Assembly: GCA_963834385.1 (NCBI GenBank)
Contig: CAWIBO010000002.1
Coordinates: 992,001 to 1,056,000, forward strand
Length of the DNA: 64,000 nucleotides
From: an uncultured Verrucomicrobiae bacterium
GTDB taxonomy: Bacteria; Verrucomicrobiota; Verrucomicrobiia; Chthoniobacterales; UBA10450
Direction: 5' to 3'
A program made the translations under genes and the position numbers. The notes below the pieces were generated by a model that did no database searches, had not been told where the DNA came from, and saw nothing but the letters and a program-made list of their open reading frames with translations. The first letter of the stretch is position 1, and the number at the start of each line of letters is the position of its first letter. This document shows, piece by piece, positions 1-64,000 of the stretch.

Positions 1-1034
1 ACGCGCGGCCCGATCCGGTGCTGGTGGCGTTTCTGACCGGCGCGTGGCTCAGCGGCACACGCCTCCTGGCTGATAACAACCGACGCCGGGACCTGGCACT
101 CATTTTCTGGCTTTGCCTGGGGCTGGGCGCGCTGACCAAGGGGCCGCCCGCGCTGGTGCCGCTCGTTTATGTAGTCCTCGCGGCGCGCCTGCTCCATGGA
201 CGCTGGTCAATCCTGCGCCGGCTTCACGCGAGCTGGGGCGCTCCCCTGGCCCTGGGTCTTTTCCTGGCCTGGCTGGTTCCGCTCGCTTTTTTCCATCCCG
301 ACCACCTGCGCGACACCCTCTTCCGCGGACAAATTCTCGCGCCGCTTTTCGGCCTGGGAAAAACGTTTGGCAATCCCGACATCACCAGTGCCGGCCCGCT
401 CACCATCCTGCTCGATCTCTACAAGAACCCGCTTTGGTTCCTGCAGCGCTTCGTCCCCTGGTCGTTCGCGGCGATCGCGGGCGTGATCGTGCTGGTCCGC
501 CACGGCGGCCGGCGGCATCCGCTCGCCCCGGCGGCGCTCTGGCTCGCGGTGGTGCTTGGATTCTTCAGTCTGGTGGCCGACAAAACGGCCGATTACATCC
601 TCCCGGCCTATCCCGCGGCGGCGCTCCTCGCCGCCTGGTGGCTGACACGAATTCTGTCGCGGATCGGGCTGCCGCCAATCGCGCCGGTGCTGCTTGCGTT
701 CGCGTTAGTCTGCGGGTTCGCGGCCGAAACGGTCTGGTTCAGCTCGGCGGCGCGTGATCCCTTGGGCGAAAAGACAAAGGCGTTCGCCCGGGAAATCCGC
801 ACCGTCACGGGAGGCGGTAAGATTGTTTTCGTGCGGAGCGGTTATAACAACCTGCAGTTCCTGCTCGAAACCAACCAGGCGGGTGAGCCGACCGAAGCCC
901 TCCTGCGGGAGGCGCGCTGGTTGGTCGCTCCGCCGCAGAACGGGGCCACGCCAATTCTGCTTTCCCGGGAGCTGCCGGGAGTAGAGAAAAGCCGGGACAA
1001 CCCGGAGGGCCGGCTGGCGCTCTACCGGAGATAA
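1..1034 (+). CDS. ArnT/GT39-like membrane glycosyltransferase (5' truncated by window)
   Basis: Multi-TM protein with GALTKGP motif and K-x3-YILPAYPAAALL segment typical of ArnT-like GT-C enzymes. Confidence 0.75.
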   Translation, partial: ARPDPVLVAFLTGAWLSGTRLLADNNRRRDLALIFWLCLGLGALTKGPPALVPLVYVVLAARLLHGRWSILRRLHASWGAPLALGLFLAWLVPLAFFHPDHLRDTLFRGQILAPLFGLGKTFGNPDITSAGPLTILLDLYKNPLWFLQRFVPWSFAAIAGVIVLVRHGGRRHPLAPAALWLAVVLGFFSLVADKTADYILPAYPAAALLAAWWLTRILSRIGLPPIAPVLLAFALVCGFAAETVWFSSAARDPLGEKTKAFAREIRTVTGGGKIVFVRSGYNNLQFLLETNQAGEPTEALLREARWLVAPPQNGATPILLSRELPGVEKSRDNPEGRLALYRR

Positions 1035-1064
1035 CCCTCGGTCCAAGCCGCGGCTGCGGCCGGC

Positions 1065-1581
1065 CTATTTTTCGGGCCCGGCCGGGTGATAGAGCCCAAG
1101 GAAACTGGTGTTCCAGGTTTTCCCGCCGTCCGGCGAGATTTCCCAGTGCTGCTGCACGATGCCATCCGGCTGCGGCGTCCAGGTGATCCGATTGACAATC
1201 CTTTTCGGCTCCGCCGCCTTCCCCGGTAAGGATCATGGAATCGCCCTCGCGCCCGCCTTTCAGGCGCAGGGCGACGCCGTCGGCCCCCATCCAGTATTGA
1301 TGCCATTTTTCGGTGGCCGCGTCGTAGAAGTTGACGCTCAGGCCGCGCCCGCCCCGGGCGCTTTCCCACTGTTCGCGCAGGGCGCACCCGCTGGCCTGCC
1401 GGGTTATTTCATTCCGGCCAAGGACGTTGCCCTGCTGGTCTTTCACGGTCCAGCGCCCCAGCCAGAAATCGAACTGCCGGTATTCCGCGGCGGTGCAGGC
1501 GGCGGGCGGCGGCGCGGCGGGGGCAGGCGAAGGCGAGGGCGACGCCGCCAGGGCGAGAAGTCCCAGGAGCAATGTGTTCAT
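1065..1581 (-). CDS. Secreted hypothetical protein (DUF1579-like), one indel near 1200
   Basis: Signal peptide, then QFDFWLGRW...NFYD...WHQYW; continues in another frame as ITWTPQPDGIVQQHWEISPDGGKTW to TAG at 1065. Confidence 0.65.
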
Positions 1582-1654
1582 GGCCAAGGATAGGGCGGCC
1601 GGGCGCCGGCGGGCGAGACTGGAATGCGCCCGGGTCTGCCGTTAGTTTGCTCTT

Positions 1655-2462
1655 ATGCGCATGAGGGGATGGCTGGTTTTCCTGTTCCTGCCGGCGGCGC
1701 TCCAGGCGACGGAGATCACCAGCCGGCCCGACCTTGGCGCTCTCTTTAAAAAGGAGGGAGTGACCGGGACGTTTGTCCTGCTTCATCCCCGGGACGACAC
1801 GCGCCATCGTCTGGAACGAGACCCGGGCGAGCGAGCGTTTCGTGCCCGCTTCCACCTTCAAGATTGCCAATTCGTTGATCGGTCTGGAGGTGGGCGCCGT
1901 CCGCGACGTGGAGGAAGTTCTGCCCTATGGCGGCCGACCGCAGCGCCTGAAATCGTGGGAGAAGGACATGAACCTGCGCGCGGCGATCAAGGCCTCCAAC
2001 GTGCCCGTTTACCGGGAACTGGCGCGGCGCATCGGCCTGGAGCGCATGCGCGAGCAACTGCGCCGACTGGACTATGGCAACGGGGAGACAGGGGCGGTGG
2101 TCGACCAGTTCTGGCTGGAAGGCCCGCTGGCCATTTCCGCGCTGGAACAAACCCGTTTCCTCCGGCGACTGGGGCGCGGCGAACTTCCCCTGCGCCGGGA
2201 GACCATGGAAGCCGTCCGGGAGATCACGCTGCTCGAGCGCATCGGCGACGCGGCCCTGCACGGCAAGACCGGCTGGCATTGGCCAAGTGATGGGGGACAA
2301 CAAATCGGCTGGTGGGTTGGCTGGGTGGAACGGGAGGGCCGCATCCATGCCTTCGCCCTCAATCTCGACATCGCCTCGGAGCGCGATGCCGCCCGCCGGT
2401 TGCCCCTCGGCCGCGCCTGCCTGGCCGCGCTCGACATCCTCCCGCTCCCCGGGAGCGATTGA
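1655..2462 (+). CDS. Class D (OXA-type) beta-lactamase, one indel near 1795
   Basis: Signal peptide in ORF 1655; PASTFK, SNV, YGN, FWLEGPL, KTG and GWWVGW motifs in ORF 1773-2462. Confidence 0.85.
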
Positions 2463-2541
2463 CTCCGGGACGTCCGCCCGGGGCGCGCCGTGCGTTTTTG
2501 GCAATGACCGCCGGTCCTCACGTGCCCGGCCGGTCGTCATT

Positions 2542-3630
2542 ATGAAAGTGCCCTGGCGTTCCAAGCTTCTCTGGTCATTGCTTCTCGTGGTCGTCGCGCT
2601 CATCATCGCGCGCGCCCTCCTCCCGTTCTGGGTGCGCGATTATGTGAACCGGAAATTGGACGAGCTGCCGGATTACGACGGCCGGATCCGGGAGGTCGAC
2701 ATTCATCTCTGGCGCGGCGCCTACAGCATCCACGGCATCGACATCGTCAAAACGTCGGGCGACGTTCCGGTCCCCTTCTTTTCCGGGCCCGCGGTCGATC
2801 TCTCGGTGGAATGGAAGGCTCTCTGGCACGGCGCCTTCGTCGGCGAAATTCATTTCGAGAAACCGAAGCTCAATTTCGTCAAGGGCCGCAGCGAGGCCAC
2901 CTCCCAGGTCGGCCTCGACCAGCCCTGGACGGAAAAGATCCGCGAACTTTTCCCGCTCAAGATCAACCGGGCCACGGTCTCGGGCGGCGAGATCCATTAT
3001 CGCGACTACGGCAAATCTCCCGACATCGACGTGGTGATCGACAACGTCCGGATGGTGGCGACGAACCTGACCAACAGCCGCGATCTGTCGGAGACCCTGG
3101 CAGCCGAGCTGGAGATCGCCGGGCGTCCTTTGCGCCAGGGCGAAGTGGAAGCGAAGGCCAAAATCGATCCCTACGCGGAAAAACCGACCTTTGACCTGCA
3201 GCTCGAGATGGAAAAAATTCCGCTGACCGAGTTCAACCGCTTTGCCAAGGCTTATGCCGGGATCACCTTCGAGGCCGGCACCCTCGCCCTTGCCACCGAG
3301 ATGCGTTCGCGCAACGGCCGTTTCACCGGCTACGTCGAGCCGGTCTTCGACAAGATGGCCATCTTCGACCCGACGGAGGACACGGAAAACCCGATCGACT
3401 TCATCTGGCAGGGCATCGTCGGCGGGATCACCCGGATCATTCGCAATCATCCACGCGACCGGTTCGGGACCAAGGTGCCAATCTCCGGCAATTTCGATAA
3501 TCCGGCCCCGGCGGTCCTGGAAACGGTCTTCAACGTTTTCCGGAACGCGTTTGTGCGGGCTTTCGAGGGGAAACTCGAGAGCGATCCTGACCTGCCGAAG
3601 CTGGAGGCCGGCAAGGAAAAGGAGAAGTAG
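2542..3630 (+). CDS. DUF748/AsmA-like protein
   Basis: N-terminal TM anchor (LLVVVALIIARALLP) followed by beta-rich periplasmic domain; ATG at 2542. Confidence 0.7.
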   Translation: MKVPWRSKLLWSLLLVVVALIIARALLPFWVRDYVNRKLDELPDYDGRIREVDIHLWRGAYSIHGIDIVKTSGDVPVPFFSGPAVDLSVEWKALWHGAFVGEIHFEKPKLNFVKGRSEATSQVGLDQPWTEKIRELFPLKINRATVSGGEIHYRDYGKSPDIDVVIDNVRMVATNLTNSRDLSETLAAELEIAGRPLRQGEVEAKAKIDPYAEKPTFDLQLEMEKIPLTEFNRFAKAYAGITFEAGTLALATEMRSRNGRFTGYVEPVFDKMAIFDPTEDTENPIDFIWQGIVGGITRIIRNHPRDRFGTKVPISGNFDNPAPAVLETVFNVFRNAFVRAFEGKLESDPDLPKLEAGKEKEK

Positions 3631-3713
3631 GTTCAGCGACGCCCGGAAAAAGAAGAAGGCGGCGGCGCGTCGCGGCCTTGCTCCCACTGCCGGCACACGG
3701 CAACCTCTCCCGC

Positions 3714-4709
3714 GTGATTATCTTCCACCGCCCCGGCGAAAAAGGAATCGAGCTGACCGAGCTGGGGCAATGTCCCGCCCTGTGCGAAGGGGCCGTCTGG
3801 ATCGACGTCTGCGAACCAACGCGCGAGGAGGAACGCGACCTCGAGGCGACCCTCGGGCTGAATGTGCCCACGCGGGAAGAGATGCAGGCAATCGAACTCT
3901 CGAGCCGCCTCTACCGGGAGGGCGACATCCTTTACATGACCGGCACCGTGCTGACGAAGGCGCACGTGGAACGGCCGCAGAGCACCGCCATCACCTTCAT
4001 TCTCATGCGCGACCGCCTTGTCACCCTGCGCTACGAATCGCCCCTCTCCTTCCAGGCGTTCCGTGCCCGGCGCGATGCCCATCCGGAGCGCTATCTCACG
4101 GCGAACGACAACCTGGTCGGGTTGATCGACGCGGTGGTGGAGCGGGTGGCGGACATCCTGGAGAATGTCGGCGTGAGCCTGGACCGGATCTCGGAGGAGA
4201 TCTTCGAGGCCAACCGGAAGAGCGGCATCCCGGGGAAAGTCGGCCCGATTGATTTCGTGGCGATCCTGCGGCGGATCGGATTAAACAGCGACCTGGTCTC
4301 GCGCGTGCGCGAGAGCATGGTCAGTTTCACCCGCCTGATGACGTTCTTCCGGGAGGCCCAAAAGGAGGGCCAGGGCGGAACCGCCCGGGAATCGCTGGCC
4401 CACCTGAAAACCGTGGTGGCCGACCTGAGTTCCCTGAGCGATCACGCCACCTTTCTTGCCGGGAAAGTCGGCTTTCTGCTCGATGCCACCCTGGGGCTGA
4501 TCAACAACGAGCAGAACCGCATCATCAAGATTGTCTCGCTGGCCGCGGTCATTTTCCTGCCGCCCACGCTCGTGGCCAGTGTTTATGGGATGAACTTCGC
4601 TCACATGCCGGAGCTGGCCTGGGCCGCAGGCTATCCCTTTGCTCTCCTTCTCATGGTCATCTCCGCGGTCCTGCCCTATTTGTTTTTCAAAAGGAAGGGC
4701 TGGCTCTGA
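3714..4709 (+). CDS. corA: CorA-family magnesium transporter
   Basis: C-terminal PPTLVASVYGMNF..MPEL signature, two TM helices, FKRKGWL end; start approximate. Confidence 0.92.
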   Translation: MIIFHRPGEKGIELTELGQCPALCEGAVWIDVCEPTREEERDLEATLGLNVPTREEMQAIELSSRLYREGDILYMTGTVLTKAHVERPQSTAITFILMRDRLVTLRYESPLSFQAFRARRDAHPERYLTANDNLVGLIDAVVERVADILENVGVSLDRISEEIFEANRKSGIPGKVGPIDFVAILRRIGLNSDLVSRVRESMVSFTRLMTFFREAQKEGQGGTARESLAHLKTVVADLSSLSDHATFLAGKVGFLLDATLGLINNEQNRIIKIVSLAAVIFLPPTLVASVYGMNFAHMPELAWAAGYPFALLLMVISAVLPYLFFKRKGWL

Positions 4710-4750
4710 TTCCGGCAACCGGCAGACCCGCTCGCACCGAAGAGTAACGA

Positions 4751-6544
4751 ATGACTTTCGAGATCGGCCTGCTTTTCTTTTTTGTCCTGGTCGCGCTCAC
4801 CCTGTTTGCCACGGAATGGGTCGAGGCGGACGTGACCGCGCTCGGTCTCCTGATCGCCATGGTGCTGACGGGACTGCTCCCGCCCGACCGCGCCTTTGCC
4901 GGCTTTGGAAGCGACACCGTGATCATGATTCTCGGCCTGCTTATTCTGACGGCGGCCCTCATGCGTACGGGGGTGATGGATTTGGTGGGCCGCTTCATTG
5001 TGCGCCATACCGGTGAGTCGCCCGGCCGCCTGCAACCGGTGGTGATGACCTCGGCGGCCGGCCTGAGCGCCTTTATGAGCAACACGGCGGCGACGGCGTT
5101 CTTCGTCCCGGTCATCTTTGGCATTGCCCGGCGCGCGCGCATCAGCCCCTCCAAGCTGCTGATGCCGCTCGCCTTTGCCACCATCATGGCCGGCACAATC
5201 ACGCTCATCGGCACCTCCACCAACGTGGTCGTGAGCGGCATGATGACGCAATACAATCTGCCGCCCATGGGAATGTTCGAGCTGGCGCCGGTGGGCCTCC
5301 CCATCACTCTTCTCGGCCTGGCCTACATGATGACGCTCGGAAGGCGCCTCATCCCCGACCGGTTCAGCAGCGAGGAAGTGGAAGGTGGCGCGCGCCAGTT
5401 GCGCGACTACCTGAGCGAAGTCGTCGTTCTACCGAAGAGCAAACTGATCGGCCAGACCATCGCCGAGTCTGGCTTTGGACGCGACCTCGACCTGACAGTG
5501 CTCAAGATCACGCGCGACAAGACGCGTTCCATCCCGCCCCGGGCTGACACCATCCTGAAGGAGGGCGATGTCGTCCTTGTCCAGGGCAGCACGGACGAGA
5601 TTCTCAAGATCAAGGACACCGCGGGGATCGACATCAAAGCGGACGTCGAGCTGGCCGATCCGCATCTCGAGGACAAGGACACCGGCATGGTGGAAATGAT
5701 CATTCTTCCCGCCTCGCCCTTGATCCACAGCACGCTGCGGAACCAGCGATTCCGCGAGCGCTACGGTCTGCAGGTGCTCGGGGTCAACCGCCACGGGCAG
5801 CGGCTAAGCCGGCGCCTGAGCACCGAGCCGCTCCAGCTCGGTGACGTTCTCCTGGTGCAGGGACCCAAGGCGCGGCTCCAGGAAACGGCGAGCGACCCCA
5901 GTTTCCGCATCCTGGGCGATCTCTCCTCTTCGCGGCCGAACACGAGCCGGGCGCCCCTCGCCATCGGCATCTTCGTTTTCATCCTTGGCCTGGCCACCTT
6001 CGAGGTCCTCTCGTTGCCGGTCGCGGTCATGCTCGGCGCGCTCCTTGTCTTCGTGACCCGCTGCATCACCCCGGAGGAGGCCTACCGCGACCTCGAATGG
6101 AAGGCGATCATCCTGATCGGGAGCATGCTCGGCCTCGGGGTGGCCATGGAACAAACCGGCGCAGCCCAGTATCTCTCCAGCCTGATCATCGACGCGGGCG
6201 GCATCTCCCACCCGCTGGTTCTGCTCGGCGGTTTCTTTGTCATCACCGTGATCCTGACCCAGCCGATGTCGAACCAGGCCGCGGCCATTGTCATCCTCCC
6301 GATTGCCTTGCAGACCGCCTACCAGTTGCAGCTCAATCCCCGGCCTTTTGCCATGATGATCGCGCTGGCGGCGAGCTGTTCCTTTATCACCCCGCTCGAG
6401 CCCTCCTGCATCCTGGTCTATGGCGCCGGGCGCTACCGTTTCGCCGACTTTTTGCGCGTGGGCAGCGTGCTCACGGTCCTGATTTTTATCCTCGCGCTTC
6501 TTCTCGTCCCGCTGGTCTGGCCGCTCCAGCCAGCCGCGCCCTAG
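4751..6544 (+). CDS. SLC13/CitMHS-family permease with two TrkA-C domains
   Basis: SAFMSNTA and QPMSNQAA motifs, TLIGTSTN, central TrkA-C (RCK-C) repeats. Confidence 0.88.
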   Translation: MTFEIGLLFFFVLVALTLFATEWVEADVTALGLLIAMVLTGLLPPDRAFAGFGSDTVIMILGLLILTAALMRTGVMDLVGRFIVRHTGESPGRLQPVVMTSAAGLSAFMSNTAATAFFVPVIFGIARRARISPSKLLMPLAFATIMAGTITLIGTSTNVVVSGMMTQYNLPPMGMFELAPVGLPITLLGLAYMMTLGRRLIPDRFSSEEVEGGARQLRDYLSEVVVLPKSKLIGQTIAESGFGRDLDLTVLKITRDKTRSIPPRADTILKEGDVVLVQGSTDEILKIKDTAGIDIKADVELADPHLEDKDTGMVEMIILPASPLIHSTLRNQRFRERYGLQVLGVNRHGQRLSRRLSTEPLQLGDVLLVQGPKARLQETASDPSFRILGDLSSSRPNTSRAPLAIGIFVFILGLATFEVLSLPVAVMLGALLVFVTRCITPEEAYRDLEWKAIILIGSMLGLGVAMEQTGAAQYLSSLIIDAGGISHPLVLLGGFFVITVILTQPMSNQAAAIVILPIALQTAYQLQLNPRPFAMMIALAASCSFITPLEPSCILVYGAGRYRFADFLRVGSVLTVLIFILALLLVPLVWPLQPAAP

Positions 6545-8823
6545 GCCGAGGCCGGTTCCGGCGCGCCCATGACTTTCTCCAGCGCGGTGCGCAGTTCTTC
6601 CCAGCCGACCGGTTTGGTCAGGTGCCGGGAAAAGCCGGCGGCAAGGCTGGCGTTGATGTCCTCGCGCATGCCGTAGCCGCTCAGCGCAATCGCCGGCACC
6701 GGGCGTCGCGCGGTCAGTTCGCGCAAGAGTTCATGCCCGCTGCCGTCAGGGAGCCCAAGATCGCTGATGACCAGGTCGATCTCCCCGTCAAAGAGCCGGC
6801 GGGCTTCGGCCCCGGAGGAGGCGGAGAGCACGGTATGCCCGGCACGTTGCAGCAGGCGCCGGAGCTGGGCGGCGGTGTCTTCGTGATCTTCCACCAGGAG
6901 GATGCGCAGCGGAGGCATGGCCGGGTCCGGGCCCGCCGGTCCCACCGGAAGAACCGGCGCCGTGGCGGGTGCTCGGACGGTTTGCAAACGAATCGTCATC
7001 CGGGTCCCTTTGCCCGTCCCCTCGCTCGTCGCGACCAGGGTGCCGCCATGAAGATCGACCAGCGCCCGGCTGATGGCGAGGCCCAGCCCGAGCCCGCCGA
7101 AGGTGCGCGCACGCGACTCTTCGCCCTGCTCAAAAGCGTTAAAAATTCGCGAGATAAACTCAGGGCGAATCCCGATCCCGGTGTCAGCCACTTCCACCAC
7201 GAGATCGGGAGGGGTTCCGCCCGGGCCGGCGGCCGGGCGGGAAACAGCGTCCGGTTCATTGAAGACCCGCACCGTCACCGAGCCAGACTCCGGGGTGAAT
7301 TTGCAGGCGTTCTGCATCAGGTTCCAGAAGACCTGGGTCATGCGTGAACTGTCGGCAAGGATGTGCGTCTCGGTCGCATCGATCCGGAGGGAGAGCGCGA
7401 GCTTTTTCCGGGCCGCATGGTCGCCGCAATAATGTTGCAGGGCGTGTTCCAGGAGCGGCCGGACATCGACCACCTGCCGGTTCAACTCGACCTTGCCGCG
7501 CGCGATGCCGGTTACATCGAGCAGATCGTCGATCAGGCGCGCCTCCACCTCGATGTTTCGCCGGATGACGTCGATTTCCCGCCGCACCACCTCCGGGACG
7601 CGGTTGTCGTTCTCGAGCAGGCTCACCGTGGCCAGCACCGGGGTCAGCGGCGTCCGCAGTTCGTGGCTGAGCACGGCCAGGAAATTGTCCTTGGAACGAT
7701 TGGCCGCCTCCGCCGCCTCCTTCGCCGTGTTCAGTTCCTCCTCGGCTTTCTTGGCCTTGGTCACGTCCATGTTGACGCCGCTCATCCGGACCGGGCGACC
7801 GGTTTCGTCACGGAAGACACGCCCGCGTGAAGCCATGTGGCGAACCTCGCCGGCCGCGTCGATCACCCGGAAGGTGACATCGATGTCGCCCCGTTTCTGC
7901 AGGATGGCGCGGGTGCGCCGCTCGAGGTCCTCGCGGTCGTCCGGATGAATAAAGCTCTTCCAGGTCTCGGGCCGGCCATCGAACTGTTCCCGGGTCCGTC
8001 CGAAGAGCGGATACATGTAATCGTCCCAGGTGATGCGACCGGTCACAAGGTTCCAGTCCCATGTCCCGGTCTGCGACCCTTCCAGGGCGAGGCGGAGCCG
8101 CTCCTCACTGGCCGTGACCGCCGCGTCCCGTTCGCCGATCGCCGTCAGCATTTGGTTCAGCGCATCGGTCAGCTGTCCGATCTCGTCCTCGCCGTATTTG
8201 GTCGCGCGCACGGAGTAATCCTGCCGGGCGGAGACCGCGCTGGCCACGCGGGCCAGTTCAAGGATGGGATGGGAAATGCGGCGCTGCAGGGTGGCGGAGA
8301 GGATGATGGTGGCGACGGCCGAGCCCGCGGCCGAGATGAGGAGGAGCAGGCCATAGACGCTGATCCGGGTGAACATCGCGCCCAGGTCAGCCTCGAGGTA
8401 GATCGTCCCCAGTTGTTTTCCTTCGAGCAGAATCGCCTCTGAAAGCAGGAGCCGGTCCTGCTCGAAGACGTGGTCGCGCTCGGGCGGTTCCGCCGGGAAG
8501 TTCGCCCGGGTCAGCCCGGCGGGAAACTGCGCGAAGAGATTCCCCTGCGCATCGTAAATCGCGGCGGCGCGCACCTGGTCCTCCGCGGCCAGGGCCGAGA
8601 GCACCTCCTGCGCATCGCGCGGTTCGCGGAAGGCGAGGGCGGCCGTGCTGTTCGAGCCGATGATCTCGGCCAGAACACCCATGTTCTTCACCAGGGTGCG
8701 GCGAAAGGTGACCAACTCGTAGGTAATCAGCGCGCTGCCCATGAGGAGAAGCGCGAAGCTGCTCGTCAGGAGAATGACGAGCAGCAGCTTGCGCCGAAGC
8801 GGCAGATCCCGGAGGGCGATCAT
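6541..8823 (-). CDS. Hybrid sensor histidine kinase (periplasmic sensor-HAMP-PAS-HisKA-HATPase-REC)
   Basis: Two TMs, DEIGQL HAMP, GTWDWN PAS, SHELRTPL H-box, NACKFT, DTGIGI, GGLGLGL, C-terminal LLVEDH...SDLGLPD receiver. Confidence 0.93.
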   Translation of the reverse strand: MIALRDLPLRRKLLLVILLTSSFALLLMGSALITYELVTFRRTLVKNMGVLAEIIGSNSTAALAFREPRDAQEVLSALAAEDQVRAAAIYDAQGNLFAQFPAGLTRANFPAEPPERDHVFEQDRLLLSEAILLEGKQLGTIYLEADLGAMFTRISVYGLLLLISAAGSAVATIILSATLQRRISHPILELARVASAVSARQDYSVRATKYGEDEIGQLTDALNQMLTAIGERDAAVTASEERLRLALEGSQTGTWDWNLVTGRITWDDYMYPLFGRTREQFDGRPETWKSFIHPDDREDLERRTRAILQKRGDIDVTFRVIDAAGEVRHMASRGRVFRDETGRPVRMSGVNMDVTKAKKAEEELNTAKEAAEAANRSKDNFLAVLSHELRTPLTPVLATVSLLENDNRVPEVVRREIDVIRRNIEVEARLIDDLLDVTGIARGKVELNRQVVDVRPLLEHALQHYCGDHAARKKLALSLRIDATETHILADSSRMTQVFWNLMQNACKFTPESGSVTVRVFNEPDAVSRPAAGPGGTPPDLVVEVADTGIGIRPEFISRIFNAFEQGEESRARTFGGLGLGLAISRALVDLHGGTLVATSEGTGKGTRMTIRLQTVRAPATAPVLPVGPAGPDPAMPPLRILLVEDHEDTAAQLRRLLQRAGHTVLSASSGAEARRLFDGEIDLVISDLGLPDGSGHELLRELTARRPVPAIALSGYGMREDINASLAAGFSRHLTKPVGWEELRTALEKVMGAPEPASA

Positions 8824-8826
8824 CCC

Positions 8827-9379
8827 CTAACGTCGGAATTCGGCGACACGAAGCAACTTCGCACTGACTTCCACGCCCGGCCGCCCGCAAACTCTCCTGG
8901 CTCAGGCTCAGCCGGACACGGTTGCGGTCGGTCGTCAGCGCAATCATGCCGCCCCGCGCGATGAAGTCGTCCGCTTCACCGACGGTGACCACGTTACGCC
9001 CGGCCGTGGCCGCGATGATCTGGTCGAGCCGGCTGGTTTCGCGGCGGGGCACATAAAGCAGATGACACGGCCCGATGTCGCGCGCCGCCCGGTAATGTTC
9101 CACCCGCACGGGGCGGCCGCGCAGGACTTCACCCCTCACCGTTTCCAGCAATAGCGAGCCGAAGGGATCGTCGCCGATGATCCCGATGACCAGCGCGTCG
9201 CCCGACGAGGAGAAGGCCGTCCGCGGCCATTCGATGAAACGGAGGAAATTGTAGACAAAGACGGCTTTGACCGCGTATTCGGCCTCGCCGGGGGGCGGAG
9301 CCGGGCTGGCCGGAAGCGGGCTCGCCCAGGCCGCCAGCCCGAGGAAAGCGAGAAGCAGCGACCTTCTCAGAATTGCCAT
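8827..9379 (-). CDS. yfiR: YfiR (DUF4154) family periplasmic protein, one indel near 8880
   Basis: EYAVKAVFVYNFLRFIEWP, IGIIGDDPFG, VVTVGE..F...GGMI; corrected C-terminus VSAKLLRVA ends at TAG 8827. Confidence 0.85.
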
Positions 9380-11337
9380 CGGATGGTTCCATAAAGACTC
9401 CGGCGAACCTCGCGTGCCGCCAGCAAACTCCGGTCGGAAGTCATCGAGCCGCCCCGCATCTCCGGGTGCACATCATCAAGTAGATTCCGCCCGACCAGCG
9501 CCACCTCCAGCCGATCGGTGACCCACCACCCGAGACGGGCATCAACCGTGAGGTAATCCGGCGTGGCCGGCGCCGGCAGATCGTCCACATAACGAATAAT
9601 GGCGTCCAGTTCGAGGCGCCCCGGCAAGTCCATGGAGGAACGTCCCATGACAATGGCGTTGGGATCGTTCGCCTCCCCGGTGCCCCCGGAAAAATCCTGG
9701 CTGCCGGATTCGCGGTCCACATCGGTCTGGATCAGGGCCACGCTCCCTTCCGCTTCCCACCAGGAAGCAATCCGCCAGGTCGCAGAGGCCGTTCCGCCCC
9801 ACGACTCGCCTTTCTGCCCGTTCCGCAGGATCACCCCGGTTCCGTCCGGGTCGGGCTCGGCGCTGCGCAGGTTCGAATAATCGTGAAAGAAAATGTCGGC
9901 CTCGAGGGAGAGCACTCCGCTCGGCCGGATCCGGTAGCCCAGTTCGTAGGCAATCAATTCCTCCGGAGCAAAACTCCGGCTCCCCCGCAGAAAACTCGGG
10001 AACCCGGTGGCCGGGTTGGGCAGGACCACGTCCTCGTCCACCCGCGTGGGTGTTCGCACCGCCCTCGAGATCGCGCCCCAGATGGTCTGGTTGCCGCCTG
10101 GCGTCCAAAGGAACCGGCCGCTCGGCTGGACCTCGACTCCGCTAAAGGTGTTGTACTCGAGCTTGGTGCCGGCAATGAGCGAGAGCCGCTCCGGGACGAG
10201 CGCAAATTCGTCCTGGATGTAGCCGCTCAAAAGCTGCGATTCCTCGTGGTCCGGCAGAAAAGCCAGCTCCGGGCTGGTGTTGTCGATCTCATCGATGGAA
10301 AGCCGGTAATTGAGCCCGTAAATGACGTCGTGCCGCGGAGCGGGCGAGAACCGGTGCTGAAACTCCACATCAAAGGTGTTGCGCTCCTCCGCGGCCAGCC
10401 CGGGCACATCGCGGAAGGTCCGGTCGTAATAGGTTTGGACGAAAAAGCTCTCGTCCCGCCCGAGCTCGCGGGTCCAGCGCCCGAGGACGTTGCCGCCATT
10501 GACGTCGATGTCCGCCGCGGTGAACTGCCCGAAACACCCGCCATAGACGTCGCTTTGCAGCGTGAGCAGGTCGTCGGCCGTCAACTGCGAGTCGAGACGA
10601 AAGCCGCCCTGCGAAAGACTCGAGCCGTCCCGGGCGCTCCCGTTCCACTCCAGCTTGAGGCTGTCCCGGTCGAGCTGGGTAAAGTAGACCCGGTAATATG
10701 TTTCCGGCCCGAGTTTGCCGCCCCAGCGGATCCCGCCAAACTCGGCCTCGCCGATCCCGCCGCCGGCCCAGGCCAGTCCGCCCTGGGTCTCCCGCGCGCT
10801 TTTGGTGGTGATATTGATCACGCCATTGACCGCGTTGGCTCCCCAGAGGGTGGCGCCGGGCCCGCGAATCACCTCGATCTGCTGGAGGTCGGGCAAAAAC
10901 GTCTGCTGCACATCCCAGAAGACGCCGGAGAACAGGGGCGTATAAAGATTCCGGCCATCCATCAGGACCTGCATCTTGTTGGCGATGGCGATGTTGAAGC
11001 CACGGCTCGAGATCGCCCAGGTGTTGCCGCTGACCTGCGCCACGTGCAGCCCGGCGGCGAGACGAAGCGCATCGGGAATGTTGGTCACGCCGGCCCGGCG
11101 CATTTCTTCGCCGGTCACGACATCAATGGCGGTGGCCGCCTGCGAAGCGCGTTCCGGCCGCCGCGACGCCGAGGTGATCTCGAGGTCGACCAGCTCCTCC
11201 AGGGAAAGGCGCTTCAAAGCCTGGGGATTGCGATAGGCTTCCTGCGCGGACAGTGCCGGGGCCAGCAAAGAAAGGACAAGGCCCAGCAGAGGAGCCTGGA
11301 CGAAAAGGCGAGCCGCTGGGAGGAAGCGATAAGCCAT
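9367..11337 (-). CDS. TonB-dependent outer-membrane receptor
   Basis: Signal peptide, LSLEELVDLEITSASR, plug motif IEVIRGPGATLWGANAVNGVINI, C-terminal aromatic WQF. Confidence 0.93.
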   Translation of the reverse strand: MAYRFLPAARLFVQAPLLGLVLSLLAPALSAQEAYRNPQALKRLSLEELVDLEITSASRRPERASQAATAIDVVTGEEMRRAGVTNIPDALRLAAGLHVAQVSGNTWAISSRGFNIAIANKMQVLMDGRNLYTPLFSGVFWDVQQTFLPDLQQIEVIRGPGATLWGANAVNGVINITTKSARETQGGLAWAGGGIGEAEFGGIRWGGKLGPETYYRVYFTQLDRDSLKLEWNGSARDGSSLSQGGFRLDSQLTADDLLTLQSDVYGGCFGQFTAADIDVNGGNVLGRWTRELGRDESFFVQTYYDRTFRDVPGLAAEERNTFDVEFQHRFSPAPRHDVIYGLNYRLSIDEIDNTSPELAFLPDHEESQLLSGYIQDEFALVPERLSLIAGTKLEYNTFSGVEVQPSGRFLWTPGGNQTIWGAISRAVRTPTRVDEDVVLPNPATGFPSFLRGSRSFAPEELIAYELGYRIRPSGVLSLEADIFFHDYSNLRSAEPDPDGTGVILRNGQKGESWGGTASATWRIASWWEAEGSVALIQTDVDRESGSQDFSGGTGEANDPNAIVMGRSSMDLPGRLELDAIIRYVDDLPAPATPDYLTVDARLGWWVTDRLEVALVGRNLLDDVHPEMRGGSMTSDRSLLAAREVRRSLYGTIRWQF

Positions 11338-11475
11338 GCGTGGTTTTGTCACTCGGGGGAGGGGGCGACGGGAAAAGACTGCGGCATTGCTGCCATTTTC
11401 ATTTCCCGCTGGCAAGCCCGCCCTGCTATCCTGCCGCCGATTTTTCAGAATTCTCGGCCGCCGGACACCACGCCC

Positions 11476-12717
11476 ATGCTCGATCCACACCAGACAATTG
11501 CGGAACTAAAGGAGTTGCGCGCCCTTACCGGCGACGAGAACGGGGCGCAGCGGGTCGCCTTCACCGAAACATGGGTCGCCGCGCGCGACTGGCTCCGGGG
11601 TCTGCTCCAGCCGCTGGCCGACGAGATGCACCAGGACGAAGCCGGCAATCTCTGGGCCACCGTGGCAGGTGAAAACGCAGGAAAAGCACTCCTCATCGGG
11701 GGGCACATCGACTCGGTTCCGAACGGCGGCTGGCTCGACGGCTGCCTCAACACGCTCGCGGGTGTCGCCATTCTCCGCCGGCTGCGCAACCAGGGCGGTC
11801 GGCCGGCGGTGAGCGTTCGCCTGGTCGACTGGGCGGACGAAGAGGGCGCGCGCTTCGGCAAAAGCCTGTTCGGTTCCTCTGCCTGTTCCGGTCACCTCGA
11901 CATGGCGGAAGCGCGGGCGCTTCGGGACCGGGACGGCATTACGCTCCCGGACGCTCTGCAAAAGGTCGGGATCGATTTCGAGAAAGCGAAGGAATGCGGC
12001 CGGGAACTCCAAACCGCCGCGGCCTACCAGGAACTTCATATTGAACAGGGACCGGTCCTGCTCGATCTCGATCTCCCGCTCGGCACCGTCCTGGGCACCT
12101 TCGGGGTTGAACGCCACGCCATCACTTTCCGCGGCCAGGCCGCCCATTCCGGCAGCACTCCGATGAATCGCCGCCGCGACGCCTTCCTGGCCGCGGCCCG
12201 GATGAGCCCCGAGATTTACGCCATCGCCGAGCGCAGCCAGGGCGGTGTTTGCACCATCGGCTCCTGCACCACCCGGCCCGGCATCGTCACCAGCGTGGCC
12301 GAGGAATGCCGAATCACGCTCGACCAGCGCCATCTCGACGCCGCCGCCCTCGCCCGCATGTTCAAGGAAGCCCGCGCCGCGAGCGAACGATTCGCGCAGG
12401 AAGGAAACGTCAGCGTCGAGTGGGAACGCCTCTGGCAGATCGAGCCGATCCTGTTTCACGACGACCTGATCAAGCGGGCCGACGAAGCGATCGCGGAAAC
12501 CGGCGCGAAACCGCATCGTCTGCCTTCCGGCCCCTTGCACGACGCCGCCGAAGTCGCGCGGGCCGGCGTGCCCACGATCATGATGTTCGTGCAAAGCCTG
12601 CACGGCCTCAGCCACAACAAGATCGAGGACACCAAAGAAGAACATCTCGAGCTGGCCCTGCGCGCCTTCGACAAGCTGGCCGACAAAACAATCACCTGGA
12701 TCGCGGGCCGGAACTAA
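11476..12717 (+). CDS. M20-family N-carbamoyl-amino-acid hydrolase / beta-ureidopropionase
   Basis: HIDSVPNGGWLDG, DEEGARF, ELHIEQGP, GQAAHSG, SGPLHDA, GLSHN; pyrimidine-catabolism context. Confidence 0.88.
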   Translation: MLDPHQTIAELKELRALTGDENGAQRVAFTETWVAARDWLRGLLQPLADEMHQDEAGNLWATVAGENAGKALLIGGHIDSVPNGGWLDGCLNTLAGVAILRRLRNQGGRPAVSVRLVDWADEEGARFGKSLFGSSACSGHLDMAEARALRDRDGITLPDALQKVGIDFEKAKECGRELQTAAAYQELHIEQGPVLLDLDLPLGTVLGTFGVERHAITFRGQAAHSGSTPMNRRRDAFLAAARMSPEIYAIAERSQGGVCTIGSCTTRPGIVTSVAEECRITLDQRHLDAAALARMFKEARAASERFAQEGNVSVEWERLWQIEPILFHDDLIKRADEAIAETGAKPHRLPSGPLHDAAEVARAGVPTIMMFVQSLHGLSHNKIEDTKEEHLELALRAFDKLADKTITWIAGRN

Positions 12718-12794
12718 GAGGCCCCGAAGATTTTAGTCGATTCCGCGGGAGCGAGAACGGTATTCTGTCGCTCCTCGAAAAACCCCGCCCTGCC

Positions 12795-13928
12795 ATGCCC
12801 ACCCTTGCCACCACTGTCGACGGCCTCAAACTGCCCAATCCTTTTGTCATCGGTTCCGGTCCGCCGGGGACGAACCTCAACGTCATCAACAAGGCCTTCA
12901 AGGAAGGCTGGGGCGCCGTTATCGCCAAGACCGTCAGCCTCGATTCCTCCAAGGTGGTCAACGTCAGCCCGCGCTACGCCAAGCTTTATGCCGGCGACGG
13001 CAAGGAGGTGATCGGCTGGGAAAACATCGAGCTGATCAGCGATCGCAAATTCTCGATCTGGCTCGAGGAATTCAAAAAGTGCAAGGACCAGTTCCCCGAC
13101 GGCATCCTGATCGCCTCCATCATGGAGGAATACAACAAGGACGCCTGGGTCGAAATCGTGGAGCGCTGCCAGGATGCCGGCGTGGACGCCTTCGAGCTGC
13201 AACTTCTCCTGCCCGCACGGGTTGCCCGAGCGCAAGATGGGCGCGGCCATGGGGCAGGATGCCGGAAATCCTCGAGGAAGTCTGCGGCTGGGTCATGAGC
13301 GCCGCAAAAAAACCGGTCTGGGCAAAAATGACGCCAAACGTCACCCGCATCGAGGACCCGAGCCGGGCCGCCTTGCGCGGCGGCGCCACCGGTCTCGCCG
13401 CCATCAACACCATTCGCAGCGTCATGGGCGTCAACCTCGACACCCTCCGGCCGGAACCGGCGGTGGAAGGTTTCACCACCCCCGGCGGCTATTCATCCAA
13501 GGCGGTCAAACCGATCGCGCTTCGCATGGTGATGGAAATTGCCACCATGATCCGGCAGGAATTCCCCGGGCGTTCACTCTCCGGGATCGGCGGCGTCGAA
13601 AGCGGGAATGACGCCGCGCAGTTCATCCTGCTCGGGTCCGACACGGTCCAGGTCTGCACCGGCGTGATGAAGTTCGGCTACGAATGCGTGAAGCCGATGT
13701 GCGAGGAGCTGCTCGCCTTCATGGAAAAACACAAGTTCGAGACCCTCTCCGATTTCAAAGGCAAGAGCCTCGACTACTTCACCACCCACGCCGAGCTGGT
13801 CCGGATGCAGGGCGAACGCAAAGCCGCGCAAAAGGCGGCCGCGGAACAAAAGGAAGTGGTGAAAGCGGATGGCGACTGGAGCGGCGACTCCTTCGTGCAG
13901 CAGTCAAACGCCCTGGCGACGAAACTGA
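12795..13928 (+). CDS. preA: Dihydropyrimidine dehydrogenase FMN subunit (PreA/plant PYD1-type); indels near 13200, 13260 and 13919
   Basis: NPFVIGSGPP, GWENIELIS, NFSCPHG, WAKMTPN, GGYS, SGIGGV, VQVCT motifs across three frames. Confidence 0.9.
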
Positions 13929-13936
13929 CACCTCTG

Positions 13937-14473
13937 GTGAAACTCCAAGCCTCAAGCCCCAACCGCCAGATAAGCTCCAAATTTCAAGCCGCCTTGCGCA
14001 AATCCCAAACGCGTCTCGAATCCCAGGATTCCAGGTCGCACGGCCGCCGCCGTGCGGTCTTCAGTTACTCAAAAGCCGACAATTTCGCGGTCGCTTCCAG
14101 GGCACAGGAGACGGCGGGTCCGAACGGCGACGAAAGACATCCATTCGACCTGGAAGAACGGACGGCGGCCTTTGGTGAATGGATTGTGCGGTTTGCCAGG
14201 ACAATCCCGCGGGGCCCGGCAAATGATCGATTGATCAGTCAGCTTGTCGGTGCGGGCACCAGCGTGGGAGCAAACTATTGCGAAGCGAGTGAAAGTGTTT
14301 CGAAGAAGGATTTTCGTTGCACGATCGGGAGGTGCGTCAAAGAAGCCAAGGAAACCAAATTCTTCCTCCGCCTCATTGCGGCGGCCGAACCCACCCTCGC
14401 CGCGGAGGCACGGTCCATTTTCCGGGAAGCGAAGGAACTGCATTTGATCTTCGCGGCAATATTTCGCAAATGA
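13937..14473 (+). CDS. Four-helix-bundle protein (TIGR02436 / 23S-IVP-like)
   Basis: FDLEERT..F, QLVGAGTSVGANYCEA..S.KDF, KEAKET..FL signature; start uncertain. Confidence 0.88.
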   Translation: MKLQASSPNRQISSKFQAALRKSQTRLESQDSRSHGRRRAVFSYSKADNFAVASRAQETAGPNGDERHPFDLEERTAAFGEWIVRFARTIPRGPANDRLISQLVGAGTSVGANYCEASESVSKKDFRCTIGRCVKEAKETKFFLRLIAAAEPTLAAEARSIFREAKELHLIFAAIFRK

Positions 14474-14549
14474 AGACGAAGCGATCATTTTCGGAGCCTG
14501 GTTTTTGCTTGCGGCTTCCCTGAAGTTTGGATGTTGGTGCTTGGAGTTT
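13940..14549. mobile_element. Inverted-repeat-bounded element carrying the four-helix-bundle gene
   Basis: AAACTCCAAGC (13940-13950) and its exact reverse complement GCTTGGAGTTT (14539-14549); further complementarity and heptamer periodicity in both arms. Confidence 0.6.
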
Positions 14550-14554
14550 AAAAA

Positions 14555-16089
14555 ATGTCCGCAACCTTACCGACCGAGAAGATCACGCGGAACGGCGGCA
14601 AATCGCTCACACCCTGCCCTCTCTTCATCGGAGGCGAGTGGGAGGAGATCGAGGGCGGCGCCGGATTTCCCGTGCACAATCCCTCAACGGGCGAAGTCAT
14701 CGCCGAGGTGCCCGCCTGCGGACAGGAGCAGGTTGACGCGGCGGTGGAAGCGGCCGCCCGCGGCCTTTCCCGGCTGGTGGGAAACACCGCCGGTCGAGCG
14801 CGCCCGGGTGTTTTTCCGGTTCAAGATGCTGCTCGAGGAGCATTTCGAGGAACTGGTGCGCTTAAACACCGCGCGAGCATGGCAAGACCCTGGTGGAATC
14901 GCGCGGCGACGTCCGCCGCGGCCTGGAAATGGTCGAGTTTGCCTGCGGCATTCCCTCGCTTTTGACCGGCGAATCAATCGAGAACATCGCCCGCGGCATC
15001 GATTGCGACACCATCCGGCAACCGCTGGGCGTCTGTGTCGGGATCACGCCGTTCAATTTCCCGGCCATGGTCCCGCTCTGGATGTACCCGGTCGCGATCA
15101 TGTGCGGGAACACCTTTGTCCTGAAGCCAAGCGAGAAGGTGCCGCTCACGGCCATCCGCATCATCCAGCTCCTCCAGAAAGCCGGCCTCCCCGCGGGCGT
15201 GATCAACATCGTCCACGGAGGCCGCGAATGCGTCGACGCGCTCCTCCGCCATCCGAAGGTGCGCGCCATCTCCTTTGTCGGTTCGACTCCCATCGCGCGC
15301 TACATCTTCGAGACCGGCACGCAGCACGGAAAACGCGTGCAGGCGAACGGCGGCGCCAAGAATTTCGTCTTTGTCATGCCCGACGCCGATGTCGAAAACT
15401 CGAGCCGCGGCGTCATCGAGGGCGCCTTCGGTTGCGCGGGCGAACGCTGCATGGCCAGTTCCACCGCCGTCATGATCGGCGAGGCCGCCTCCGCCGCGCT
15501 GCCGGAGATCGTGCGCCTGGCCGGGGCCATCAAGGTCGGCCCGACTGACCGCGAAGCGCAGCCGAACATGGGCCCGGTCATCACCGCGCAGCATCGCGAC
15601 CGCGTGGCGGAGCTGATCGCCGCCGGCGAAAAAGAGGGAGCGCGGGTTGTGGCCGACGGCCGCGGCGTCAAGGTGAAGGACGCGAACGGTTTCTTTCTCG
15701 GCGCCACTGTCCTCGATGGCGTTCGCGAAGGCATGACCGTCGCACGCGAGGAGATCTTTGGCCCGGTCCTCAACGTCATGCGCATGGAAGACCTCGACTC
15801 GGCCATCGAGGCGGTGAACCGCTCTCCCTACGGCAATGGCGCCTCGATCTTCACGCGTTCCGGTAAAGCCGCGCGCGAGTTCAAACACCGGATCAAGGCC
15901 GGCATGGTCGGGATCAACATCGGCGTGCCCGCTTCCATGGCCTGGTTCCCCTTCAACGGCTGGGACGAATCGTTTTTTGGCGATCTCCACATGCAGGGCA
16001 AGGAAGGGGTGCAGTTCTTTACCCAGCAGAAGGTCACCACCAGCCGCTGGTTCAGCTACGGCGAGGGCAGCATCTGGGCGGAGAAATAG
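14555..16089 (+). CDS. mmsA: CoA-acylating (methyl)malonate-semialdehyde dehydrogenase; indels near 14760 and 14870
   Basis: GITPFNFPAM, LKPSEK, SFVGST, GAKN, GCAGERCMA, EEIFGPV, GINIGVP. Confidence 0.92.
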
Positions 16090-16119
16090 CCGGCCGCCCC
16101 CAACCCTGCGCCCACCACG

Positions 16120-17502
16120 ATGTCACTCCTGATCAAAGGCGGCGAGATCGTGACGGCCGACGAACAGTACGTCGCCGACATTCTTTGCGAGGGCGACATC
16201 ATTTCCCGGATCGAGCCGGCCCTGGAGCCGCCGCCCGGCTGCGAGGTGATCGATGCCGCCGGCAAGTATGTCTTCCCGGGGTTCATCGATCCCCATGTGC
16301 ACATTTATCTCCCTTTCATGGGGACCGCGGCGAAGGACAACCACGAGACCGCCAGCCGGGCCGCTCTCGTTGGCGGGACCACCACCTTCATCGAGATGAT
16401 CTGCCCGTCGCGCGACGAAAAGCCGCTGGAAGCCTTCGAACTCTGGCTGGGCAAAGCGCAGGGCAACAGCGCCTGCGATTTCTCCTTTCACATGGGGGTG
16501 ACCCGCTTCGATGAGGCGGCGGAACATGACCTCGCGGAAATCGTTCGCCGCGGGGTCGCCAGTTTCAAGGTCTTCCTCGCTTACAAAGGCGCCTTCGGGG
16601 TCAACGATGAGGAACTCTACCGGACCCTCGCGCTGGCGAAAAAGCTCGGCGTCATCACCACGGCGCATTGTGAAAACGCGGACCTCGTGCTCGCGCTGCA
16701 GAAGAAACTGCTGAGCGAGGGGAAAACCGGCCCGGAATTCCATTACTGGAGCCGGCCGCCGGTGGTCGAGGCCGAGGGCGTGCATCATCTCATGACTTTC
16801 GCCGAGATGACCGGCGCGGCGGTTTACATCGTCCACCTGAGCTGCCTGGAAGCGCTCCAGGAAGCTGTGCGCGGCGCGAAGCGAGGCGTCAACGTCTCGG
16901 TCGAGACGCTGATCCAGTATCTCCTGCTCGACCGGACGGATGCCGAGAAACCGGATTTCGAGGGCGCCAAGTGCGTGATGTCGCCGCCCCTGCGCGACCG
17001 TTCCAACCATAACGTTCTCTGGGAAGGTCTCCGGGACAGAACGATCGCCACCATCGCGACCGACCACGCCCCTTTCGATTTTGCCGACCAAAAGCGCATG
17101 GGTTTGCAGGACTTCACCCGGATTCCAAACGGAATCCCTTCCCTCGAAGACCGGGTGAACCTTTTCTACACGCACGGCGTCAAGACCGGCCGACTCAGCC
17201 TTTCCACCTTTGTCTCCGCCGCGAGCACGGAGGCGGCGCGTCTCTTTGGTCTCTATCCGCGCAAAGGCGCTATTCAGGTCGGGAGCGACGCCGACCTGGT
17301 GGTTTACGATCCCGATTACCACGGCACGATCAGGGCGGCGGACCACCTGATGAACGTTGATTACAATTCATTCGAAGGAATGGAGATCGCCGGTCGCCCG
17401 CATGTGGTCACGGTGCGGGGGGAAATCGCCGCCCGGGACGGCCGGTTCGTCGGCGCCTTTGGGCGCGGGCGTTTCCTTGAGCGCAAGCCGACCCATTTTT
17501 GA
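16120..17502 (+). CDS. hydA: Dihydropyrimidinase
   Basis: PGFIDPHVH, GGTTT, SFKVFLAYK, HCEN, YIVHLS, MSPPLR, TDHAPF, IPNGIP. Confidence 0.95.
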   Translation: MSLLIKGGEIVTADEQYVADILCEGDIISRIEPALEPPPGCEVIDAAGKYVFPGFIDPHVHIYLPFMGTAAKDNHETASRAALVGGTTTFIEMICPSRDEKPLEAFELWLGKAQGNSACDFSFHMGVTRFDEAAEHDLAEIVRRGVASFKVFLAYKGAFGVNDEELYRTLALAKKLGVITTAHCENADLVLALQKKLLSEGKTGPEFHYWSRPPVVEAEGVHHLMTFAEMTGAAVYIVHLSCLEALQEAVRGAKRGVNVSVETLIQYLLLDRTDAEKPDFEGAKCVMSPPLRDRSNHNVLWEGLRDRTIATIATDHAPFDFADQKRMGLQDFTRIPNGIPSLEDRVNLFYTHGVKTGRLSLSTFVSAASTEAARLFGLYPRKGAIQVGSDADLVVYDPDYHGTIRAADHLMNVDYNSFEGMEIAGRPHVVTVRGEIAARDGRFVGAFGRGRFLERKPTHF

Positions 17503-18968
17503 TGGAACAGGCGTCGTCCCGCATCGATCCGACGAACTCGCTTTCGAACGAGGACCTTGCCCCGGTGCCGCTCGCACAGCGCACCTGGTCGAAGTGGAAC
17601 ATCGCCGCGCTCTGGGTCGGGATGAGCGTGTGCATCCCCACCTACATGCTCGCCTCCGGCCTGATCTCCGGCGGGATGAACTGGTGGCAGGCGGTCCTGA
17701 CCGTTTTCCTCGGCAACCTGATTGTCCTGATCCCGATGGTCCTGAACGCCCATGCCGGCACGAAATACGGCATCAGCTTCCCGGTGTTTGCCCGGGCCTC
17801 CTTCGGCGTGCATGGCGCCAATGTCCCGGCCATCCTGCGCGCCATCGTCGCCTGCGGCTGGTTCGGGATCCAGACCTGGATCGGCGGCTGGGCCATCTAC
17901 AAACTCGCCCTGGTTGCCTGGCCCGCGCTCGCGCAGACGCCTGATCTCGCTTTGCTCGGGATCAACGCCGCGCAACTTCTCTGCTTTCTCTCCTTTTGGG
18001 CGCTCAACGTCTGGATCTTCTGGCGCGGCATGGAAAGCATCCGGGCGGTGGAGGACTGGGGCGCGCCCCTTCTTCTTCTCATCGGCGTCGCGCTCCTCGT
18101 CTGGGCTTATCTCAAGGCCGGCGGCTTCGGCCCCATGCTCCGGCAGCCGTCACGCTTCCAGACCACCGCCGAGTTCTGGAAGTTTTTTGTCCCGGGCCTG
18201 ACCGGCATGGTCGGGTTCTGGGCGACGCTCTCGCTGAACATCCCGGATTTCAGCCGCATGGCGCGGAGCCAGCGCGACCAGATCCTTGGCCAGGCCCTTG
18301 GCCTGAACACCACCATGCCGTTTTACGCTTTCATCGGCGTGGCCGTGACCAGCGCCACCATGGTCATCTTTGGCGAAACCATCTGGGATCCGATTGAACT
18401 GATGTCCCGGTTCGACAACGTCGGGCTGATGCTGGTGGCGATGTTCGCCCTCACCCTGGCCACGCTCACGACCAATCTCGCCGCCAACGTGGTCGCGCCC
18501 GCCATCTCTTTTTCCAATCTGTCCCCCCGCCGCATCAGCCGGCGCACCGGCGGCCTGATCACCGGCGTCATCGGCATCGTCATGATGCCGTGGAAATTGG
18601 TGGCCGATCCAACCGGTTACATTTTCACCTGGCTCATCGGCTATTCCGCGCTCCTCGGACCGATCGGCGGCATTCTCATCTGCGATTATTTTCTGATTCG
18701 GCGGACCCGACTCGAGCTCGATGACCTCTACCGGACGGACGGCGTTTATTCCTACCGGGGCGGCTGGAACCTCGTTGCAATGGTCGCGCTGGTGGCCGGC
18801 ATTCTCCCGAGCGTTCCCGGTTTTCTCGGGACGGTCGGCGCCGTCTCGCCCGCGCAAGTCGGCCCGTTCCTCATGTCCCTTTACAGTTACGCCTGGTTTA
18901 TCGGTTTCGGTCTCGCTCTTGCCGTCTACTGGATCGGCATGAAAGTGCGGGGCTCCGCCCATCACTGA
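17502..18968 (+). CDS. NCS1 nucleobase:cation symporter (uracil/cytosine)
   Basis: NEDLAP...[42 protein letters not shown] overlap with hydA. Confidence 0.93.
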
Positions 18969-18973
18969 TCCTT

Positions 18974-20315
18974 ATGCAAAATCCCGAACTCCCGCCGTTT
19001 GATCATTCACCCCAGGCTTATCGCGGCCCTTCCGCCGAGGAAGTGCTCAAGCTTCGCCGCGAATTCCTCAATCCCGGCATCTTTCTCTATTACAAAAAGC
19101 CGATCATGCTCGTGGAAGGCAAAATGCAGTATGTCTGGGACGAATCCGGCAAACGCTATCTCGACGCCCTCGGCGGCATTGTCACGGTCAGCGTCGGTCA
19201 TTGTCATCCCGAGCTGGTCGAGGCGGCCCGCGCGCCAGAACGAGCTGCTCCAGCATTCCACCACGATCTATCTGCATCCCAACGTGGCCGAGTACGCGCG
19301 CAAGCTGGCCGGGAAAATGCCGGGCGACCTCAAGGTCTGTTACTTCGTCAACTCCGGCTCGGAGGCAAACGATCTCGCGCTGCTCATGGCCAGGGCTTTC
19401 ACCGGCAACTACGACATGATCGCGCTGCGCAACGCCTATCACGGCGGAAACGCCTCCGGCATGGGCCTGACCGCGCATCACACCTGGAAGTTCAATGTTC
19501 CGCACAGCTTCGGGGTGCACCACGCCATCACCCCCGATCCGTTCCGCGGCGCCTGGGGACGCGATAACCCGGAGGCCGGTAAAAATTACGCGGCGGATGT
19601 GAAGAGCCTGATCGATTACGCCACGCCGGGGCAGGTCGCGGGCTTCATCGCCGAATCCATCCAGGGGGTCGGCGGCTGCGTCGTTTTCCCGGATGGCTAC
19701 CTGAAAAATGTCTACGAACATGTCCGCGCGGCGGGCGGTGTCTGCATTGCCGACGAAGTGCAGTCCGGCTTTGGCCGGACCGGTTCGCATTACTGGGGGT
19801 TCGAGACCCAGGACGTCATCCCGGACATTGTCTCCATGGCCAAGGGCATCGGCAACGGCGCGCCGCTGGGCGCGGTGGTGACGACGCCGAAGATCGCCGC
19901 CGCCCTGGCGCAACGGGTTCATTTCAACACCTTCGGAGGCAACCCGATCGTCTCCACCATCGGCAGCGCCGTGCTCGATGTGATCGACCGCGAGAAATTG
20001 CAGGAGAACAGCGCCCGCATCGGCGGACGGATCCTCGAGGGCCTGCATCGGCTGCAAAAAAAGCACAACATCATCGGCGATGTCCGCGGCAAGGGACTCA
20101 TGCTCGGGATCGAGCTGGTGAAGGACCGCGCCACCAAGGAGCCGGCCAAAGCCGAGTGCGCGCAGGTGCTCGAGACGGCCAAGGAAATGGGGCTCCTGCT
20201 CGGCAAAGGCGGGTTGCACGGCCAGACCATCCGATTTTCCCCGCCGATGTGCGTGCACGAGCAGGACGCCGATTTCCTGCTCGAGGTTCTCGACCGCGCC
20301 TTCCAGTCGCTCTAA
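18974..20315 (+). CDS. Class III aminotransferase (AGXT2/PYD4-like, beta-alanine:pyruvate), one indel near 19230
   Basis: EGKMQY.WD...[48 protein letters not shown]. Confidence 0.9.
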
Positions 20316-20326
20316 CAAGACTTCGC

Positions 20327-20767
20327 ATGGACTTCGACGACGGGATGCGCGCAGCCGTGGAAGAGATGCATGCCGGACTGGCGGAAGGCGGCATCCCCAT
20401 CGGGAGTTCGCTCGCGCGGGATGGCCGCGTCGTGGCTCGCGGCCATAACCGGCGGGTGCAGGAGGGCGACCCCATTACGCATGCCGAGATCGATTGCCTG
20501 CGCCGGGCCGGTCGGTTGCCGGGCGGTTTTCGCGGCGCGGTTCTTTATTCCACCCTGATGCCGTGCCATCTCTGCGCCGGGGCCGCGGTCCAGTTTGGCA
20601 TTGCAAAGGTGATCGTGGGCGAGAGCCGCAACTTCGCCGGAGCGCCCGACTTCATGCGCGAACATGGCATTGAAGTGATCGATCTCGATCTGCCGGAATG
20701 CGTGGAGACCATGCGCCGCTGGATCGAGCAAAACCCCACGCTCTGGAACGAGGATATCGGCCTATAG
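20327..20767 (+). CDS. Cytosine deaminase (CDA fold, yeast FCY1-like)
   Basis: EGGIPIGS, GHNRRVQ, HAE...PCHLC zinc motif, WNEDIG C-terminus. Confidence 0.88.
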   Translation: MDFDDGMRAAVEEMHAGLAEGGIPIGSSLARDGRVVARGHNRRVQEGDPITHAEIDCLRRAGRLPGGFRGAVLYSTLMPCHLCAGAAVQFGIAKVIVGESRNFAGAPDFMREHGIEVIDLDLPECVETMRRWIEQNPTLWNEDIGL

Positions 20768-20771
20768 CCGC

Positions 20772-22554
20772 CTATTCCTGCGGAATCCCGGAAAGATCGA
20801 TCGGCGGATAGAAGAGGGCGTCCGGCGGGAGAGCCCGGCGCACCCGTCGTGGCTGGGCAAATATTTCCCCGGAAGGCGCCTCGAAAATCCATTCGCCCCG
20901 AGGAGTTACCCCGACGAATCGGGCATTGTAATTCCGGCGCACTGTCTGCCGGCGGGAGCGCGACAGAATCCGCGCCTCCTCGATCTCAGCCGGGAGCGCC
21001 CGGCGAACTTCACGGGCGCGGGTGCGTGCCGGGCGACTGTTCCGCGCTGTCATTTTCGGCTTCGACGGGACTGTGTTCTCTTTCGCGCGAAACCCGGCTT
21101 GGCTGGGATGAAGCGACGGCCTTCGGGGGTTCGTCCGCCCCGGAGGTGGTGTCGTCCGAAGGAATCTCCGTGGTCGACTCGGCCGTCAGGTCTCCTTCTT
21201 CTGGTCCCTCCGCGGGCGGCTCAGCTTCCACCGGCGCGGGCGTGGCCGCGGCGACAACCTGTTCCGTCGGCGAAACGGCTGGCGCAGGTGTCGTGGTCTC
21301 CTCAACCACCGCCGCCGGGGAAGATTCGGTGTCCGCCAACACCGGCGAGGCGGTCGCCGCGGGTGACACCTCCTGCATCGGTTCGGGACTCGCCGTGGTG
21401 ACAATTGTTCCACCGGCTGCGCCCACGCCCGGTGTCGGAACGCCGACGGGTTCGCCGATCAATTCCGCTTCCTGGCGCGCCTGGCGATTTTCCAGTGCGC
21501 GCTGGAAAGCGGGCCAGGCCAGGCTCGCCAGCACAATTAGAGCAAGCGCGGCCACGGCGTATCCGGCCGGTTGCAGGAGATTGCGGAAGGCCCGGGCTTC
21601 GCGGGACGACGCCACCGGGTCGGCGACCACCGGTTCCGGCTCGGGCGGCGGGACCGTCGCCGCGCTGACCGCGGCTCCGCCGAGGAAACCGGGGAGCCAC
21701 GAGCGGCCGCGCAGCCGCGTGAGGTGTCGCTCCATCTCTTTCGCCAGGAGCACGGGATCACGCGGTCGCGCATCCGGGTTTTTCGCCAGCATCTTCTCCA
21801 GAAGCTCGCGCACCCCTTTCGGCATGGCCTCCAGTTGCGCCACCGGCGGTTCCGCCATCATCTGCTGCGCCGTCACCGCCGCGGGCGACCCGAGAAAAGG
21901 CGGATGACCTGTCAAAAGAAACCAGAGGGTGCAGCCAAGCGAGTAAACCGCCGACTGAAAATCAGTCTCCCCGCGGTCAAGCTGTTCGGGCGCGGCATAC
22001 TGGAACGCGGCCAGGCGGGCGGCTTCCTCCGGACCGGCGTCGGCCTCGGCCGGCCGCAGCCGCCCGGGACCGAACCCGAGCAGCTTGATGAAGGGCCATT
22101 CACCTTCGTCGTTCACTCCCGGCACCAGCATGATGTTCGCTGGTTGCACCGCGGCGTGGGAAAGACCGTGGAAAGCTCCGGCGCCAAGCGCGAGCACCAC
22201 CTGCCTGGCAATGCGCAGGGCCGCTTCCGGCGGAAGCGGTCCGTGCACGGAAACCCAGCGATCGAGCGGTTCGCCTTCCAGCCGCTCCATGGCGGTATAA
22301 TGAAAATCCCGACCCGTCCCGGTCTCGAGGATCGTGGCGATATTTGGATGATTCGGCCGTCCCGCATCGTCAGCGGCCGGCGCGGCCGCCGCAGTGATGT
22401 CCGTCATGGCGAGCGGGACCAGGCGGAGCAGAACCGGGTCATGGGTGGTGCGATGCTCGGCTTCCACGGTCAGTCCGATCCCGTCGCGGGTGAGCACAGT
22501 GGGCTCTCCGTCGTATCCGGTTATTACTCGATAATTTCCAAAATTTCGTTCCAT
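20772..22554 (-). CDS. Membrane-anchored Ser/Thr kinase-like protein (pseudokinase), one indel near 21020
   Basis: HPNIA, MERLEG, YAAPEQ, YSLGCTLWFLLTG.PPF, P..RP kinase scaffold; TM; Pro/Thr/Glu-rich tail. Confidence 0.8.
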
Positions 22555-22695
22555 ATTTGCGGTCTCGGGCGCGATGGGAGGGCCGAAAGACCCCGCGCCA
22601 CTCCCTCTTAGACCGCCGGGCCCGGGAGATATTCAGAAGAACCCGCGCAATCTCGCCCGGGCGACGAAAAGAAGTCCTGCTGCCCAAGAGCCGCC

Positions 22696-22766
22696 CTACC
22701 CCGCATGGATTCGAACCATGAATAACGCCTCCAAAGGGCGCTGTGTTACCGTTACACCACGGGGTA
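22696..22766 (-). tRNA. tRNA-Gln (anticodon TTG), CCA not encoded
   Basis: TACCCCG acceptor stem, TGGTGTAACGGT D-arm, GCGCC-CT-TTG-GA-GGCGT anticodon arm, GGTTCGAATCC T-arm. Confidence 0.95.
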
Positions 22767-22863
22767 TGGTGGACAGGCGATTGTCGATTTGCCGGGGGAA
22801 GGGTGCAACCGTCTTTTGCCGGGACCACGCTCTGACGTCGCGTGGAAGACGAGGATGCCGAGC

Positions 22864-24006
22864 TCAGGCCGCGGCCGGGGTCGCCTCCGGGGCAGGCACG
22901 GGCAGACGGATATCGACCGTGGTCCCGCTCCCCAGCACGCTGCATACGGAAATCTTGCCCTCGTGGGCGTCGACGATTGACTTGGCGATGGCCATGCCGA
23001 GACCGGTGCCGTGGGCCTTGCCGTGGGTGACAAAGGGCTCGAAAAGTTTCGGCAGAATCTCGGGCGGGATGCCGCAGCCGGTATCGGTAATGCGCAGCGC
23101 CACCTCGTCGTAAACGCGGTCGGCCGTGATGGTGAGAATGCCGCCCTGGGGCATGGCTTCCCGGGCGTTCTTGATCAGGTTGGCCAGCATCCGGGTGAAC
23201 CGGGCCAGATCGATGTCGAAAACACCGTCGTAACTGATGCGCTTGGCAAACTGGATGTTCTGGCCCGGCAGCAGGCGCAGCGATTGCTGGTTCAGGTCGT
23301 CGAGCAGGCGCCAGATGGTGACGCGCTGCTTCGAGAGCGTCATGGAACCGCGGGCGTAATCGAGCAGCTCCTGCGTCATGGCGAGCATGCCATCGACCGC
23401 GGTGTCCATCATGCCGGTCAGCTCGCGCAAACGCGGATCCGGGGTTTCCCCCGCGATCAGGTCCGAGCAGCAGCGGACAATGCAGATCGGGTTCTTCAGG
23501 TCGTGAATGATGGAGCTGGCCATGGCCCCGACGAGGCTGAGGCGTTCCGTGCGCATGACCTCGGTGATGAAGTGCGAGTTCACCGCGCGGAGCCGCTCGG
23601 AGACGCTGCGCAGGAAGTTCATGTGCAACCGGCTCGGGGCCAGCTCGAGGATGTGCTGGAAAGTGCTTTCGGTCACCGCCCCCAGGAGGGTTGGTTCGGC
23701 CGCCGTGGCCATGGCGGAGCGCGGCTGGCCGTCCAGCAGGGCCATCTCGCCGAAAAAGTTGTTGGACTGGATGAACCCGAGGGTCTCCTGGTTCCCGCCG
23801 CGCCCGATCTTGGAAATCTTGACCGAGCCTTCGCCCACCAGGTAAAGCGAGTCGCCGGGGTCCCCCTCCTTGAAGATCACTTCGCCCGGGGCCAGGCGCA
23901 TAACACGCACCTCAGGCGCGATTTCGTCGAGGAGTCCGCGCTCAATCCCCTCAAAAAGGCGATTGCCGTAAAATTGGTCGACGGCCTGGAGGGCGGAGGA
24001 AATCAT
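22864..24006 (-). CDS. Cytoplasmic cNMP-binding histidine kinase
   Basis: IFKEGDPGDSLY...FFGEMALLDGQPRSA cNMP domain; IHDLKNP H-box; NAREAM, DTGCGI, GTGLGM. Confidence 0.92.
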   Translation of the reverse strand: MISSALQAVDQFYGNRLFEGIERGLLDEIAPEVRVMRLAPGEVIFKEGDPGDSLYLVGEGSVKISKIGRGGNQETLGFIQSNNFFGEMALLDGQPRSAMATAAEPTLLGAVTESTFQHILELAPSRLHMNFLRSVSERLRAVNSHFITEVMRTERLSLVGAMASSIIHDLKNPICIVRCCSDLIAGETPDPRLRELTGMMDTAVDGMLAMTQELLDYARGSMTLSKQRVTIWRLLDDLNQQSLRLLPGQNIQFAKRISYDGVFDIDLARFTRMLANLIKNAREAMPQGGILTITADRVYDEVALRITDTGCGIPPEILPKLFEPFVTHGKAHGTGLGMAIAKSIVDAHEGKISVCSVLGSGTTVDIRLPVPAPEATPAAA

Positions 24007-24722
24007 CAGGCTCCCTGGGAAGCAGTCATAATGCCGTCAGCGGCCTTTTTTGGCCCCGCGCCCGCGATCTCGAGCAGCGAGGTCAACTGGGAGACGAGCT
24101 CATCCGGCGGGAGCGGCTTCCGCAAGAAGGCCGAGAGGCCGCGGGCGAACATTCCCTGGAGCCGGATCTCGTCGATAAATCCGGTCGTGAGGATGACGGG
24201 AAGGGCAGGGGCCAGCGTCCGGATCCGATCAAAGGTCTCTTCCCCGTCGAGGAACGGCATGGTCAGGTCGAGGAGCACGGCGTCGTATTGACCCGGTTGT
24301 TGCACGAGAAGATCGAGGCACTCGAAGCCGTTGGCCGCCTCGCGCACGGCAAACCCGGCCCCGTCCAGCACGCGGGCGGTGAGCTCCCGCGTCATGGGCT
24401 CGTCATCGACCACCAGGATGGTGCCCCGGGGCTGGCGGGCGCGCTCCGCTTCCTGCCTTTGCAGAAGGGCGCCGAGATCAGGATGCAAGAGGACCTTCTT
24501 TTCGCAGCCTCCGACCTGGCGGACCAGCTCGCTCGTGACCTCGGCGGCGCGCTCAACACTGGCGCGGAGCATGGCGAAGTATTTTTCGGAGCCGGGTGAG
24601 CCGTCCCAGATGTTTTCGATGACCTCGCTCGTGCCGGCGATAACCTGCAGGAGGTTGTTCAATTCGCTGGCGGCGACCGGCACCTGCTGGCGCGCGATCT
24701 CGTTCTCTTTGGATGATTCCAT
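24006..24722 (-). CDS. Response regulator with N-terminal degenerate HisKA-like helices
   Basis: ASELNNLLQVI...ERAAEVTSEL, then ILVVDDE, LLDLTMP, TTG, KP receiver. Confidence 0.85.
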   Translation of the reverse strand: MESSKENEIARQQVPVAASELNNLLQVIAGTSEVIENIWDGSPGSEKYFAMLRASVERAAEVTSELVRQVGGCEKKVLLHPDLGALLQRQEAERARQPRGTILVVDDEPMTRELTARVLDGAGFAVREAANGFECLDLLVQQPGQYDAVLLDLTMPFLDGEETFDRIRTLAPALPVILTTGFIDEIRLQGMFARGLSAFLRKPLPPDELVSQLTSLLEIAGAGPKKAADGIMTASQGA

Positions 24723-24725
24723 GGA

Positions 24726-27700
24726 TTAACCGCCGGGAGGCAGCGCGCTGAGGGATTTCGTTGTGGCTCCCATGCCGGTGAACGTGCCGGTGGTGGAACC
24801 GTTCCCGCCGAAGCCGGTGTAGTTCGGGTTATTGGTGTAAACGTTCGCGGGCAGGTTCCCGTTGATCGTCACCTGCACGTTGTTAAAGATGTTGACGGTA
24901 TTGGCCGCGATCGTTTTTGCGGCCGTGCCGTTGAGGGTGGTGTTGCCGGTAAAGTTGATCGTGCCGCTGCTTCCGCCGGCGTAGAGGCGGATGAGCGAAT
25001 TGCCGCTGAGCTGGGAATTGCCCACGTTGAGGACGCCATTGCGGCCGACCGCGCTCAGCTTCACGACATCGGCGCTGAGGGTGGAGTTGTTGACGGTGAC
25101 GGTTCCGGTGCCGCCGTTGTTCTGAACGTCGATGGTTCCGCGGTCCGCCTGTACCCTGGCGCCGTTCAGGTTCACCGCGCCGCCGCCGAGGTCATCTTGA
25201 TGGAGCCGCCGGAACCGCGGGCCGTGGCCGCGAGGAGGCTGTTCAGCTCGGCCGAGCTGGTCACGTTGATGGCCACGCCCGTCTTTTTCCGGCTTTCCAG
25301 CGTGATGGTACCGCCCTTGTCGCTGATCGCGCCGATTTCCGTCGTTCGACGACACTTCGATCTTCGATCCGACCGTGATGGTGTCGTCGGACTTGAGCTC
25401 GACTTTGCCGCCCTGGCCACCGGTCATGCCGGCGGTGCTGTTCAGGCCGGTCGTGGCGAGGATAGGGACGTTGACCGCGATGGCCCCCACGGTGTCCGCC
25501 TTAAGTTCGCCGCCATTTCCCCCGGCCTCGGCACGGGAGGGGGAGGCATCTCCGCCGGTGAGACTGGCGCTCCGGACGGCGGTGCCGGCAGAATCAAAGT
25601 TCAGGGTGCTGGTAACGAAGGTCACGCTGGAGGCATGCTGCGGCGCGCTGCTGGCCGTGCCGGAGGCGCCGTCCAGCTTGATGCCGCCGGTCCACTTGAT
25701 GTTGGGCGCGGAGATCGTCTTGCTCTCGGCCACCGGGCCGCTGAGGAGCCCGCCCGAACCGATGGAGAGCACGGTCCCGGCCGTGACCTGCTTTGCGCTC
25801 AAGGAACCGGCCGAGATGCTTTTGGTGGCGGTGATCTTGTCGCCGGCGATGAGGCCGCCGACACTGATGAGCCCGGGAGTGGTCGCCTCCTTGAGGGCGT
25901 ACAGATTGCCAGTAAGGACCAGGTCGCCCTTGAGATTGAACTTGAGAGTGTTGACCGAGAGTGAGCCTCCTTCGTAGGAGCCGTTGGTGAGGGTGATCTT
26001 GTCGAATCCGACCAGATCGAAGGCGGCGGCGTTGATGCCCCCGGCTTTCACCGTGATGTTGGAGGCGGAGGGCGCGATGGAGAAGTCGGTCAGGAGCGTG
26101 AGACCGTTTGAGTTAATATTCAGGGTCTTGAGCCGCGCGGTGTCGACGCCGCCACCCCGCCGTTGGCGGAGGCCAGGCTGATGACGCCGTTGCTCGAGTT
26201 CAGGGTCAGATAATCGGCGGAGAGATAGGCCGTGCTGGCATTAAAAAGAAGCGCGTCGGTTCCGGTAAGCGTGAGGGTGGGGGCAACAAGGCGGCCGAAG
26301 ATCTGGGTGTCGGCCGCCGCGAGAACGAGGGCGCGCGAGGCCTGCAGATTGGCGCTGGTGGCGACATGAAGATCCCCTGTCGCGCTCACGCTCAGGTCGC
26401 GTCCATTCATCCCACCGGCAAGGCTGGCTGAACCGGTGGTGTTGGCCTGGATGTCCTCCACCGCCGAGAGATTGCTGGCCGCACCGGTCACGAGGTCGCC
26501 GGAGAGGCTGAGGCCGATGTTCCTGCCGCTGGTGACAACCGAATTGATTGTCGCTCCCGCGGCGTTGGCCTGGAAATCCGCGCTGTTCACCGTCCCGTTG
26601 ATGAGCAGTTCCTTTGTCCCGGTCAGCTTGAAGGTTTTGCCACTGCTTCCGCCATCGAGGGTGATCCGCTGGCCCGAGATGGTGACATTGCCGCCGGCGC
26701 CGAGGCTGCCGCTGCCGTTGAGGATAAAATCCTGAGTCATGGTGAAAACCATGTCGGCCGCGGACTCGAGGGGTCCCCCGACGATGGCTTTCTTGCCGGA
26801 CACGCCGATGCTCTGCGTCTGCGCGCGATCGTTCATGGTCACGTTACCCTTGGCGGCGCTCAGGGTGAGTTTGGCGGAATTGGTAGTCCCGCGGAGAAGG
26901 ATGTCGCCGTTGAGAGAGGTGACGGCGATGTCCTTGGTGGTCGAGATGGAGCCAGTAGCCCCAAGGGTAAAATTTGTCCCGGTGGTGAAGGTGGCCAGAT
27001 CAGCCTGCAGCGCCTGGTTCACGGTCGCGTTTTTGACGTTGGCGACGAACGCACCCGGCGTTTGGATGGCGGCGTTGGTGGTGAGGTCCTTGCCTGCCGT
27101 GATGGAAAAGTTTTTCCCGCTGGCGGCGCCGTTCAGGGTCACGTTGTTCACCGCAGTGAGGCTGACGGAGTCCGTCGCGCGCAAGTTGCCAGAGGCCGAA
27201 AGGAGCAGGTCGTCCTTGTTATTGACGGTGAAATTGCGGGCGGAAATTGGACCGGCCAGGGTAACGTTGGTGCCTGCGATGTTGACGTCAGCACTATTGA
27301 CGGCGCCGTTGACCACGATGTTGGCGAGCCCGTTGAGACCGAGAGAGCCCGCGGTCGTGATTGTGCCGTCCAGGATGATGGAATCAGAAGCGGTCACGCT
27401 GGCATTACCGCCGAGATTAATGACGCTGCCGTTGCCCGCGCGGAAGGAAGTGCCGGCGTTAAAGGTGGCGTCCTTGCCGCTCAGGCTTCCGTTGAAAGCG
27501 ACACTGGGACCGGTCGCGACCAGGCTGGAGAGAGCCTCGGTTGTCCCGTTAAACGTCAAAGCGCCAGGGATTCCCCTGTTAGTCCCGGAGGTGATGGTCA
27601 CCACGTTGCCCCGGGTGGCGCCGTTCAGATTGATCAGGCCCGCCGAATTGATCGTGAGGTTTTTGTCCGGCCCGGTGGCGGAAAGGCTCGCCCCGCTGCC

Positions 27701-30221
27701 CAGGGTAAAGGACTGGCCAGCGTTGAATGTCAGTTTCTCGCCCGCGATGGCGTTGTTTGCATTCAGGACAGTGCCCGAAGCGACCAGGTTCTTGGTGGTC
27801 ACCGGTCCGTTAAAATTGATGGCGCCGTTTAACAAGAATCGGATTGGTTCCCGCAGAGAGGGTCATGGTGGACCCATTGTTGATCGCCCCCAGGTTCATC
27901 CCGCCGCCGGTGGTGATGGAGAGGTCGTCCGTATTCAGCGCCGCGGCGCCGGTCATGTTGAAATCGTTGGTCATGGTGAACCCCACCGTTTTTCCGGTGA
28001 CGGTATTGCTGATATTGGCCGTGCGACCCGAGGCGGCCAGGACATAGGAGGCGGTGAGTTTGCCGCTGACGTTGATGTCGGTCCCGGCAGTGAGGATGAA
28101 CTTTTTGCTCGTGCTGGTGGCGTCCTCGAGTTCCGAGGTGGCCCCCGCCAGGTTCATGGCCCCGCCCGTGACAATGGTCAGGTCGTCCGAGGCGTTGATC
28201 GTGCCGGCGCTGCTGAGATTCAGGTCCCCGCCGATCTGCAGGTTAAGGTCCTTGCCCGAGAGAGAACCGTTGATGGTGGCTGAATTGCCGTAGCCGAAGA
28301 GATCCTCGGCGTTGATGCTTCCGTTGACCACGAGCTGGCCGCCGGCGTAGACCTGCGCAAAACGGCTCGAGATCGCGCCGTTGATCACGGTATCGCCCAG
28401 GGCGGTCAGCGAGGCGGAGCTCGCCAGAATGCTGGCGGTCGCATCCACCGTGACGTTTTTCTCCGCGGCGAGGAGCAGGCTGGCGTCCTTCAGGTTCATG
28501 GAAGAGCCAAAGTTGACGTTGCCGTTCCGGGCATAGAGCTCAATGAGCTTGAAGGCACTTCCGTCCGCCTTGGTGAAGGTGAAGCGGTCGCTCAGGCTGA
28601 TCGACCCGTTCGCGGTCCCGAGGAAGAGGCCCTCAAGCCCGTTAAGATTCACCGTCCCGCCCAGGTTCGAGGAGGTGATGTCCGTCTGGCTGATGAGGGA
28701 GATGCGGTTGGCGCCGGCGCGGGTGAGGAAGCTGGGGTTGCCCTCCAGCTCCAGGGCGGAGAACGAGTAAACGCCGCTGCTGGAGAAGTCGCGGTTGTAC
28801 TGGTTGTCGAAATCCATCCGGTTATCAAAACTGGAGGTGCTTCCGAAAAGGAACTTGGAGGCGGAACCGGTCGCCGCGGTGCTGCGGAAGAACATTCCGG
28901 AGTCGGTCACCCCATCCGTGGTGATGGAGGGGGAGGCTTTCGAGGTGTCGATCAGCGTTCCCGACTTGATGATGTAAGGGCCGCTTGAGGCGATCCGGGG
29001 AGGCGTCGAAGAGGGCACCGCATTCACGTTGGGGGTTGGAGCGGGGTTGGGCGTTGCGCTCGCGCCGGCGAACGGTGTGGGAGTCGGTCCCGGCACGGTG
29101 GGAGTCGGCGTGGCGGTTGGCGTGGCGGTTGGCGTCGCGGTTGGCGTCGCGGTTGGTGTCGCGGTTGGTGTCGCGGTTGGTGTCGCGGTTGGTGTCGCGG
29201 TTGGTGTCGCGGTTGGTGTCGCGGTTGGTGTCGCGGTTGGTGTCGCGGTCGGTGTCGCGGTCGGTGTCGCGGTCGGTGTCGCGGTCGGTGTCGCAGTCGG
29301 TGTCGCGGTCGGTGTCGCGGTCGGTGTCGCAGTCGGCGTCGCGGTCGGTGTCGCGGTCGGTGTCGCGGTCGGCGTTGCTGTCGGCGTCGCACCACCACCG
29401 CCCCCGCCCCCGGCCGGTGAGTCGTCCGGGAACAACTGTTCAACGTCGTGGCGCTTCTTGATCGTTTCCATCAGGTCGTCCTCTGCCATCACGACCTGTG
29501 TCCCGCGTCCAAGGATGACAAGATTGGTATCGACGAGAGAATCGGAAGTCTTGTCGTCGGACTGCCGGGCGATCTCCTCGTTGATCAACGGCATGCTGGG
29601 CAGGGGCGGCACCGCTCCGTCGGGCCCGGGCATGTTCACCAGCGTCGAAGTGGTGACCACCGTCTTCAAATCAACCGTCACGGGATCCGGGATGCGTTTG
29701 GCGTTGGGCGGCATGATGACCATCTTGCCCGGGGTAAGAAGGAGGGAGTCGCCGAAACGACCGTTCATGGAAAGGCGGAGACTGCCTTCCAGCACCAGCA
29801 CCTTGATTGATCGGGCCGGACGATACTCGAGCAGGATCGTCGTCCCCGTGATCGAAGCGGTCACGGCCGCGGTCCGGATTTTCGCGCCGCCCAGGCCTTT
29901 CGGGACCTGCAGCAGCATGGTGCCCTCTTTCAGGGCCATCTCGCGAGTGCCGGGCTTGAAACTGAAGAACGTCTCAGGCCCGATGCGGGTCAGGGTGTTG
30001 TCCTGAAAGCGGATCTCGGAGCGCGATTTCACGCCGGTTTTCAGGCCGATATCATCCTTGATGACGTCATCCACCCGGGCGGGCTGGATGCCGGCCGGTT
30101 GCACAAGGTTCACTTGGTTGATCACCTTGGTGACCCGCGCCTCGGTAAGGGGGGCGGCGTGGGCGGTGAGAGCGCCGACGGTGAGAAAAAGAGCGGGGAG
30201 GAAATAGCGGACACAGTTCAT
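24726..30221 (-). CDS. Giant (~1800 aa) secreted FecR-domain / TPTA-linker / beta-helical adhesin-like protein; indels near 27830, 26160, 25330 and 25190
   Basis: Signal peptide, FecR-like [21 protein letters not shown]...[17 protein letters not shown] repeat, then G/N/S/T-rich haemagglutinin-like repeats continuing through ORFs 27810-30278, 26120-27835 and 24726-26051. Confidence 0.75.
29104..29391. repeat. 12-bp tandem repeat, about 24 units, encoding (TPTA)n
   Basis: GCGGT(T/C)GG(T/C)GTC units in blocks of identical variants. Confidence 0.95.
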
Positions 30222-30292
30222 AAGGGGAATCTCCGCCCGGTGGGGGAGCAGAAGGCGTGCCGCTGCCATAATTTCCATAACGTTAAATGCCT

Positions 30293-31234
30293 TCAGAATC
30301 GGAAGTTAAACCCCATCCCCAGCCCCGTGGTCATGACGTCGTAGTCGAAGGCGAGCCGGTTCGAATCATTCGTCCCGTAGGAGAAAAAGAGGCCCGCCTG
30401 AAGGTTGCGGGAGATCAGATAGCGCAGGGAAACCGTGGCGAGATGGTTCTGATCCTGGCGGCCGCCGGAGTTGTAGAAGAGCCAGGAGTAACGGTAGAGA
30501 AGGTCGGCCTCGAGCGAGCGGGTCAGGCGGAGGTGGTAGTTAAGAGAGGCGGAAAGCTGATCGCGCTGGGCCGCGGAAGGATGGGCGAACCCGGCCATCC
30601 CGACGAGGCCCAGGGAAAAGGCATGGGATCGGCCGAGGGAGAAGACCTTCTGGGCGGCAAGGGAAAGCTCGTGGTCGCGCAGCATCTCGTTGCTGTGTGA
30701 GTCGAGAAGTTCAACGAAATCGTAACGGGCCAGGAAGGAGACGCCGCGAAGAGCCGCGGGGGTCCAGTTCAGACCGGCACCCGCGCTCAGGTTCTCGAAA
30801 TCGAGCTCCGTGGTTTCGTGATAGCGGAAGAAGGCGCCGCTGATGTTGGCGGTGACATTCCACTGGGGTCCAAGGGTCCGAAACCAGTTGGCGCTCAGGT
30901 TGGTTACCCAGAGGAAATCATCCGTCTCATCGGCGGCGGCCAGGGCGACGTTGCTGGTATGGATGAGGGTGGACTCACCCACGATGGCAAACGTCGGCAG
31001 GCGTGGCTCCTCCTTGAGAATCTGCTGGGCGCCAAAGCTTCCGTCCGCCTCGCCCGCCTCGGTCTCAACCGGGATGACCATGCCATCGGCGTTCACGGCC
31101 GGAGACGGCGAGGGCCCGGTTTGCCCTTGCACTAAACGCGCACGGTCGAGGGCGGAAACCGCTTCCTGGGCGCGGGCCGGGAAGGCCAGCGCGACAAGGA
31201 GAAGCAGAATGAGACTATGCCGGGGGGCGGCCAC
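30293..31234 (-). CDS. Outer-membrane beta-barrel protein
   Basis: Signal peptide ([15 protein letters not shown]), alternating amphipathic strands, C-terminal GFNFRF; GTG start inferred. Confidence 0.75.
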
Positions 31235-31351
31235 CTGCTGGTCATCAGCAGCGGGTATGCCAGAGCAGGCGTTTATCCTTCTCCGCAAGGTTTTTACGTC
31301 TCTCGTCCATCCGCGTCCGGACCCGGCACGTTTCCGGCTTGGCTTCACCCG

Positions 31352-33289
31352 ATGCCCTTCAAGCGGACAATCATGATCTGCGCCATCGCCGTCGGCGTTC
31401 TGGCGGTGACGATCGGCGTGGAGGTGCGCGAACCGAAGGCCTACACCCAGCTCCGCCATCTCTACCGGGATGCCGTGGTCCGGGCCGGTCGGACCACGCC
31501 GCCCAACCCTGACCTCGTTTTTCTGGCGATTGATTCCGATTCGGTGGGCCTGGAGCAGGAGACCGACCTGCAGGAATTCTACGAGATCGACGATCCGACC
31601 TGCCTGAGGGCGCTCTCCCTCATGACCCAGCGTTACCCGTGGCCGCGCGAAGTCTACGCTTTGATCCTCGACCGCCTCATGGCGGCCGGAGCCCGGGTGG
31701 TTGTTTTCGATCTCACCTTTCCTTCCGCCACGGCGGACGACCCTCTTTTCCGTGCGGCGCTGGAGCGCTACCGCGACCGCGTGGTCGTGGGCAGCAACTT
31801 TGTCGACCCGAGCTGGAGCGGCGGATTTCAGCGCATCGGCGCAAGCCACACCCGGCCGACCGACACGTTGATTCCGCAGGATAAGCAGGACGATCGCGTG
31901 GCTTTCACCAACTTCTGGCCCGACGCCGACGATGTGGTCCGAAACGCGCAGTATCGGGTGACCTTCGAACAGGTGCAGGGGCGATCTCCCACGTCGGATT
32001 CCGAAGTCATGCTCTCCCTCGCGGCGCAAGCCCTGACCAAGGCGGGTTTCGGAGAGAAGGTGCCGGCGGGCCTCGAGGCGCGAGGGCTCCGGTTTACCGC
32101 GCCGCCGCGCCAGGGTTTCCTTCCGCGCTCAATCTTCGAGATTTTCGTCCCCGAGTACTGGACGCACAATTTCAAGTCGGGCGAGTCGTTGCGCGACAAG
32201 ATCATCCTGATCGGAGCGGAAGGAAACTGGCAGCACGACGAGCATCTCACTCCCTTCGGCATCATGGCCGGGCCCGAGATTCACCTGAACGCGCTCAACG
32301 CGGCGTTCCACGGGGAGTTTCTCAGCGAACTGCCCTTGCTGGCGGTGATTCAATTGACGACCGGCGCCGCTTTGGTTGCCGTCGTGCTGGCCCTGCTGGT
32401 CCGTTCCCCATGGCTCCGGCCCTTCCTGCTCATCCTGCTCAACGCCGGCGCGGGCGGCTTTGCCCTCTACGCCTTTGACCATCTCGACATCTACATTCCG
32501 CTGATTGGTCCCCTGGCCTGCCTGAACGCCGCCACCGTCTTCGGGCTGGTGGGAGACTTCGCCTTCGAGCGGGTCGAGAAAGGAAAAGTGCTGCGCACAC
32601 TCGAGCGCTACGTTTCCTCGGATGTCGCCGAGCGCATGCTCAACCCTGACAGCTCTTACGAGCGCGCCCTTGGCGGCGTTTCCAAGCCGGTCACGATTCT
32701 TTTCTCCGACGTGCGCGGTTTCTCCCGAATCGCCGCGGCCCGTGAGCCCCAGGTGCTCGTCGGACAGCTCAACGAGTATTTCACCGCCATGGTGGACTGC
32801 GTCTTTCGTCATGGCGGAACGATCGACAAGTTCATCGGCGATGCCGTCATGGCCGTTTGGGGTAGCGTGCACACCGCGGGGCTCTCCGAGGACGCCGTCA
32901 GCGCCTTGCACGCGGCCCTCGACATGGAACGGGAGCTGGCGCGCCTGAACCAGAACTGGCGCAAACGGGGCTGGCCCGAGCTGACCGTGGGCATCGCGAT
33001 CAACCACGGTGACGCGATTGTCGGCAATGTCGGGTCACCGAAGCGGATGGAGTTCACCGTCATCGGCGACGCCGTCAACGTGACCTGGAAACTGCAGGAG
33101 ATGACGAAGACAACAGGTTGTTCACCCCTCGTCAGCGCCTCGGTGCGGCAGCTCGCGGCAGAATTTTATGATTTCGACCTGGTCGATCGCTGCACTATCC
33201 CCGGCCTCTCCGGTGAAATAGAGATCTTTGCGCCGGGAGAACGCCTCGCCTCTTCCTCCGCCCAGGAGCTGGCCGAGGCCTCCGCCTGA
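31352..33289 (+). CDS. CHASE2-domain class III adenylate/guanylate cyclase
   Basis: VFLAIDS, YPWPR, VVFDL, D.DDVVR, MAGPEIH CHASE2; three TMs; LFSDVRGFS, IDKFIGDAVM, FTVIGDAVN. Confidence 0.92.
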   Translation: MPFKRTIMICAIAVGVLAVTIGVEVREPKAYTQLRHLYRDAVVRAGRTTPPNPDLVFLAIDSDSVGLEQETDLQEFYEIDDPTCLRALSLMTQRYPWPREVYALILDRLMAAGARVVVFDLTFPSATADDPLFRAALERYRDRVVVGSNFVDPSWSGGFQRIGASHTRPTDTLIPQDKQDDRVAFTNFWPDADDVVRNAQYRVTFEQVQGRSPTSDSEVMLSLAAQALTKAGFGEKVPAGLEARGLRFTAPPRQGFLPRSIFEIFVPEYWTHNFKSGESLRDKIILIGAEGNWQHDEHLTPFGIMAGPEIHLNALNAAFHGEFLSELPLLAVIQLTTGAALVAVVLALLVRSPWLRPFLLILLNAGAGGFALYAFDHLDIYIPLIGPLACLNAATVFGLVGDFAFERVEKGKVLRTLERYVSSDVAERMLNPDSSYERALGGVSKPVTILFSDVRGFSRIAAAREPQVLVGQLNEYFTAMVDCVFRHGGTIDKFIGDAVMAVWGSVHTAGLSEDAVSALHAALDMERELARLNQNWRKRGWPELTVGIAINHGDAIVGNVGSPKRMEFTVIGDAVNVTWKLQEMTKTTGCSPLVSASVRQLAAEFYDFDLVDRCTIPGLSGEIEIFAPGERLASSSAQELAEASA

Positions 33290-33570
33290 GACCCGCTCAG
33301 GCCGCGCGCGCGGGCGGGGGCGCCTTGCGCTTGTCGCGCACATTCCGCATCTCCACTGTCTGGCGCGGGTGACAATTTTCGCACCAGTGCCGTTTGGAGG
33401 CTTCCAGCCGCGCGCGATGACCGCACTGGTCGCAAATGAAAAACTCCATCTTCACCCGGGGACGCTGCATGGCTTTTAGGCGCTACCATGGGAAATCGGG
33501 TTGCGCGAGGCAATTTTCCGTGGCGGCACCCGAAAAATCATGGCACAACTTCGGCTTCCTTCCCCCCGGA

Positions 33571-34086
33571 ATGAGATATCTCCCCCTTTTCCTCGGCCTG
33601 CTTCTGCTCGCGACCGCCCCGCTCCAGGGTGCCGGCCCCTTTCCCTCCACCGGGCCGGTGGTGCCGGGCCGCACCGCCAAACTAAAAGGCGGCATCGCCC
33701 ACGCGCCGGCCGAAGCGCCCTTGGCTGTGAAACGAGCCATCTGGGCGGCGAACCAGCTCCGCTCCAAACCATACCGCTACGGCGGAGGTCATCGCTCCTT
33801 TCGCGACAACGCCTATGATTGTTCCGGCACGGTTTCCTACGCGCTCGGCGCGGCCGGCCTGCTGAAGAGCCCGATCCCTTCGAGCGGTTTCCGTCTTTAC
33901 GGCAAATCGGGTCGCGGGAAATGGATCACGGTCTATGCGCGACGCGGACATACCTTTGCCGTGATCGCTGGTCTTCGCCTCGACACCACGCCGTTTAACG
34001 CCTGGCGCGGGCGGTGGGCTCCCCGCTGGTATCCCAATTACCGCCATCCCTCAGGATTCACGGCCCGACATCCGGCCGGCCTCTAA
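33571..34086 (+). CDS. NlpC/P60-like peptidoglycan endopeptidase
   Basis: Signal peptide; PYRYGGGH, YDCSG, HTFAVIAG. Confidence 0.8.
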   Translation: MRYLPLFLGLLLLATAPLQGAGPFPSTGPVVPGRTAKLKGGIAHAPAEAPLAVKRAIWAANQLRSKPYRYGGGHRSFRDNAYDCSGTVSYALGAAGLLKSPIPSSGFRLYGKSGRGKWITVYARRGHTFAVIAGLRLDTTPFNAWRGRWAPRWYPNYRHPSGFTARHPAGL

Positions 34087-34117
34087 GCTTCGGATTTTCG
34101 CTCAGCTCGTCAAAGAT

Positions 34118-34165
34118 GGACATGCGGAAGCATGTCCCTCCGGAGGGATGCGCTTCCGCGCGTCC
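34118..34165. repeat. Back-to-back REP-like palindromic doublet
   Basis: GGACATGC-GGAA-GCATGTCC-CTCC followed by GGAG-GGATGCGC-TTCC-GCGCGTCC, between convergent genes. Confidence 0.7.
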
Positions 34166-34215
34166 AGAATGTTCCGGAGCTTTTGCCTCCGCGAGGAGCG
34201 GCGGATGGCGCGGCG

Positions 34216-35646
34216 CTAAAGTTTCAGACCGGTCACCCGTCTCCACCTGCCAGCGCTTGATCTCATCGGTCAACCGCGCCACCACTTCCCGGTTCTCCGG
34301 GAGATCAATCACGTTTTCCGTTTCCCATGGGTCCCGGTGCACTTGGTAAAGCTCGTTCAGATCGCGGTCACGCAGACTGAGCTTCCAGCCGTCGGCCGTT
34401 ACCACCATCCGGGTGGATTCCGCCAGCGCTTTTTTCGCCTCTTCCTTCGGCACCTGCGAGTCCCTCGCGAACTTCATCCGGTTGGGTGACCACTCGACAA
34501 AGGCAGGGCGAGACGGTTCTTCCTCACCGTTGAGCAGGGGAAGAAGGCTGCGGCCGACACATTGTCCGCCGGCGCGCCGCCGAGCAGGTCAAGCAGAGTG
34601 GGAAGGAAATCGATGTGACTGACCGGGTGGGAGACGCGCCGGCCCGGCTCACCGGGCAACCGCAGGAGCCAGGGCACCCGCACGGAAGGGTCGAACATGA
34701 CTTCTTTGCCGAAAAGATGATGGCCGCCCAGCATGTCGCCGTGGTCGCTCGTGTGCACCACGATCGTCCGCCCGGCGTTGCCGGTTTCCTCCAGGCAACG
34801 CAGGATCCCGCCGATGCTCTGGTCGACCAGCGTGATCAGGCCGTAATAACGGCGCCGAATCTCGCGGTAATCTTCCCGCGTCAGCCCGAAGTAAAGAACA
34901 TTGGCCCCTTCCTCGTGGCCCTCGATCGCCTCGGTCCGCTGCCATTCGCGCATGAGGCGGTATCGCAGGGGAATGTCCTCCCGCGGAGGCGCCTCGGCCG
35001 TGGGATCGAGTTCAATCCCGGCCGCGTCATGCTCGTCGTTCAACGGCCCGTTGTAGGGCGAATGCGGCTCAACAAACGCGACAAAGAGGATAAAGGGGCG
35101 GTCCCGGTGCTGCCGGATAAACTCGCACGCGTGTTCTTCCAGGAACCGCGGCTTGGAAAGTTCCGCCGGCAGGGTGCTGACCTTCCGCCGCGAAAAAGTC
35201 TTGTTGGAACGATCGGGCTGGATGCCCTGCCCGAGCAGATATTGCTGGTAGTCGCTCACCTTTTCCGTCGAGACCCACTGGGTGAACCCCCGTTGCGCGG
35301 AAGAATTGTCGCCCAGATGCCATTTTCCGAAGTAGGCGGCGGTGTAGTCAGGGTCGTCCAGAAGCTCCGGCAAACCCCGGAACTCCGCCCCCAGCACCTC
35401 GTTGTTTCGCGTGCAGCCGGTCTGGTGAGGCCAGCGCCCCGACATCAGTGAAGCCCGCGACGGGGTGCAAACGGGCTGGGTGACGTAGGCGCGCTCAAAG
35501 ACCACGGACTCGGCCGCGAGGCGGTTCAGGTTTGGCGCGTGGACTTTATCGTTGCCGTAGGCCGCCAGGGTGTCAAAACGCTGCTGGTCGGGCAGAAAGA
35601 CGACCAGGTTCGGTTTCCGGGGCAATTGTGCTGCGTTCCAGGCCAT
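34216..35646 (-). CDS. Formylglycine-dependent sulfatase; indel near 34555 and probably near the 3' end
   Basis: [43 protein letters not shown]...DPWETEN; stop position inferred. Confidence 0.88.
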
Positions 35647-35751
35647 AAATCGGTCCTAGCAGCTACATCTGACCGGCTTCCCATGCGAGCGCGAAGAATC
35701 CCCCGTGGCCACTCGCGTCCCCGCGGTTTCTGGCTATGTTTTGGCTCCCAC

Positions 35752-36516
35752 ATGAGCGAACTCGTTATCAATAACCTCCATGTCTCCATCGGCGAACAGG
35801 AGATCATCCGCGGCCTGACCCTTTCCGTGCCCCGCGGGGAAGTCCACGCCATCATGGGGCCGAACGGCTCCGGCAAGAGCACCCTGGCCAAGATCATTGC
35901 CGGCCACCCGGATTACACGGTCACCAGCGGCGAAGTCCTGATGGACGGCGAAAACGTTCTCGAACTGGAGGCCGACCAGCGTGCGCGCCAGGGCATTTTC
36001 CTCGCCTTCCAGTATCCCAGCGAAATTCCGGGCGTTTCCATCGCCAATTTCCTCCGCGCCGCGGTGCAGGCCCGGCTGCCGGACGGGGAGGAGCTCGAGG
36101 CGACGGATTATTACGCGAAGCTTTACGAGAAAATGGACCTGCTCGAGATGGACCGATCCTTCACCTCGCGCTCGGTCAACGAAGGGTTCTCCGGCGGGGA
36201 AAAGAAGCGGAACGAGATTCTCCAGCTGGCCATGCTCGAGCCGAAATACGCCGTGCTCGACGAGACGGACAGCGGCCTCGACATCGACGCCCTGAAGGTC
36301 GTGGCCAACGGCGTCAACACCCTGCGCGGCCCGAACCTCGGCATCCTCCTGATCACCCACTACCAGCGCCTCTTGAACTACATTGTGCCCGATCACGTCC
36401 ACGTCATGGTCCAGGGGCGTATCGTCCGGAGCGGCGGCAAGGAACTGGCCCTCGAGCTGGAAGAGAAAGGCTACGACTGGATCAGGGAAGAGCGGCGCGA
36501 ACCTGCGGTGGCTTGA
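35752..36516 (+). CDS. sufC: Fe-S assembly ATPase SufC
   Basis: [47 protein letters not shown]. Confidence 0.97.
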
Positions 36517-36520
36517 AATT

Positions 36521-37930
36521 ATGAAGACACAGACATCCCCCCTCGAGATTGAACGGAACAAGGGCGATTTTCGCTATGATGTGCCGGCTTTGCACGACGC
36601 CGGCGTCGGCCTGACGGAGGACACGGTCCACTTCATTTCCAATATCAAGGAGGACCCGGACTGGGTCCGCGAGTTCCGGCTGAACGGGTACCGCACCTTT
36701 CTGAGCAAGCCGATGCCGACGCATTGGGCGAGCAAGGACCTGGAAAGCATCGTTTTCGACAAGATCCGCTACTATCTGAGCAGCGGGACCCAGCCGAAAC
36801 GGAGCTGGGACGATGTCCCGGAAGACGTGAAGCGGACTTTCGAGCGGCTCGGCATCCCGGAGCAGGAACGAAAATTCCTCGCGGGCGTGGAGGCGCAGTT
36901 CGACAGCGAGGCGGTCTATTCCAACATCAAGGCCGCGGTCGGCGAACAAGGGGTCATCTTTGTCGGCTCGACCGAGGGCCTGAAGAATCACCCCGAGATT
37001 TTCCGGAAGTGGTTCGGCAAGGTCATCCCGACGGGCGACAACAAGTTCAGCGCGCTGAACTCGGCTGTCTTCAGCGGGGGTTCATTCATCTATGTCCCGC
37101 CCGGGGTGAAGGTGAAGCACCCGCTCCAGGCTTATTTCCGGATCAACGCCGAGAACTTCGGGCAGTTCGAGCGGACCCTGATCATCGCCGACGAAGGCTC
37201 GGAAGTGACCTACATGGAAGGGTGCACCGCGCCGAAGTTCAACACCGCCACCCTGCACAGCGCGGTGGTGGAGCTGGTCGCGCTGAAGGGCGCCAAGATC
37301 CAGTACATCACGGTGCAAAACTGGTCGAACAACGTCTTCAACCTGGTGACCAAACGCGGCCTGGCCCACGAAGAGGCCGAGGTGAAATGGATCGATTGCA
37401 ACATCGGTTCCCGTCTGACGATGAAATATCCGGGCGTGGTCATGAAAGGCCGCAAGGCCCGCGGCGAAGTGCTTTCCATCGCGCTGGCCGGCGACGGCCA
37501 GCACCAGGATACCGGCGCCAAGATGGTGCACGCCGCGGATGAAACCACTTCCAACATCATTTCGAAATCGATCTCGATCGGGACCGGACGGGCCACTTAT
37601 CGCGGCCTGGTGCATGTCCCGAAGCACCTGAAGAACTGCAAGAACAACACCGAGTGCGATGCCCTTCTCATCAACGCCAACAGCCGGACCGACACCTACC
37701 CGGCAATCACGGTCCGCGGCACCGGCAACGCCGTCCAGCACGAGGCCAGCGTCAGCCAGGTCAGCGCGGAGCAGATCTTCTACATGCAGCAGCGCGGTCT
37801 CTCCGAGGCCCAGGCCATGAGCCTGAGCGTGAATGGTTTCGTCAACGACCTCGTCCGCCAATTCCCCATGGAATACAGCGTGGAGCTCAAGCGCCTGATC
37901 GAGCTTGAGATGGAGGGATCTGTCGGCTAA
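36521..37930 (+). CDS. sufB: Fe-S assembly protein SufB
   Basis: [36 protein letters not shown] end. Confidence 0.97.
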
Positions 37931-37999
37931 TTTCCGCCGCCACAAGCACGCACGGTCGCGGCGGTCTCCCGGCCGCCGTTTGCGTCTCTGGAGCGAACC

Positions 38000-39355
38000 A
38001 TGAGTAACGACACAGCCGTTCTTGAACCACCCATGTCTGAGGAACGGAGCCCGCAAAGCAATCCCATCCTGGCTCCGGCCGGGGCGGCTCCGCATTTGCC
38101 CGCCTGGTTTGCCGAGCGGCAGCAGGCCGCCTGGGCGCGTTTCGAGGCGACTCCCGCCCCCGCGCGCAAGGAGCAGGCGTGGCGCTTCTCCAACGTCGAC
38201 GCCTTTGATCTCGCTCCCTGGCAGGATGCGGCCAAACCGGCGGCGGCGGTCGCGGGTGAATTGATTGATCGGTCGGTCGGTCTCGAGGAGACGGCGGCCC
38301 GGCTTGTTTTCGGGGACGACCACCTTCTCCAGCGCGATGCCGGTTCCCTGGGCGAACGGGGCGTCATCGTTCAGCCGCTCGAACGGGCGCTGGTTGAGCA
38401 TGAAGACCTTATCCGCCGCCATTTCATGTCGGAGCCTGCGATTCTTGGCGGAGCCCGGTTCGCCGCCCTGCACGAGGCCCGGGTGCGCTCCGGCGTTTTT
38501 ATCCACGTTCCGCGCGGGGTCACCCTCGAGGTTCCCATCGAGATCTTCCATTGGCTGCACGCCCCCAATTCCGCCGTCTTCCCGCACCTTCTGCTTGTCG
38601 CGGATGAGATGGCCCGGGTCACGGTGGTCGAACATTTCCGGTCGGCCGCCCCGGGCACGCCGGGCTTTTCCTGCGGGGTAAACGATCTGATCGCCGGCCC
38701 GGGCGCCCGGATCACCTACGCCTGTTTCCAGGATTGGGGCCGCGACGTCGTGGCCCTCCAGCTCAATACCACCACGGTCGAGCGCGATGCGGTCGCGACC
38801 AGCCTGAACCTGAACCTGGGCAGCCGCGTGTCGCGTTTCGAGAGCCTGAGCAAGCTGGCCGGCGAAAATTCGCGCAGCGACATGCTGGCCATCTCCGTGG
38901 CCGACGGCAAACAGGAGTTCGACGCGCGCACCCTGCAGGATCATGTTTCGCCGCACGCCACCAGCGATCTCCTTTTCAAGAACGCGCTCCAGGACCGCGC
39001 CCGCTGCACCTTCGGCGGTCTGATCCGGGTGGAACCGCACGCGCATTTCACCGACGCCTACCAGAAGGTTCGCAACCTTCTGCTGAGCGACGATGCCGAG
39101 GCCAACTCCATGCCCGGACTCGAGATCCTGGCCGATAACGTGAAGTGCAGCCATGGCGCCACCTCCGGGCAGATCGACGAGAGCGAGATGTTCTACCTGC
39201 TCTCCCGCGGAATTTCCTTGCCGGTGGCCCGCCACCTTCTTGTCTCCGGGTTCCTCAATGAGGTCGTGCAACGGCTCGACAACCCAAGGGTGGCCGAAAA
39301 AGTGCGCGAGCTGATCGAGGAAAAATTCGAACGTCACCGCGCGGTGGTGCTCTGA
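38000..39355 (+). CDS. sufD: Fe-S assembly protein SufD
   Basis: EQAWRF, PGLEILADNVKCSHGAT, FYLLSRGI; follows sufCB. Confidence 0.93.
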   Translation: MSNDTAVLEPPMSEERSPQSNPILAPAGAAPHLPAWFAERQQAAWARFEATPAPARKEQAWRFSNVDAFDLAPWQDAAKPAAAVAGELIDRSVGLEETAARLVFGDDHLLQRDAGSLGERGVIVQPLERALVEHEDLIRRHFMSEPAILGGARFAALHEARVRSGVFIHVPRGVTLEVPIEIFHWLHAPNSAVFPHLLLVADEMARVTVVEHFRSAAPGTPGFSCGVNDLIAGPGARITYACFQDWGRDVVALQLNTTTVERDAVATSLNLNLGSRVSRFESLSKLAGENSRSDMLAISVADGKQEFDARTLQDHVSPHATSDLLFKNALQDRARCTFGGLIRVEPHAHFTDAYQKVRNLLLSDDAEANSMPGLEILADNVKCSHGATSGQIDESEMFYLLSRGISLPVARHLLVSGFLNEVVQRLDNPRVAEKVRELIEEKFERHRAVVL

Positions 39356-39445
39356 GCGTGGCCTGCGCCGGCCCCTGCAGACACCTGCTGAAAGACGTGC
39401 CGGGCGATATTTACACCCCGTGGGAGCAGGCGGGATATTTCCACG

Positions 39446-41206
39446 ATGATGCGTCCTCAACCTGAGCCCCGTGCACGGAACATCTCGCGACGTCGTCTTT
39501 GGCGCGACGGCTTTACCCTTGGTCTCCTGATGGGCGCCCTGCCCTTGGCGCCCGCCCTGGCCCAGCGGACAGCAGTTGAAACCAGGGAAGCCATGGTTGT
39601 CTCCGGACACGAACTGGCCTCAGCCGCCGGAGTTGAGATCCTGAGAAAGGGCGGCAACGCCATTGATGCTGCCGTGGCCACCGGTTTTGCCCTCGCCGCG
39701 GTCTACCCTTTTTCCGGCAACCTCGGGGGCGGAGGGTTCATGCTCATCCACCTCGCTGACGGGCGCGAGCTCGCCCTCGACTACCGCGAGACCGCGCCCC
39801 GCGCCGCCGGGAAGGAAATGTTCCTTGGCCCCGACGGCCACGTTTCGCCCGGCGCCTCGACCCTTGGCTGGCGGGCCAGCGGTGTGCCCGGCACGGTGGC
39901 CGGGTTCGCCCACGCGCAGAAGAACTTCGGCTCGGGCAAGGTTTCCTGGCGCGACGTGATCGAGCCGGCGCGCCGGCTGGCGGCCAACGGCCACACGGTG
40001 TCGGCGGACGAGACGGAACGCTATCGCAAGCACGCGAAAGTGCTCGAACCGTTCACCGAGTCCCGCCGTCTCTATCTGAAAGAGGGCGCCTTCTGGAAGC
40101 CCGGCGACGTTTTCAAACAACCGGAGCTGGCCGCCACCCTCGCACGGCTGCAGAAGGAAGGACCGCGCGAGTTTTACGAGGGAAAAACAGCGGAACTGAT
40201 CGCCGGAGCCATGAAGGAGAACGGCGGCACGATCACTCTGTCCGATCTGAAGGATTACAAGGTGGTCGAACGCGAGCCGCTGCGCGGGAGTTATCGCGGC
40301 CACGAAATCGTCACCATGCCACTGCCGAGCTCCGGCGGGATCGCCCTCCTGCAAATGCTGGGGATGCTGGAGCCTTTTCCCGTCTCCCGTTTCGGGCACA
40401 ACGGCGCCGAAAAATATCACCTTTTTACCGAGGTAATGCGCCGCGCTTTCCGCGACCGGACGGAGCACCCGGGCGACCCCGCCTTCGTCAAGGTGCCCGT
40501 GGCTGGCCTGCTCGCGCCCGGTTACCTCGCCGGCTTGATGAAAAATTTCGACCCGGACAAGGCTACTCCCAGCAAAGGGCTGGCCGCGGGCCGGCCCGCG
40601 GAAGCAAACGAGACCACGCATTTCTCGACGGTGGACGCGGCCGGCAATGCGGTGGCCAATACTTACACGCTCAACGGCGCCTTTGGCAGCGGGGTCACCA
40701 TCCCCGGCACCGGCATCCTGATGAACAACGAGATGGACGACTTCACCGCCAAGGTCGGCGTGATGAACGCCTACGACCTGTTGCAGGGGGAACAGAATGC
40801 CATCGCCCCGGGCAAGCGTCCGCTTTCCTCCATGACGCCCACCATGGTCTTTCGGGAGGGAAAACTTTTACTGGTCACGGGCAGCCCGGGCGGCCCGACG
40901 ATTATCAGCACCGTGCTGCAGGTCATCACCAACGTGATCGATCACGGGATGCCGGTGATGGCGGCGGTCGAAGCGCCCCGCATCCATCACCAGTGGATGC
41001 CGGACGAAATCACGCATGAGCGTTACGGCATGTCCCCCGAGACCATGGAAAAACTGCGTGCGCTGGGTCACAAAGTGAGGCAGCGCGAAAGTTACGAGGG
41101 CCAGTATCAGGGCGATGCCGAAACCATCGCCATCGATGCCCAAACCGGTCGTCGCCTGGGCGCGGCCGACCCGCGCAAAGGCGATTCCGCCGCCCTCGGG
41201 TTTTGA
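39446..41206 (+). CDS. ggt: Gamma-glutamyltransferase (possible Tat signal)
   Basis: GGNAIDAAVA, GGGGFM, DYRETAP, ETTHFS, NNEMDDF, PGKRPLSSM, GSPGG. Confidence 0.95.
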   Translation: MMRPQPEPRARNISRRRLWRDGFTLGLLMGALPLAPALAQRTAVETREAMVVSGHELASAAGVEILRKGGNAIDAAVATGFALAAVYPFSGNLGGGGFMLIHLADGRELALDYRETAPRAAGKEMFLGPDGHVSPGASTLGWRASGVPGTVAGFAHAQKNFGSGKVSWRDVIEPARRLAANGHTVSADETERYRKHAKVLEPFTESRRLYLKEGAFWKPGDVFKQPELAATLARLQKEGPREFYEGKTAELIAGAMKENGGTITLSDLKDYKVVEREPLRGSYRGHEIVTMPLPSSGGIALLQMLGMLEPFPVSRFGHNGAEKYHLFTEVMRRAFRDRTEHPGDPAFVKVPVAGLLAPGYLAGLMKNFDPDKATPSKGLAAGRPAEANETTHFSTVDAAGNAVANTYTLNGAFGSGVTIPGTGILMNNEMDDFTAKVGVMNAYDLLQGEQNAIAPGKRPLSSMTPTMVFREGKLLLVTGSPGGPTIISTVLQVITNVIDHGMPVMAAVEAPRIHHQWMPDEITHERYGMSPETMEKLRALGHKVRQRESYEGQYQGDAETIAIDAQTGRRLGAADPRKGDSAALGF

Positions 41207-41238
41207 GCAGGCGTCCGGGCCCCCGCGGATAAGCGCTG

Positions 41239-42267
41239 CTATTTCTCGGCGTAGCTTTTAACGATGGCCGCGGCGGTTTCCCGCACCCGCCGCGCCAGTT
41301 CCGCCGGCTCCAGCACCTTGACATGCGCACCCCAGCTCAGGATCCACCGCTCAATTTCCTCCAGGCCGCCCAGTTGCATCTCCAGGATCAGGCCGCCGTT
41401 CTTCTCCAGCCGGATGCGCTGCGATTCATGCCAGGTGCGTTCCGCCACAAGGCGCCCGGCAAAGGCGTCGAAATGAAGGCGGATCCGGTTCTTCCGTCCC
41501 CCGGCAAAAACGCCGAAGCTTCCGCTCAGCACCCGTGAGATGGAAAAGTCCGACGGCCGCGTAAACCGGCGGGGCGTCAGCCGCAGGTGGCGGATACGGG
41601 GCAGGGCGAAGGTGCGCAACTGCTGACGGTCCGCGTCCTCCGCGAAGAGATACCATTGGTGCTCGAGGGAGGCGAGGTGATAGGGACGCGCCACGCGCGG
41701 TTCAAAGCGGCTGCTTTTCAGGCCGCGATATTCGAACTCCACCTCGACCGAACGCATGACGGCGCGACTCGCCAGTTCAAACAATTCCAGGTCGGCCACA
41801 CTCGCCCCGACGCTGCGGAAGGAGATGGCCTCGTCCAGGTCGGCCCAGGAAAACGAAACCCGGTCGGCCAGGCTGCCGGTTAGCTTCGAGAAAGCCGTGT
41901 GGAGCGGCTTCTCGAACGGTGTGCCCCGGTATTGCGCCAGCGCCTTTTCCGCCACGAAAAGCGCGGCCACCTCGCCCTCGGACACTTCCACGCTGGGAAA
42001 GGCGGAGACCGGCTCGGTGTAATAGAAGCCGAAACGCAGCGGATCATACTCGATCGGCAGGCCGAGCTGGTCGCGCATGAAATCGATGTCGCGCTGGATC
42101 GTCTTGGGCGACACCTCCAGCTCGGCCGCGACCTTGCGGCAGTTGGGAAAGCGTCGCGCCTTCAACTGCGAGTGGAGCTGCATCATGCGGTAGAGCGGGG
42201 GACGCGAAGCGGTGCCCCGGCCGGAGGGAGCCGGGAGCGGCCCCGAAACTTTTTTGGAAATCTTCAT
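41239..42267 (-). CDS. wHTH-WYL-WCX transcriptional regulator (YafY/PafB/DriD-like)
   Basis: AELEVSPKTIQRDI HTH, RPYHL...WYL, RTFALPRI, WILSWG..VKVLEP. Confidence 0.92.
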   Translation of the reverse strand: MKISKKVSGPLPAPSGRGTASRPPLYRMMQLHSQLKARRFPNCRKVAAELEVSPKTIQRDIDFMRDQLGLPIEYDPLRFGFYYTEPVSAFPSVEVSEGEVAALFVAEKALAQYRGTPFEKPLHTAFSKLTGSLADRVSFSWADLDEAISFRSVGASVADLELFELASRAVMRSVEVEFEYRGLKSSRFEPRVARPYHLASLEHQWYLFAEDADRQQLRTFALPRIRHLRLTPRRFTRPSDFSISRVLSGSFGVFAGGRKNRIRLHFDAFAGRLVAERTWHESQRIRLEKNGGLILEMQLGGLEEIERWILSWGAHVKVLEPAELARRVRETAAAIVKSYAEK

Positions 42268-42270
42268 GTG

Positions 42271-42289
42271 TAGGACAGTCAATGTCTCA
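42271..42289. promoter_or_regulatory. Candidate WYL-regulator operator GACA-N5-TGTC
   Basis: TAGGACAGTCAATGTCTCA in the 44-bp divergent gap. Confidence 0.55.
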
Positions 42290-42311
42290 CCCCCGGTGGC
42301 AAATTGCACGC

Positions 42312-42503
42312 ATGAAAAGTTACACCACCCGTTATCGCCGCCCGCATCTCCTCCCGGTTCCCTACCGGGCCCATCCCGATCGCCTGGCCCGGGGCGCCCA
42401 GTTTCTCCGTTCGCTGCGCCTCTCGCTCGCGGCCCCGACCGCGCCCGGGTTGAGCCCGCAGCAGGCGGAGTTCGATTTTCTGCCGGCGCCTGCCCTGCGC
42501 TAG
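42312..42503 (+). CDS. Small (63 aa) basic protein with QAEFDF motif
   Basis: ATG start, GC-rich third codon positions, divergent from WYL gene. Confidence 0.55.
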   Translation: MKSYTTRYRRPHLLPVPYRAHPDRLARGAQFLRSLRLSLAAPTAPGLSPQQAEFDFLPAPALR

Positions 42504-42591
42504 CCGCGCCGCGCGCGCCAGAAAACCTTTGCGCCGTTCTGGCGGCTTCTCTACGCTGGGAGATGACGTCGCCTGCGGGCGTCGCTCCTGT

Positions 42592-43041
42592 ATGAACGTC
42601 GGCGGCTCGATCGAATCACTTTTACGTCAGAAGGGCCCCGAAGTCTGGAGCGTCGCCCCCGACACGGCGGTCTACGACGCCATCGCCATGATGGCGGAAA
42701 AAAATGTGGGCGCACTTCTCGTGGTCGAGAGCGCAAACCTCGTTGGCATCATCTCTGAGCGTGATTACACCCGCAAGGTCATGCTCCGGGGCAAACGCTC
42801 TCGCGAAACCACCGTCCGCGAGATCATGTCGAGCGACCTGACCACGGTCGATCCCAAGCAATCGGTCGACGATTGTCTCCGCTTCATGACGGAAAAGCGG
42901 ATCCGGCACCTGCCCGTGGTCAAAGGGGGCGATATCTGCGGCGTCATTTCCATCGGCGATCTCGTCAAGCACCTGATCTCGGTGCAGAGCGCCACGATCG
43001 ACCAGCTCGAACGCTACATCTCCGGCGGCTTTACCAACTAG
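42592..43041 (+). CDS. CBS-pair protein
   Basis: NVGALLVV...GIISERDY; RIRHLPVV...GVISIGDLVK. Confidence 0.92.
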   Translation: MNVGGSIESLLRQKGPEVWSVAPDTAVYDAIAMMAEKNVGALLVVESANLVGIISERDYTRKVMLRGKRSRETTVREIMSSDLTTVDPKQSVDDCLRFMTEKRIRHLPVVKGGDICGVISIGDLVKHLISVQSATIDQLERYISGGFTN

Positions 43042-43045
43042 GGCG

Positions 43046-44329
43046 TCAAAGCGCCCAGACGGTTTCGCCCGCCACGATCGTTCGGACGGCGCGTCCCCGC
43101 AGCTCCCACCCATCAAACGGGGTATTGCGCGAGGCCGACTCGAAACGGTCCGCGTCCACTTTCCATTCCAGGTCCGGGTTGATCAGCGTGATGTCCGCGG
43201 GCGCGCCCGGCGAAAGGGTGCCGGCAGTGAGCCCGAGCAGGCGGGCCGGTTCCACGGTGAACATCTCGAGCAGGCGCGGCAGGCCAATCGTCTTCTTCCG
43301 GTGCAGCAGTTCGGTCAGGAAAAGACCAAGCTCCGTTTCCAGGCCGAGAATGCCGAACGGTGCCTGGTCGAACTCCACCTCTTTTTCAAAACGGGCATGG
43401 GGGGCATGATCACTCGCGAGGATGGTGATGGTGCCGTCCGCCACGCCCTCGAGGAGCGCGGCGACATCGGCGGCGCTGCGCAGGGGCGGATTCATCTTGC
43501 TGTTGGTATCGAAGCCCTGCACGGCCTCATCGGTCAGGGCAATGTGATGCGGGCAAATTTCGCCGCTGACCTTGACGCCACGGGCGCGCGCTTCGCGCAA
43601 GAGCCGCACGCTCCCGGCGGCACTGAGATGCTGGCAATGAATGTGGTGATCACAGAGCTCGGCCAGGATGATGTTGCGCGCGACGATCATTTCCTCGCCC
43701 GCGGCCGGCCAGCCGGGGAGGCCCAGAAGCCGGCTCCAGTAGCCCTCGTGCACCACGCCGTTGCCGACCAGGTTGTAATCCTGGCAGTGATCGAAAACCG
43801 GTCTCCCGACCATGCGGGCGTACTCGACCGCCCGCCGCATCAGCTCGTGATTCTGGATGCAATGCCCGTCATCGGTAAACGCCACCACCCCGGCCTGCGC
43901 CAGCGCACCGAGCGGGGCGAGTTCCTCTCCTGCCAGCCCCCGGGAGAGCGCGCCGGTGGGCAGAACGTTCACGCACGCCTGGGTCTTTGCCCGATCCCTG
44001 ATCCAGCCGATCGTGCTCGGCGCGTCCGCCACGGGCGAGGTGTTGGGCATGCAGACCACCGTGGTAAACCCGCCGGCCGCGGCCGCCCGCGTTCCGCTCT
44101 CGATCGTCTCCTTGTGCCCGAAGCCGGGCTCGCGCAGATGAACATGCAGATCGATCAGCCCCGGACTGACGACAAGGTTCCTCGCATCGATTTCAGCCGG
44201 GGGCGGTGTTCGCGTCGAAAGCTGGGCGGGATCGGCAATCGTTCCGTCGACCACGAGAAGGTCGGCGATTTCATCACGCTGATTGGCTGGGTCGATGATC
44301 CGGCCGCCTTTGATCAGGATCGCGCTCAC
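43046..44329 (-). CDS. pyrC: Dihydroorotase
   Basis: DLHVHLREPG, AAAGGFTT, MPNT, KMNPPLR, SDHAPH. Confidence 0.95.
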   Translation of the reverse strand: MSAILIKGGRIIDPANQRDEIADLLVVDGTIADPAQLSTRTPPPAEIDARNLVVSPGLIDLHVHLREPGFGHKETIESGTRAAAAGGFTTVVCMPNTSPVADAPSTIGWIRDRAKTQACVNVLPTGALSRGLAGEELAPLGALAQAGVVAFTDDGHCIQNHELMRRAVEYARMVGRPVFDHCQDYNLVGNGVVHEGYWSRLLGLPGWPAAGEEMIVARNIILAELCDHHIHCQHLSAAGSVRLLREARARGVKVSGEICPHHIALTDEAVQGFDTNSKMNPPLRSAADVAALLEGVADGTITILASDHAPHARFEKEVEFDQAPFGILGLETELGLFLTELLHRKKTIGLPRLLEMFTVEPARLLGLTAGTLSPGAPADITLINPDLEWKVDADRFESASRNTPFDGWELRGRAVRTIVAGETVWAL

Positions 44330-44330
44330 G

Positions 44331-44759
44331 TTATTCCTTTTCCTTTCCCAAATGGGCGAGCTGCCTGCTCAGGACCGCGCTGCGCCGCCGTGTGAAAGAT
44401 TCCCGGGCGAGGTTCGCTTCCGTGGCCGCGAGTGATCCCCCTTCGCTTTGAATCGCTTCCTGCTCAACCCGGTCGCGTTCCCGCATCCACCGGGTCTGTT
44501 CCGAGCGCAACGCCTTCCGGCCGGCAGCGTCGAGGCGGGCGTGCAATTGCAGATACAGGAGCGCCATCTCCGCATCCGCCAGTTCGGCCAGGGCGCCGGT
44601 CAGCCGGTTCATCGCCTGCTGCGGCGGACCTTCCTCCAGTTGAGCCGTGATCCACGCACGCGCCAACTCCACTCCGGGTTCCCAATCCGCCGGCAGCGGA
44701 GCGGCCCCCGGCAAGGGCGCCAGCAAGAGGAGGAACCACGCGACCATCACTCTCTTCAT
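44331..44759 (-). CDS. LprI/DUF1311-like secreted protein
   Basis: Signal peptide; [20 protein letters not shown]. Confidence 0.7.
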
Positions 44760-45694
44760 AAGCCGGAAATTCCGCCGCAGAGATAAAGAACCGCCATGCG
44801 CACGGCCAGGCCGTTGGTCACCTGGTCAAGGATGACGCTGCGCGGGCCATCCGCGATCTCGCTGTCGATCTCGACCCCGCGATTGATCGGGCCCGGGTGC
44901 ATGATGATGCAGTTCGGTTGCAATAGTTTCGCCCGCGCGCGGGTCAGGCCAAAGAGACGGATGTACTCACCGAGACCGGGGAAGTATTCCTTGCGCTGCC
45001 GCTCGTGCTGGATCCGGAGCAGGTTAACCACGTCGGCCGTGGGCAGGACGGCATCGAGATCGTGCGAGACTGTGACGCCGAGCCGCTCGAACTCGCGCGG
45101 GACCAGCGTGCCTGGGCCGACAAGGGTCACGCGCGCGCCCAGTTTGGTGAGGCCAAAAATGTTGGAACGGGCCACCCGGCTGAAGAGGATGTCGCCCACG
45201 ATGGCGACATGCAGTCCCTCGATTCGTCCGCATTTCTCGCGCATGGTGTAGAGATCGAGCAGGCCCTGGGTGGGATGTTCGTGCGCGCCATCCCCGGCAT
45301 TGATCACGCTCGCCTGCAGTCGTTCCGCCAAAAATTGCGCCGCCCCGGCGGAGCTGTGACGCAGGACGATCATGTCGGCGTGCAGCGCCTGCAGGTTGCG
45401 CGCGGTGTCGAGCAGCGTTTCGCCCTTGGTCAGGCTGGAGGTGGCGGCCGAGACGTTGATCACATCGGCGCTCAGGCGGTGGGCCGCGAGTTCGAAAGAG
45501 ATGCGGGTGCGCGTGCTCGGTTCGACAAAGAAATTCACCAGGGTGCGGCCGCGCAGGGCCGGGACTTTCTTGATCTCGCGAGTGCCGACCTGCTTGAAGG
45601 CGTCCGCGGTCTCGAGCACGAACTCGATCTCCTCTCGTGAAAGTTCACGCAGCCCGAGAAGGTCTTTCCGATTCCAGCGCATCTCCCTCTTCAT
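44756..45694 (-). CDS. pyrB: Aspartate carbamoyltransferase catalytic subunit
   Basis: [40 protein letters not shown]; start approximate. Confidence 0.96.
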
Positions 45695-45698
45695 GAGA

Positions 45699-46277
45699 TC
45701 AGCCACGTGTCTCACCCTCCTGCACCAGCCAGACGGCGTCCTCCTGCCCGTCCACGTTCTGGAGACGCAACCGCACCTTCTCGCCCGGATGGGTGGGCAG
45801 ATTCTTCCCTACGTAATCCGCGCGGATGGGAAGCTCGCGGTGGCCCCGGTCGATGAGCACGGCGAGCTGGATGCGCGCCGGACGGCCAAAAGAAGCGAGG
45901 GCGTCCATGGCCGCGCGCGCGGTGCGCCCGGTGTAAAAAACATCGTCCACGATAATAACCGTCTTCTCCTCCAGTGGCAGCGGGAGAGCGGTCTGCTGCA
46001 CCACCGGAAGAGTGTCGCGCCGGCCCACGTCGTCCCGGTGCATGGAAACATCGATCAGGCCCAGGCTGACACCGGACTTCTCGATCTCGGCGATAAAGGC
46101 GGCAATGCGACGGGCGACCTCGGCTCCTCGTGACGGAATCCCGGCCAGGACCACGCGGTCCAGCGCCTCGTTACGCTCGATGATCTCGTGCGCCATGCGG
46201 CGCAGGGCACGGCGGATGGCGTCCGCGTCCATGACCGGGGCGGAGGGCGAAGCAGTTTTCGTCTTCGAGGTTGGCAT
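45699..46277 (-). CDS. pyrR: Bifunctional pyr regulator / uracil phosphoribosyltransferase
   Basis: [40 protein letters not shown]. Confidence 0.96.
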
Positions 46278-46281
46278 CTGG

Positions 46282-46316
46282 TTCCTTTGCGACCTCGCGG
46301 GATCGCCTTAAAGGAA
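46282..46316 (-). promoter_or_regulatory. PyrR-binding RNA hairpin overlapping the pyrR Shine-Dalgarno
   Basis: Minus strand TTCCTTTAAGGCGATCCCGCGAGGTCGCAAAGGAA matches the CUUUAA and RUCCnGnGAGGY consensus. Confidence 0.85.
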
Positions 46317-46324
46317 GCGAATGG

Positions 46325-46576
46325 TCAGGAGTTCCCGGTCTTGGGCTCGGCCCGGACCTCCTTCATTCGCTTGTCGCGCCAGTTCGACCGGTGTTTGACG
46401 ATCCAGTCGAGGAGCGCCTTCTCGAAACCGATGTCCGTGCCGGCCTTCTCGCTCTCGATCCATTTATGCTTCAGGATCTCTTCCCGTTCGGCGAGAAACT
46501 CCTTGTACAACACGGAGTTTTTAACAAACTGCGGCTGTTCTTCTTGCGAAGAGGGCATGCGTGTCGTGTTTTCCAT
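46325..46576 (-). CDS. Small conserved protein (DUF4032-like)
   Basis: LYKEFLAEREEILKHKWIESEKAG.DIGFEKALLDW. Confidence 0.75.
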   Translation of the reverse strand: MENTTRMPSSQEEQPQFVKNSVLYKEFLAEREEILKHKWIESEKAGTDIGFEKALLDWIVKHRSNWRDKRMKEVRAEPKTGNS

Positions 46577-46641
46577 AAAATCCGCCCGCAGGTCAATCAA
46601 AACCCGCGCCGCCGGGAGTTTGGACAAGCATCGGCCGTGCC

Positions 46642-47700
46642 TTATTCATTGGCCGCATCTCCCTCGAGACGCGCGCGGATTTTTCCGGCAATGCTCCGGA
46701 ATTCCGCCGCCACCGGCGAGTTTTCGTCTTCCGCCGTGATCGGCATGCCCCGATCGCCTGATTCCCGCGTCGGAATATCGATCGGGATCTGGCCCAGGAA
46801 GGGAACCTTCAGGCGCTTCGCCTCGCGTTCGCCCCCGCCGCGGCCGAAAATATCGTAGCGGGTCCCGTCGCCCGGCGCGACGAAGTAGCTCATGTTCTCG
46901 ACCAGGCCGAGCACCGTCACATTCACCTTCTCAAACATGCTCGCGGCCTTGCGCGCATCGATCAGCGCCACTTCCTGCGGCGTGGTCACGATGATCGCCC
47001 CGGCCAGGGCCACCGTCTGCACAATGGTCAACTGGATGTCCCCCGTCCCGGGCGGGAGATCGAGGATGAGGAAATCGAGTTCGCCCCATTCCACCTGCCG
47101 CAGGAATTGCTGGGTGTAACGGGTCACCATCGGCCCGCGCAGAACGGCGGGGGAGGCGTCCTCCAGGAGGAACCCCATCGACATCAGACGCAGGCCATAT
47201 TGCTCGATCGGGATGATCCGGTTCTCCTCCGTCGCCATCGGTCGCTCGCGCGAGCCGAACATCAGCGAAATGCTCGGCCCGTAAATGTCGCAGTCACAAA
47301 GCCCGACGCGCGCGCCTTCCTGCTGGAGCGCCACCGCGAGATTGGCCGCCACGGTGGACTTGCCCACCCCGCCCTTGCCGCTGGCGATGGCGATGACGTT
47401 CCCCACGCCTTCAATCCGTGTCGCCATGGTCCCGGCGGCACCCGCCCCGGCCGGCGGCGCCTGCACGTCGATCAGAACCCTGGCTTTCGAGACCCCGGGA
47501 ATTTCCCGCATGACGGCTTCGCCCTCGCGCTTGATCGTTTGCGGGATGGCCGGCTCATTCGTGGCCAGGGCCAGCTGCACGGTGACGTCGCCACCCTCGA
47601 TCCGGACCTGCTTGACCAGCCCAAACGAGACGATGTCCCGGCTAAAGCCGGGATACTTCACCGATTTAAGGGCGTCGCGAACGAGTTCTTCCGTAATCAC
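46642..47700 (-). CDS. mrp: Mrp/NBP35 (ApbC) Fe-S carrier ATPase
   Basis: N-terminal DUF59-like domain, SGKGGVGKST, DIYGPS, DLPPGTGD, VTTPQ, VENMS. Confidence 0.93.
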   Translation of the reverse strand: MITEELVRDALKSVKYPGFSRDIVSFGLVKQVRIEGGDVTVQLALATNEPAIPQTIKREGEAVMREIPGVSKARVLIDVQAPPAGAGAAGTMATRIEGVGNVIAIASGKGGVGKSTVAANLAVALQQEGARVGLCDCDIYGPSISLMFGSRERPMATEENRIIPIEQYGLRLMSMGFLLEDASPAVLRGPMVTRYTQQFLRQVEWGELDFLILDLPPGTGDIQLTIVQTVALAGAIIVTTPQEVALIDARKAASMFEKVNVTVLGLVENMSYFVAPGDGTRYDIFGRGGGEREAKRLKVPFLGQIPIDIPTRESGDRGMPITAEDENSPVAAEFRSIAGKIRARLEGDAANE

Positions 47701-47870
47701 AAGGGCCGCCAATCTACCCGCGGTGCGCCGGAGGTAAAATGCCGCACCGTGGCCGCGGCCCCGCCGGGAGCGCGGCCATCTCGGCGGCGTTGACTTGTGC
47801 GCCCCGTTGCGAAACGATGCGGGCAGAACCGGGAGGACTTCCCGGCAGTAAAACATCCGGAAAACTTTTT

Positions 47871-48521
47871 ATGGGTAAATTTGCCATCGGCTGCGGAGGT
47901 CTTCTCCTTGTTCTTCTCATCATCGGCGGCTTTCTCGCCAGCCGTTACAACAGCCTGGTGACGCTGCGGCAGGGTACCAACGAGAAATGGGCGCAGGTGC
48001 AAACCCAGTATCAACGCCGGGCTGACCTCGTCCCCAACCTCGTCAACACCGTCCAGGGCGCGGCGAACTTCGAACGCCAGACGCTGACCGACGTGATCCA
48101 GGCACGCCAGCAGGTGACCAACCTGCAAATCGATCCGAATTCCGCGCCGACTGACCCGGCCACGCTGCAACGCTTCGCCCAGACCCAGGAATCGCTCAGC
48201 GGCGCCCTTTCCCGCCTCCTTGTCGTGATCGAGCGCTACCCCGACATCAAGGCGAACGCCAACTTCCAGAACCTGCAGGCGCAGCTGGAGGGAACCGAGA
48301 ACCGGATCGCGGTGGCGCGAAACGATTTCAACACGGTGGTGCGCGACTACAACACCACCCTGCAGCGTTTCCCGACCAACCTGGTGGCGGGGCTGTTCGG
48401 CTTCCAGATCAGGCCTTACTTTGAGAGCGCGCCGGGCGCCGAGATCGCGCCGAACGTGCAGTTCAACTTCGGGGCCAGCCCCGCGCCTGCGGCCACGGCT
48501 GCGCCCGTGGCGACGCCTTAG
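47871..48521 (+). CDS. lemA: LemA family protein
   Basis: YQRRADLVPNLVNTV, ERYPDIKA, QLEGTENRIAVAR, FPTN. Confidence 0.95.
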   Translation: MGKFAIGCGGLLLVLLIIGGFLASRYNSLVTLRQGTNEKWAQVQTQYQRRADLVPNLVNTVQGAANFERQTLTDVIQARQQVTNLQIDPNSAPTDPATLQRFAQTQESLSGALSRLLVVIERYPDIKANANFQNLQAQLEGTENRIAVARNDFNTVVRDYNTTLQRFPTNLVAGLFGFQIRPYFESAPGAEIAPNVQFNFGASPAPAATAAPVATP

Positions 48522-48530
48522 TCGCTGGCC

Positions 48531-49356
48531 TTGCGCGCCTTTTCCCACAGCGGCGGCGGTGGCGCCGGCCTGTCCTCGTTCCGCGCCGGGGTCTCCCGGT
48601 CGCTCCTCCTTGGCTGTCTCCTGGGCCTGGTCGTTTCCGAGGTCGCCGCGGAGACGATTCCGCCGAAAGCCCGGGCGTTACTTCAACGATTACGCCGGCG
48701 TGGTGGGAAGCGAGCGGGCGCTGGAGTTGAACGAGCAACTGGCGCAGTTCGAACGCGAAACCTCCAACCAGATCGTCGTGGCCGTCTTCCGCAAAATGCA
48801 AAGCGAGGACGACATCGCCGCCTACACCGAGCGGGTGGCCGATGCCTGGCAGGTGGGACAGGCGGACAAACGCAACGGCGCCGTTCTCTTCGTCTTTCTC
48901 GACGATCGCAAGATGTTCATCCAGGTCGGCTACGGTCTCGAGGGCGCCATTCCGGATGTGACCGCCTTCGACATCACCGAGCGCCGCATCAAGCCGCTCT
49001 TCAAGGGTGGGGACATCCCGGGCGGCCTCGCCGTGGGCGTGACGTCACTCATGGAAGCGGCCCGGGGCGAGTACAAAGGAACCGGGAAAACGGTGAGCGA
49101 ACGGGGAGGTGAAGAAGGTTCACCGGCCTTTGCCCTTTTCACGGTGTTTGTTTTCCTGGTCATCCTGATCCTGATCATCCGGGCCTCCGCGAAGAAGACG
49201 AAGAAAGGCTGGAGCTATTCCGGGACCGGGGGCCCATTTGTGGGCGGATGGACCAGCGGGTCGGGCGGCGGTTGGTCCTCAGGCGGTGGCGGGTTCAGCA
49301 GCTTCAGCGGCGGCGGCGGCAGCTTTGGCGGGGGAGGCGCCGGCTCGAGCTGGTAA
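48531..49356 (+). CDS. TPM-domain protein (YgcG-like), one indel near 48670
   Basis: FNDYAGV, QIVVAV, WQVG...NGAVL, IQVGYGLEGAIPD, Gly-rich GGGGAGSSW tail. Confidence 0.88.
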
Positions 49357-49363
49357 AAATCTT

Positions 49364-49801
49364 ATGAAGACAGAGGATTTCCTGGGGAAATTGGCGCACG
49401 ACCGCATCGTGGAGGCCATTGCGGAGGCGGAAAAGAAGACGTCGGGCGAGATCCGGGTCTACGTCGACCGGGGGAATCCGACCGAAGCGCCGCTGGTGGC
49501 GGCGGAGCGCCAGTTCCAGAAAATGGGCATGGAGAAGACGCGCGACCGGAACGCCGTCCTCATCTACGTCGCCCCGCGGCCGCAGAAGTTCGCCGTCTGC
49601 GGCGACCTCGCGGTGGACGAAAAATGCGGGCCTGACTACTGGAACGAGCTGGTGGCGGGCATGCGCGACAGACTCCGCAGCGGTGATTTCACCGGGGCGC
49701 TGGTGGAGGCAATCACCCGCTGCGGCGAGTTGCTTGCGCTTCATTTCCCGAGACGGGCCGACGATCAGAACGAGCTGCCTGATCACCCGGTGGAGGGTTA
49801 G
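49364..49801 (+). CDS. TPM-domain protein (short type)
   Basis: AIAEAEKKTSGEIRV, RNAVLIYVA, D.NELPD. Confidence 0.88.
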   Translation: MKTEDFLGKLAHDRIVEAIAEAEKKTSGEIRVYVDRGNPTEAPLVAAERQFQKMGMEKTRDRNAVLIYVAPRPQKFAVCGDLAVDEKCGPDYWNELVAGMRDRLRSGDFTGALVEAITRCGELLALHFPRRADDQNELPDHPVEG

Positions 49802-49821
49802 GCTGTTCGTCGCTTTTCCCG

Positions 49822-51012
49822 GTGGCAGCGTTGCCTCAAGTCGTTCGCGGCCTTCCTCCCGCGTTTTGGATCCTGTTTTTTGGGACCTTGATCAACCGGC
49901 TGGGCGGATTCGTGCTCGTCTTCCTGGCCATCTACCTGACGGAGGCGCGCGGATTGAGCCTTGGGCAAACGGGCCTTGTGCTCTCCTGCTACGGACTGGG
50001 GGCCATCGTTGCGGCGGCGGGCGGCGGCATCCTGAGCGACCGGATTGGGCGGCGGCCAACCCTGGTGGCCGCTCTTATGCTCGGGGCGGTGGCAATGCTG
50101 GTCCTCGGCCTGATGCGAAGCATCAGTGGGATCGCGCTTGCCGCCCTGGGGACGGGACTCCTTTATGAACTCTATCGCCCCGCCGTTTCCGCCACCGTGG
50201 CCGATCTTATCCCGAGCTCCGACCGGCCGCGTGCCTACAGCCTGATTTATTGGGCCGTTAACGCCGGGGCCGCCATCGCGCCAATCCTGGGGGGTGTTCT
50301 TGTCGCGAAAAGCTACTTCGCGCTCTTCGCCGCGGACGCGGCCACCACCTTTCTTTACGGTCTCATCGTCTGGCGTGCCCTGCCCGAGACACGTCCGCCT
50401 CCCGGCGGGGGGCGTGCACAGGAGCAATCGAGCCCCGGGGCCGTGCTGCGGGACCGTTACTTCCTCGCGGTTTGCCTCCTGGTCACGATCCTGTGTCTTG
50501 TCTTCTTCCAGTCATTCACCACCCTGCCGCTCGATATGCGTGCAAACGGTTTATCGCCGCAGGCCTTTGGCGCCCTCATCGCGATCAACGGTGGCATGAT
50601 CGTCCTCCTGCAGCCGTTCGCCGGCGTCTGGATACAAGGGCATTCCAAAATACGTACTCTGGCGCTTGCCTCCGCCATCATCGGAATCGGCTTTGGGCTG
50701 CACGGCCTTTCCTCCTCGGTGCCCTGGTATGCCGTGGCCGTGATGGTTTGGACCCTGGGCGAAATCATTTATAGCCCGGCGGCCGCGACTCTTGCAGCGG
50801 ATCGCGCCCCGGTGCACATGCGCGGCCGCTATCAGGGCGTTCTTTCCATGGCCTTCAGCTCGGGCTTTTTCTTCGCGCCACTCCTCGGCGGCTGGGTCGC
50901 GGGCGCCCTCGGTTTTCGCGCCGTCTGGCTCGGAGCGCTGCTTCTCGGACTGCTTTCCGCCGCAGGATTCCTCCTCCTTTCCCGTTGGCGTCGCCCTTTG
51001 CCGCAATCCTGA
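49822..51012 (+). CDS. MFS transporter
   Basis: About 12 TMs, GILSDRIGRR motif A, RGRYQG. Confidence 0.9.
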   Translation: MAALPQVVRGLPPAFWILFFGTLINRLGGFVLVFLAIYLTEARGLSLGQTGLVLSCYGLGAIVAAAGGGILSDRIGRRPTLVAALMLGAVAMLVLGLMRSISGIALAALGTGLLYELYRPAVSATVADLIPSSDRPRAYSLIYWAVNAGAAIAPILGGVLVAKSYFALFAADAATTFLYGLIVWRALPETRPPPGGGRAQEQSSPGAVLRDRYFLAVCLLVTILCLVFFQSFTTLPLDMRANGLSPQAFGALIAINGGMIVLLQPFAGVWIQGHSKIRTLALASAIIGIGFGLHGLSSSVPWYAVAVMVWTLGEIIYSPAAATLAADRAPVHMRGRYQGVLSMAFSSGFFFAPLLGGWVAGALGFRAVWLGALLLGLLSAAGFLLLSRWRRPLPQS

Positions 51013-51091
51013 ATGCACGGGGCCAGCCGCCCGACTTGCAAAAGGGCGGCTTTGATGTTCATTCCCCGTTCCGCAGCGAGTTTTACTAGTT

Positions 51092-51252
51092 GCGCCGTTG
51101 GTCCCTGGGTCGCCGTTGCTTGACGGAAACCACACTCGCCAGGGGGAACCCGGTGCTGAGAAAGGAATTTCGATTTAAGGTTCCCGAGGCTTGATCGTGC
51201 CAGACCTTGCTTGTCTGCCATCGAAGATTCGGGAATCGACATTCGAAAATTT
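51092..51252 (+). ncRNA. Candidate structured 5' leader of rpoA (two stem-loop domains)
   Basis: Stems GCGCCG/CGGTGC, CCCTGG/CCAGGG, CCGT/ACGG, then a long imperfect hairpin 51165-51252. Confidence 0.4.
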
Positions 51253-51256
51253 GCAT

Positions 51257-52297
51257 ATGCCAGTTCGTTACGGCCGATTCGAAATGCCGAAAACGCTCAC
51301 CAAAGAGGAGAGCACCGCCACTGAAACCTACGCGAAGTTTGTCGCTGAACCGTTCGAGGCCGGCTACGGCCACACCGTCGGCAACTCGCTACGCCGCGTC
51401 CTGCTCTCGTCACTCGAGGGTGCCGCCATTACCGCGGTCAAAATCACCGGGGCCCAGCACGAGTTCGCCACCCTCCCGCACGTGGTCGAGGATGTCACGG
51501 ACATCGTCCTCAATCTCAAGCGCCTGAAGTTCAAGTCCGCCGACGGCCATGAGCCCCGCAAACTCTCCCTCTCGGTGAACAAGGAAGGCGAGATCACCGG
51601 CGGCGATATCCAGCTCGCGCAGGGCTACGAAGTCCTCAACCCCGACCAGATCATCTGCACCCTCGACAAGAAGCACCGTTTTGACGCCGAACTCGAGGTT
51701 CGCGTCGGCCGCGGCTTTGCCACCGGCGACGAAAACAAGCGGGCCGATCAGCCCATTGGCCTGATCCCGATCGATTCCATCTTCTCACCCGTCACCCGGG
51801 TGAAATACGCAGTGGAAAACACCCGCGTCGGACAGCGCACCGATTACGACAAGCTGATCCTCGAGGTCTGGACCGACGGCCGGCTCACTCCGGACGACGC
51901 CCTCCTTCAATCCTCCGCCATCCTGCGCCATCACCTCGATGTTTTCGTCAACTTCAACGAGAACGTGATCGAGTTCGACGAGACCCCGGCCGGCGTGAGC
52001 GAGGAGAACATGAAGCTGAAGAAGCTTCTCAACATGAGCGTAAACGAGATCGAACTCAGCGTGCGCGCCGCCAACTGCCTGAACAACGCCAATATCACCA
52101 CGGTCGGCCAGCTCGCACAGAAGACCGAGGCCGAGATGTTGAAATACCGGAACTTCGGCAAGAAATCGCTTAACGAAATCAAGGACAAGCTGCAGCAGCT
52201 GGGCCTCGGCCTCGGGATGAAGTTCGACCCGGGTCTGGTCGACATGCCCATGGCGGTTGAAAGCGCCAATGGCGCCTCGAACGGCACCGCGGAGTAA
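51257..52297 (+). CDS. rpoA: RNA polymerase alpha subunit
   Basis: EPFEAGYGHTVGNSLRRVLLSS, RVGQRTDYDKL, ELSVRAANCL, NFGKKSLNEI. Confidence 0.98.
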   Translation: MPVRYGRFEMPKTLTKEESTATETYAKFVAEPFEAGYGHTVGNSLRRVLLSSLEGAAITAVKITGAQHEFATLPHVVEDVTDIVLNLKRLKFKSADGHEPRKLSLSVNKEGEITGGDIQLAQGYEVLNPDQIICTLDKKHRFDAELEVRVGRGFATGDENKRADQPIGLIPIDSIFSPVTRVKYAVENTRVGQRTDYDKLILEVWTDGRLTPDDALLQSSAILRHHLDVFVNFNENVIEFDETPAGVSEENMKLKKLLNMSVNEIELSVRAANCLNNANITTVGQLAQKTEAEMLKYRNFGKKSLNEIKDKLQQLGLGLGMKFDPGLVDMPMAVESANGASNGTAE

Positions 52298-52301
52298 TTC
52301 C

Positions 52302-52773
52302 ATGAGACACCAGAAGAAAACCGTCAAACTCGGCCGCACCGCCGAGCATCGAAAGGCGCTCCTGGCCAACCAGGTCTGCAGCCTGATCAAGCATCAACGC
52401 ATCAAGACCACCCTGGCCAAGGCCAAGGCGGTCCGCCCGCTCGCGGAGAAAATGGTCACGCTCGGAAAGAAAAATTCTCTGCACGCCCGCCGCACCGCCC
52501 TCGCCGTTCTCCGGCAAAAAGAGGCGGTCAAGGATCTCTTCGAGAAGATCGCTCCCCGCACCGCCGACCGAAAAGGGCGGTTACACCCGCATCATCAAGC
52601 TCGGCCAGCGCAAAAGCGACTCCGCTCCCATTGCCTTCCTGGAATGGGTCGACGCCGAAGTTTCCACCGAAGCCGCTCCCGTCGAGGAGACCGGCAAAAA
52701 GGCGAAGGCGGCGAAGCCCGCCGCCGAGACCGCCGGGAAGACCAAGGCGCGGAAGACCGAAGCCGCCAAGTAG
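52302..52773 (+). CDS. rplQ: 50S ribosomal protein L17, one indel near 52575
   Basis: MRH...KLGRT..HRKALL.N, IKTTLAKAK, GGYTRIIKLG.R..D.AP after frame correction. Confidence 0.95.
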
Positions 52774-52790
52774 ATCCTCGTTCCCGTTTC

Positions 52791-52820
52791 ACAGGGGCTC
52801 GCCCGGAGGCGAGCCCCTGT
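52791..52820 (+). terminator. Strong hairpin after rplQ, probable terminator
   Basis: ACAGGGGCTCGCC-CGGA-GGCGAGCCCCTGT, 13-bp perfect stem; weak U-tract. Confidence 0.55.
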
Positions 52821-52842
52821 TGCTGTACGGACAACGCTACGC

Positions 52843-52972
52843 TGTCCCAGAAATGGAACATCCGATTCCCAGCCTCGTCGTTTGGTTGTTTCATTTGCGG
52901 GACGCACAATTTTGTAAATAACTGAATGGTAGTTGTTTGTGACTTTCATGAAAGTTGGCACGAAGAGTGCAT
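52843..52972 (+). promoter_or_regulatory. Sigma54 promoter with two upstream activator-like palindromes
   Basis: TTGGCACGAAGAGTGCA (GG-N10-GC at 52957-52970); TGTCCCA-N4-TGGAACA at 52843 and TGTTTCA-N4-CGGGACG at 52887; AT-rich spacer. Confidence 0.7.
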
Positions 52973-53001
52973 TTACAGAGGCCGTAACCCAAGCAAACAC
53001 C

Positions 53002-53232
53002 ATGAACACAATCAACTCCCCCAAACTCCCCTCCACCTACAGCCTCCTCGCCCACGAGGAACAAGCCGAAGCCGGCCGGAACCTCTTCGAGGCGGCCATC
53101 TACGGTCTCTTCCTCATCTGCACCGTGGTCACGGTCTGGCAGGTGGCCATGCAGGCAACCACACTCCCCCGGCTTGAACGCGCTCCTGTCTTCAAGGTCG
53201 CGCAGGCCAGCAGCTCCCAGCAACCCGGCTAG
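53002..53232 (+). CDS. Small single-TM hypothetical protein
   Basis: MNTINSPKLPSTYSLL...FEAAIYGLFLICTVVTVWQ; lies downstream of sigma54 promoter. Confidence 0.7.
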   Translation: MNTINSPKLPSTYSLLAHEEQAEAGRNLFEAAIYGLFLICTVVTVWQVAMQATTLPRLERAPVFKVAQASSSQQPG

Positions 53233-53301
53233 GGCCAGCACGGCCCGGCCAACGGCTGCTCTCCCGCGGCGGACGAGCAGCCGGGGTTGCCTGAGCCTTT
53301 T

Positions 53302-53754
53302 TCAGCGCAGGCTGACCAGGTTCCATTTCACCTCGCCCGCCGCGGAAATCTGAAGGTGCGCCGCGCTTGCCGGGGCGCCGCGATTCGGCCGGGTCACGCA
53401 GCCCGGATTCAGGAACAGGACCGATCCGACCCGCTCGTAACGGGGCACGTGGGTGTGCCCGTGCAGGAGCAGATCAACTCCCGCCGGCGGTTTCTCCGGC
53501 GGGATATGCTGCAATCGAATTGCGAGCCCCTGCCGCCGCAGGTCGCGCACCAGCGGCCAGTCGGCGCAACTGTCACAGTTCCCGCGCACAACCTCCATGG
53601 GCGGTCCCACGGCCGCGATTTCATCGAGTAACGCCGGCGCGCAGACATCCCCAAGGTGCCAGATCTCGTCCGCCCCCGCGGCCAGTTCCTCCAGCCGCGG
53701 TGGCATTTTATCGTGCGTGTCGGCCAGGACAAGGATGCGCAACTCTTTCGGCAC
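53302..53754 (-). CDS. YfcE-like metallophosphoesterase
   Basis: LADTH, HLGD, VRGNCD, HGHTH.P, NPG. Confidence 0.9.
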   Translation of the reverse strand: MPKELRILVLADTHDKMPPRLEELAAGADEIWHLGDVCAPALLDEIAAVGPPMEVVRGNCDSCADWPLVRDLRRQGLAIRLQHIPPEKPPAGVDLLLHGHTHVPRYERVGSVLFLNPGCVTRPNRGAPASAAHLQISAAGEVKWNLVSLR

Positions 53755-53861
53755 GCGGCACGATACCCTCTTTGCCCGGTCCACCCAAGCGGCCCGCTCC
53801 GCGCCCCGCAGAGTCGTCTCCCGGCCATTGTGCCGGGGCGTTCTCCGCGTAACGTCCCCCG

Positions 53862-55081
53862 GTGTCTTTCAACGATTTTGGCCTTTCTCCTGAAGTGGTC
53901 CGCGGCACCCAGGCGATGGGGTTCAGCGAGCCGACCCCGATCCAGCTTCGCGCTTTTCCGATCATTCTTTCCGGCCGGGACCTGATCGGGACCGCCCAGA
54001 CCGGCACGGGCAAGACGGCGGCTTTTGCCCTGCCCATTCTCACCCTCCTGGCGGAGCACGGGGCGCTTGCGCTGCCTGGTCCTGGAGCCGACCCGCGAGC
54101 TGGCCGCCCAGGTGGAAACCGCTTTCCGCGATTACGGGCGGTTTACCGAGTTAAAGGTAACGGTAATTCACGGCGGTGTCGGTTACGGCAAACAGCGGGA
54201 AGACCTCAAGAACGGGGTGGACGTTGTGGTGGCGACGCCCGGCCGCCTGCTGGACCATCTCGAGCAGGGGACAATGAACCTGCGCCAGGTGTCGATCCTG
54301 GTCCTCGACGAGGTGGATCGCATGCTCGACATGGGCTTCCTGCCTGACGTTCGCCGGATCGTGAACCAGATTTCGACCGACCGGCAGACCCTGCTGTTTC
54401 TCCGCGACCCTTCCTCCCGAGATTGAGCGTCTCGCGGCCGGCGTCCTGCGCGATCCGGAAACGGTGGAAATCGGGGCGCGCCGCATGCCTGCGGAGACCG
54501 TCACCCATGCCGTCTACCCGGTGGCGGCCGAACAAAAATTCGACCTCCTGATGGCTTTGCTCGAACGGACGAACTACGACAGCGCGCTCATCTTCTGCCG
54601 GACGAAGCATGGCGCGGACAAGATCGCGGTGAAGTTGAAACAGGCCAAGCACTCCGTGGCGGTCCTGCATTCGAACCGGACGCAGCGTGAACGCGTGGAG
54701 GCGCTGGAAGGGTTCAAGTCCGGCAAGTATGAGGTCATGGTCGCGACCGATATTGCCGCGCGCGGGATCGACGTCGCCGGGGTGAGCCATGTGATCAATT
54801 ACGATGTCCCCGAGCATCCGGAAGACTACGTGCACCGGATCGGGCGCACGGGACGGGCCCAGAACGTCGGCGACGCTTTCACCCTCATGAACGGCGAGGA
54901 GCTTTCCGCCCTGCAATCAATCGAGCGCTTTATTGGCCAGCGCATCGCGCGACTGAAGATTGACGGTTTTCCCTATCTTTACACCGCGCTTTTCGAGCCC
55001 GAGGTGGTGCCGTTGCCGGGCAAGCGCGCCTTCGGCGGCCGCACCCACAGCGGGATCGCCCGCGGGCGGCGGCGGCGCTGA
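53862..55081 (+). CDS. DEAD-box RNA helicase (RhlE-like); indels near 54065 and 54400
   Basis: [46 protein letters not shown]. Confidence 0.92.
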
Positions 55082-55091
55082 GGCCACGTTT

Positions 55092-55592
55092 CTAAGAAGC
55101 GATCCGGAAAGCCTCGCGCGCCGCGGCCAGCCGGAACCGCTCCACTTTTTCCCGCTGCGCGAGCGCGCGTTGTTCCAGCACCTCGAAATCCTCCGTGCCC
55201 AGCTCCGGATGCGACTCGGTGATCACCCCGAGGGCGCGCCAGAGCAGTTGTTTGCCCGTGATCCCAAGCGCCAGCACTTCCAGCGCCTCGAGTAGGCCCG
55301 ACCCTTTTAGTTCGCGGTGCCCCAGGCCAAGGCGGGCCTGCCCAACTTTCTCCGCCAGCCACGCTCCCGCTTTCCGGATCGTACTTTCCCCATGACCCAG
55401 ACGCCCCAGTAAATTTTTCAGGATTTCCTGGTCGGCATTCACGTCTTCATGCAGTTCTTTCATGAAGCGCGCCAGGTCCGTTCCCTCCATTTTTTCGCGC
55501 ACATGCTCGATCAGTTCGAGCGCGCCAACGGACCCGGCCAGATGGTCGTTTAGGTAGCCCGCGAGGTCATCCGCGCTTTGCGAATCGTTCAT
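55092..55592 (-). CDS. Conserved helical hypothetical protein (possibly ferritin-like)
   Basis: YLNDHLAGS..ALEL, LEVLALGITGK.LLWRAL, RA..QR. Confidence 0.7.
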   Translation of the reverse strand: MNDSQSADDLAGYLNDHLAGSVGALELIEHVREKMEGTDLARFMKELHEDVNADQEILKNLLGRLGHGESTIRKAGAWLAEKVGQARLGLGHRELKGSGLLEALEVLALGITGKQLLWRALGVITESHPELGTEDFEVLEQRALAQREKVERFRLAAAREAFRIAS

Positions 55593-55711
55593 ACCCTCTA
55601 TTCGCGCCCGCCTGCTGGCGGGGTCGCTCCCGGCTTCCGGTCCATCTGATGAATGTATGGCCTCTCGTTATTGCCTTGCTCGCTCCCGCCGCTCCCTCGA
55701 CTGGTACGGCC

Positions 55712-56357
55712 ATGAATCTCGGGAGACTCTGTCTCTATGCGGTCCTGCCGGCCTTTTTCCTGCCCGGCGAGCTTTCCAGCGCCACGGCGTGGCGCGCGGA
55801 GGGTCAGGTCAGGGGAGTCGCCATCTCAAGCCGGGTCCGCCCAGGCTCGACCCTGAAGGAGTTCCGGGGGATTGGCCTGATCAAGGCCGCTCCCGCGGTG
55901 GTGCATGCCGTGATCGAAGACCGCGAGAAGTATCCCTCCTTCATGCCTTACACCGCGGAGAGCCGGATCGTAAAACGGAGAGGATCGGTCCTCTTTAACT
56001 ATCAGAGACTCGCGCTGCCGATGATGAAGGACCGCGATTACACCGTGCGCGTCCGGAGATCACGAGAGCGCTCGCCCGCAGGCCCCGTCTTCTTCATCCG
56101 CTGGGAAGCGGCCGATGAAACGGGACCGCCGCCGCGGCCTGGCATCACCCGGGTCCATCTTTGCGAGGGGAGCTGGCGCCTGGAGCCCGTTTCGGAAGGC
56201 GTCACCCGCGCCACTTACACCATCTACACCGATACCGGCGGCGCCGTCCCGGCTTTTGTGGCAAACTTTGGCGGGCGCATCGGAATCGGTAAACTCTTCG
56301 AGGCCGTGCGCCGTCGCGCCCTTGACCCGACGCTCCACCAACTCATCCCAACCCTGA
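55712..56357 (+). CDS. Secreted START/SRPBCC-domain protein (stop likely lost to an indel near 56330)
   Basis: KEFRGIG.I, Y..FMPY, DRDY, GSW.LEP, DTGG.VP; TGA in adjacent frame at 56355. Confidence 0.7.
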
Positions 56358-56368
56358 CCTTTTTCCCC

Positions 56369-57658
56369 ATGTCCTTTCGCCTCATCCCTCTCGCCACCAG
56401 CCTGCTGATTTTCTCCTCTTTCACGGTCGAGGGTCGCAAGCCCGAGCCGGTCAGCCGCATCGCGGAAGGTTACGCGCAGCTTGTCCTCGCGCTCGGGCAG
56501 CACGACGCCGATTACGTCGACGCCTTTTATGGGCCGGCCGCCTGGAAGGAGGAAGCGGCCCGGGAGAAAAAGCCGCTCGCCGCCATCGCCACCTCCGCCG
56601 CACGCTTTGTCGAGGAGCTGGCGCAATTGCCGACCCCGACACCGGAAATCGAAAGGCTGCGGCGCGAATACCTCCAAAAGCAGCTGGGGGCGTTGCAGGC
56701 ACGGCTTCGCCTCATGCAGGGCGCGAAAATGTCGTTCGACGAGGAATCGCGCGCGCTTTATGACGCGGTCGCGCCGTCACTCCCGGAGGCGCACTTCGAG
56801 GAGGTCCTGGAGCAACTGGCCACGAAGCTGCCGGGCAAAGGCCCGCTTTGGGAGCGTTACCAGGAATGGCGCCGGCCGTTTATCATCCCGCGGGAGAAAC
56901 TGGATGGCGTTTTCCAACTGGCCCTGACGGAAGCGCGCGACCGCACCCGGCGGCAGCTCGATCTGCCCGAGGGCGAAGCGTTCACCATTGAATACGTCAC
57001 GGACAAACCGTGGTCGGGCTACAACTGGTATCAGGGCGGATATCGCAGCGTCATCCAGATCAACACCGATCTGCCAGTCTACATCGACCGCGCGATGGAC
57101 CTGGCCGCGCACGAGGGTTATCCCGGCCACCACGTTTACAACGCTCTCCTCGAGAAAAACCTGGTGCGCGACCGCGGGTGGGTCGAGTTCATGGTCTATC
57201 CGCTCTTCTCCCCGCAGTCACTCATTGCCGAGGGCACGGCAAACTTTGGCAAGGAAATCATCTTCACCCCGTCGGAACGGCTGGCCTTCGAGCGCGAAGT
57301 CCTCTTCCCGGCCGCTGGCATCGATCCCACCCGCGCGGCGGAATACTACGAAGTGTTGGCCCTGGTCAAAAAGCTGGCCTACGCCCGCAACGAGGCTGCC
57401 CGGGCCTATCTGGAAGGCAAAATGGACCGGGCGCAGGCGCAACGGTTTCTGGAACGGTTCGCCCTGATGGATCCCGCGCGCGCAGAGCAATCGCTCAAGT
57501 TCATCGACCGCTACCGGAGCTACGTCATCAACTACAACCTCGGGGAGGACCTCGTGCGCGCCTACGTGGAGAAACGGGCGGGCAAGGAACCGGGAAAGCG
57601 GTGGAAAATCTTTGGGGACTTGCTCGCCTCTCCGCGGCTGCCGGGCAGCCTGGAATGA
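56369..57658 (+). CDS. Secreted DUF885-like putative Zn-metallopeptidase
   Basis: Own signal peptide; KPWSGYNWY, AHEGYPGHH, downstream AEG. Confidence 0.75.
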   Translation: MSFRLIPLATSLLIFSSFTVEGRKPEPVSRIAEGYAQLVLALGQHDADYVDAFYGPAAWKEEAAREKKPLAAIATSAARFVEELAQLPTPTPEIERLRREYLQKQLGALQARLRLMQGAKMSFDEESRALYDAVAPSLPEAHFEEVLEQLATKLPGKGPLWERYQEWRRPFIIPREKLDGVFQLALTEARDRTRRQLDLPEGEAFTIEYVTDKPWSGYNWYQGGYRSVIQINTDLPVYIDRAMDLAAHEGYPGHHVYNALLEKNLVRDRGWVEFMVYPLFSPQSLIAEGTANFGKEIIFTPSERLAFEREVLFPAAGIDPTRAAEYYEVLALVKKLAYARNEAARAYLEGKMDRAQAQRFLERFALMDPARAEQSLKFIDRYRSYVINYNLGEDLVRAYVEKRAGKEPGKRWKIFGDLLASPRLPGSLE

Positions 57659-57675
57659 CGGGCTCGACTGGACTC

Positions 57676-58308
57676 ATGCGAAACAACCGCCTCGCCTTGG
57701 TCGTTGCCCTCTTCGTTCACGCCGGCGCAGCCTTTGCCTCCAATCCCGGCCCGGAATGGTCGAGGGAGACCGAGGAGGAACGCCTGACCATCTTCAGCCG
57801 GGCCCGTCCGGGTTCCGCGCAGAGGGAGTTCAGGGGGATCGGCGTTCTCGAGGCAACCCCGGCCACCGTGGCCGCACTGCTCGAAGATCGCTCCCGTTAT
57901 CCGGAGTTCATGCCTTATATCGCCGAATGCCGGGTGTTGCAGCGAAAGGGCGAGCGCCTGTTTGTTTATCAACGCTTGAAAGTGCCGTTGCTCAGCGATC
58001 GCGATTACACCCAGCAGGTGATCCAGACCACGCGCGCAAGCGAGTCCGGCCCGGTTTACGAAATCCGCTGGTCGCCCGCCAACGACCAGGGGCCTGCGCC
58101 GCTCCCCGGCGTGACGCGCCTGGACAACTTCGACGGGTCCTGGCTGCTGGAACCGACGCCCGACGGCGGCACGCGCGCAACCTTTACTGTCTTCACCGAA
58201 ACGGCCGGGTTGCCCGCCCTTTTTGCCAACAAAGGCACCCGCGCCAGCGTGGCCAAACTTTTCTCCGCGCTGCGACGGCGTTTGCGCACGGAGAAGGGCG
58301 CGGGCTGA
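57676..58308 (+). CDS. Secreted START/SRPBCC-domain protein (paralog of 55712)
   Basis: REFRGIG, YPEFMPY, SDRDY, GSWLLEP. Confidence 0.78.
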   Translation: MRNNRLALVVALFVHAGAAFASNPGPEWSRETEEERLTIFSRARPGSAQREFRGIGVLEATPATVAALLEDRSRYPEFMPYIAECRVLQRKGERLFVYQRLKVPLLSDRDYTQQVIQTTRASESGPVYEIRWSPANDQGPAPLPGVTRLDNFDGSWLLEPTPDGGTRATFTVFTETAGLPALFANKGTRASVAKLFSALRRRLRTEKGAG

Positions 58309-58315
58309 ATTGCCC

Positions 58316-59817
58316 ATGAGGGCCACCAAGCTGCCGGGTCGAAGCGGAGCGCGACGCTTCCTTCCGCCGCCCAGCCTTTGCCTGGCGGGAATGATCTTCC
58401 TCGGGGTTTTCGCGGTCTATTATCTGACCCGCAGCGCCGGCCTCGACGAGTGGGATTCAGTGCAATTCGCTTTGGGCGTGCGCGACTTTGATCTCGCTCG
58501 GGATCAACCGCATCCGCCCGGGTATCCGCTCTATATCCTGAGCGGCCGCGTCCTGGCCCTCGGCACGGGTGGCGATGTGGTCACGGCCCTGCTCATGGCG
58601 AGTTGCGCGGGAGGGGCGCTCTTCGTCGCGGCGTGGTTTGCGACTGGCCCGCCGGCATTTCGGGCCGGGGCCGGCGCTGTTGTTCGCGGGGGCGCTCGCC
58701 GCCGTCCCCATCGTCTGGATGACGTCGACCAGTGTGCTGACCGACAGTCCTGCGGCGGCCTTTCTCGCCCTCCAACTCCTCTTTGCGCATCGCTTTCGGG
58801 AGAACGGTCGGAGCCGTGAACTTGTTTCTTCCGTCCTGGCCGGGGCGGTGGCGACCGGGTTCCGCCCGCAATTTTTCATCATCGCCCTGGCCATCATGGG
58901 GCTGACCCTGGCCGGTCAGCGCGCCCGCGGAAGGACATGGTCGTGGGCGCACGCGCTTTATGTCCTGGGCTGTGCCTGCTGGCTGGTGCCGGTGAGCCTG
59001 TGGCAGGCCGCCAGGGATCAGGGCTCCATCTTTTCCTACGGACACCATGTTTATCGCCAGTGGCTCTGGCGGTTCGATAAGCCGCACGCTTTCGTGGGTG
59101 CAGGCAATGTTCACCGCGGAAGAGCTGGTTGACCGGCTGCGGAACCATTTCGTCGCCTGGTTCGACGTGGGCATGGGGCTCTCCTTTGACCAACTCAGTC
59201 TCATTCTGGGCGGCAGCCTGGTCGCGGGCGGATTCGTGCTTTACCTCGTCCGGTCACCCACGCGGGATCGTGATTTCTGGCGGCAGAACCTCCCGTGGGC
59301 GCTCCTGCATGTGGCCATCACGTTTTGTTTCCTGCCGTTCGATCAGCGGTATTACCTCCCCGTGTTTCCCCTTCTGCTCGCGCCCGTGGTGCTCGGCTTC
59401 GCCCGTCTCCCGTTTCCCTGGAACATTTTGCGCCTGGCGGTGCCGGCTCTTTTCCTCTGGATCTCCGTGCCGCTCGCGCTCGATAAGCACCGGGTCGAAC
59501 CGCCGCCAGTGCGGCTCCTCCGGTTTCTCCAGGAGCAGCATCCCGGGGATGGACTTGGCCAGGTGCGCTTCCTGACCCGAAGCGGGCGCCGTCATGCGGA
59601 ATGGTACGCGCCGGGCCTGGCGGTGGCGCTCCCGGGCGAATCCGGGGATCGGGAACATTTCCGCTTTCTTTACACTGACGATACGGAACTGGCGAAGAAG
59701 GAGCGCGGCCTGCCCCTGGCGACTTTCTGGCGTTCCAATTTGATCAACCCCAAACATACCGAGGTGACCTTGTATTTGCTGTCACGACCGGCAGGCCGCG
59801 AGCCCGCGGTGGATTAA
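58316..59817 (+). CDS. GT-C type membrane glycosyltransferase-like protein (DUF2723/PMT-like); indels near 58645 and 59110
   Basis: DEWDS.QFA...QPHPPGYPLY, multiple TMs, G.RP, RYYLP. Confidence 0.7.
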
Positions 59818-59846
59818 ACATTGCTCGGCGCCCGGAATATCGATCC

Positions 59847-60344
59847 CTAGCCCGGACGCAGGCTCTTTAACAGGCTCTGCCGGGCTTTCTGGAGACGGCG
59901 CGTCATCACCTCGCTCATGCGCTTGAAGAGTTCGAACCCGAGGCCGTGGTCTCTCTCGCAATACTCCCTCAGGACGGTCCCGTAGAAAAACACAGCCGAA
60001 GTGTCGACCGCGGCGCGTGCGGTGAAGTGCCAGATATAGGGAGGAAAGAGCCAGGACCATCCCAGCAGATCCCCGTCTCCCACCCGGTCGATCTCGACCG
60101 CGCCCTCTGCAGTCTCGGATTGCAGGATCACTTCTCCCTCTTGAAGCAGATAGAAACGATTCGCTGTCTCACCCTGCCGGAAGATCACCTCGCCCGCCTT
60201 GAACCGGGTCTGCATCGCACAATCGATCAAAAGACGCAGTTGGTGGTCGTTCATCCCGAGAAGGAACGGATGCGCGCGAACCTCCTTCTCGAGAGGAGCC
60301 TGGTCGGGTCGTTCAGCCAATTCTTCAGCCGTGCGTGAGTTCAT
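59847..60344 (-). CDS. Stand-alone cNMP-binding (Crp-like) domain protein
   Basis: HPFL, IFRQGE.ANRFYL...G, LGWSWL.PPY.W.F.ARA. Confidence 0.85.
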   Translation of the reverse strand: MNSRTAEELAERPDQAPLEKEVRAHPFLLGMNDHQLRLLIDCAMQTRFKAGEVIFRQGETANRFYLLQEGEVILQSETAEGAVEIDRVGDGDLLGWSWLFPPYIWHFTARAAVDTSAVFFYGTVLREYCERDHGLGFELFKRMSEVMTRRLQKARQSLLKSLRPG

Positions 60345-60666
60345 GGTGTTCCTCGAACCCCTGTTGATAAACCGCGCGCGGAGAGAGCCCATGGCAGCAT
60401 AGCGATGACCGGGCGGGGATGGCCCCATCGGTCGCAACTCGTCGCCGCCTTTGCCCCTAGTGGATGATGCAGGGAATCCGTGGGCCCATTTTCCTGATGG
60501 CCATGGAGCCGGTCGGCCGGATTCCGATGTCTTAAGCGGTCTGTTTTCATCTGCATCCAGGGTAACTAGGGACCGCGGAAAAGCGCCGCGCGGGGCTTGT
60601 GAAAAGCGCGGCGTTTCTTGCCCGGCGCTTGACGGAAATCCTCCCTGTCAGGATAACGCGGAAGAC

Positions 60667-61422
60667 TTGCAGGACTCTTTCCACACGGCCCGGCACAAAA
60701 GCGAGCACCTTCCCGAGGCAATCCGGCGCAGGCTGGGTCTGCAGCGGAGCCATGGCTATCTCGGGGACGCCATTCTTGGTGGGATTGACGGACTCGTCAC
60801 GACCTTCGCGGTGGTGGCAGGTTCGGTGGGGGCCGGCTTTTCGAGCACCATCATCATCATCCTCGGCTTCGCCAACCTGCTGGCCGATGGCTTCAGCATG
60901 GCGGTAAGCAACTACCTGGGAACCAGAAGCGAGAAAGAGCGTCTTGAACGCGAACGGGCCGTGGAGCTGGACCACATCTTGCGTTATCCCGAGGGGGAGC
61001 GGGAAGAGATCCGGCAGATCTTTTCCGCCAAGGGTTTCGCCGGGGATACCCTGGAGCGCATCGTGGAAACAATCGCGGCCAACCGGAATCTCTGGGTGGA
61101 GACCATGCTGCGGGAGGAGCTGGGACTGCAACTGTATCCCAGACCCGCCTTGCGCGCGGCTTTCGCGACCTTTGCCGCCTTCGCCCTTCTCGGTTTGCTG
61201 CCGTTGCTCCCGTTCCTCACGCCATTGACTCAGCCGCAGCGGTTTCTGGCCAGCTCCATGATCACGGCGCTGGCCTTTGCCGGTGTCGGAGTCGTGAAGG
61301 GGATGGTGCTAAGGAAATCCCCCGTTCGCGCCGGCCTGGAGACCCTGACCACGGGAGGAGCCGCCGCCGCGCTCGCTTACCTTGTCGGGTCCGCTTTGCG
61401 GCAGGCTTTCGGGATTGTTTAA
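60667..61422 (+). CDS. VIT1/CCC1 transporter family protein
   Basis: GGIDGLVTTFAVVAG, NLLADGFSMA..NYLG, M.EELGL; start uncertain. Confidence 0.88.
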   Translation: MQDSFHTARHKSEHLPEAIRRRLGLQRSHGYLGDAILGGIDGLVTTFAVVAGSVGAGFSSTIIIILGFANLLADGFSMAVSNYLGTRSEKERLERERAVELDHILRYPEGEREEIRQIFSAKGFAGDTLERIVETIAANRNLWVETMLREELGLQLYPRPALRAAFATFAAFALLGLLPLLPFLTPLTQPQRFLASSMITALAFAGVGVVKGMVLRKSPVRAGLETLTTGGAAAALAYLVGSALRQAFGIV

Positions 61423-61489
61423 ACAATCGCTGCCCCTCTTTTGCCAAGGATCGGTGAGTGCTCGACGCGCCCTCCCTTAAGGTTATGGC

Positions 61490-62494
61490 ATGAAGACAAG
61501 TCATGAGGAAACCGGCGCCCGCACGCGCAGCAGCCCTCGCGCGCACTCGCCCACAAAACTTAAGCTCCAGACACTCCTGGTTCCGACTGATTTCTCCGAG
61601 GAATCCGAGAAAGGCGTTCGCTACAGCGTCGCGCTGGCCCGGGAATTTGGGGCCCGGCTCCACCTGCTTTATGCACATGAACCAGCCTACGTTTATGCCA
61701 TCCCTGCCCTGATGACGGCCGCGCCTCTCGGGGCGTTTGAGGAGATTGAAGACCGAGTACAGAAGAAAATGGCCGGGCTGATCAAGAAACAGAAGGCGCC
61801 GGGCACCACCAAAGTCCACGTGAAAACAGGGCCGGCGCACGAGATGATCACCACCGTGGCCGCTGAGAGCAGGGCCGACCTCATTTGCCTGGCCACCCAT
61901 GGTTACAGCGGCCTGAAGCGGCTTCTGCTGGGCAGCACTACCGAACGCGTGATCGAGCACGCGCCCTGCCCCGTCCTGGTCGTGCGGGAGACCGAACGCG
62001 ACCTGCTGCGGCCAGAAACAGAGTCCCTGATTGAGCGCATCATCGTCCCGGTCGATTTCTCCGCCAACTCCCAGGCCGGAGCCCGCTACGCCATCCGCTT
62101 CGCAGCATCCTGCGGCGCCGTCGTTGAGCTGGTCCATGCCGTCTACGTACAGCCCCCCATTCCCGCGGACCATCCTGCGGCCTTTCGGCAGATGCCCGCG
62201 CAAGGGGTGATCGAGCGGGCCAGCCGCCGAGCCATGAAGGATTTCGTCAAAGACCTTGGTCCCGTCCCGGTGAAGCTGACGACCCGGGTCCTGCTGGGGC
62301 GCCCGGCTTTTGAGATCTGCCGGCATGCCAATGACACCTCGGCGGATCTCATCATCAGTTCAACGCATGGCGAAACCAGTCTCCGTCATGTCCTTATCGG
62401 CAGCACCGCCCAGCATGTCGTTCGGCATGCCCCATGCCCGGTGCTGGTTGTTCCATGGGAGAAACGTCAGCCCGCCGCCCGGCGCGGTGTTTGA
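61490..62494 (+). CDS. Tandem universal stress protein
   Basis: Two repeats of LVP.DFS...ADL...THG...LGST..V..APCPVLVV. Confidence 0.93.
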   Translation: MKTSHEETGARTRSSPRAHSPTKLKLQTLLVPTDFSEESEKGVRYSVALAREFGARLHLLYAHEPAYVYAIPALMTAAPLGAFEEIEDRVQKKMAGLIKKQKAPGTTKVHVKTGPAHEMITTVAAESRADLICLATHGYSGLKRLLLGSTTERVIEHAPCPVLVVRETERDLLRPETESLIERIIVPVDFSANSQAGARYAIRFAASCGAVVELVHAVYVQPPIPADHPAAFRQMPAQGVIERASRRAMKDFVKDLGPVPVKLTTRVLLGRPAFEICRHANDTSADLIISSTHGETSLRHVLIGSTAQHVVRHAPCPVLVVPWEKRQPAARRGV

Positions 62495-62497
62495 TCC

Positions 62498-63451
62498 TTA
62501 TCTTTTCATCGGTTTCGCCGGGCGCACCTTGCCGGTCCTGCTCCTCGAGCCGCGACGTCCCTTTCGGAACTCTGTCGGCGACTCGCCGAAGACGCGCCGA
62601 AAGGCCCGGTTGAACTGGGTCAAGGAACGAAACCCCACATCGTAGGCGACCTCGCTCACCCGCCGGTTCGGGTTCAGTAGCTCCGTGCGCGCGTCCTCCA
62701 GGCGAACGCGCGCCACATAATCGGTAAACTTCAAACCGGTCGACCGGTGGAAAACCTTGCAGAAGTGAAAAACACTGGCCCCGGCGGCCGCCGCCACCGT
62801 CCCAAGGGAAAGCTCCTCCTGTTTGTGTTGCTCAATGAAGGCGCGCGCCTTTTGCACCAGGACCGGCTCCGCATTTGCATCCTCCAGCACGATCTGGTTC
62901 AGCCGGGCGGATAACTGCTCGGCAAAAAAAGTAAGCAGACACACGATCCCATCATAATTCGAGGGCGGAATCAGGGGATTATTCTCCCAGGCCTTCCGCA
63001 GCTTCTCATCAAACGGCAGACCGCTGGCCGCCAGACGCCCTGCCACCTTTTTGATGTCTTGGGCCGAAGGCGACCGGCGCATAACCTGCCCCACCCGAAG
63101 GAACCCAACGGTCTCACGGCCCAGTTTTACCGGCACGGCACTCTCCGTCAGGCCAAACGGGCAGGTCACCGTATGAGGCAGGTCGCCGGTCTGCCTGGTC
63201 ATTTCATCGTGGGCGGCCAGACAGACCGCCAGCGTTCCAGGGTGTTCTGCCAGGAGGGCGCAGAACGGATTTTCCTTCTTTTTTCCGTGATGCGAAAGCT
63301 GCCAGTATTCGAGCGGCTGCAACGCCAGGGGAAGCCCCGTTGCCTTTGAAAAAACGCGCTCGTAACTCTGGTAGAGTGGCGACCGTTGAAGGCGCGCCAC
63401 CAAATCCTTATTTGGCCGCGTCGCTGGACTTTGGCTCGGGGGATGAGACAT
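62498..63451 (-). CDS. AraC-family regulator with PocR-type sensor domain
   Basis: NPFC...C...CPFGL.ESAVPV...GQV; C-terminal VSEVAYDVGF.SLTQFNR.F. Confidence 0.88.
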   Translation of the reverse strand: MSHPPSQSPATRPNKDLVARLQRSPLYQSYERVFSKATGLPLALQPLEYWQLSHHGKKKENPFCALLAEHPGTLAVCLAAHDEMTRQTGDLPHTVTCPFGLTESAVPVKLGRETVGFLRVGQVMRRSPSAQDIKKVAGRLAASGLPFDEKLRKAWENNPLIPPSNYDGIVCLLTFFAEQLSARLNQIVLEDANAEPVLVQKARAFIEQHKQEELSLGTVAAAAGASVFHFCKVFHRSTGLKFTDYVARVRLEDARTELLNPNRRVSEVAYDVGFRSLTQFNRAFRRVFGESPTEFRKGRRGSRSRTGKVRPAKPMKR

Positions 63452-63544
63452 GGGCAGGAACCTCTTTAAACCTACGAAAAGGCGTCGGCCTGACCAGCCA
63501 ATTGCGATTCCTCTTTGCCACGGCCGCGCCCTGCAACTCAAGCC

Positions 63545-64000
63545 ATGACCAAATCGAGCAAGACGAACGAACGCCCGGACGGAATGATTGTGCGCGAGAG
63601 CGACCCGCTGAATCTTGAGATGCCGTTCGGGGAAGCCACCCGGTTCATTACCCCGAACGACCGCTTTTACGTCCGCTGCCATTATCCGGTGCCGGAGATC
63701 AAGGCGGCGGATTGGCGCCTGGAGATCAGCGGCACGGTCGAGAATCCCTTTTCGCTCGATCTCGACGAAATCCGGGCACTGCCGGCGCGGACGATTGTCT
63801 CGCTCCTGGAGTGCGCCGGCAATAACCGGGCCCTGCTCGACTGGAAGACAAAGGGAGTGCAATGGGCGCAGGGGGCGGTGGGCAATGCGCAGTGGCGCGG
63901 CACGCCTCTCTCCGAACTTCTCGCGAAGGCTCGACCCAAGGCGGGAGCCTGCGAAGTGATCCTGGAAGGGGCCGATGCCGGTCCGCTCGACAAGGAAGGA
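63545..64000 (+). CDS. Sulfite-oxidase-family molybdopterin oxidoreductase (3' truncated by window)
   Basis: Read directly from sequence: PLNLEMP, ITPNDRFYVRCH, WRLEISG, LECAGN, GAVGNAQWRG, EGAD. Confidence 0.88.
   Translation, partial: MTKSSKTNERPDGMIVRESDPLNLEMPFGEATRFITPNDRFYVRCHYPVPEIKAADWRLEISGTVENPFSLDLDEIRALPARTIVSLLECAGNNRALLDWKTKGVQWAQGAVGNAQWRGTPLSELLAKARPKAGACEVILEGADAGPLDKEG

Follow-up and report, generated by a model that had tools for sequence, protein, structure and literature searches.

A plant PYD1-type dihydropyrimidine dehydrogenase without iron-sulfur domains in a reductive pyrimidine operon of a Verrucomicrobiae bacterium

The pyrimidine operon and its genes

The window, i.e., the entire stretch of 64,000 nucleotides analysed here, comes from a soil bacterium and contains a gene for a dihydropyrimidine dehydrogenase (DPD) of the PYD1 type, which sits in a full reductive pyrimidine operon. 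The genes and features of the operon are the following:

11476..12717, + strand: M20 enzyme of the N-carbamoyl-beta-alanine amidohydrolase type, in the PydC role (step 3); TIGR01879, 298 bits (cut-off 204), and Pfam M20
12795..13928, + strand: PYD1-type dihydropyrimidine dehydrogenase, an FMN barrel that lacks Fe-S and FAD domains; both large pieces match PF01180 and NF006183
13201..13221, + strand: active-site loop NFSCPHG (pig DPD N668-C671-H673); frame reading and alignment
13769..13928, + strand: C-terminal tail of the PYD1 type, TTH-helix-DxxWxGDxFV, where PreA has its 2[4Fe-4S] domain; alignment and model of the relative P0002
14108..14473, + strand: four-helix-bundle gene (23S rRNA IVP family), start uncertain; PF05635, TIGR02436
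14555..16089, + strand: CoA-acylating (methyl)malonate-semialdehyde dehydrogenase (MMSDH), two frame changes; TIGR01722, 554 bits (cut-off 448.5)
16120..17502, + strand: dihydropyrimidinase (step 2); TIGR02033, 517.6 bits (cut-off 393.25)
17502..18968, + strand: NCS1 nucleobase permease; TIGR00800, 403.9 bits (cut-off 353.1)
18974..20315, + strand: class-III aminotransferase, one frame change; PF00202
20327..20767, + strand: cytosine/nucleoside deaminase-family protein; PF00383

Judging from its context, the class-III aminotransferase is likely a beta-alanine transaminase. The gene neighborhood was compared across 160 related loci (80 from GTDB and 80 from metagenomes, mostly of Verrucomicrobiota and not independent of one another), with neighbor families clustered under a codon filter against antisense ORFs. 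The carbamoylase was found in 101 of these loci, MMSDH in 108, dihydropyrimidinase in 95, the permease in 60, the aminotransferase in 55 and the deaminase in 17. Among the 85 loci that extend for 3 kb on both sides, the corresponding numbers are 61, 76, 70, 49 and 45 for the first five families.

The IVP-family gene is flanked by an imperfect inverted repeat of 41 nt (13940-13980 and 14509-14549). The family occurs in only 18 of the 160 loci, and the gene with its repeats therefore looks like a sporadic insertion into the operon. In 13 of the 160 loci a nitrilase-family (CN_hydrolase) gene lies beside the reductase (e.g., L182:9009-9851); it probably codes for a beta-ureidopropionase, which may replace the M20 carbamoylase.

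Reading frame of the PYD1-type gene

The gene starts with the ATG at position 12795 (+ strand; N-terminus MPTLATT). The original prediction took 12795-13928 as a single gene stretch, but this stretch is not one open frame: it is split by single-base insertions that the earlier reader missed. Frame shifts are located near 13197-13200 and 13259-13261, and we infer a third near 13919-13924, because the frame otherwise continues into the next gene. With three extra bases allowed for, the reading frame of the initial ATG leads to the TGA at 13926-13928. The gene is thus broken by two, probably three, insertions, and the catalytic NFSCPHG loop falls in the short middle frame between the first two breaks.

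The breaks are most likely errors of the long-read assembly. Compared with locus L004, the window has additional bases at positions 13197 and 13259. In short-read contigs from related organisms, which are relatives rather than reads of the source strain, one base is missing at 13200 (in 5 contigs from 2 runs) and at 13261 (in 5 contigs from 3 runs). The source genome (G000; 2.9 Mb in 5 contigs, 89.6% complete) contains a single copy of the gene. Of its 111 testable genes, i.e., those with a close homologue, 17 show a frame change, a number that represents a lower bound; two neighbors in the same operon, MMSDH and the class-III aminotransferase, are also frame-changed.

Sequence and structural features of the protein

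When the gene is read through, with X placed at each break, the protein matches the intact relative P0002 at 89% identity. Over residues 2-372 it is 57-66% identical to 13 named PYD1 proteins of green plants and algae (12 of the 13 at 61-66%), compared to 37-46% for six Fe-S-containing PreA/DPD-type barrels. The likeness to plant PYD1, originally claimed from recall of the Arabidopsis protein, thus holds for the named plant and algal proteins, among them that of Brassica rapa (62%); the Arabidopsis sequence was outside the set.

Examination of 12 positions of pig DPD, numbered by alignment and including K574, N609, N668, C671, N736 and T737, shows that all of them are retained in the read-through. 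We take these residues to serve in FMN binding, substrate binding and catalysis. The same 12 positions are invariant in 258 of 258 bacterial and 119 of 119 green-type rows, which were picked by their tail motif (258 of 279 bacterial candidates, and all 119 of P0274-P0392, the unnamed ones being presumed green).

AlphaFold models of P0002, built from 34 and 125 rows (pLDDT 75 and 92, respectively), exhibit a TIM barrel followed by two C-terminal helices, and it is the model with a mean pLDDT of 92 in which the tail appears as two helices. The first model has pig DPD as its top match both in Foldseek (E 5e-28) and in VIA (Z 35.8, rmsd 2.3, 294 aligned). The fold, an FMN barrel free of clusters, is shared with class-1A and class-1B dihydroorotate dehydrogenases (DHODHs) and the fungal dihydrouracil oxidase (Z about 30-31). 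Identity to these enzymes is about 22-25%, and the source genome has a separate class-2 pyrD and no PyrK. Since a separate class-2 pyrD is found in the source genome and in four relatives, we rejected a role as biosynthetic DHODH for the PYD1-type enzyme. Another class-2 pyrD-like match is spread over three frames at G000:C4:3948-4796; C4, of 10.9 kb, is possibly a redundant low-quality contig.

The C-terminal tail, with the pattern TTH-helix-DxxWxG[DE]xFV, is common to the bacterial proteins of this type (hereafter short type) and green plants and is not present in Fe-S PreA. In the window, LDYFTTH is encoded at 13769 and the DGDWSG motif, as originally reported, at 13868. The reported lack of CxxCxxC motifs is likewise borne out in every + frame of 12795-14000, where the sole CxxC, a CHHC, falls in a frame that does not code for the protein. 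Altogether, 54 positions reach a conservation of 90% or more in the greens as well as in the bacterial short type and stay below 35% in 53 Fe-S rows. The invariant cysteines of the short-type family are the catalytic Cys and C304 only, with no conserved CxxC pair. There is no transit peptide; the bacterial protein begins at the barrel, as expected for a bacterial orthologue.

We are highly confident that the gene product is a pyrimidine reductase. Its assignment as the bacterial orthologue of green-plant PYD1, which would catalyse the first step of uracil and thymine catabolism (uracil to dihydrouracil), is well supported by sequence comparison. The NCBI model for PreA, NF006183 (cut-off 335), is exceeded by both the intact P0002 (379.9) and the Brassica PYD1 (394.4). 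It does not tell the short type from canonical PreA, and databases therefore call the family PreA. The label "NAD-dependent subunit PreA" thereby masks what distinguishes the short type.

Relation to plant PYD1 and distribution

In a barrel-only tree of all 84 rows, the bacterial short type and green plants group together (SH-aLRT 100). The same grouping is obtained at 100/99 under a mixture model with 60 rows, i.e., the 84 minus 24 long or redundant ones, and with the tail columns excluded. The protein thus branches with green-plant PYD1 and not with Fe-S PreA; a place among the latter would have spoken against the original prediction. In the 60-row tree the bacterial short type forms one clade (100/97) and the greens another (97/87), the two being sisters, and three divergent Fe-S-less proteins branch next (86/94). 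The trees took in no cyanobacteria, red algae or Chlamydiae; among the matches listed, those with a name are all green plants or algae. Of the proposal that the bacterium is a possible relative of the donor of the plastid enzyme, the relationship stands as one of sister groups, and plants are not nested within the sampled bacteria. Because the two clades are sisters, the tree gives neither a direction of transfer nor a donor lineage. The divergent Fe-S-less homologues, which include the three on the tree (P0137, P0184, P0189, P0220, P0251 and P0451 in all), are 35-44% identical to the window protein, and some of them have a related tail.

In an even sample of 250 Verrucomicrobiota genomes, the short type occurs in 7 and a canonical-type PreA in 24. 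The nearest named related loci belong to Chthoniobacterales, and the short type occurs in the named species Phragmitibacter flavus (WP_138088978.1). Beyond Verrucomicrobiota, single names were found (Lacipirellulaceae and a Magnetospirillum MAG), and the Atlas clusters with the short type, which provide leads only, are headed by Planctomycetota and Acidobacteriota. A single query of viral contigs returned no relative of the PYD1-type protein; plasmid relatives amount to 85 records, all below 60% identity.

Comparison with known systems

Recombinant plant PYD1 has been reported to be inactive (PMC2713857, PMC9930899). Zrenner 2009 (PMC2713857) explained the inactivity in vitro by the absence of a GltD-type domain, whose partner role was left unassigned, and Cornelius 2011 (PMC3223058) found Arabidopsis PYD1 inactive when cytosolic. 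In Lopez 2023 (PMC9930899), rice DHPD was inactive with NAD(P)H and no PreT-like plant protein was found; as the original prediction had stated, the electron donor of the plant enzyme was still called unresolved in that paper. The pyd1 mutant accumulates uracil and thymine (Gao 2023, PMC10415118). In Wang 2020 (PMC7332683), the clostridial PydAc accepts ferredoxin and keeps and needs its clusters. The survey in that paper required a 4Fe-4S domain and so excludes the short-type class by design. In the part of Barba 2013 (PMC4016543) that was available, Verrucomicrobia are unmentioned and the sole match to "plant" is the title of a reference. Our search, which left most subscription journals and supplements (including Supplementary Fig. 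1 of PMC9930899) outside its range, found no published bacterial PYD1-type enzyme and no plant donor. The bacterial PYD1-type enzyme is real and conserved; within this search it had not been described before, and in databases it is filed as PreA.

Like PYD1/DPYD of green plants (Arabidopsis PYD1, rice OsDHPD), the bacterial form belongs to the same clade, carries the same tail and is devoid of Fe-S and FAD domains. Unlike them, it lacks a transit peptide, its gene is part of an operon, and the bacterial proteins make up a sister clade of their own, with a predicted activity. The FMN barrel and the 12 checked residues are the same as in E. coli PreT-PreA, PydX-PydA and mammalian DPD (PDB 1GT8); in contrast to these systems, the short type has no C-terminal 2[4Fe-4S] domain, and PreT or PydX is absent from its vicinity and from many of the genomes. 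The clostridial PydAc shares with the short type the lack of an FAD/NAD(P)H module, the location in a Pyd operon and an external donor, whereas PydAc retains and needs two ferredoxin domains and the short type has none (for PydAc, PMC7332683).

Search for a redox partner

As originally noted, no preT or pydX gene lies in the operon: PreT-like and 2[4Fe-4S] genes are both absent from the entire window. A PreT profile, built from fused proteins, matched none of 167 short-type loci, compared to 16 of 20 control loci that were taken from the 24 canonical-PreA genomes; the C-terminal 2[4Fe-4S] ferredoxin domain is present in all 20 controls. Ferredoxin and FNR-like profiles also matched 0 of the 167 short-type loci. 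In the source genome, the matches of the PreT profile are TrxB/Lpd-type FAD folds only.

The search was then extended to the genomes, as the original prediction had proposed for preT. In the 89.6%-complete source genome, PF14691 (the PreT/GltD-type domain) has 0 matches, and gltB and gltD were not found. Searches of 57 carrier genomes, which drew on 50 of the 80 GTDB loci, returned a PF14691 protein in 32 cases and none in 25. As G081 and G298 are one genome, the latter correspond to 24 of 56 distinct genomes. The domain is also missing from three of the seven carrier genomes rated 99-100% complete. When 20 of the 30 returned PF14691 loci were scanned, 10 proved to be GltD (TIGR01317), and the flanking gene checked beside a GltD-type gene was GltB; the other 10 are of the TIGR01318 type, which NCBIfam does not separate from PreT.

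Since PF14691 is absent from the source genome and from 24 of 56 carriers, a PreT/GltD-type subunit is not required by the class. This conclusion is well supported, though such a partner is possible in some carriers. The alternative raised from the outset, that a PreT with a ferredoxin-domain partner is needed, thus finds no support in the 167 loci or in the three near-complete genomes without the domain, and the comparison of genomes removes the GltD/PreT-like partner hypothesis for the bacterial form.

Several other candidates were considered as redox partners and rejected: (i) the IVP-family gene, whose four-helix bundle is not a redox protein; (ii) SufS and SufU (20 and 19 of the 160 loci, respectively), rubrerythrin-VIT1 and an NDH-2-like gene (three of seven complete-genome loci), all of which reflect lineage-limited synteny and are absent from the window; (iii) PyrK, for which PF10418 is clear in 4 of 57 genomes and absent from the source genome; and (iv) a flavodoxin as universal donor, as the source genome has none and free-standing frames occur in only some of five relatives.

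A separate observation concerns G000:C2:526073-528484 (L198:4074-6485), which codes for an 804-aa protein that combines a membrane region with two redox domains, one a TrxB-like FAD domain and the other of the 2[4Fe-4S] type. The gene is located just upstream of a deoC-like gene, near an aldehyde dehydrogenase.

Candidate electron donor of the bacterial enzyme

As no partner is linked to the gene, the reductant is probably a housekeeping one. We consider the chances about even that the donor is an acidic housekeeping ferredoxin, reduced by an FNR-like flavoprotein. The reaction would proceed as follows: (i) By homology to pig DPD, the reduced FMN would pass a hydride to the pyrimidine, and the equivalent of C671 would protonate it. 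(ii) A soluble housekeeping ferredoxin would return the FMN to its reduced state from outside, in two steps of one electron each, and may dock at the site vacated by the lost 2[4Fe-4S] domain. (iii) In the source genome, the putative donor would be a 77-aa acidic ferredoxin with a single [4Fe-4S] cluster, to which an FNR-like flavoprotein, the stand-alone FAD/NADPH protein of the CysJ type, would pass electrons from NADPH; the plastid counterpart would be ferredoxin and FNR. (iv) For the later steps the operon encodes dihydropyrimidinase, carbamoylase, aminotransferase and MMSDH, and it also has genes for a permease and a deaminase.

Searches with PF00037 and PF00111 revealed no small ferredoxin in the source genome or in near-complete relatives. 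The resulting view that the source genome has no ferredoxin was overturned by a scan of small Cys-rich genes, which found two small acidic single-cluster Fer4_13 ferredoxins (C2:798474-798704 and C1:46470-46697; net charges -12 and -8). The family is present in all 57 carrier searches and equally in 36 of 36 non-carrier genomes. Its presence therefore shows availability only and merely permits the ferredoxin model, against which stands its absence from all 167 short-type loci.

A CysJ-type FAD/NADPH protein without a flavodoxin domain is encoded in the source genome at C1:52322-53467, and matches occur in 50 of the 57 genomes (full-length CysJ being counted), the other seven being incomplete MAGs. 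Comparison of coordinates shows that, in 10 of these 50 genomes, the stand-alone CysJ-type gene and a ferredoxin paralogue are no more than 2 kb apart. This proximity suggests that the two likely form a ferredoxin/FNR-like pair of Verrucomicrobiae, and a specific candidate pair can thus be named for the bacterial form. The CysJ-type FAD gene of the source genome is itself broken; in the interval G000:C1:46470-53467 (L222), the ferredoxin and the CysJ-type gene are separated by a cNMP/4Fe-4S gene and by a gene that looks like one for a multiheme protein.

The evidence on docking is mixed. The linker of the tail is basic, with a median charge of +4 in both the bacterial and the plant groups. The charged positions specific to the short type comprise 8 basic ones (K70, K80, R235 and K252 of P0002 among the type-specific basic residues) and 6 acidic ones; as the latter are equally type-specific, the basic tail may merely bind its own barrel. 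Plastid ferredoxin is a [2Fe-2S] protein, and a single docking site would therefore have to serve both this and the bacterial [4Fe-4S] type. PydAc without reconstituted Fe-S clusters showed no activity even with reduced methyl viologen (PMC7332683); by analogy, this warns that the FMN of a DPD barrel may not be reducible directly from outside.

Alternative explanations

An alternative that we regard as unlikely, though appreciable, is that the same reaction draws on some other reductant of the housekeeping kind. Candidates are free FMNH2 from a flavin reductase, thioredoxin, dihydrolipoyl groups and an unlinked protein yet to be recognised. The loci lack a linked partner, as this would predict, and the source genome contains TrxB- and Lpd-like genes as well as the CysJ-type module, a possible flavin reductase. 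A requirement for the plastid only could fit lipoyl or flavin pools as well. FMNH2-consuming enzymes, however, usually come with a linked reductase, and none was found; the family also lacks the conserved CxxC pair, its only invariant cysteines being those named above. On the side of this alternative, PydAc required added FMN, and flavin can thus be loosely bound in the fold (PMC7332683).

A self-sufficient ping-pong mechanism, in which NAD(P)H, dihydroorotate or another metabolite would reduce the FMN in the pyrimidine site, much as fumarate reoxidises the flavin of class-1A DHODH, appears improbable. It would make a partner gene unnecessary, in keeping with the 167 loci, the fold is common to class-1A DHODHs, and the 54 short-type-specific positions could reshape the site. 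Rice DHPD, a truncated and tagged protein, was nevertheless inactive with uracil and NAD(P)H, with dihydrouracil and NAD(P)+, and with dihydroorotate and fumarate or DCIP (PMC9930899), and cytosolic PYD1 is inactive in planta (PMC3223058).

We consider it very improbable that the enzyme relies on an FAD/Fe-S subunit of the PreT/GltD type from another locus, the arrangement that Zrenner et al. assumed for plant PYD1. The PF14691 proteins of 32 genome searches, half of the 20 scanned being inseparable from PreT, would allow for it, but the domain is missing from the genomes listed above, the other half are GltD, and the enzyme has none of the C-terminal clusters that form the bridge to FMN in DPD.

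Equally doubtful is an enzyme working in the oxidative direction (a dihydrouracil oxidase or dehydrogenase, like the fungal DHO) or an inactive relic in the source genome: fungal class-I-like FMN enzymes do oxidise dihydrouracil with O2 (PMC9585004) and the copy has frame breaks, but it is the sole PydA-like gene in an operon built for the consumption of dihydrouracil, mutants of the plant orthologue build up uracil and thymine (PMC10415118), and the breaks fit the error pattern of the assembly.

Implications for the plant enzyme

A bacterial plant-type form with neither iron-sulfur domains nor a nearby partner offers a system for finding the electron source of the plant enzyme. The original prediction of a bacterial model for the reductant route is sustained by the PYD1 clade and by the lack of a PreT or Fe-S partner in the 167 loci; the copy in the window, however, is frameshifted. 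The bacterial orthologues, at about 60-66% identity, make the plant reductant question, open since 2009, directly testable, as they need no trimming of a transit peptide and come with a small, known redox inventory.

More tentatively, these proteins may constitute a fourth class of DPD, confined to some bacteria of the PVC/Acidobacteria type and green plants, which would consist of a bare FMN barrel with a two-helix tail and be reduced directly by soluble ferredoxin. If so, the electron donor of plant PYD1, sought since 2009, would be named, the idea of a missing GltD-like partner would be retired, and the plastid enzyme would be traced to a non-cyanobacterial gene exchange with these bacteria.

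Other observations in the window

Two further features of the window were noticed by eye. An ORF at 1655-2462 contains STFK and KTG, which we take to be motifs of class-D beta-lactamases and penicillin-binding proteins, and it looks like a member of this group. On the minus strand, 24726-30278 contains several frames that appear to belong to one long secreted protein broken up by frame changes; the start of this protein is FecR-like, and it has a Pro-Thr-Ala-Thr repeat.

Follow-up and report, generated by a model that had tools for sequence, protein, structure and literature searches.

A candidate trans-envelope module joining a CHASE2 cyclase to a cNMP-binding histidine kinase in a soil Verrucomicrobia bacterium

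A gene cluster of a soil Verrucomicrobia bacterium likely encodes a four-part core, consisting of an outer-membrane beta-barrel protein, a FecR-headed beta-helix protein, a CHASE2 class III cyclase, and a cNMP-binding histidine kinase, whereas the five-part circuit that includes a receiver protein was not established. The chances that the four parts form a trans-envelope module with a cNMP-gated kinase appear about even, based on domains, predicted folds, and repeated gene linkage, from which we infer the signaling steps. The trio of barrel, FecR protein, and CHASE2 cyclase (hereafter, the trio) is of a known kind, represented by NsrA-CyaK of Sinorhizobium meliloti and a Campylobacterota cluster; judged from sequence, what is probably new is the cNMP-binding kinase as the putative cAMP reader, together with an altered cyclase active site. 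The activator of CHASE2 is an old open question, for which the cluster provides a small, defined set of partners. Most of what is known about cAMP in bacteria concerns Crp, and the soluble 380-aa kinase would be a cAMP-gated histidine kinase, making the cluster a compact, testable case of CHASE2 activation and Crp-independent cAMP reading. The window, i.e., the whole stretch of DNA analyzed, spans 64,000 nucleotides, and the five genes of the cluster are genuine (Table 1). Chthoniobacterales are common soil bacteria.

Table 1. Positions of the cluster genes and adjoining features in the window.
Feature	Position	Strand	Remarks
tRNA-Gln(TTG)	22696..22766	-	Constant right-hand marker of this locus across the family; outside the circuit
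cNMP-HisKA-HATPase kinase gene, soluble	22864..24006	-	380 aa
His-less HisKA-like + receiver gene	24006..24722	-	Domain search, alignment
FecR-head / Pro-Thr linker / beta-helix giant	24726..30221	-	FecR match, three-frame translation
FecR-type head of the giant	29421..30155	-	About 245 aa, following the signal peptide
Outer-membrane beta-barrel gene	30293..31234	-	GTG 31234, stop 30293; start codon by eye from the sequence
Divergent intergenic region, barrel/cyclase	31235..31351		117 bp
CHASE2 class III nucleotide cyclase gene, membrane	31352..33289	+	ATG 31352; 645 aa

The gene arrangement given in a preliminary description of this DNA was reproduced: the receiver gene starts 3 nt past the stop codon of the giant, the receiver and kinase genes overlap by 1 nt (TGATG), and the cyclase gene, placed there about 120 bp away, starts divergently 117 bp from the barrel start. 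Neither a sigma-70-like site nor a Crp-box-like palindrome was found in this intergenic region, the palindrome also being absent between the barrel and CHASE2 genes in 15 of 15 loci, and a promoter and terminator scan returned matches at chance level. The claim that no ECF sigma factor or Crp is present is true of the locus, the nearest ECF-type sigma match lying 34 kb from the cyclase. No Crp HTH domain (HTH_Crp_2) scored above the cut-off in the host genome, which is 89.6% complete; this domain was present in 13 of 36 family relatives, including G004 and G020 (such codes are our labels for genomes and loci), and a CHASE2 gene was present in all 36 relatives searched. Besides the genes of the locus, the host genome holds five class III cyclase matches and six cNMP-domain proteins, the kinase being the sole one of its seven cNMP-domain proteins with a phosphorelay or DNA-directed output.

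The kinase comprises cNMP, HisKA, and HATPase domains. The GE...RSA phosphate-binding cassette reported for it is present (FFGEMALLDGQPRSA), and its H (IIHDLKNP), N (NLIKNAREA), and G (DTGCGI and GTGLGM) boxes are intact. In the literature searched, no description of a cAMP-gated histidine kinase was found. Seven kinases without the trio, all in one clade, have lost the phosphate-binding Glu and mostly also the His or G box; this degenerate clade counts as a single event. Six other trio-less kinases retain an intact cassette.

The kinase adjoins 9 of 16 loci bearing a cyclase of the locus cyclase's own lineage (the Trp-lineage), eight of the 16 having come from searches with the cyclase as the query and the relatives not being independent; six of the other seven loci are cut by contig ends before the expected place of the kinase, and only one is a clear miss. 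In the kinase-first sample in the order, a class III cyclase lies within 13 kb at 12 of 32 loci, against about 4% by chance according to the cyclase density of the host genome. The whole trio was found at only six of the 32 and all five genes at five, while 26 were without a complete trio and 20 without any cyclase, several of them cut by contig ends; a kinase family that is always cyclase-linked was rejected. Beside the kinase, at least three types of cyclase occur (Trp-lineage CHASE2, family-f5 CHASE2, and FHA-cyclase). The kinase directly follows the giant in G011, G020, G040, L124, L125, and L130, the receiver standing between them in the host; it is still present whether the cyclase is divergent or convergent, and a genome of a different family (G040) and a distant genome (L135) likewise have it next to the trio. 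The kinases of G020, L124, L125, and L130 group with family f5 (99/97) and their CHASE2 domains with that of the host (95), and from this disagreement between the two trees it follows that the trio was paired with two old kinase paralogues. The kinase link survives both rearrangement and this swap of paralogues. Of the 16 lineage loci, eight have a gene for a metallo-beta-lactamase-fold (MBL) hydrolase, absent from the window, beside the kinase or cyclase gene; its family is common, occurring in 38 of 61 genomes, mostly unlinked, and its match to a cyclic-nucleotide phosphodiesterase model falls far short of the cut-off.

The receiver protein retains an intact DD, D, T, and K set and has no output domain. 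Its N-terminus, a HisKA-like helical hairpin that had been called pseudo-HisKA, does lack the His: S-E occupies the His site in all 33 rows listed (one with D for E), Pfam HisKA matched 19 of 25 homologues, all below the cut-off, and BLAST against the hybrid kinase of the window gave no match. The gene faces sufC in 19 of the 25 relatives' loci examined, the kinase being absent in eight of these, stands on varying sides of the cyclase among relatives, and was not found in two family-f5 genomes with cyclase and kinase. Its membership in the circuit is doubtful because it is a conserved companion of sufC, often without the kinase or trio, and it was rejected as an obligate part. Of the pair that the preliminary description expected beside the trio in other genomes, the kinase is linked there and the receiver is far more loosely associated; in the host, where the two are co-transcribed, the kinase may act on the receiver as one of its targets, but the receiver is not required.

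The claimed beta-barrel is borne out by a weak Pfam BBP2_2 match (28.7 bits) and a 12-strand AlphaFold2 model (pLDDT 86). The protein (~290–313 aa) has a signal peptide, assigned by visual inspection, an unstructured N-terminal arm of about 45 residues with a conserved D-x-S-F-G-x-Q-x-I-L-K motif in the alignment, and a C-terminal Phe; POTRA and TPR domains are absent. The folds nearest to the model are the COG4313 channel (Z 16.6), autotransporter barrels (Z 14.5–16.5), and FapF (Z 15.0), autotransporter barrels being tied with non-autotransporter channels. The FecR domain (37 bits, Pfam) and all-beta rod of the giant were confirmed, but the giant is not a single ORF; it contains four frameshifts that the preliminary description left unmentioned. 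If read through, it is a TpsA-like beta-helix protein of about 1,830 aa, with a FecR head devoid of a transmembrane or anti-sigma N-terminal domain and a Pro-Thr linker of 23 PTAT units. The predicted model of the rod is all-beta (pLDDT 95) and matched EtpA (Z 25.6), Vag8 (22.7), and HMW1 (22.3; rmsd 2.2) best in VIA-align, the model and comparison covering the middle 560 aa of the giant only; Foldseek with this model returned no significant match. For the C-terminal domain, ESM Atlas matches to pertactin-like, PATR, and rOmpB passengers were all under 0.9 and serve as leads only. The predicted complex of the FecR head and CHASE2 domain scored 0.12 (mark, 0.32) and was counted on neither side, and no solved relative was found by sequence for the FecR head, CHASE2 domain, receiver N-terminus, or MBL hydrolase.

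The frame changes of the giant, placed by three-frame translation at about 27840, 26155, 25320, and 25190, are probably sequencing errors. Against the four observed, a rate of 27 breaks per 197 kb predicts about 0.75, and conserved housekeeping genes of the same assembly are also broken (19 of 146 genes), as are, in a scattered manner, orthologues in other assemblies (G005, G011, and L124). Single ORFs from G005 and G004 span these breaks in the alignment, and the only in-frame stops are those following the shifts. Four soil metagenome runs, all from a single study, contain small shares of the giant, and their contigs carry no indels; of the 107 pieces, 32 were listed, and no frameshift was bridged by these 32. 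No RNA run holding the giant was listed among public runs.

The altered, non-canonical active site of the cyclase (NVTWK, with the C-terminal phosphate-binding Lys lost) had been missed. We compared the 12 catalytic domains of the Trp-lineage with 127 other aligned domains. Both metal-binding Asp residues (SDVRGF and DKFIGD) are kept, and the adenine-selecting Lys pointed out in DKFIGD is present, accompanied by the Thr in EFTVIG; these residues, like the catalytic Asn, show no variation among the 12 lineage domains. The site reads N-V-T-W-K against the canonical N-x-A-S-R, that is, Ser is replaced by Trp and the transition-state Arg by Lys. At the column of Arg1029 (AC2 numbering), the 12 domains have Lys (8), Arg (3), or Gln (1), against Arg in 126 of the 127 others, and at the column of Lys1065 (KGK motif), placed by MAFFT alignment of a variable stretch, a basic residue occurs in none of the 12, against Lys or Arg in 116 of the 127. 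Arg1029 and Lys1065 bind the triphosphate in mammalian cyclases (PMC9223806). The alteration is, by this alignment, a lineage-wide trait, and the residues suggest a site that is weakened, not dead. The CHASE2 proteins of L100 and L119 are cyclases as well.

In the module as we propose it, the giant would be exported by Sec and its FecR head held in the periplasm by the small barrel, with the Pro/Thr linker and rod pointing outward. When the head or barrel changes state, the CHASE2 domain would sense it, the cyclase would make a small, local amount of cAMP, and the neighboring kinase would bind this cAMP and alter its autophosphorylation. With the kinase as cAMP reader, the output would therefore be a phosphorelay, not a Crp regulon, and the MBL-fold hydrolase of many sister loci would be the likely eraser; its place beside the kinase or cyclase, which parallels the phosphodiesterase in the available text on the Campylobacterota cluster (PMC9239204), was counted for the module. 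The linkage of the kinase, its pairing with several cyclase types, the degenerate trio-less clade, and the sister CHASE2 lineage with a fused kinase were also counted for it. Counted against it were, among other points, the many kinase loci without the trio or a cyclase, the further cyclase matches and cNMP-domain proteins of the genome, the four frameshifts, the two triphosphate-binding basic residues missing from the cyclase, and the FecR-domain protein SMc02177 of S. meliloti, which was dispensable for signal perception (PMC5498481). A more specific and doubtful version is a split autotransporter acting as a mechanosensor, in which the rod is threaded through the separate 12-strand barrel and tethered by the periplasmic FecR head via an unfolded Pro/Thr linker, so that the head shifts on CHASE2 when the rod is pulled or bound; a deliberately throttled Trp/Lys cyclase would then feed the dedicated cAMP-gated kinase, and the co-encoded MBL phosphodiesterase would confine the signal. 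If this is true, a two-component pathway would use local cAMP as its internal wire, an arrangement that evolution could exchange for a direct CHASE2-kinase fusion.

The genes may instead be neighbors by position only, the interval from sufC to tRNA-Gln being a hotspot where the trio came to lie beside an independent receiver-kinase operon, with the kinase reading the bulk cAMP of any cyclase and having no particular bond with the adjacent one. This view is favored by the sufC-facing receiver, by 11 genomes with a receiver-kinase-tRNA array but no trio gene, by the presence of a cyclase near only one of the 26 distant kinases sharing this architecture, and by six cyclase matches in the host genome. 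However, a kinase with a CHASE2 cyclase also occurs outside the sufC-tRNA interval (G040, G054, and L135), the same trio is paired with two kinase paralogues, and G005 bears a truncated kinase copy directly after a duplicated giant, indicating that giant and kinase were duplicated as a unit; we regard chance neighborhood as unlikely. Still less credible, indeed very improbable, is a module decaying in the host strain, with the giant as a pseudogene and the locus on course to lose the trio, as is common. The four frameshifts lie within 5.5 kb, above the genome average, members of the family have often lost the trio, and the MBL gene is absent here, but the stops arise only after the shifts, the other four genes are intact, and housekeeping genes of the assembly and orthologues in other assemblies are broken as well.

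Two further readings concern what the parts do. The Trp-lineage cyclase could be a pseudo- or half-enzyme that binds ATP and metal, makes little cAMP alone, and pairs with the family's canonical CHASE2 cyclase, donating two Asp residues, or contacts the kinase. The changes at the Arg1029 and Lys1065 columns and the canonical CHASE2 cyclase in the same genome (L019) speak for this, yet a subunit donating only metal ligands would not need the invariant Lys, Thr, and Asn, the Arg/Lys exchange preserves charge, and in the closest solved cyclases (2w01 and 6fht) an aromatic residue also precedes the Arg, leaving this reading quite unlikely. The logic could also run in reverse, with the beta-helix protein an adhesin displayed via the barrel, an output and not a sensor; CHASE2 would sense another cue or fiber assembly, and the cAMP-kinase branch would control adhesin-related genes. 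The rod is TpsA/autotransporter-like, the same head can carry no rod or one of up to about 1,900 aa, a second locus of the host genome (L018) has a barrel, FecR head, and 1,869-aa giant without a CHASE2 gene, and the FecR-domain protein SMc02177 of S. meliloti appears, in the available text of PMC5498481, as a cAMP target gene that is not needed for signal perception. Against this, FecR proteins that are short and end in nothing but a proline tail are still found paired with the barrel and CHASE2, and hence the head, barrel, and CHASE2, not adhesion, form the conserved core; NsrA is, moreover, genetically upstream of CyaK in the accessible part of PMC7529298. We give the reversed logic a low probability.

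Some known systems resemble single parts of the cluster. Like the secreted proteins of two-partner secretion (EtpA, HMW1, and FHA), the rod is a predicted right-handed beta-helix; type Vb was rejected because FecR replaces the TPS domain and the partner barrel has 12 strands, not the 16 of a POTRA-bearing TpsB. No haemagglutination-activity domain was matched on the giant in Pfam or NCBIfam, and a genome-wide ShlB search had no match, its controls being likewise unmatched. The predicted 12-strand barrel recalls autotransporters, and type Va was rejected because passenger and barrel are on separate genes with their own signal peptides, the barrel gene coming first in relatives too. FecIRA cell-surface signaling consists of a TonB-dependent transducer, a membrane anti-sigma factor, and an ECF sigma factor. 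The locus shares with it a FecR-family periplasmic domain beside an outer-membrane barrel gene, the contact in FecIRA being with FecA (PMC5498481, available text). The classical form was rejected, the locus having no TonB-dependent transducer, membrane-anchored anti-sigma factor, or ECF sigma factor.

The host cluster shares with NsrA-CyaK an outer-membrane beta-barrel protein linked to an inner-membrane CHASE2 class III cyclase, the two genes being adjacent in the host, and NsrA also has FecR and TPR domains. The S. meliloti pathway runs from NsrA through CyaK, CyaD1, and CyaD2 to Clr, as far as described in the available text of PMC7529298, PMC13001267, and PMC5498481; there, NsrA is one large protein of about 1,200 aa with the barrel at residues 600–1200 and the Crp-type Clr reads cAMP, whereas the host has a small 12-strand barrel, a separate FecR gene, and the co-encoded kinase as putative reader. 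The Campylobacterota cluster, a computational description, combines a CHASE2 cyclase, a FecR-domain outer-membrane protein, a phosphodiesterase, and a TPR protein, and the available text mentions no beta-helix rod, cNMP kinase, or receiver (PMC9239204). The statement that no characterized system has all five parts stands for the literature searched, and the trio itself has these published precedents. In Burkholderia BiofilmReg and P. aeruginosa PA4035, an exported FecR protein likewise lies beside a CHASE2 receptor with phosphorelay output; according to the accessible part of PMC5192318, BiofilmReg has a LysM-FecR protein, CHASE2 fused to a kinase, and a DNA-binding regulator, with no cyclic nucleotide and no barrel. 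In the host, by contrast, there is no LysM match and CHASE2 is fused to a cyclase. The fused-kinase form is found in a sister CHASE2 lineage (five rows, joined at 99), where a histidine kinase replaces the cyclase behind the same barrel and FecR head; the two forms, CHASE2-kinase and CHASE2-cyclase with cNMP-kinase, would show a second-messenger step entering or leaving a phosphorelay.

The five genes (Table), namely the barrel, FecR-headed giant and CHASE2 cyclase genes, hereafter the trio, and those of a cyclic-nucleotide-binding (cNMP) histidine kinase and a receiver, lie where the preliminary description had placed them, with a 3-nt gap, a 1-nt overlap and a 117-bp divergent spacer, and a tRNA-Gln comes after the kinase gene. 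That description had overlooked four changes of frame in the giant gene and altered residues in the cyclase active site.

Table. Coordinates of the features discussed
Feature	Location	Strand	Remark
cNMP-HisKA-HATPase histidine kinase	22864..24006	-	380 aa
Receiver	24006..24722	-	HisKA-like hairpin + REC
FecR-headed giant	24726..30221	-	Four frame changes
Barrel	30293..31234	-
CHASE2 class III cyclase	31352..33289	+
TonB-dependent receptor, then CHASE8-HAMP-PAS hybrid kinase	6541-11490	-	Second trans-envelope module
Aldehyde dehydrogenase	14505-16089		Split over two frames
Aminotransferase	18974-20315		Split over two frames
Membrane Ser/Thr kinase-like protein	21010-22554	-	After tRNA-Gln
NlpC/P60-like protein, exported	33436-34086	+	Directly after cyclase
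Sulfatase	34058-35646		Split over two frames
HTH-WYL-WCX regulator	41239-42309	-
Stand-alone cNMP-fold protein	59847-60437	-	Adjoins VIT1-family gene
Second trio	L017:7419-9587 (contig C5)
FecR/beta-helix paralogue locus	L018:8442-15928 (contig C2)

Across its first two breaks, the giant can be aligned collinearly with a 1,653-aa ORF of one relative (G005), at 68, 53 and 52% identity; the small out-of-frame segment that separates its third and fourth breaks is covered by a 651-aa ORF of another (G004). The gene therefore represents a single ancestral frame of approximately 1,830 aa. Relatives also carry intact forms of 651–1,042 aa. Indels are frequent in the source assembly (2.9 Mb, 89.6% complete), with 27 frame changes in 197 kb hitting 19 of the 146 genes that were compared with proteins of relatives, and the breaks in the giant are likely due to sequencing error. 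Four breaks are more than the approximately 0.75 expected from this rate, which is probably an undercount, and none of the 32 pieces listed from public runs spans a break. The three split genes in the window fit the high indel rate.

The barrel model comprises 12 strands preceded by a disordered N-terminal arm, conserved in its distal part; the closest folds of the barrel, the COG4313, autotransporter and FapF barrels, were tied. For the middle 560 aa of the giant's rod, the part modeled, a beta-helix was confidently predicted, most like EtpA, Vag8 and HMW1. Most FecR proteins of these loci carry a Pro/Thr-rich or low-complexity stretch behind the head, and many stop there, which argues for head, barrel and CHASE2 as the constant part and the rod as variable cargo. 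The source genome also holds a short FecR gene, a barrel and an intact 1,869-aa FecR/beta-helix paralogue (L018), and no CHASE2 gene was found in the 20 kb fetched there.

The nearest named relatives of the window cyclase are MAGs of Chthoniobacterales. It reads N-V-T-W-K at a position where 126 of 127 other aligned domains have Arg, and lacks a later Lys/Arg present in 116 of the 127; in the accessible part of one report, Arg1029 and Lys1065, the same positions, bind triphosphate in mammalian enzymes (PMC9223806). Trp precedes the Arg position in 12 distinct aligned domains (Lys at that position in eight, Arg in three and Gln in one), all of which retain both Asp, Lys, Thr and Asn, and W-R was found in two further loci (G011 and G002). 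Read from the alignment, the altered active site is a marker of a cyclase lineage (the Trp lineage). Other CHASE2 cyclases differ at the base-selecting Lys: that of the second trio, which also belongs to the source genome, has His (EHFLGD) and Gly for Thr, L092 and L120 are of this type too, and these enzymes possibly use a different substrate. A canonical CHASE2 cyclase is encoded on contig C3 of the source genome. L093 resembles the L017 type, yet retains Lys. Asp (QDFIGD/NDFIGD) occurs in L155, L157, L158, L160 and others up to L196, mostly from Rokubacteria/Methylomirabilota, which are candidates for a non-adenine substrate.

Every catalytic box is present in the kinase, which was matched at 32 places in 31 of the 61 genomes of the order, the window counted. 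Neighbors were scored using profiles built from the fetched loci (2.4–20 kb, several ending at contig borders): a class III cyclase was present in 12 of the 32, a CHASE2 gene in 7, the whole trio in 6, a receiver within 2.5 kb in 16, and all five genes in 5 (the window, G004, G005, G011 and G020). At the density of the source genome, the chance of a cyclase within 20 kb is approximately 4%. Five cyclase-linked loci hold non-CHASE2 cyclases with an N-terminal FHA-like domain (Pfam FHA confirmed for one). The FHA-domain cyclases of L042, L044, L046 and L049 read N-F-L-F-R, are hydrophobic where Lys1065 aligns, and have a gene for a Ser/Thr kinase on one side and that of the cNMP kinase on the other. 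Phylum-wide, one of 26 further kinases (33–38% identity) had a cyclase nearby; the association is thus strong within the order, but not general. Within the kinase clade to which the window belongs, seven trio-less kinases (L028, L029 and L032–L036) form one group that has lost the Glu of the cNMP domain's phosphate-binding cassette and, in most members, the His or G box; they are full length, lie behind the receiver, and a pseudokinase function is possible. Six other trio-less kinases of that clade are intact, and the loss, as one event, is only suggestive of a tie between trio and kinase.

Counted from the cyclase, the Trp lineage comprises 16 loci (L230 included; L122 assigned via its CHASE2 domain), eight of which came from the cyclase query rather than the relatives' set. 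The kinase is present in nine, six end short of its position (L086, L121, L123, L127, L129 and L230), and it is clearly absent from one, L182. Outside the lineage, G040 (family f5) and L135 each combine the kinase with a trio, and in G054 it adjoins the CHASE2 cyclase; gene order varies there and within the lineage. The kinase and CHASE2 trees, midpoint-rooted and the second from a quick search, conflict, and therefore at least one re-pairing of the trio with a kinase paralogue took place. In G005, a truncated kinase copy directly follows a duplicated giant. The sister of the lineage in the CHASE2 tree consists of five receptors with a kinase output and the same kind of FecR head, four of them with a detected barrel. 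A metallo-beta-lactamase-fold gene, of a widespread family of putative hydrolases, follows the kinase gene or adjoins that of the cyclase in 8 of the 16 loci and is absent from the window; G011 and G020 have such a gene. Three genomes are unpublished: G007 (L021 and L086), G002 (L051, L100 and L230) and G014 (L036 and L118). Three of the 32 kinase loci come from these genomes, but none of the 12 with a linked cyclase. So do two of the 16 lineage loci, each belonging to the six that end early, and one each of the 8 hydrolase loci, the 12 aligned Trp domains and the 7 degenerate kinases. Leaving these genomes out does not change the conclusions.

The receiver, which combines an intact phospho-site with a His-less HisKA-like hairpin, was matched in 27 of 61 genomes, and none was matched in G040 or G054. 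It faces sufC in 19 of 25 relatives' loci examined and has no adjoining kinase in 8, six of those genomes (83–99% complete) yielding no match for the kinase anywhere. Receiver and kinase are co-transcribed in the kinase clade that includes the window, so the former may be a target there; the data describe it as a resident gene of the sufC-to-tRNA-Gln interval and not as an invariant fifth component. For other receivers, the source genome gave 39 matches.

From the observed anatomy and linkage, the most likely reading, held with middling confidence, is a four-part path in which the barrel and FecR protein would signal to the CHASE2 domain, the cyclase would yield weak, local cAMP, and the kinase would read it. 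No Crp scored over the cut-off in the source genome (89.6% complete). Besides the kinase, its cNMP proteins comprise a peptidase ABC transporter, an MscS channel, DUF1003, Fe-S and DUF4388 proteins and a stand-alone domain; a Crp-type HTH occurs in 13 of 36 family relatives, two of them with the five-gene locus. Unlikely, in our view, is that kinase and trio are positional neighbors, a reading that suits the scarcity of nearby cyclases across the phylum and sits poorly with the pairings of kinase and CHASE2 cyclase away from the sufC-to-tRNA-Gln interval (G040, G054 and L135).

A pseudo- or half-enzyme seems less probable still: the triphosphate-binding positions are altered, and the remaining key residues persist throughout the lineage. 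Ranking just below is the adhesin as the output, which the rod's adhesin-like helix would favor and the FecR proteins ending before any rod would not. Decay of the locus in this strain, suggested by the excess of breaks, is very improbable given that the barrel, cyclase, receiver and kinase genes are intact and that other genes of the assembly are broken as well. The four-part path resembles NsrA-CyaK in how it would work, but is not a member of that system. In the accessible parts of the reports, genetic work has established signaling from barrel to CHASE2 cyclase for S. meliloti (PMC7529298, PMC13001267), and note is made of a cluster of FecR, CHASE2 and phosphodiesterase genes in Campylobacterota (PMC9239204) and of FecR with a CHASE2 kinase in Burkholderia (PMC5192318). 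Titles and abstract openings on CHASE2 with FecR, CHASE2 in Verrucomicrobia, and cAMP-regulated histidine kinases, covering few subscription papers, gave no description of such a system. What is new here is a candidate NsrA-CyaK-like pathway with a different putative reader.

Among the other genes of the window, the NlpC/P60-like gene is unlinked to the locus in relatives (one match, G021, in 40 loci), and the stand-alone cNMP-fold protein is without the GE...R cassette. The usual catalytic-loop motif of Ser/Thr kinases is HRDxKPxN; the membrane kinase-like protein, whose position is conserved in the family, has HAAVQPAN instead and is probably a pseudokinase.
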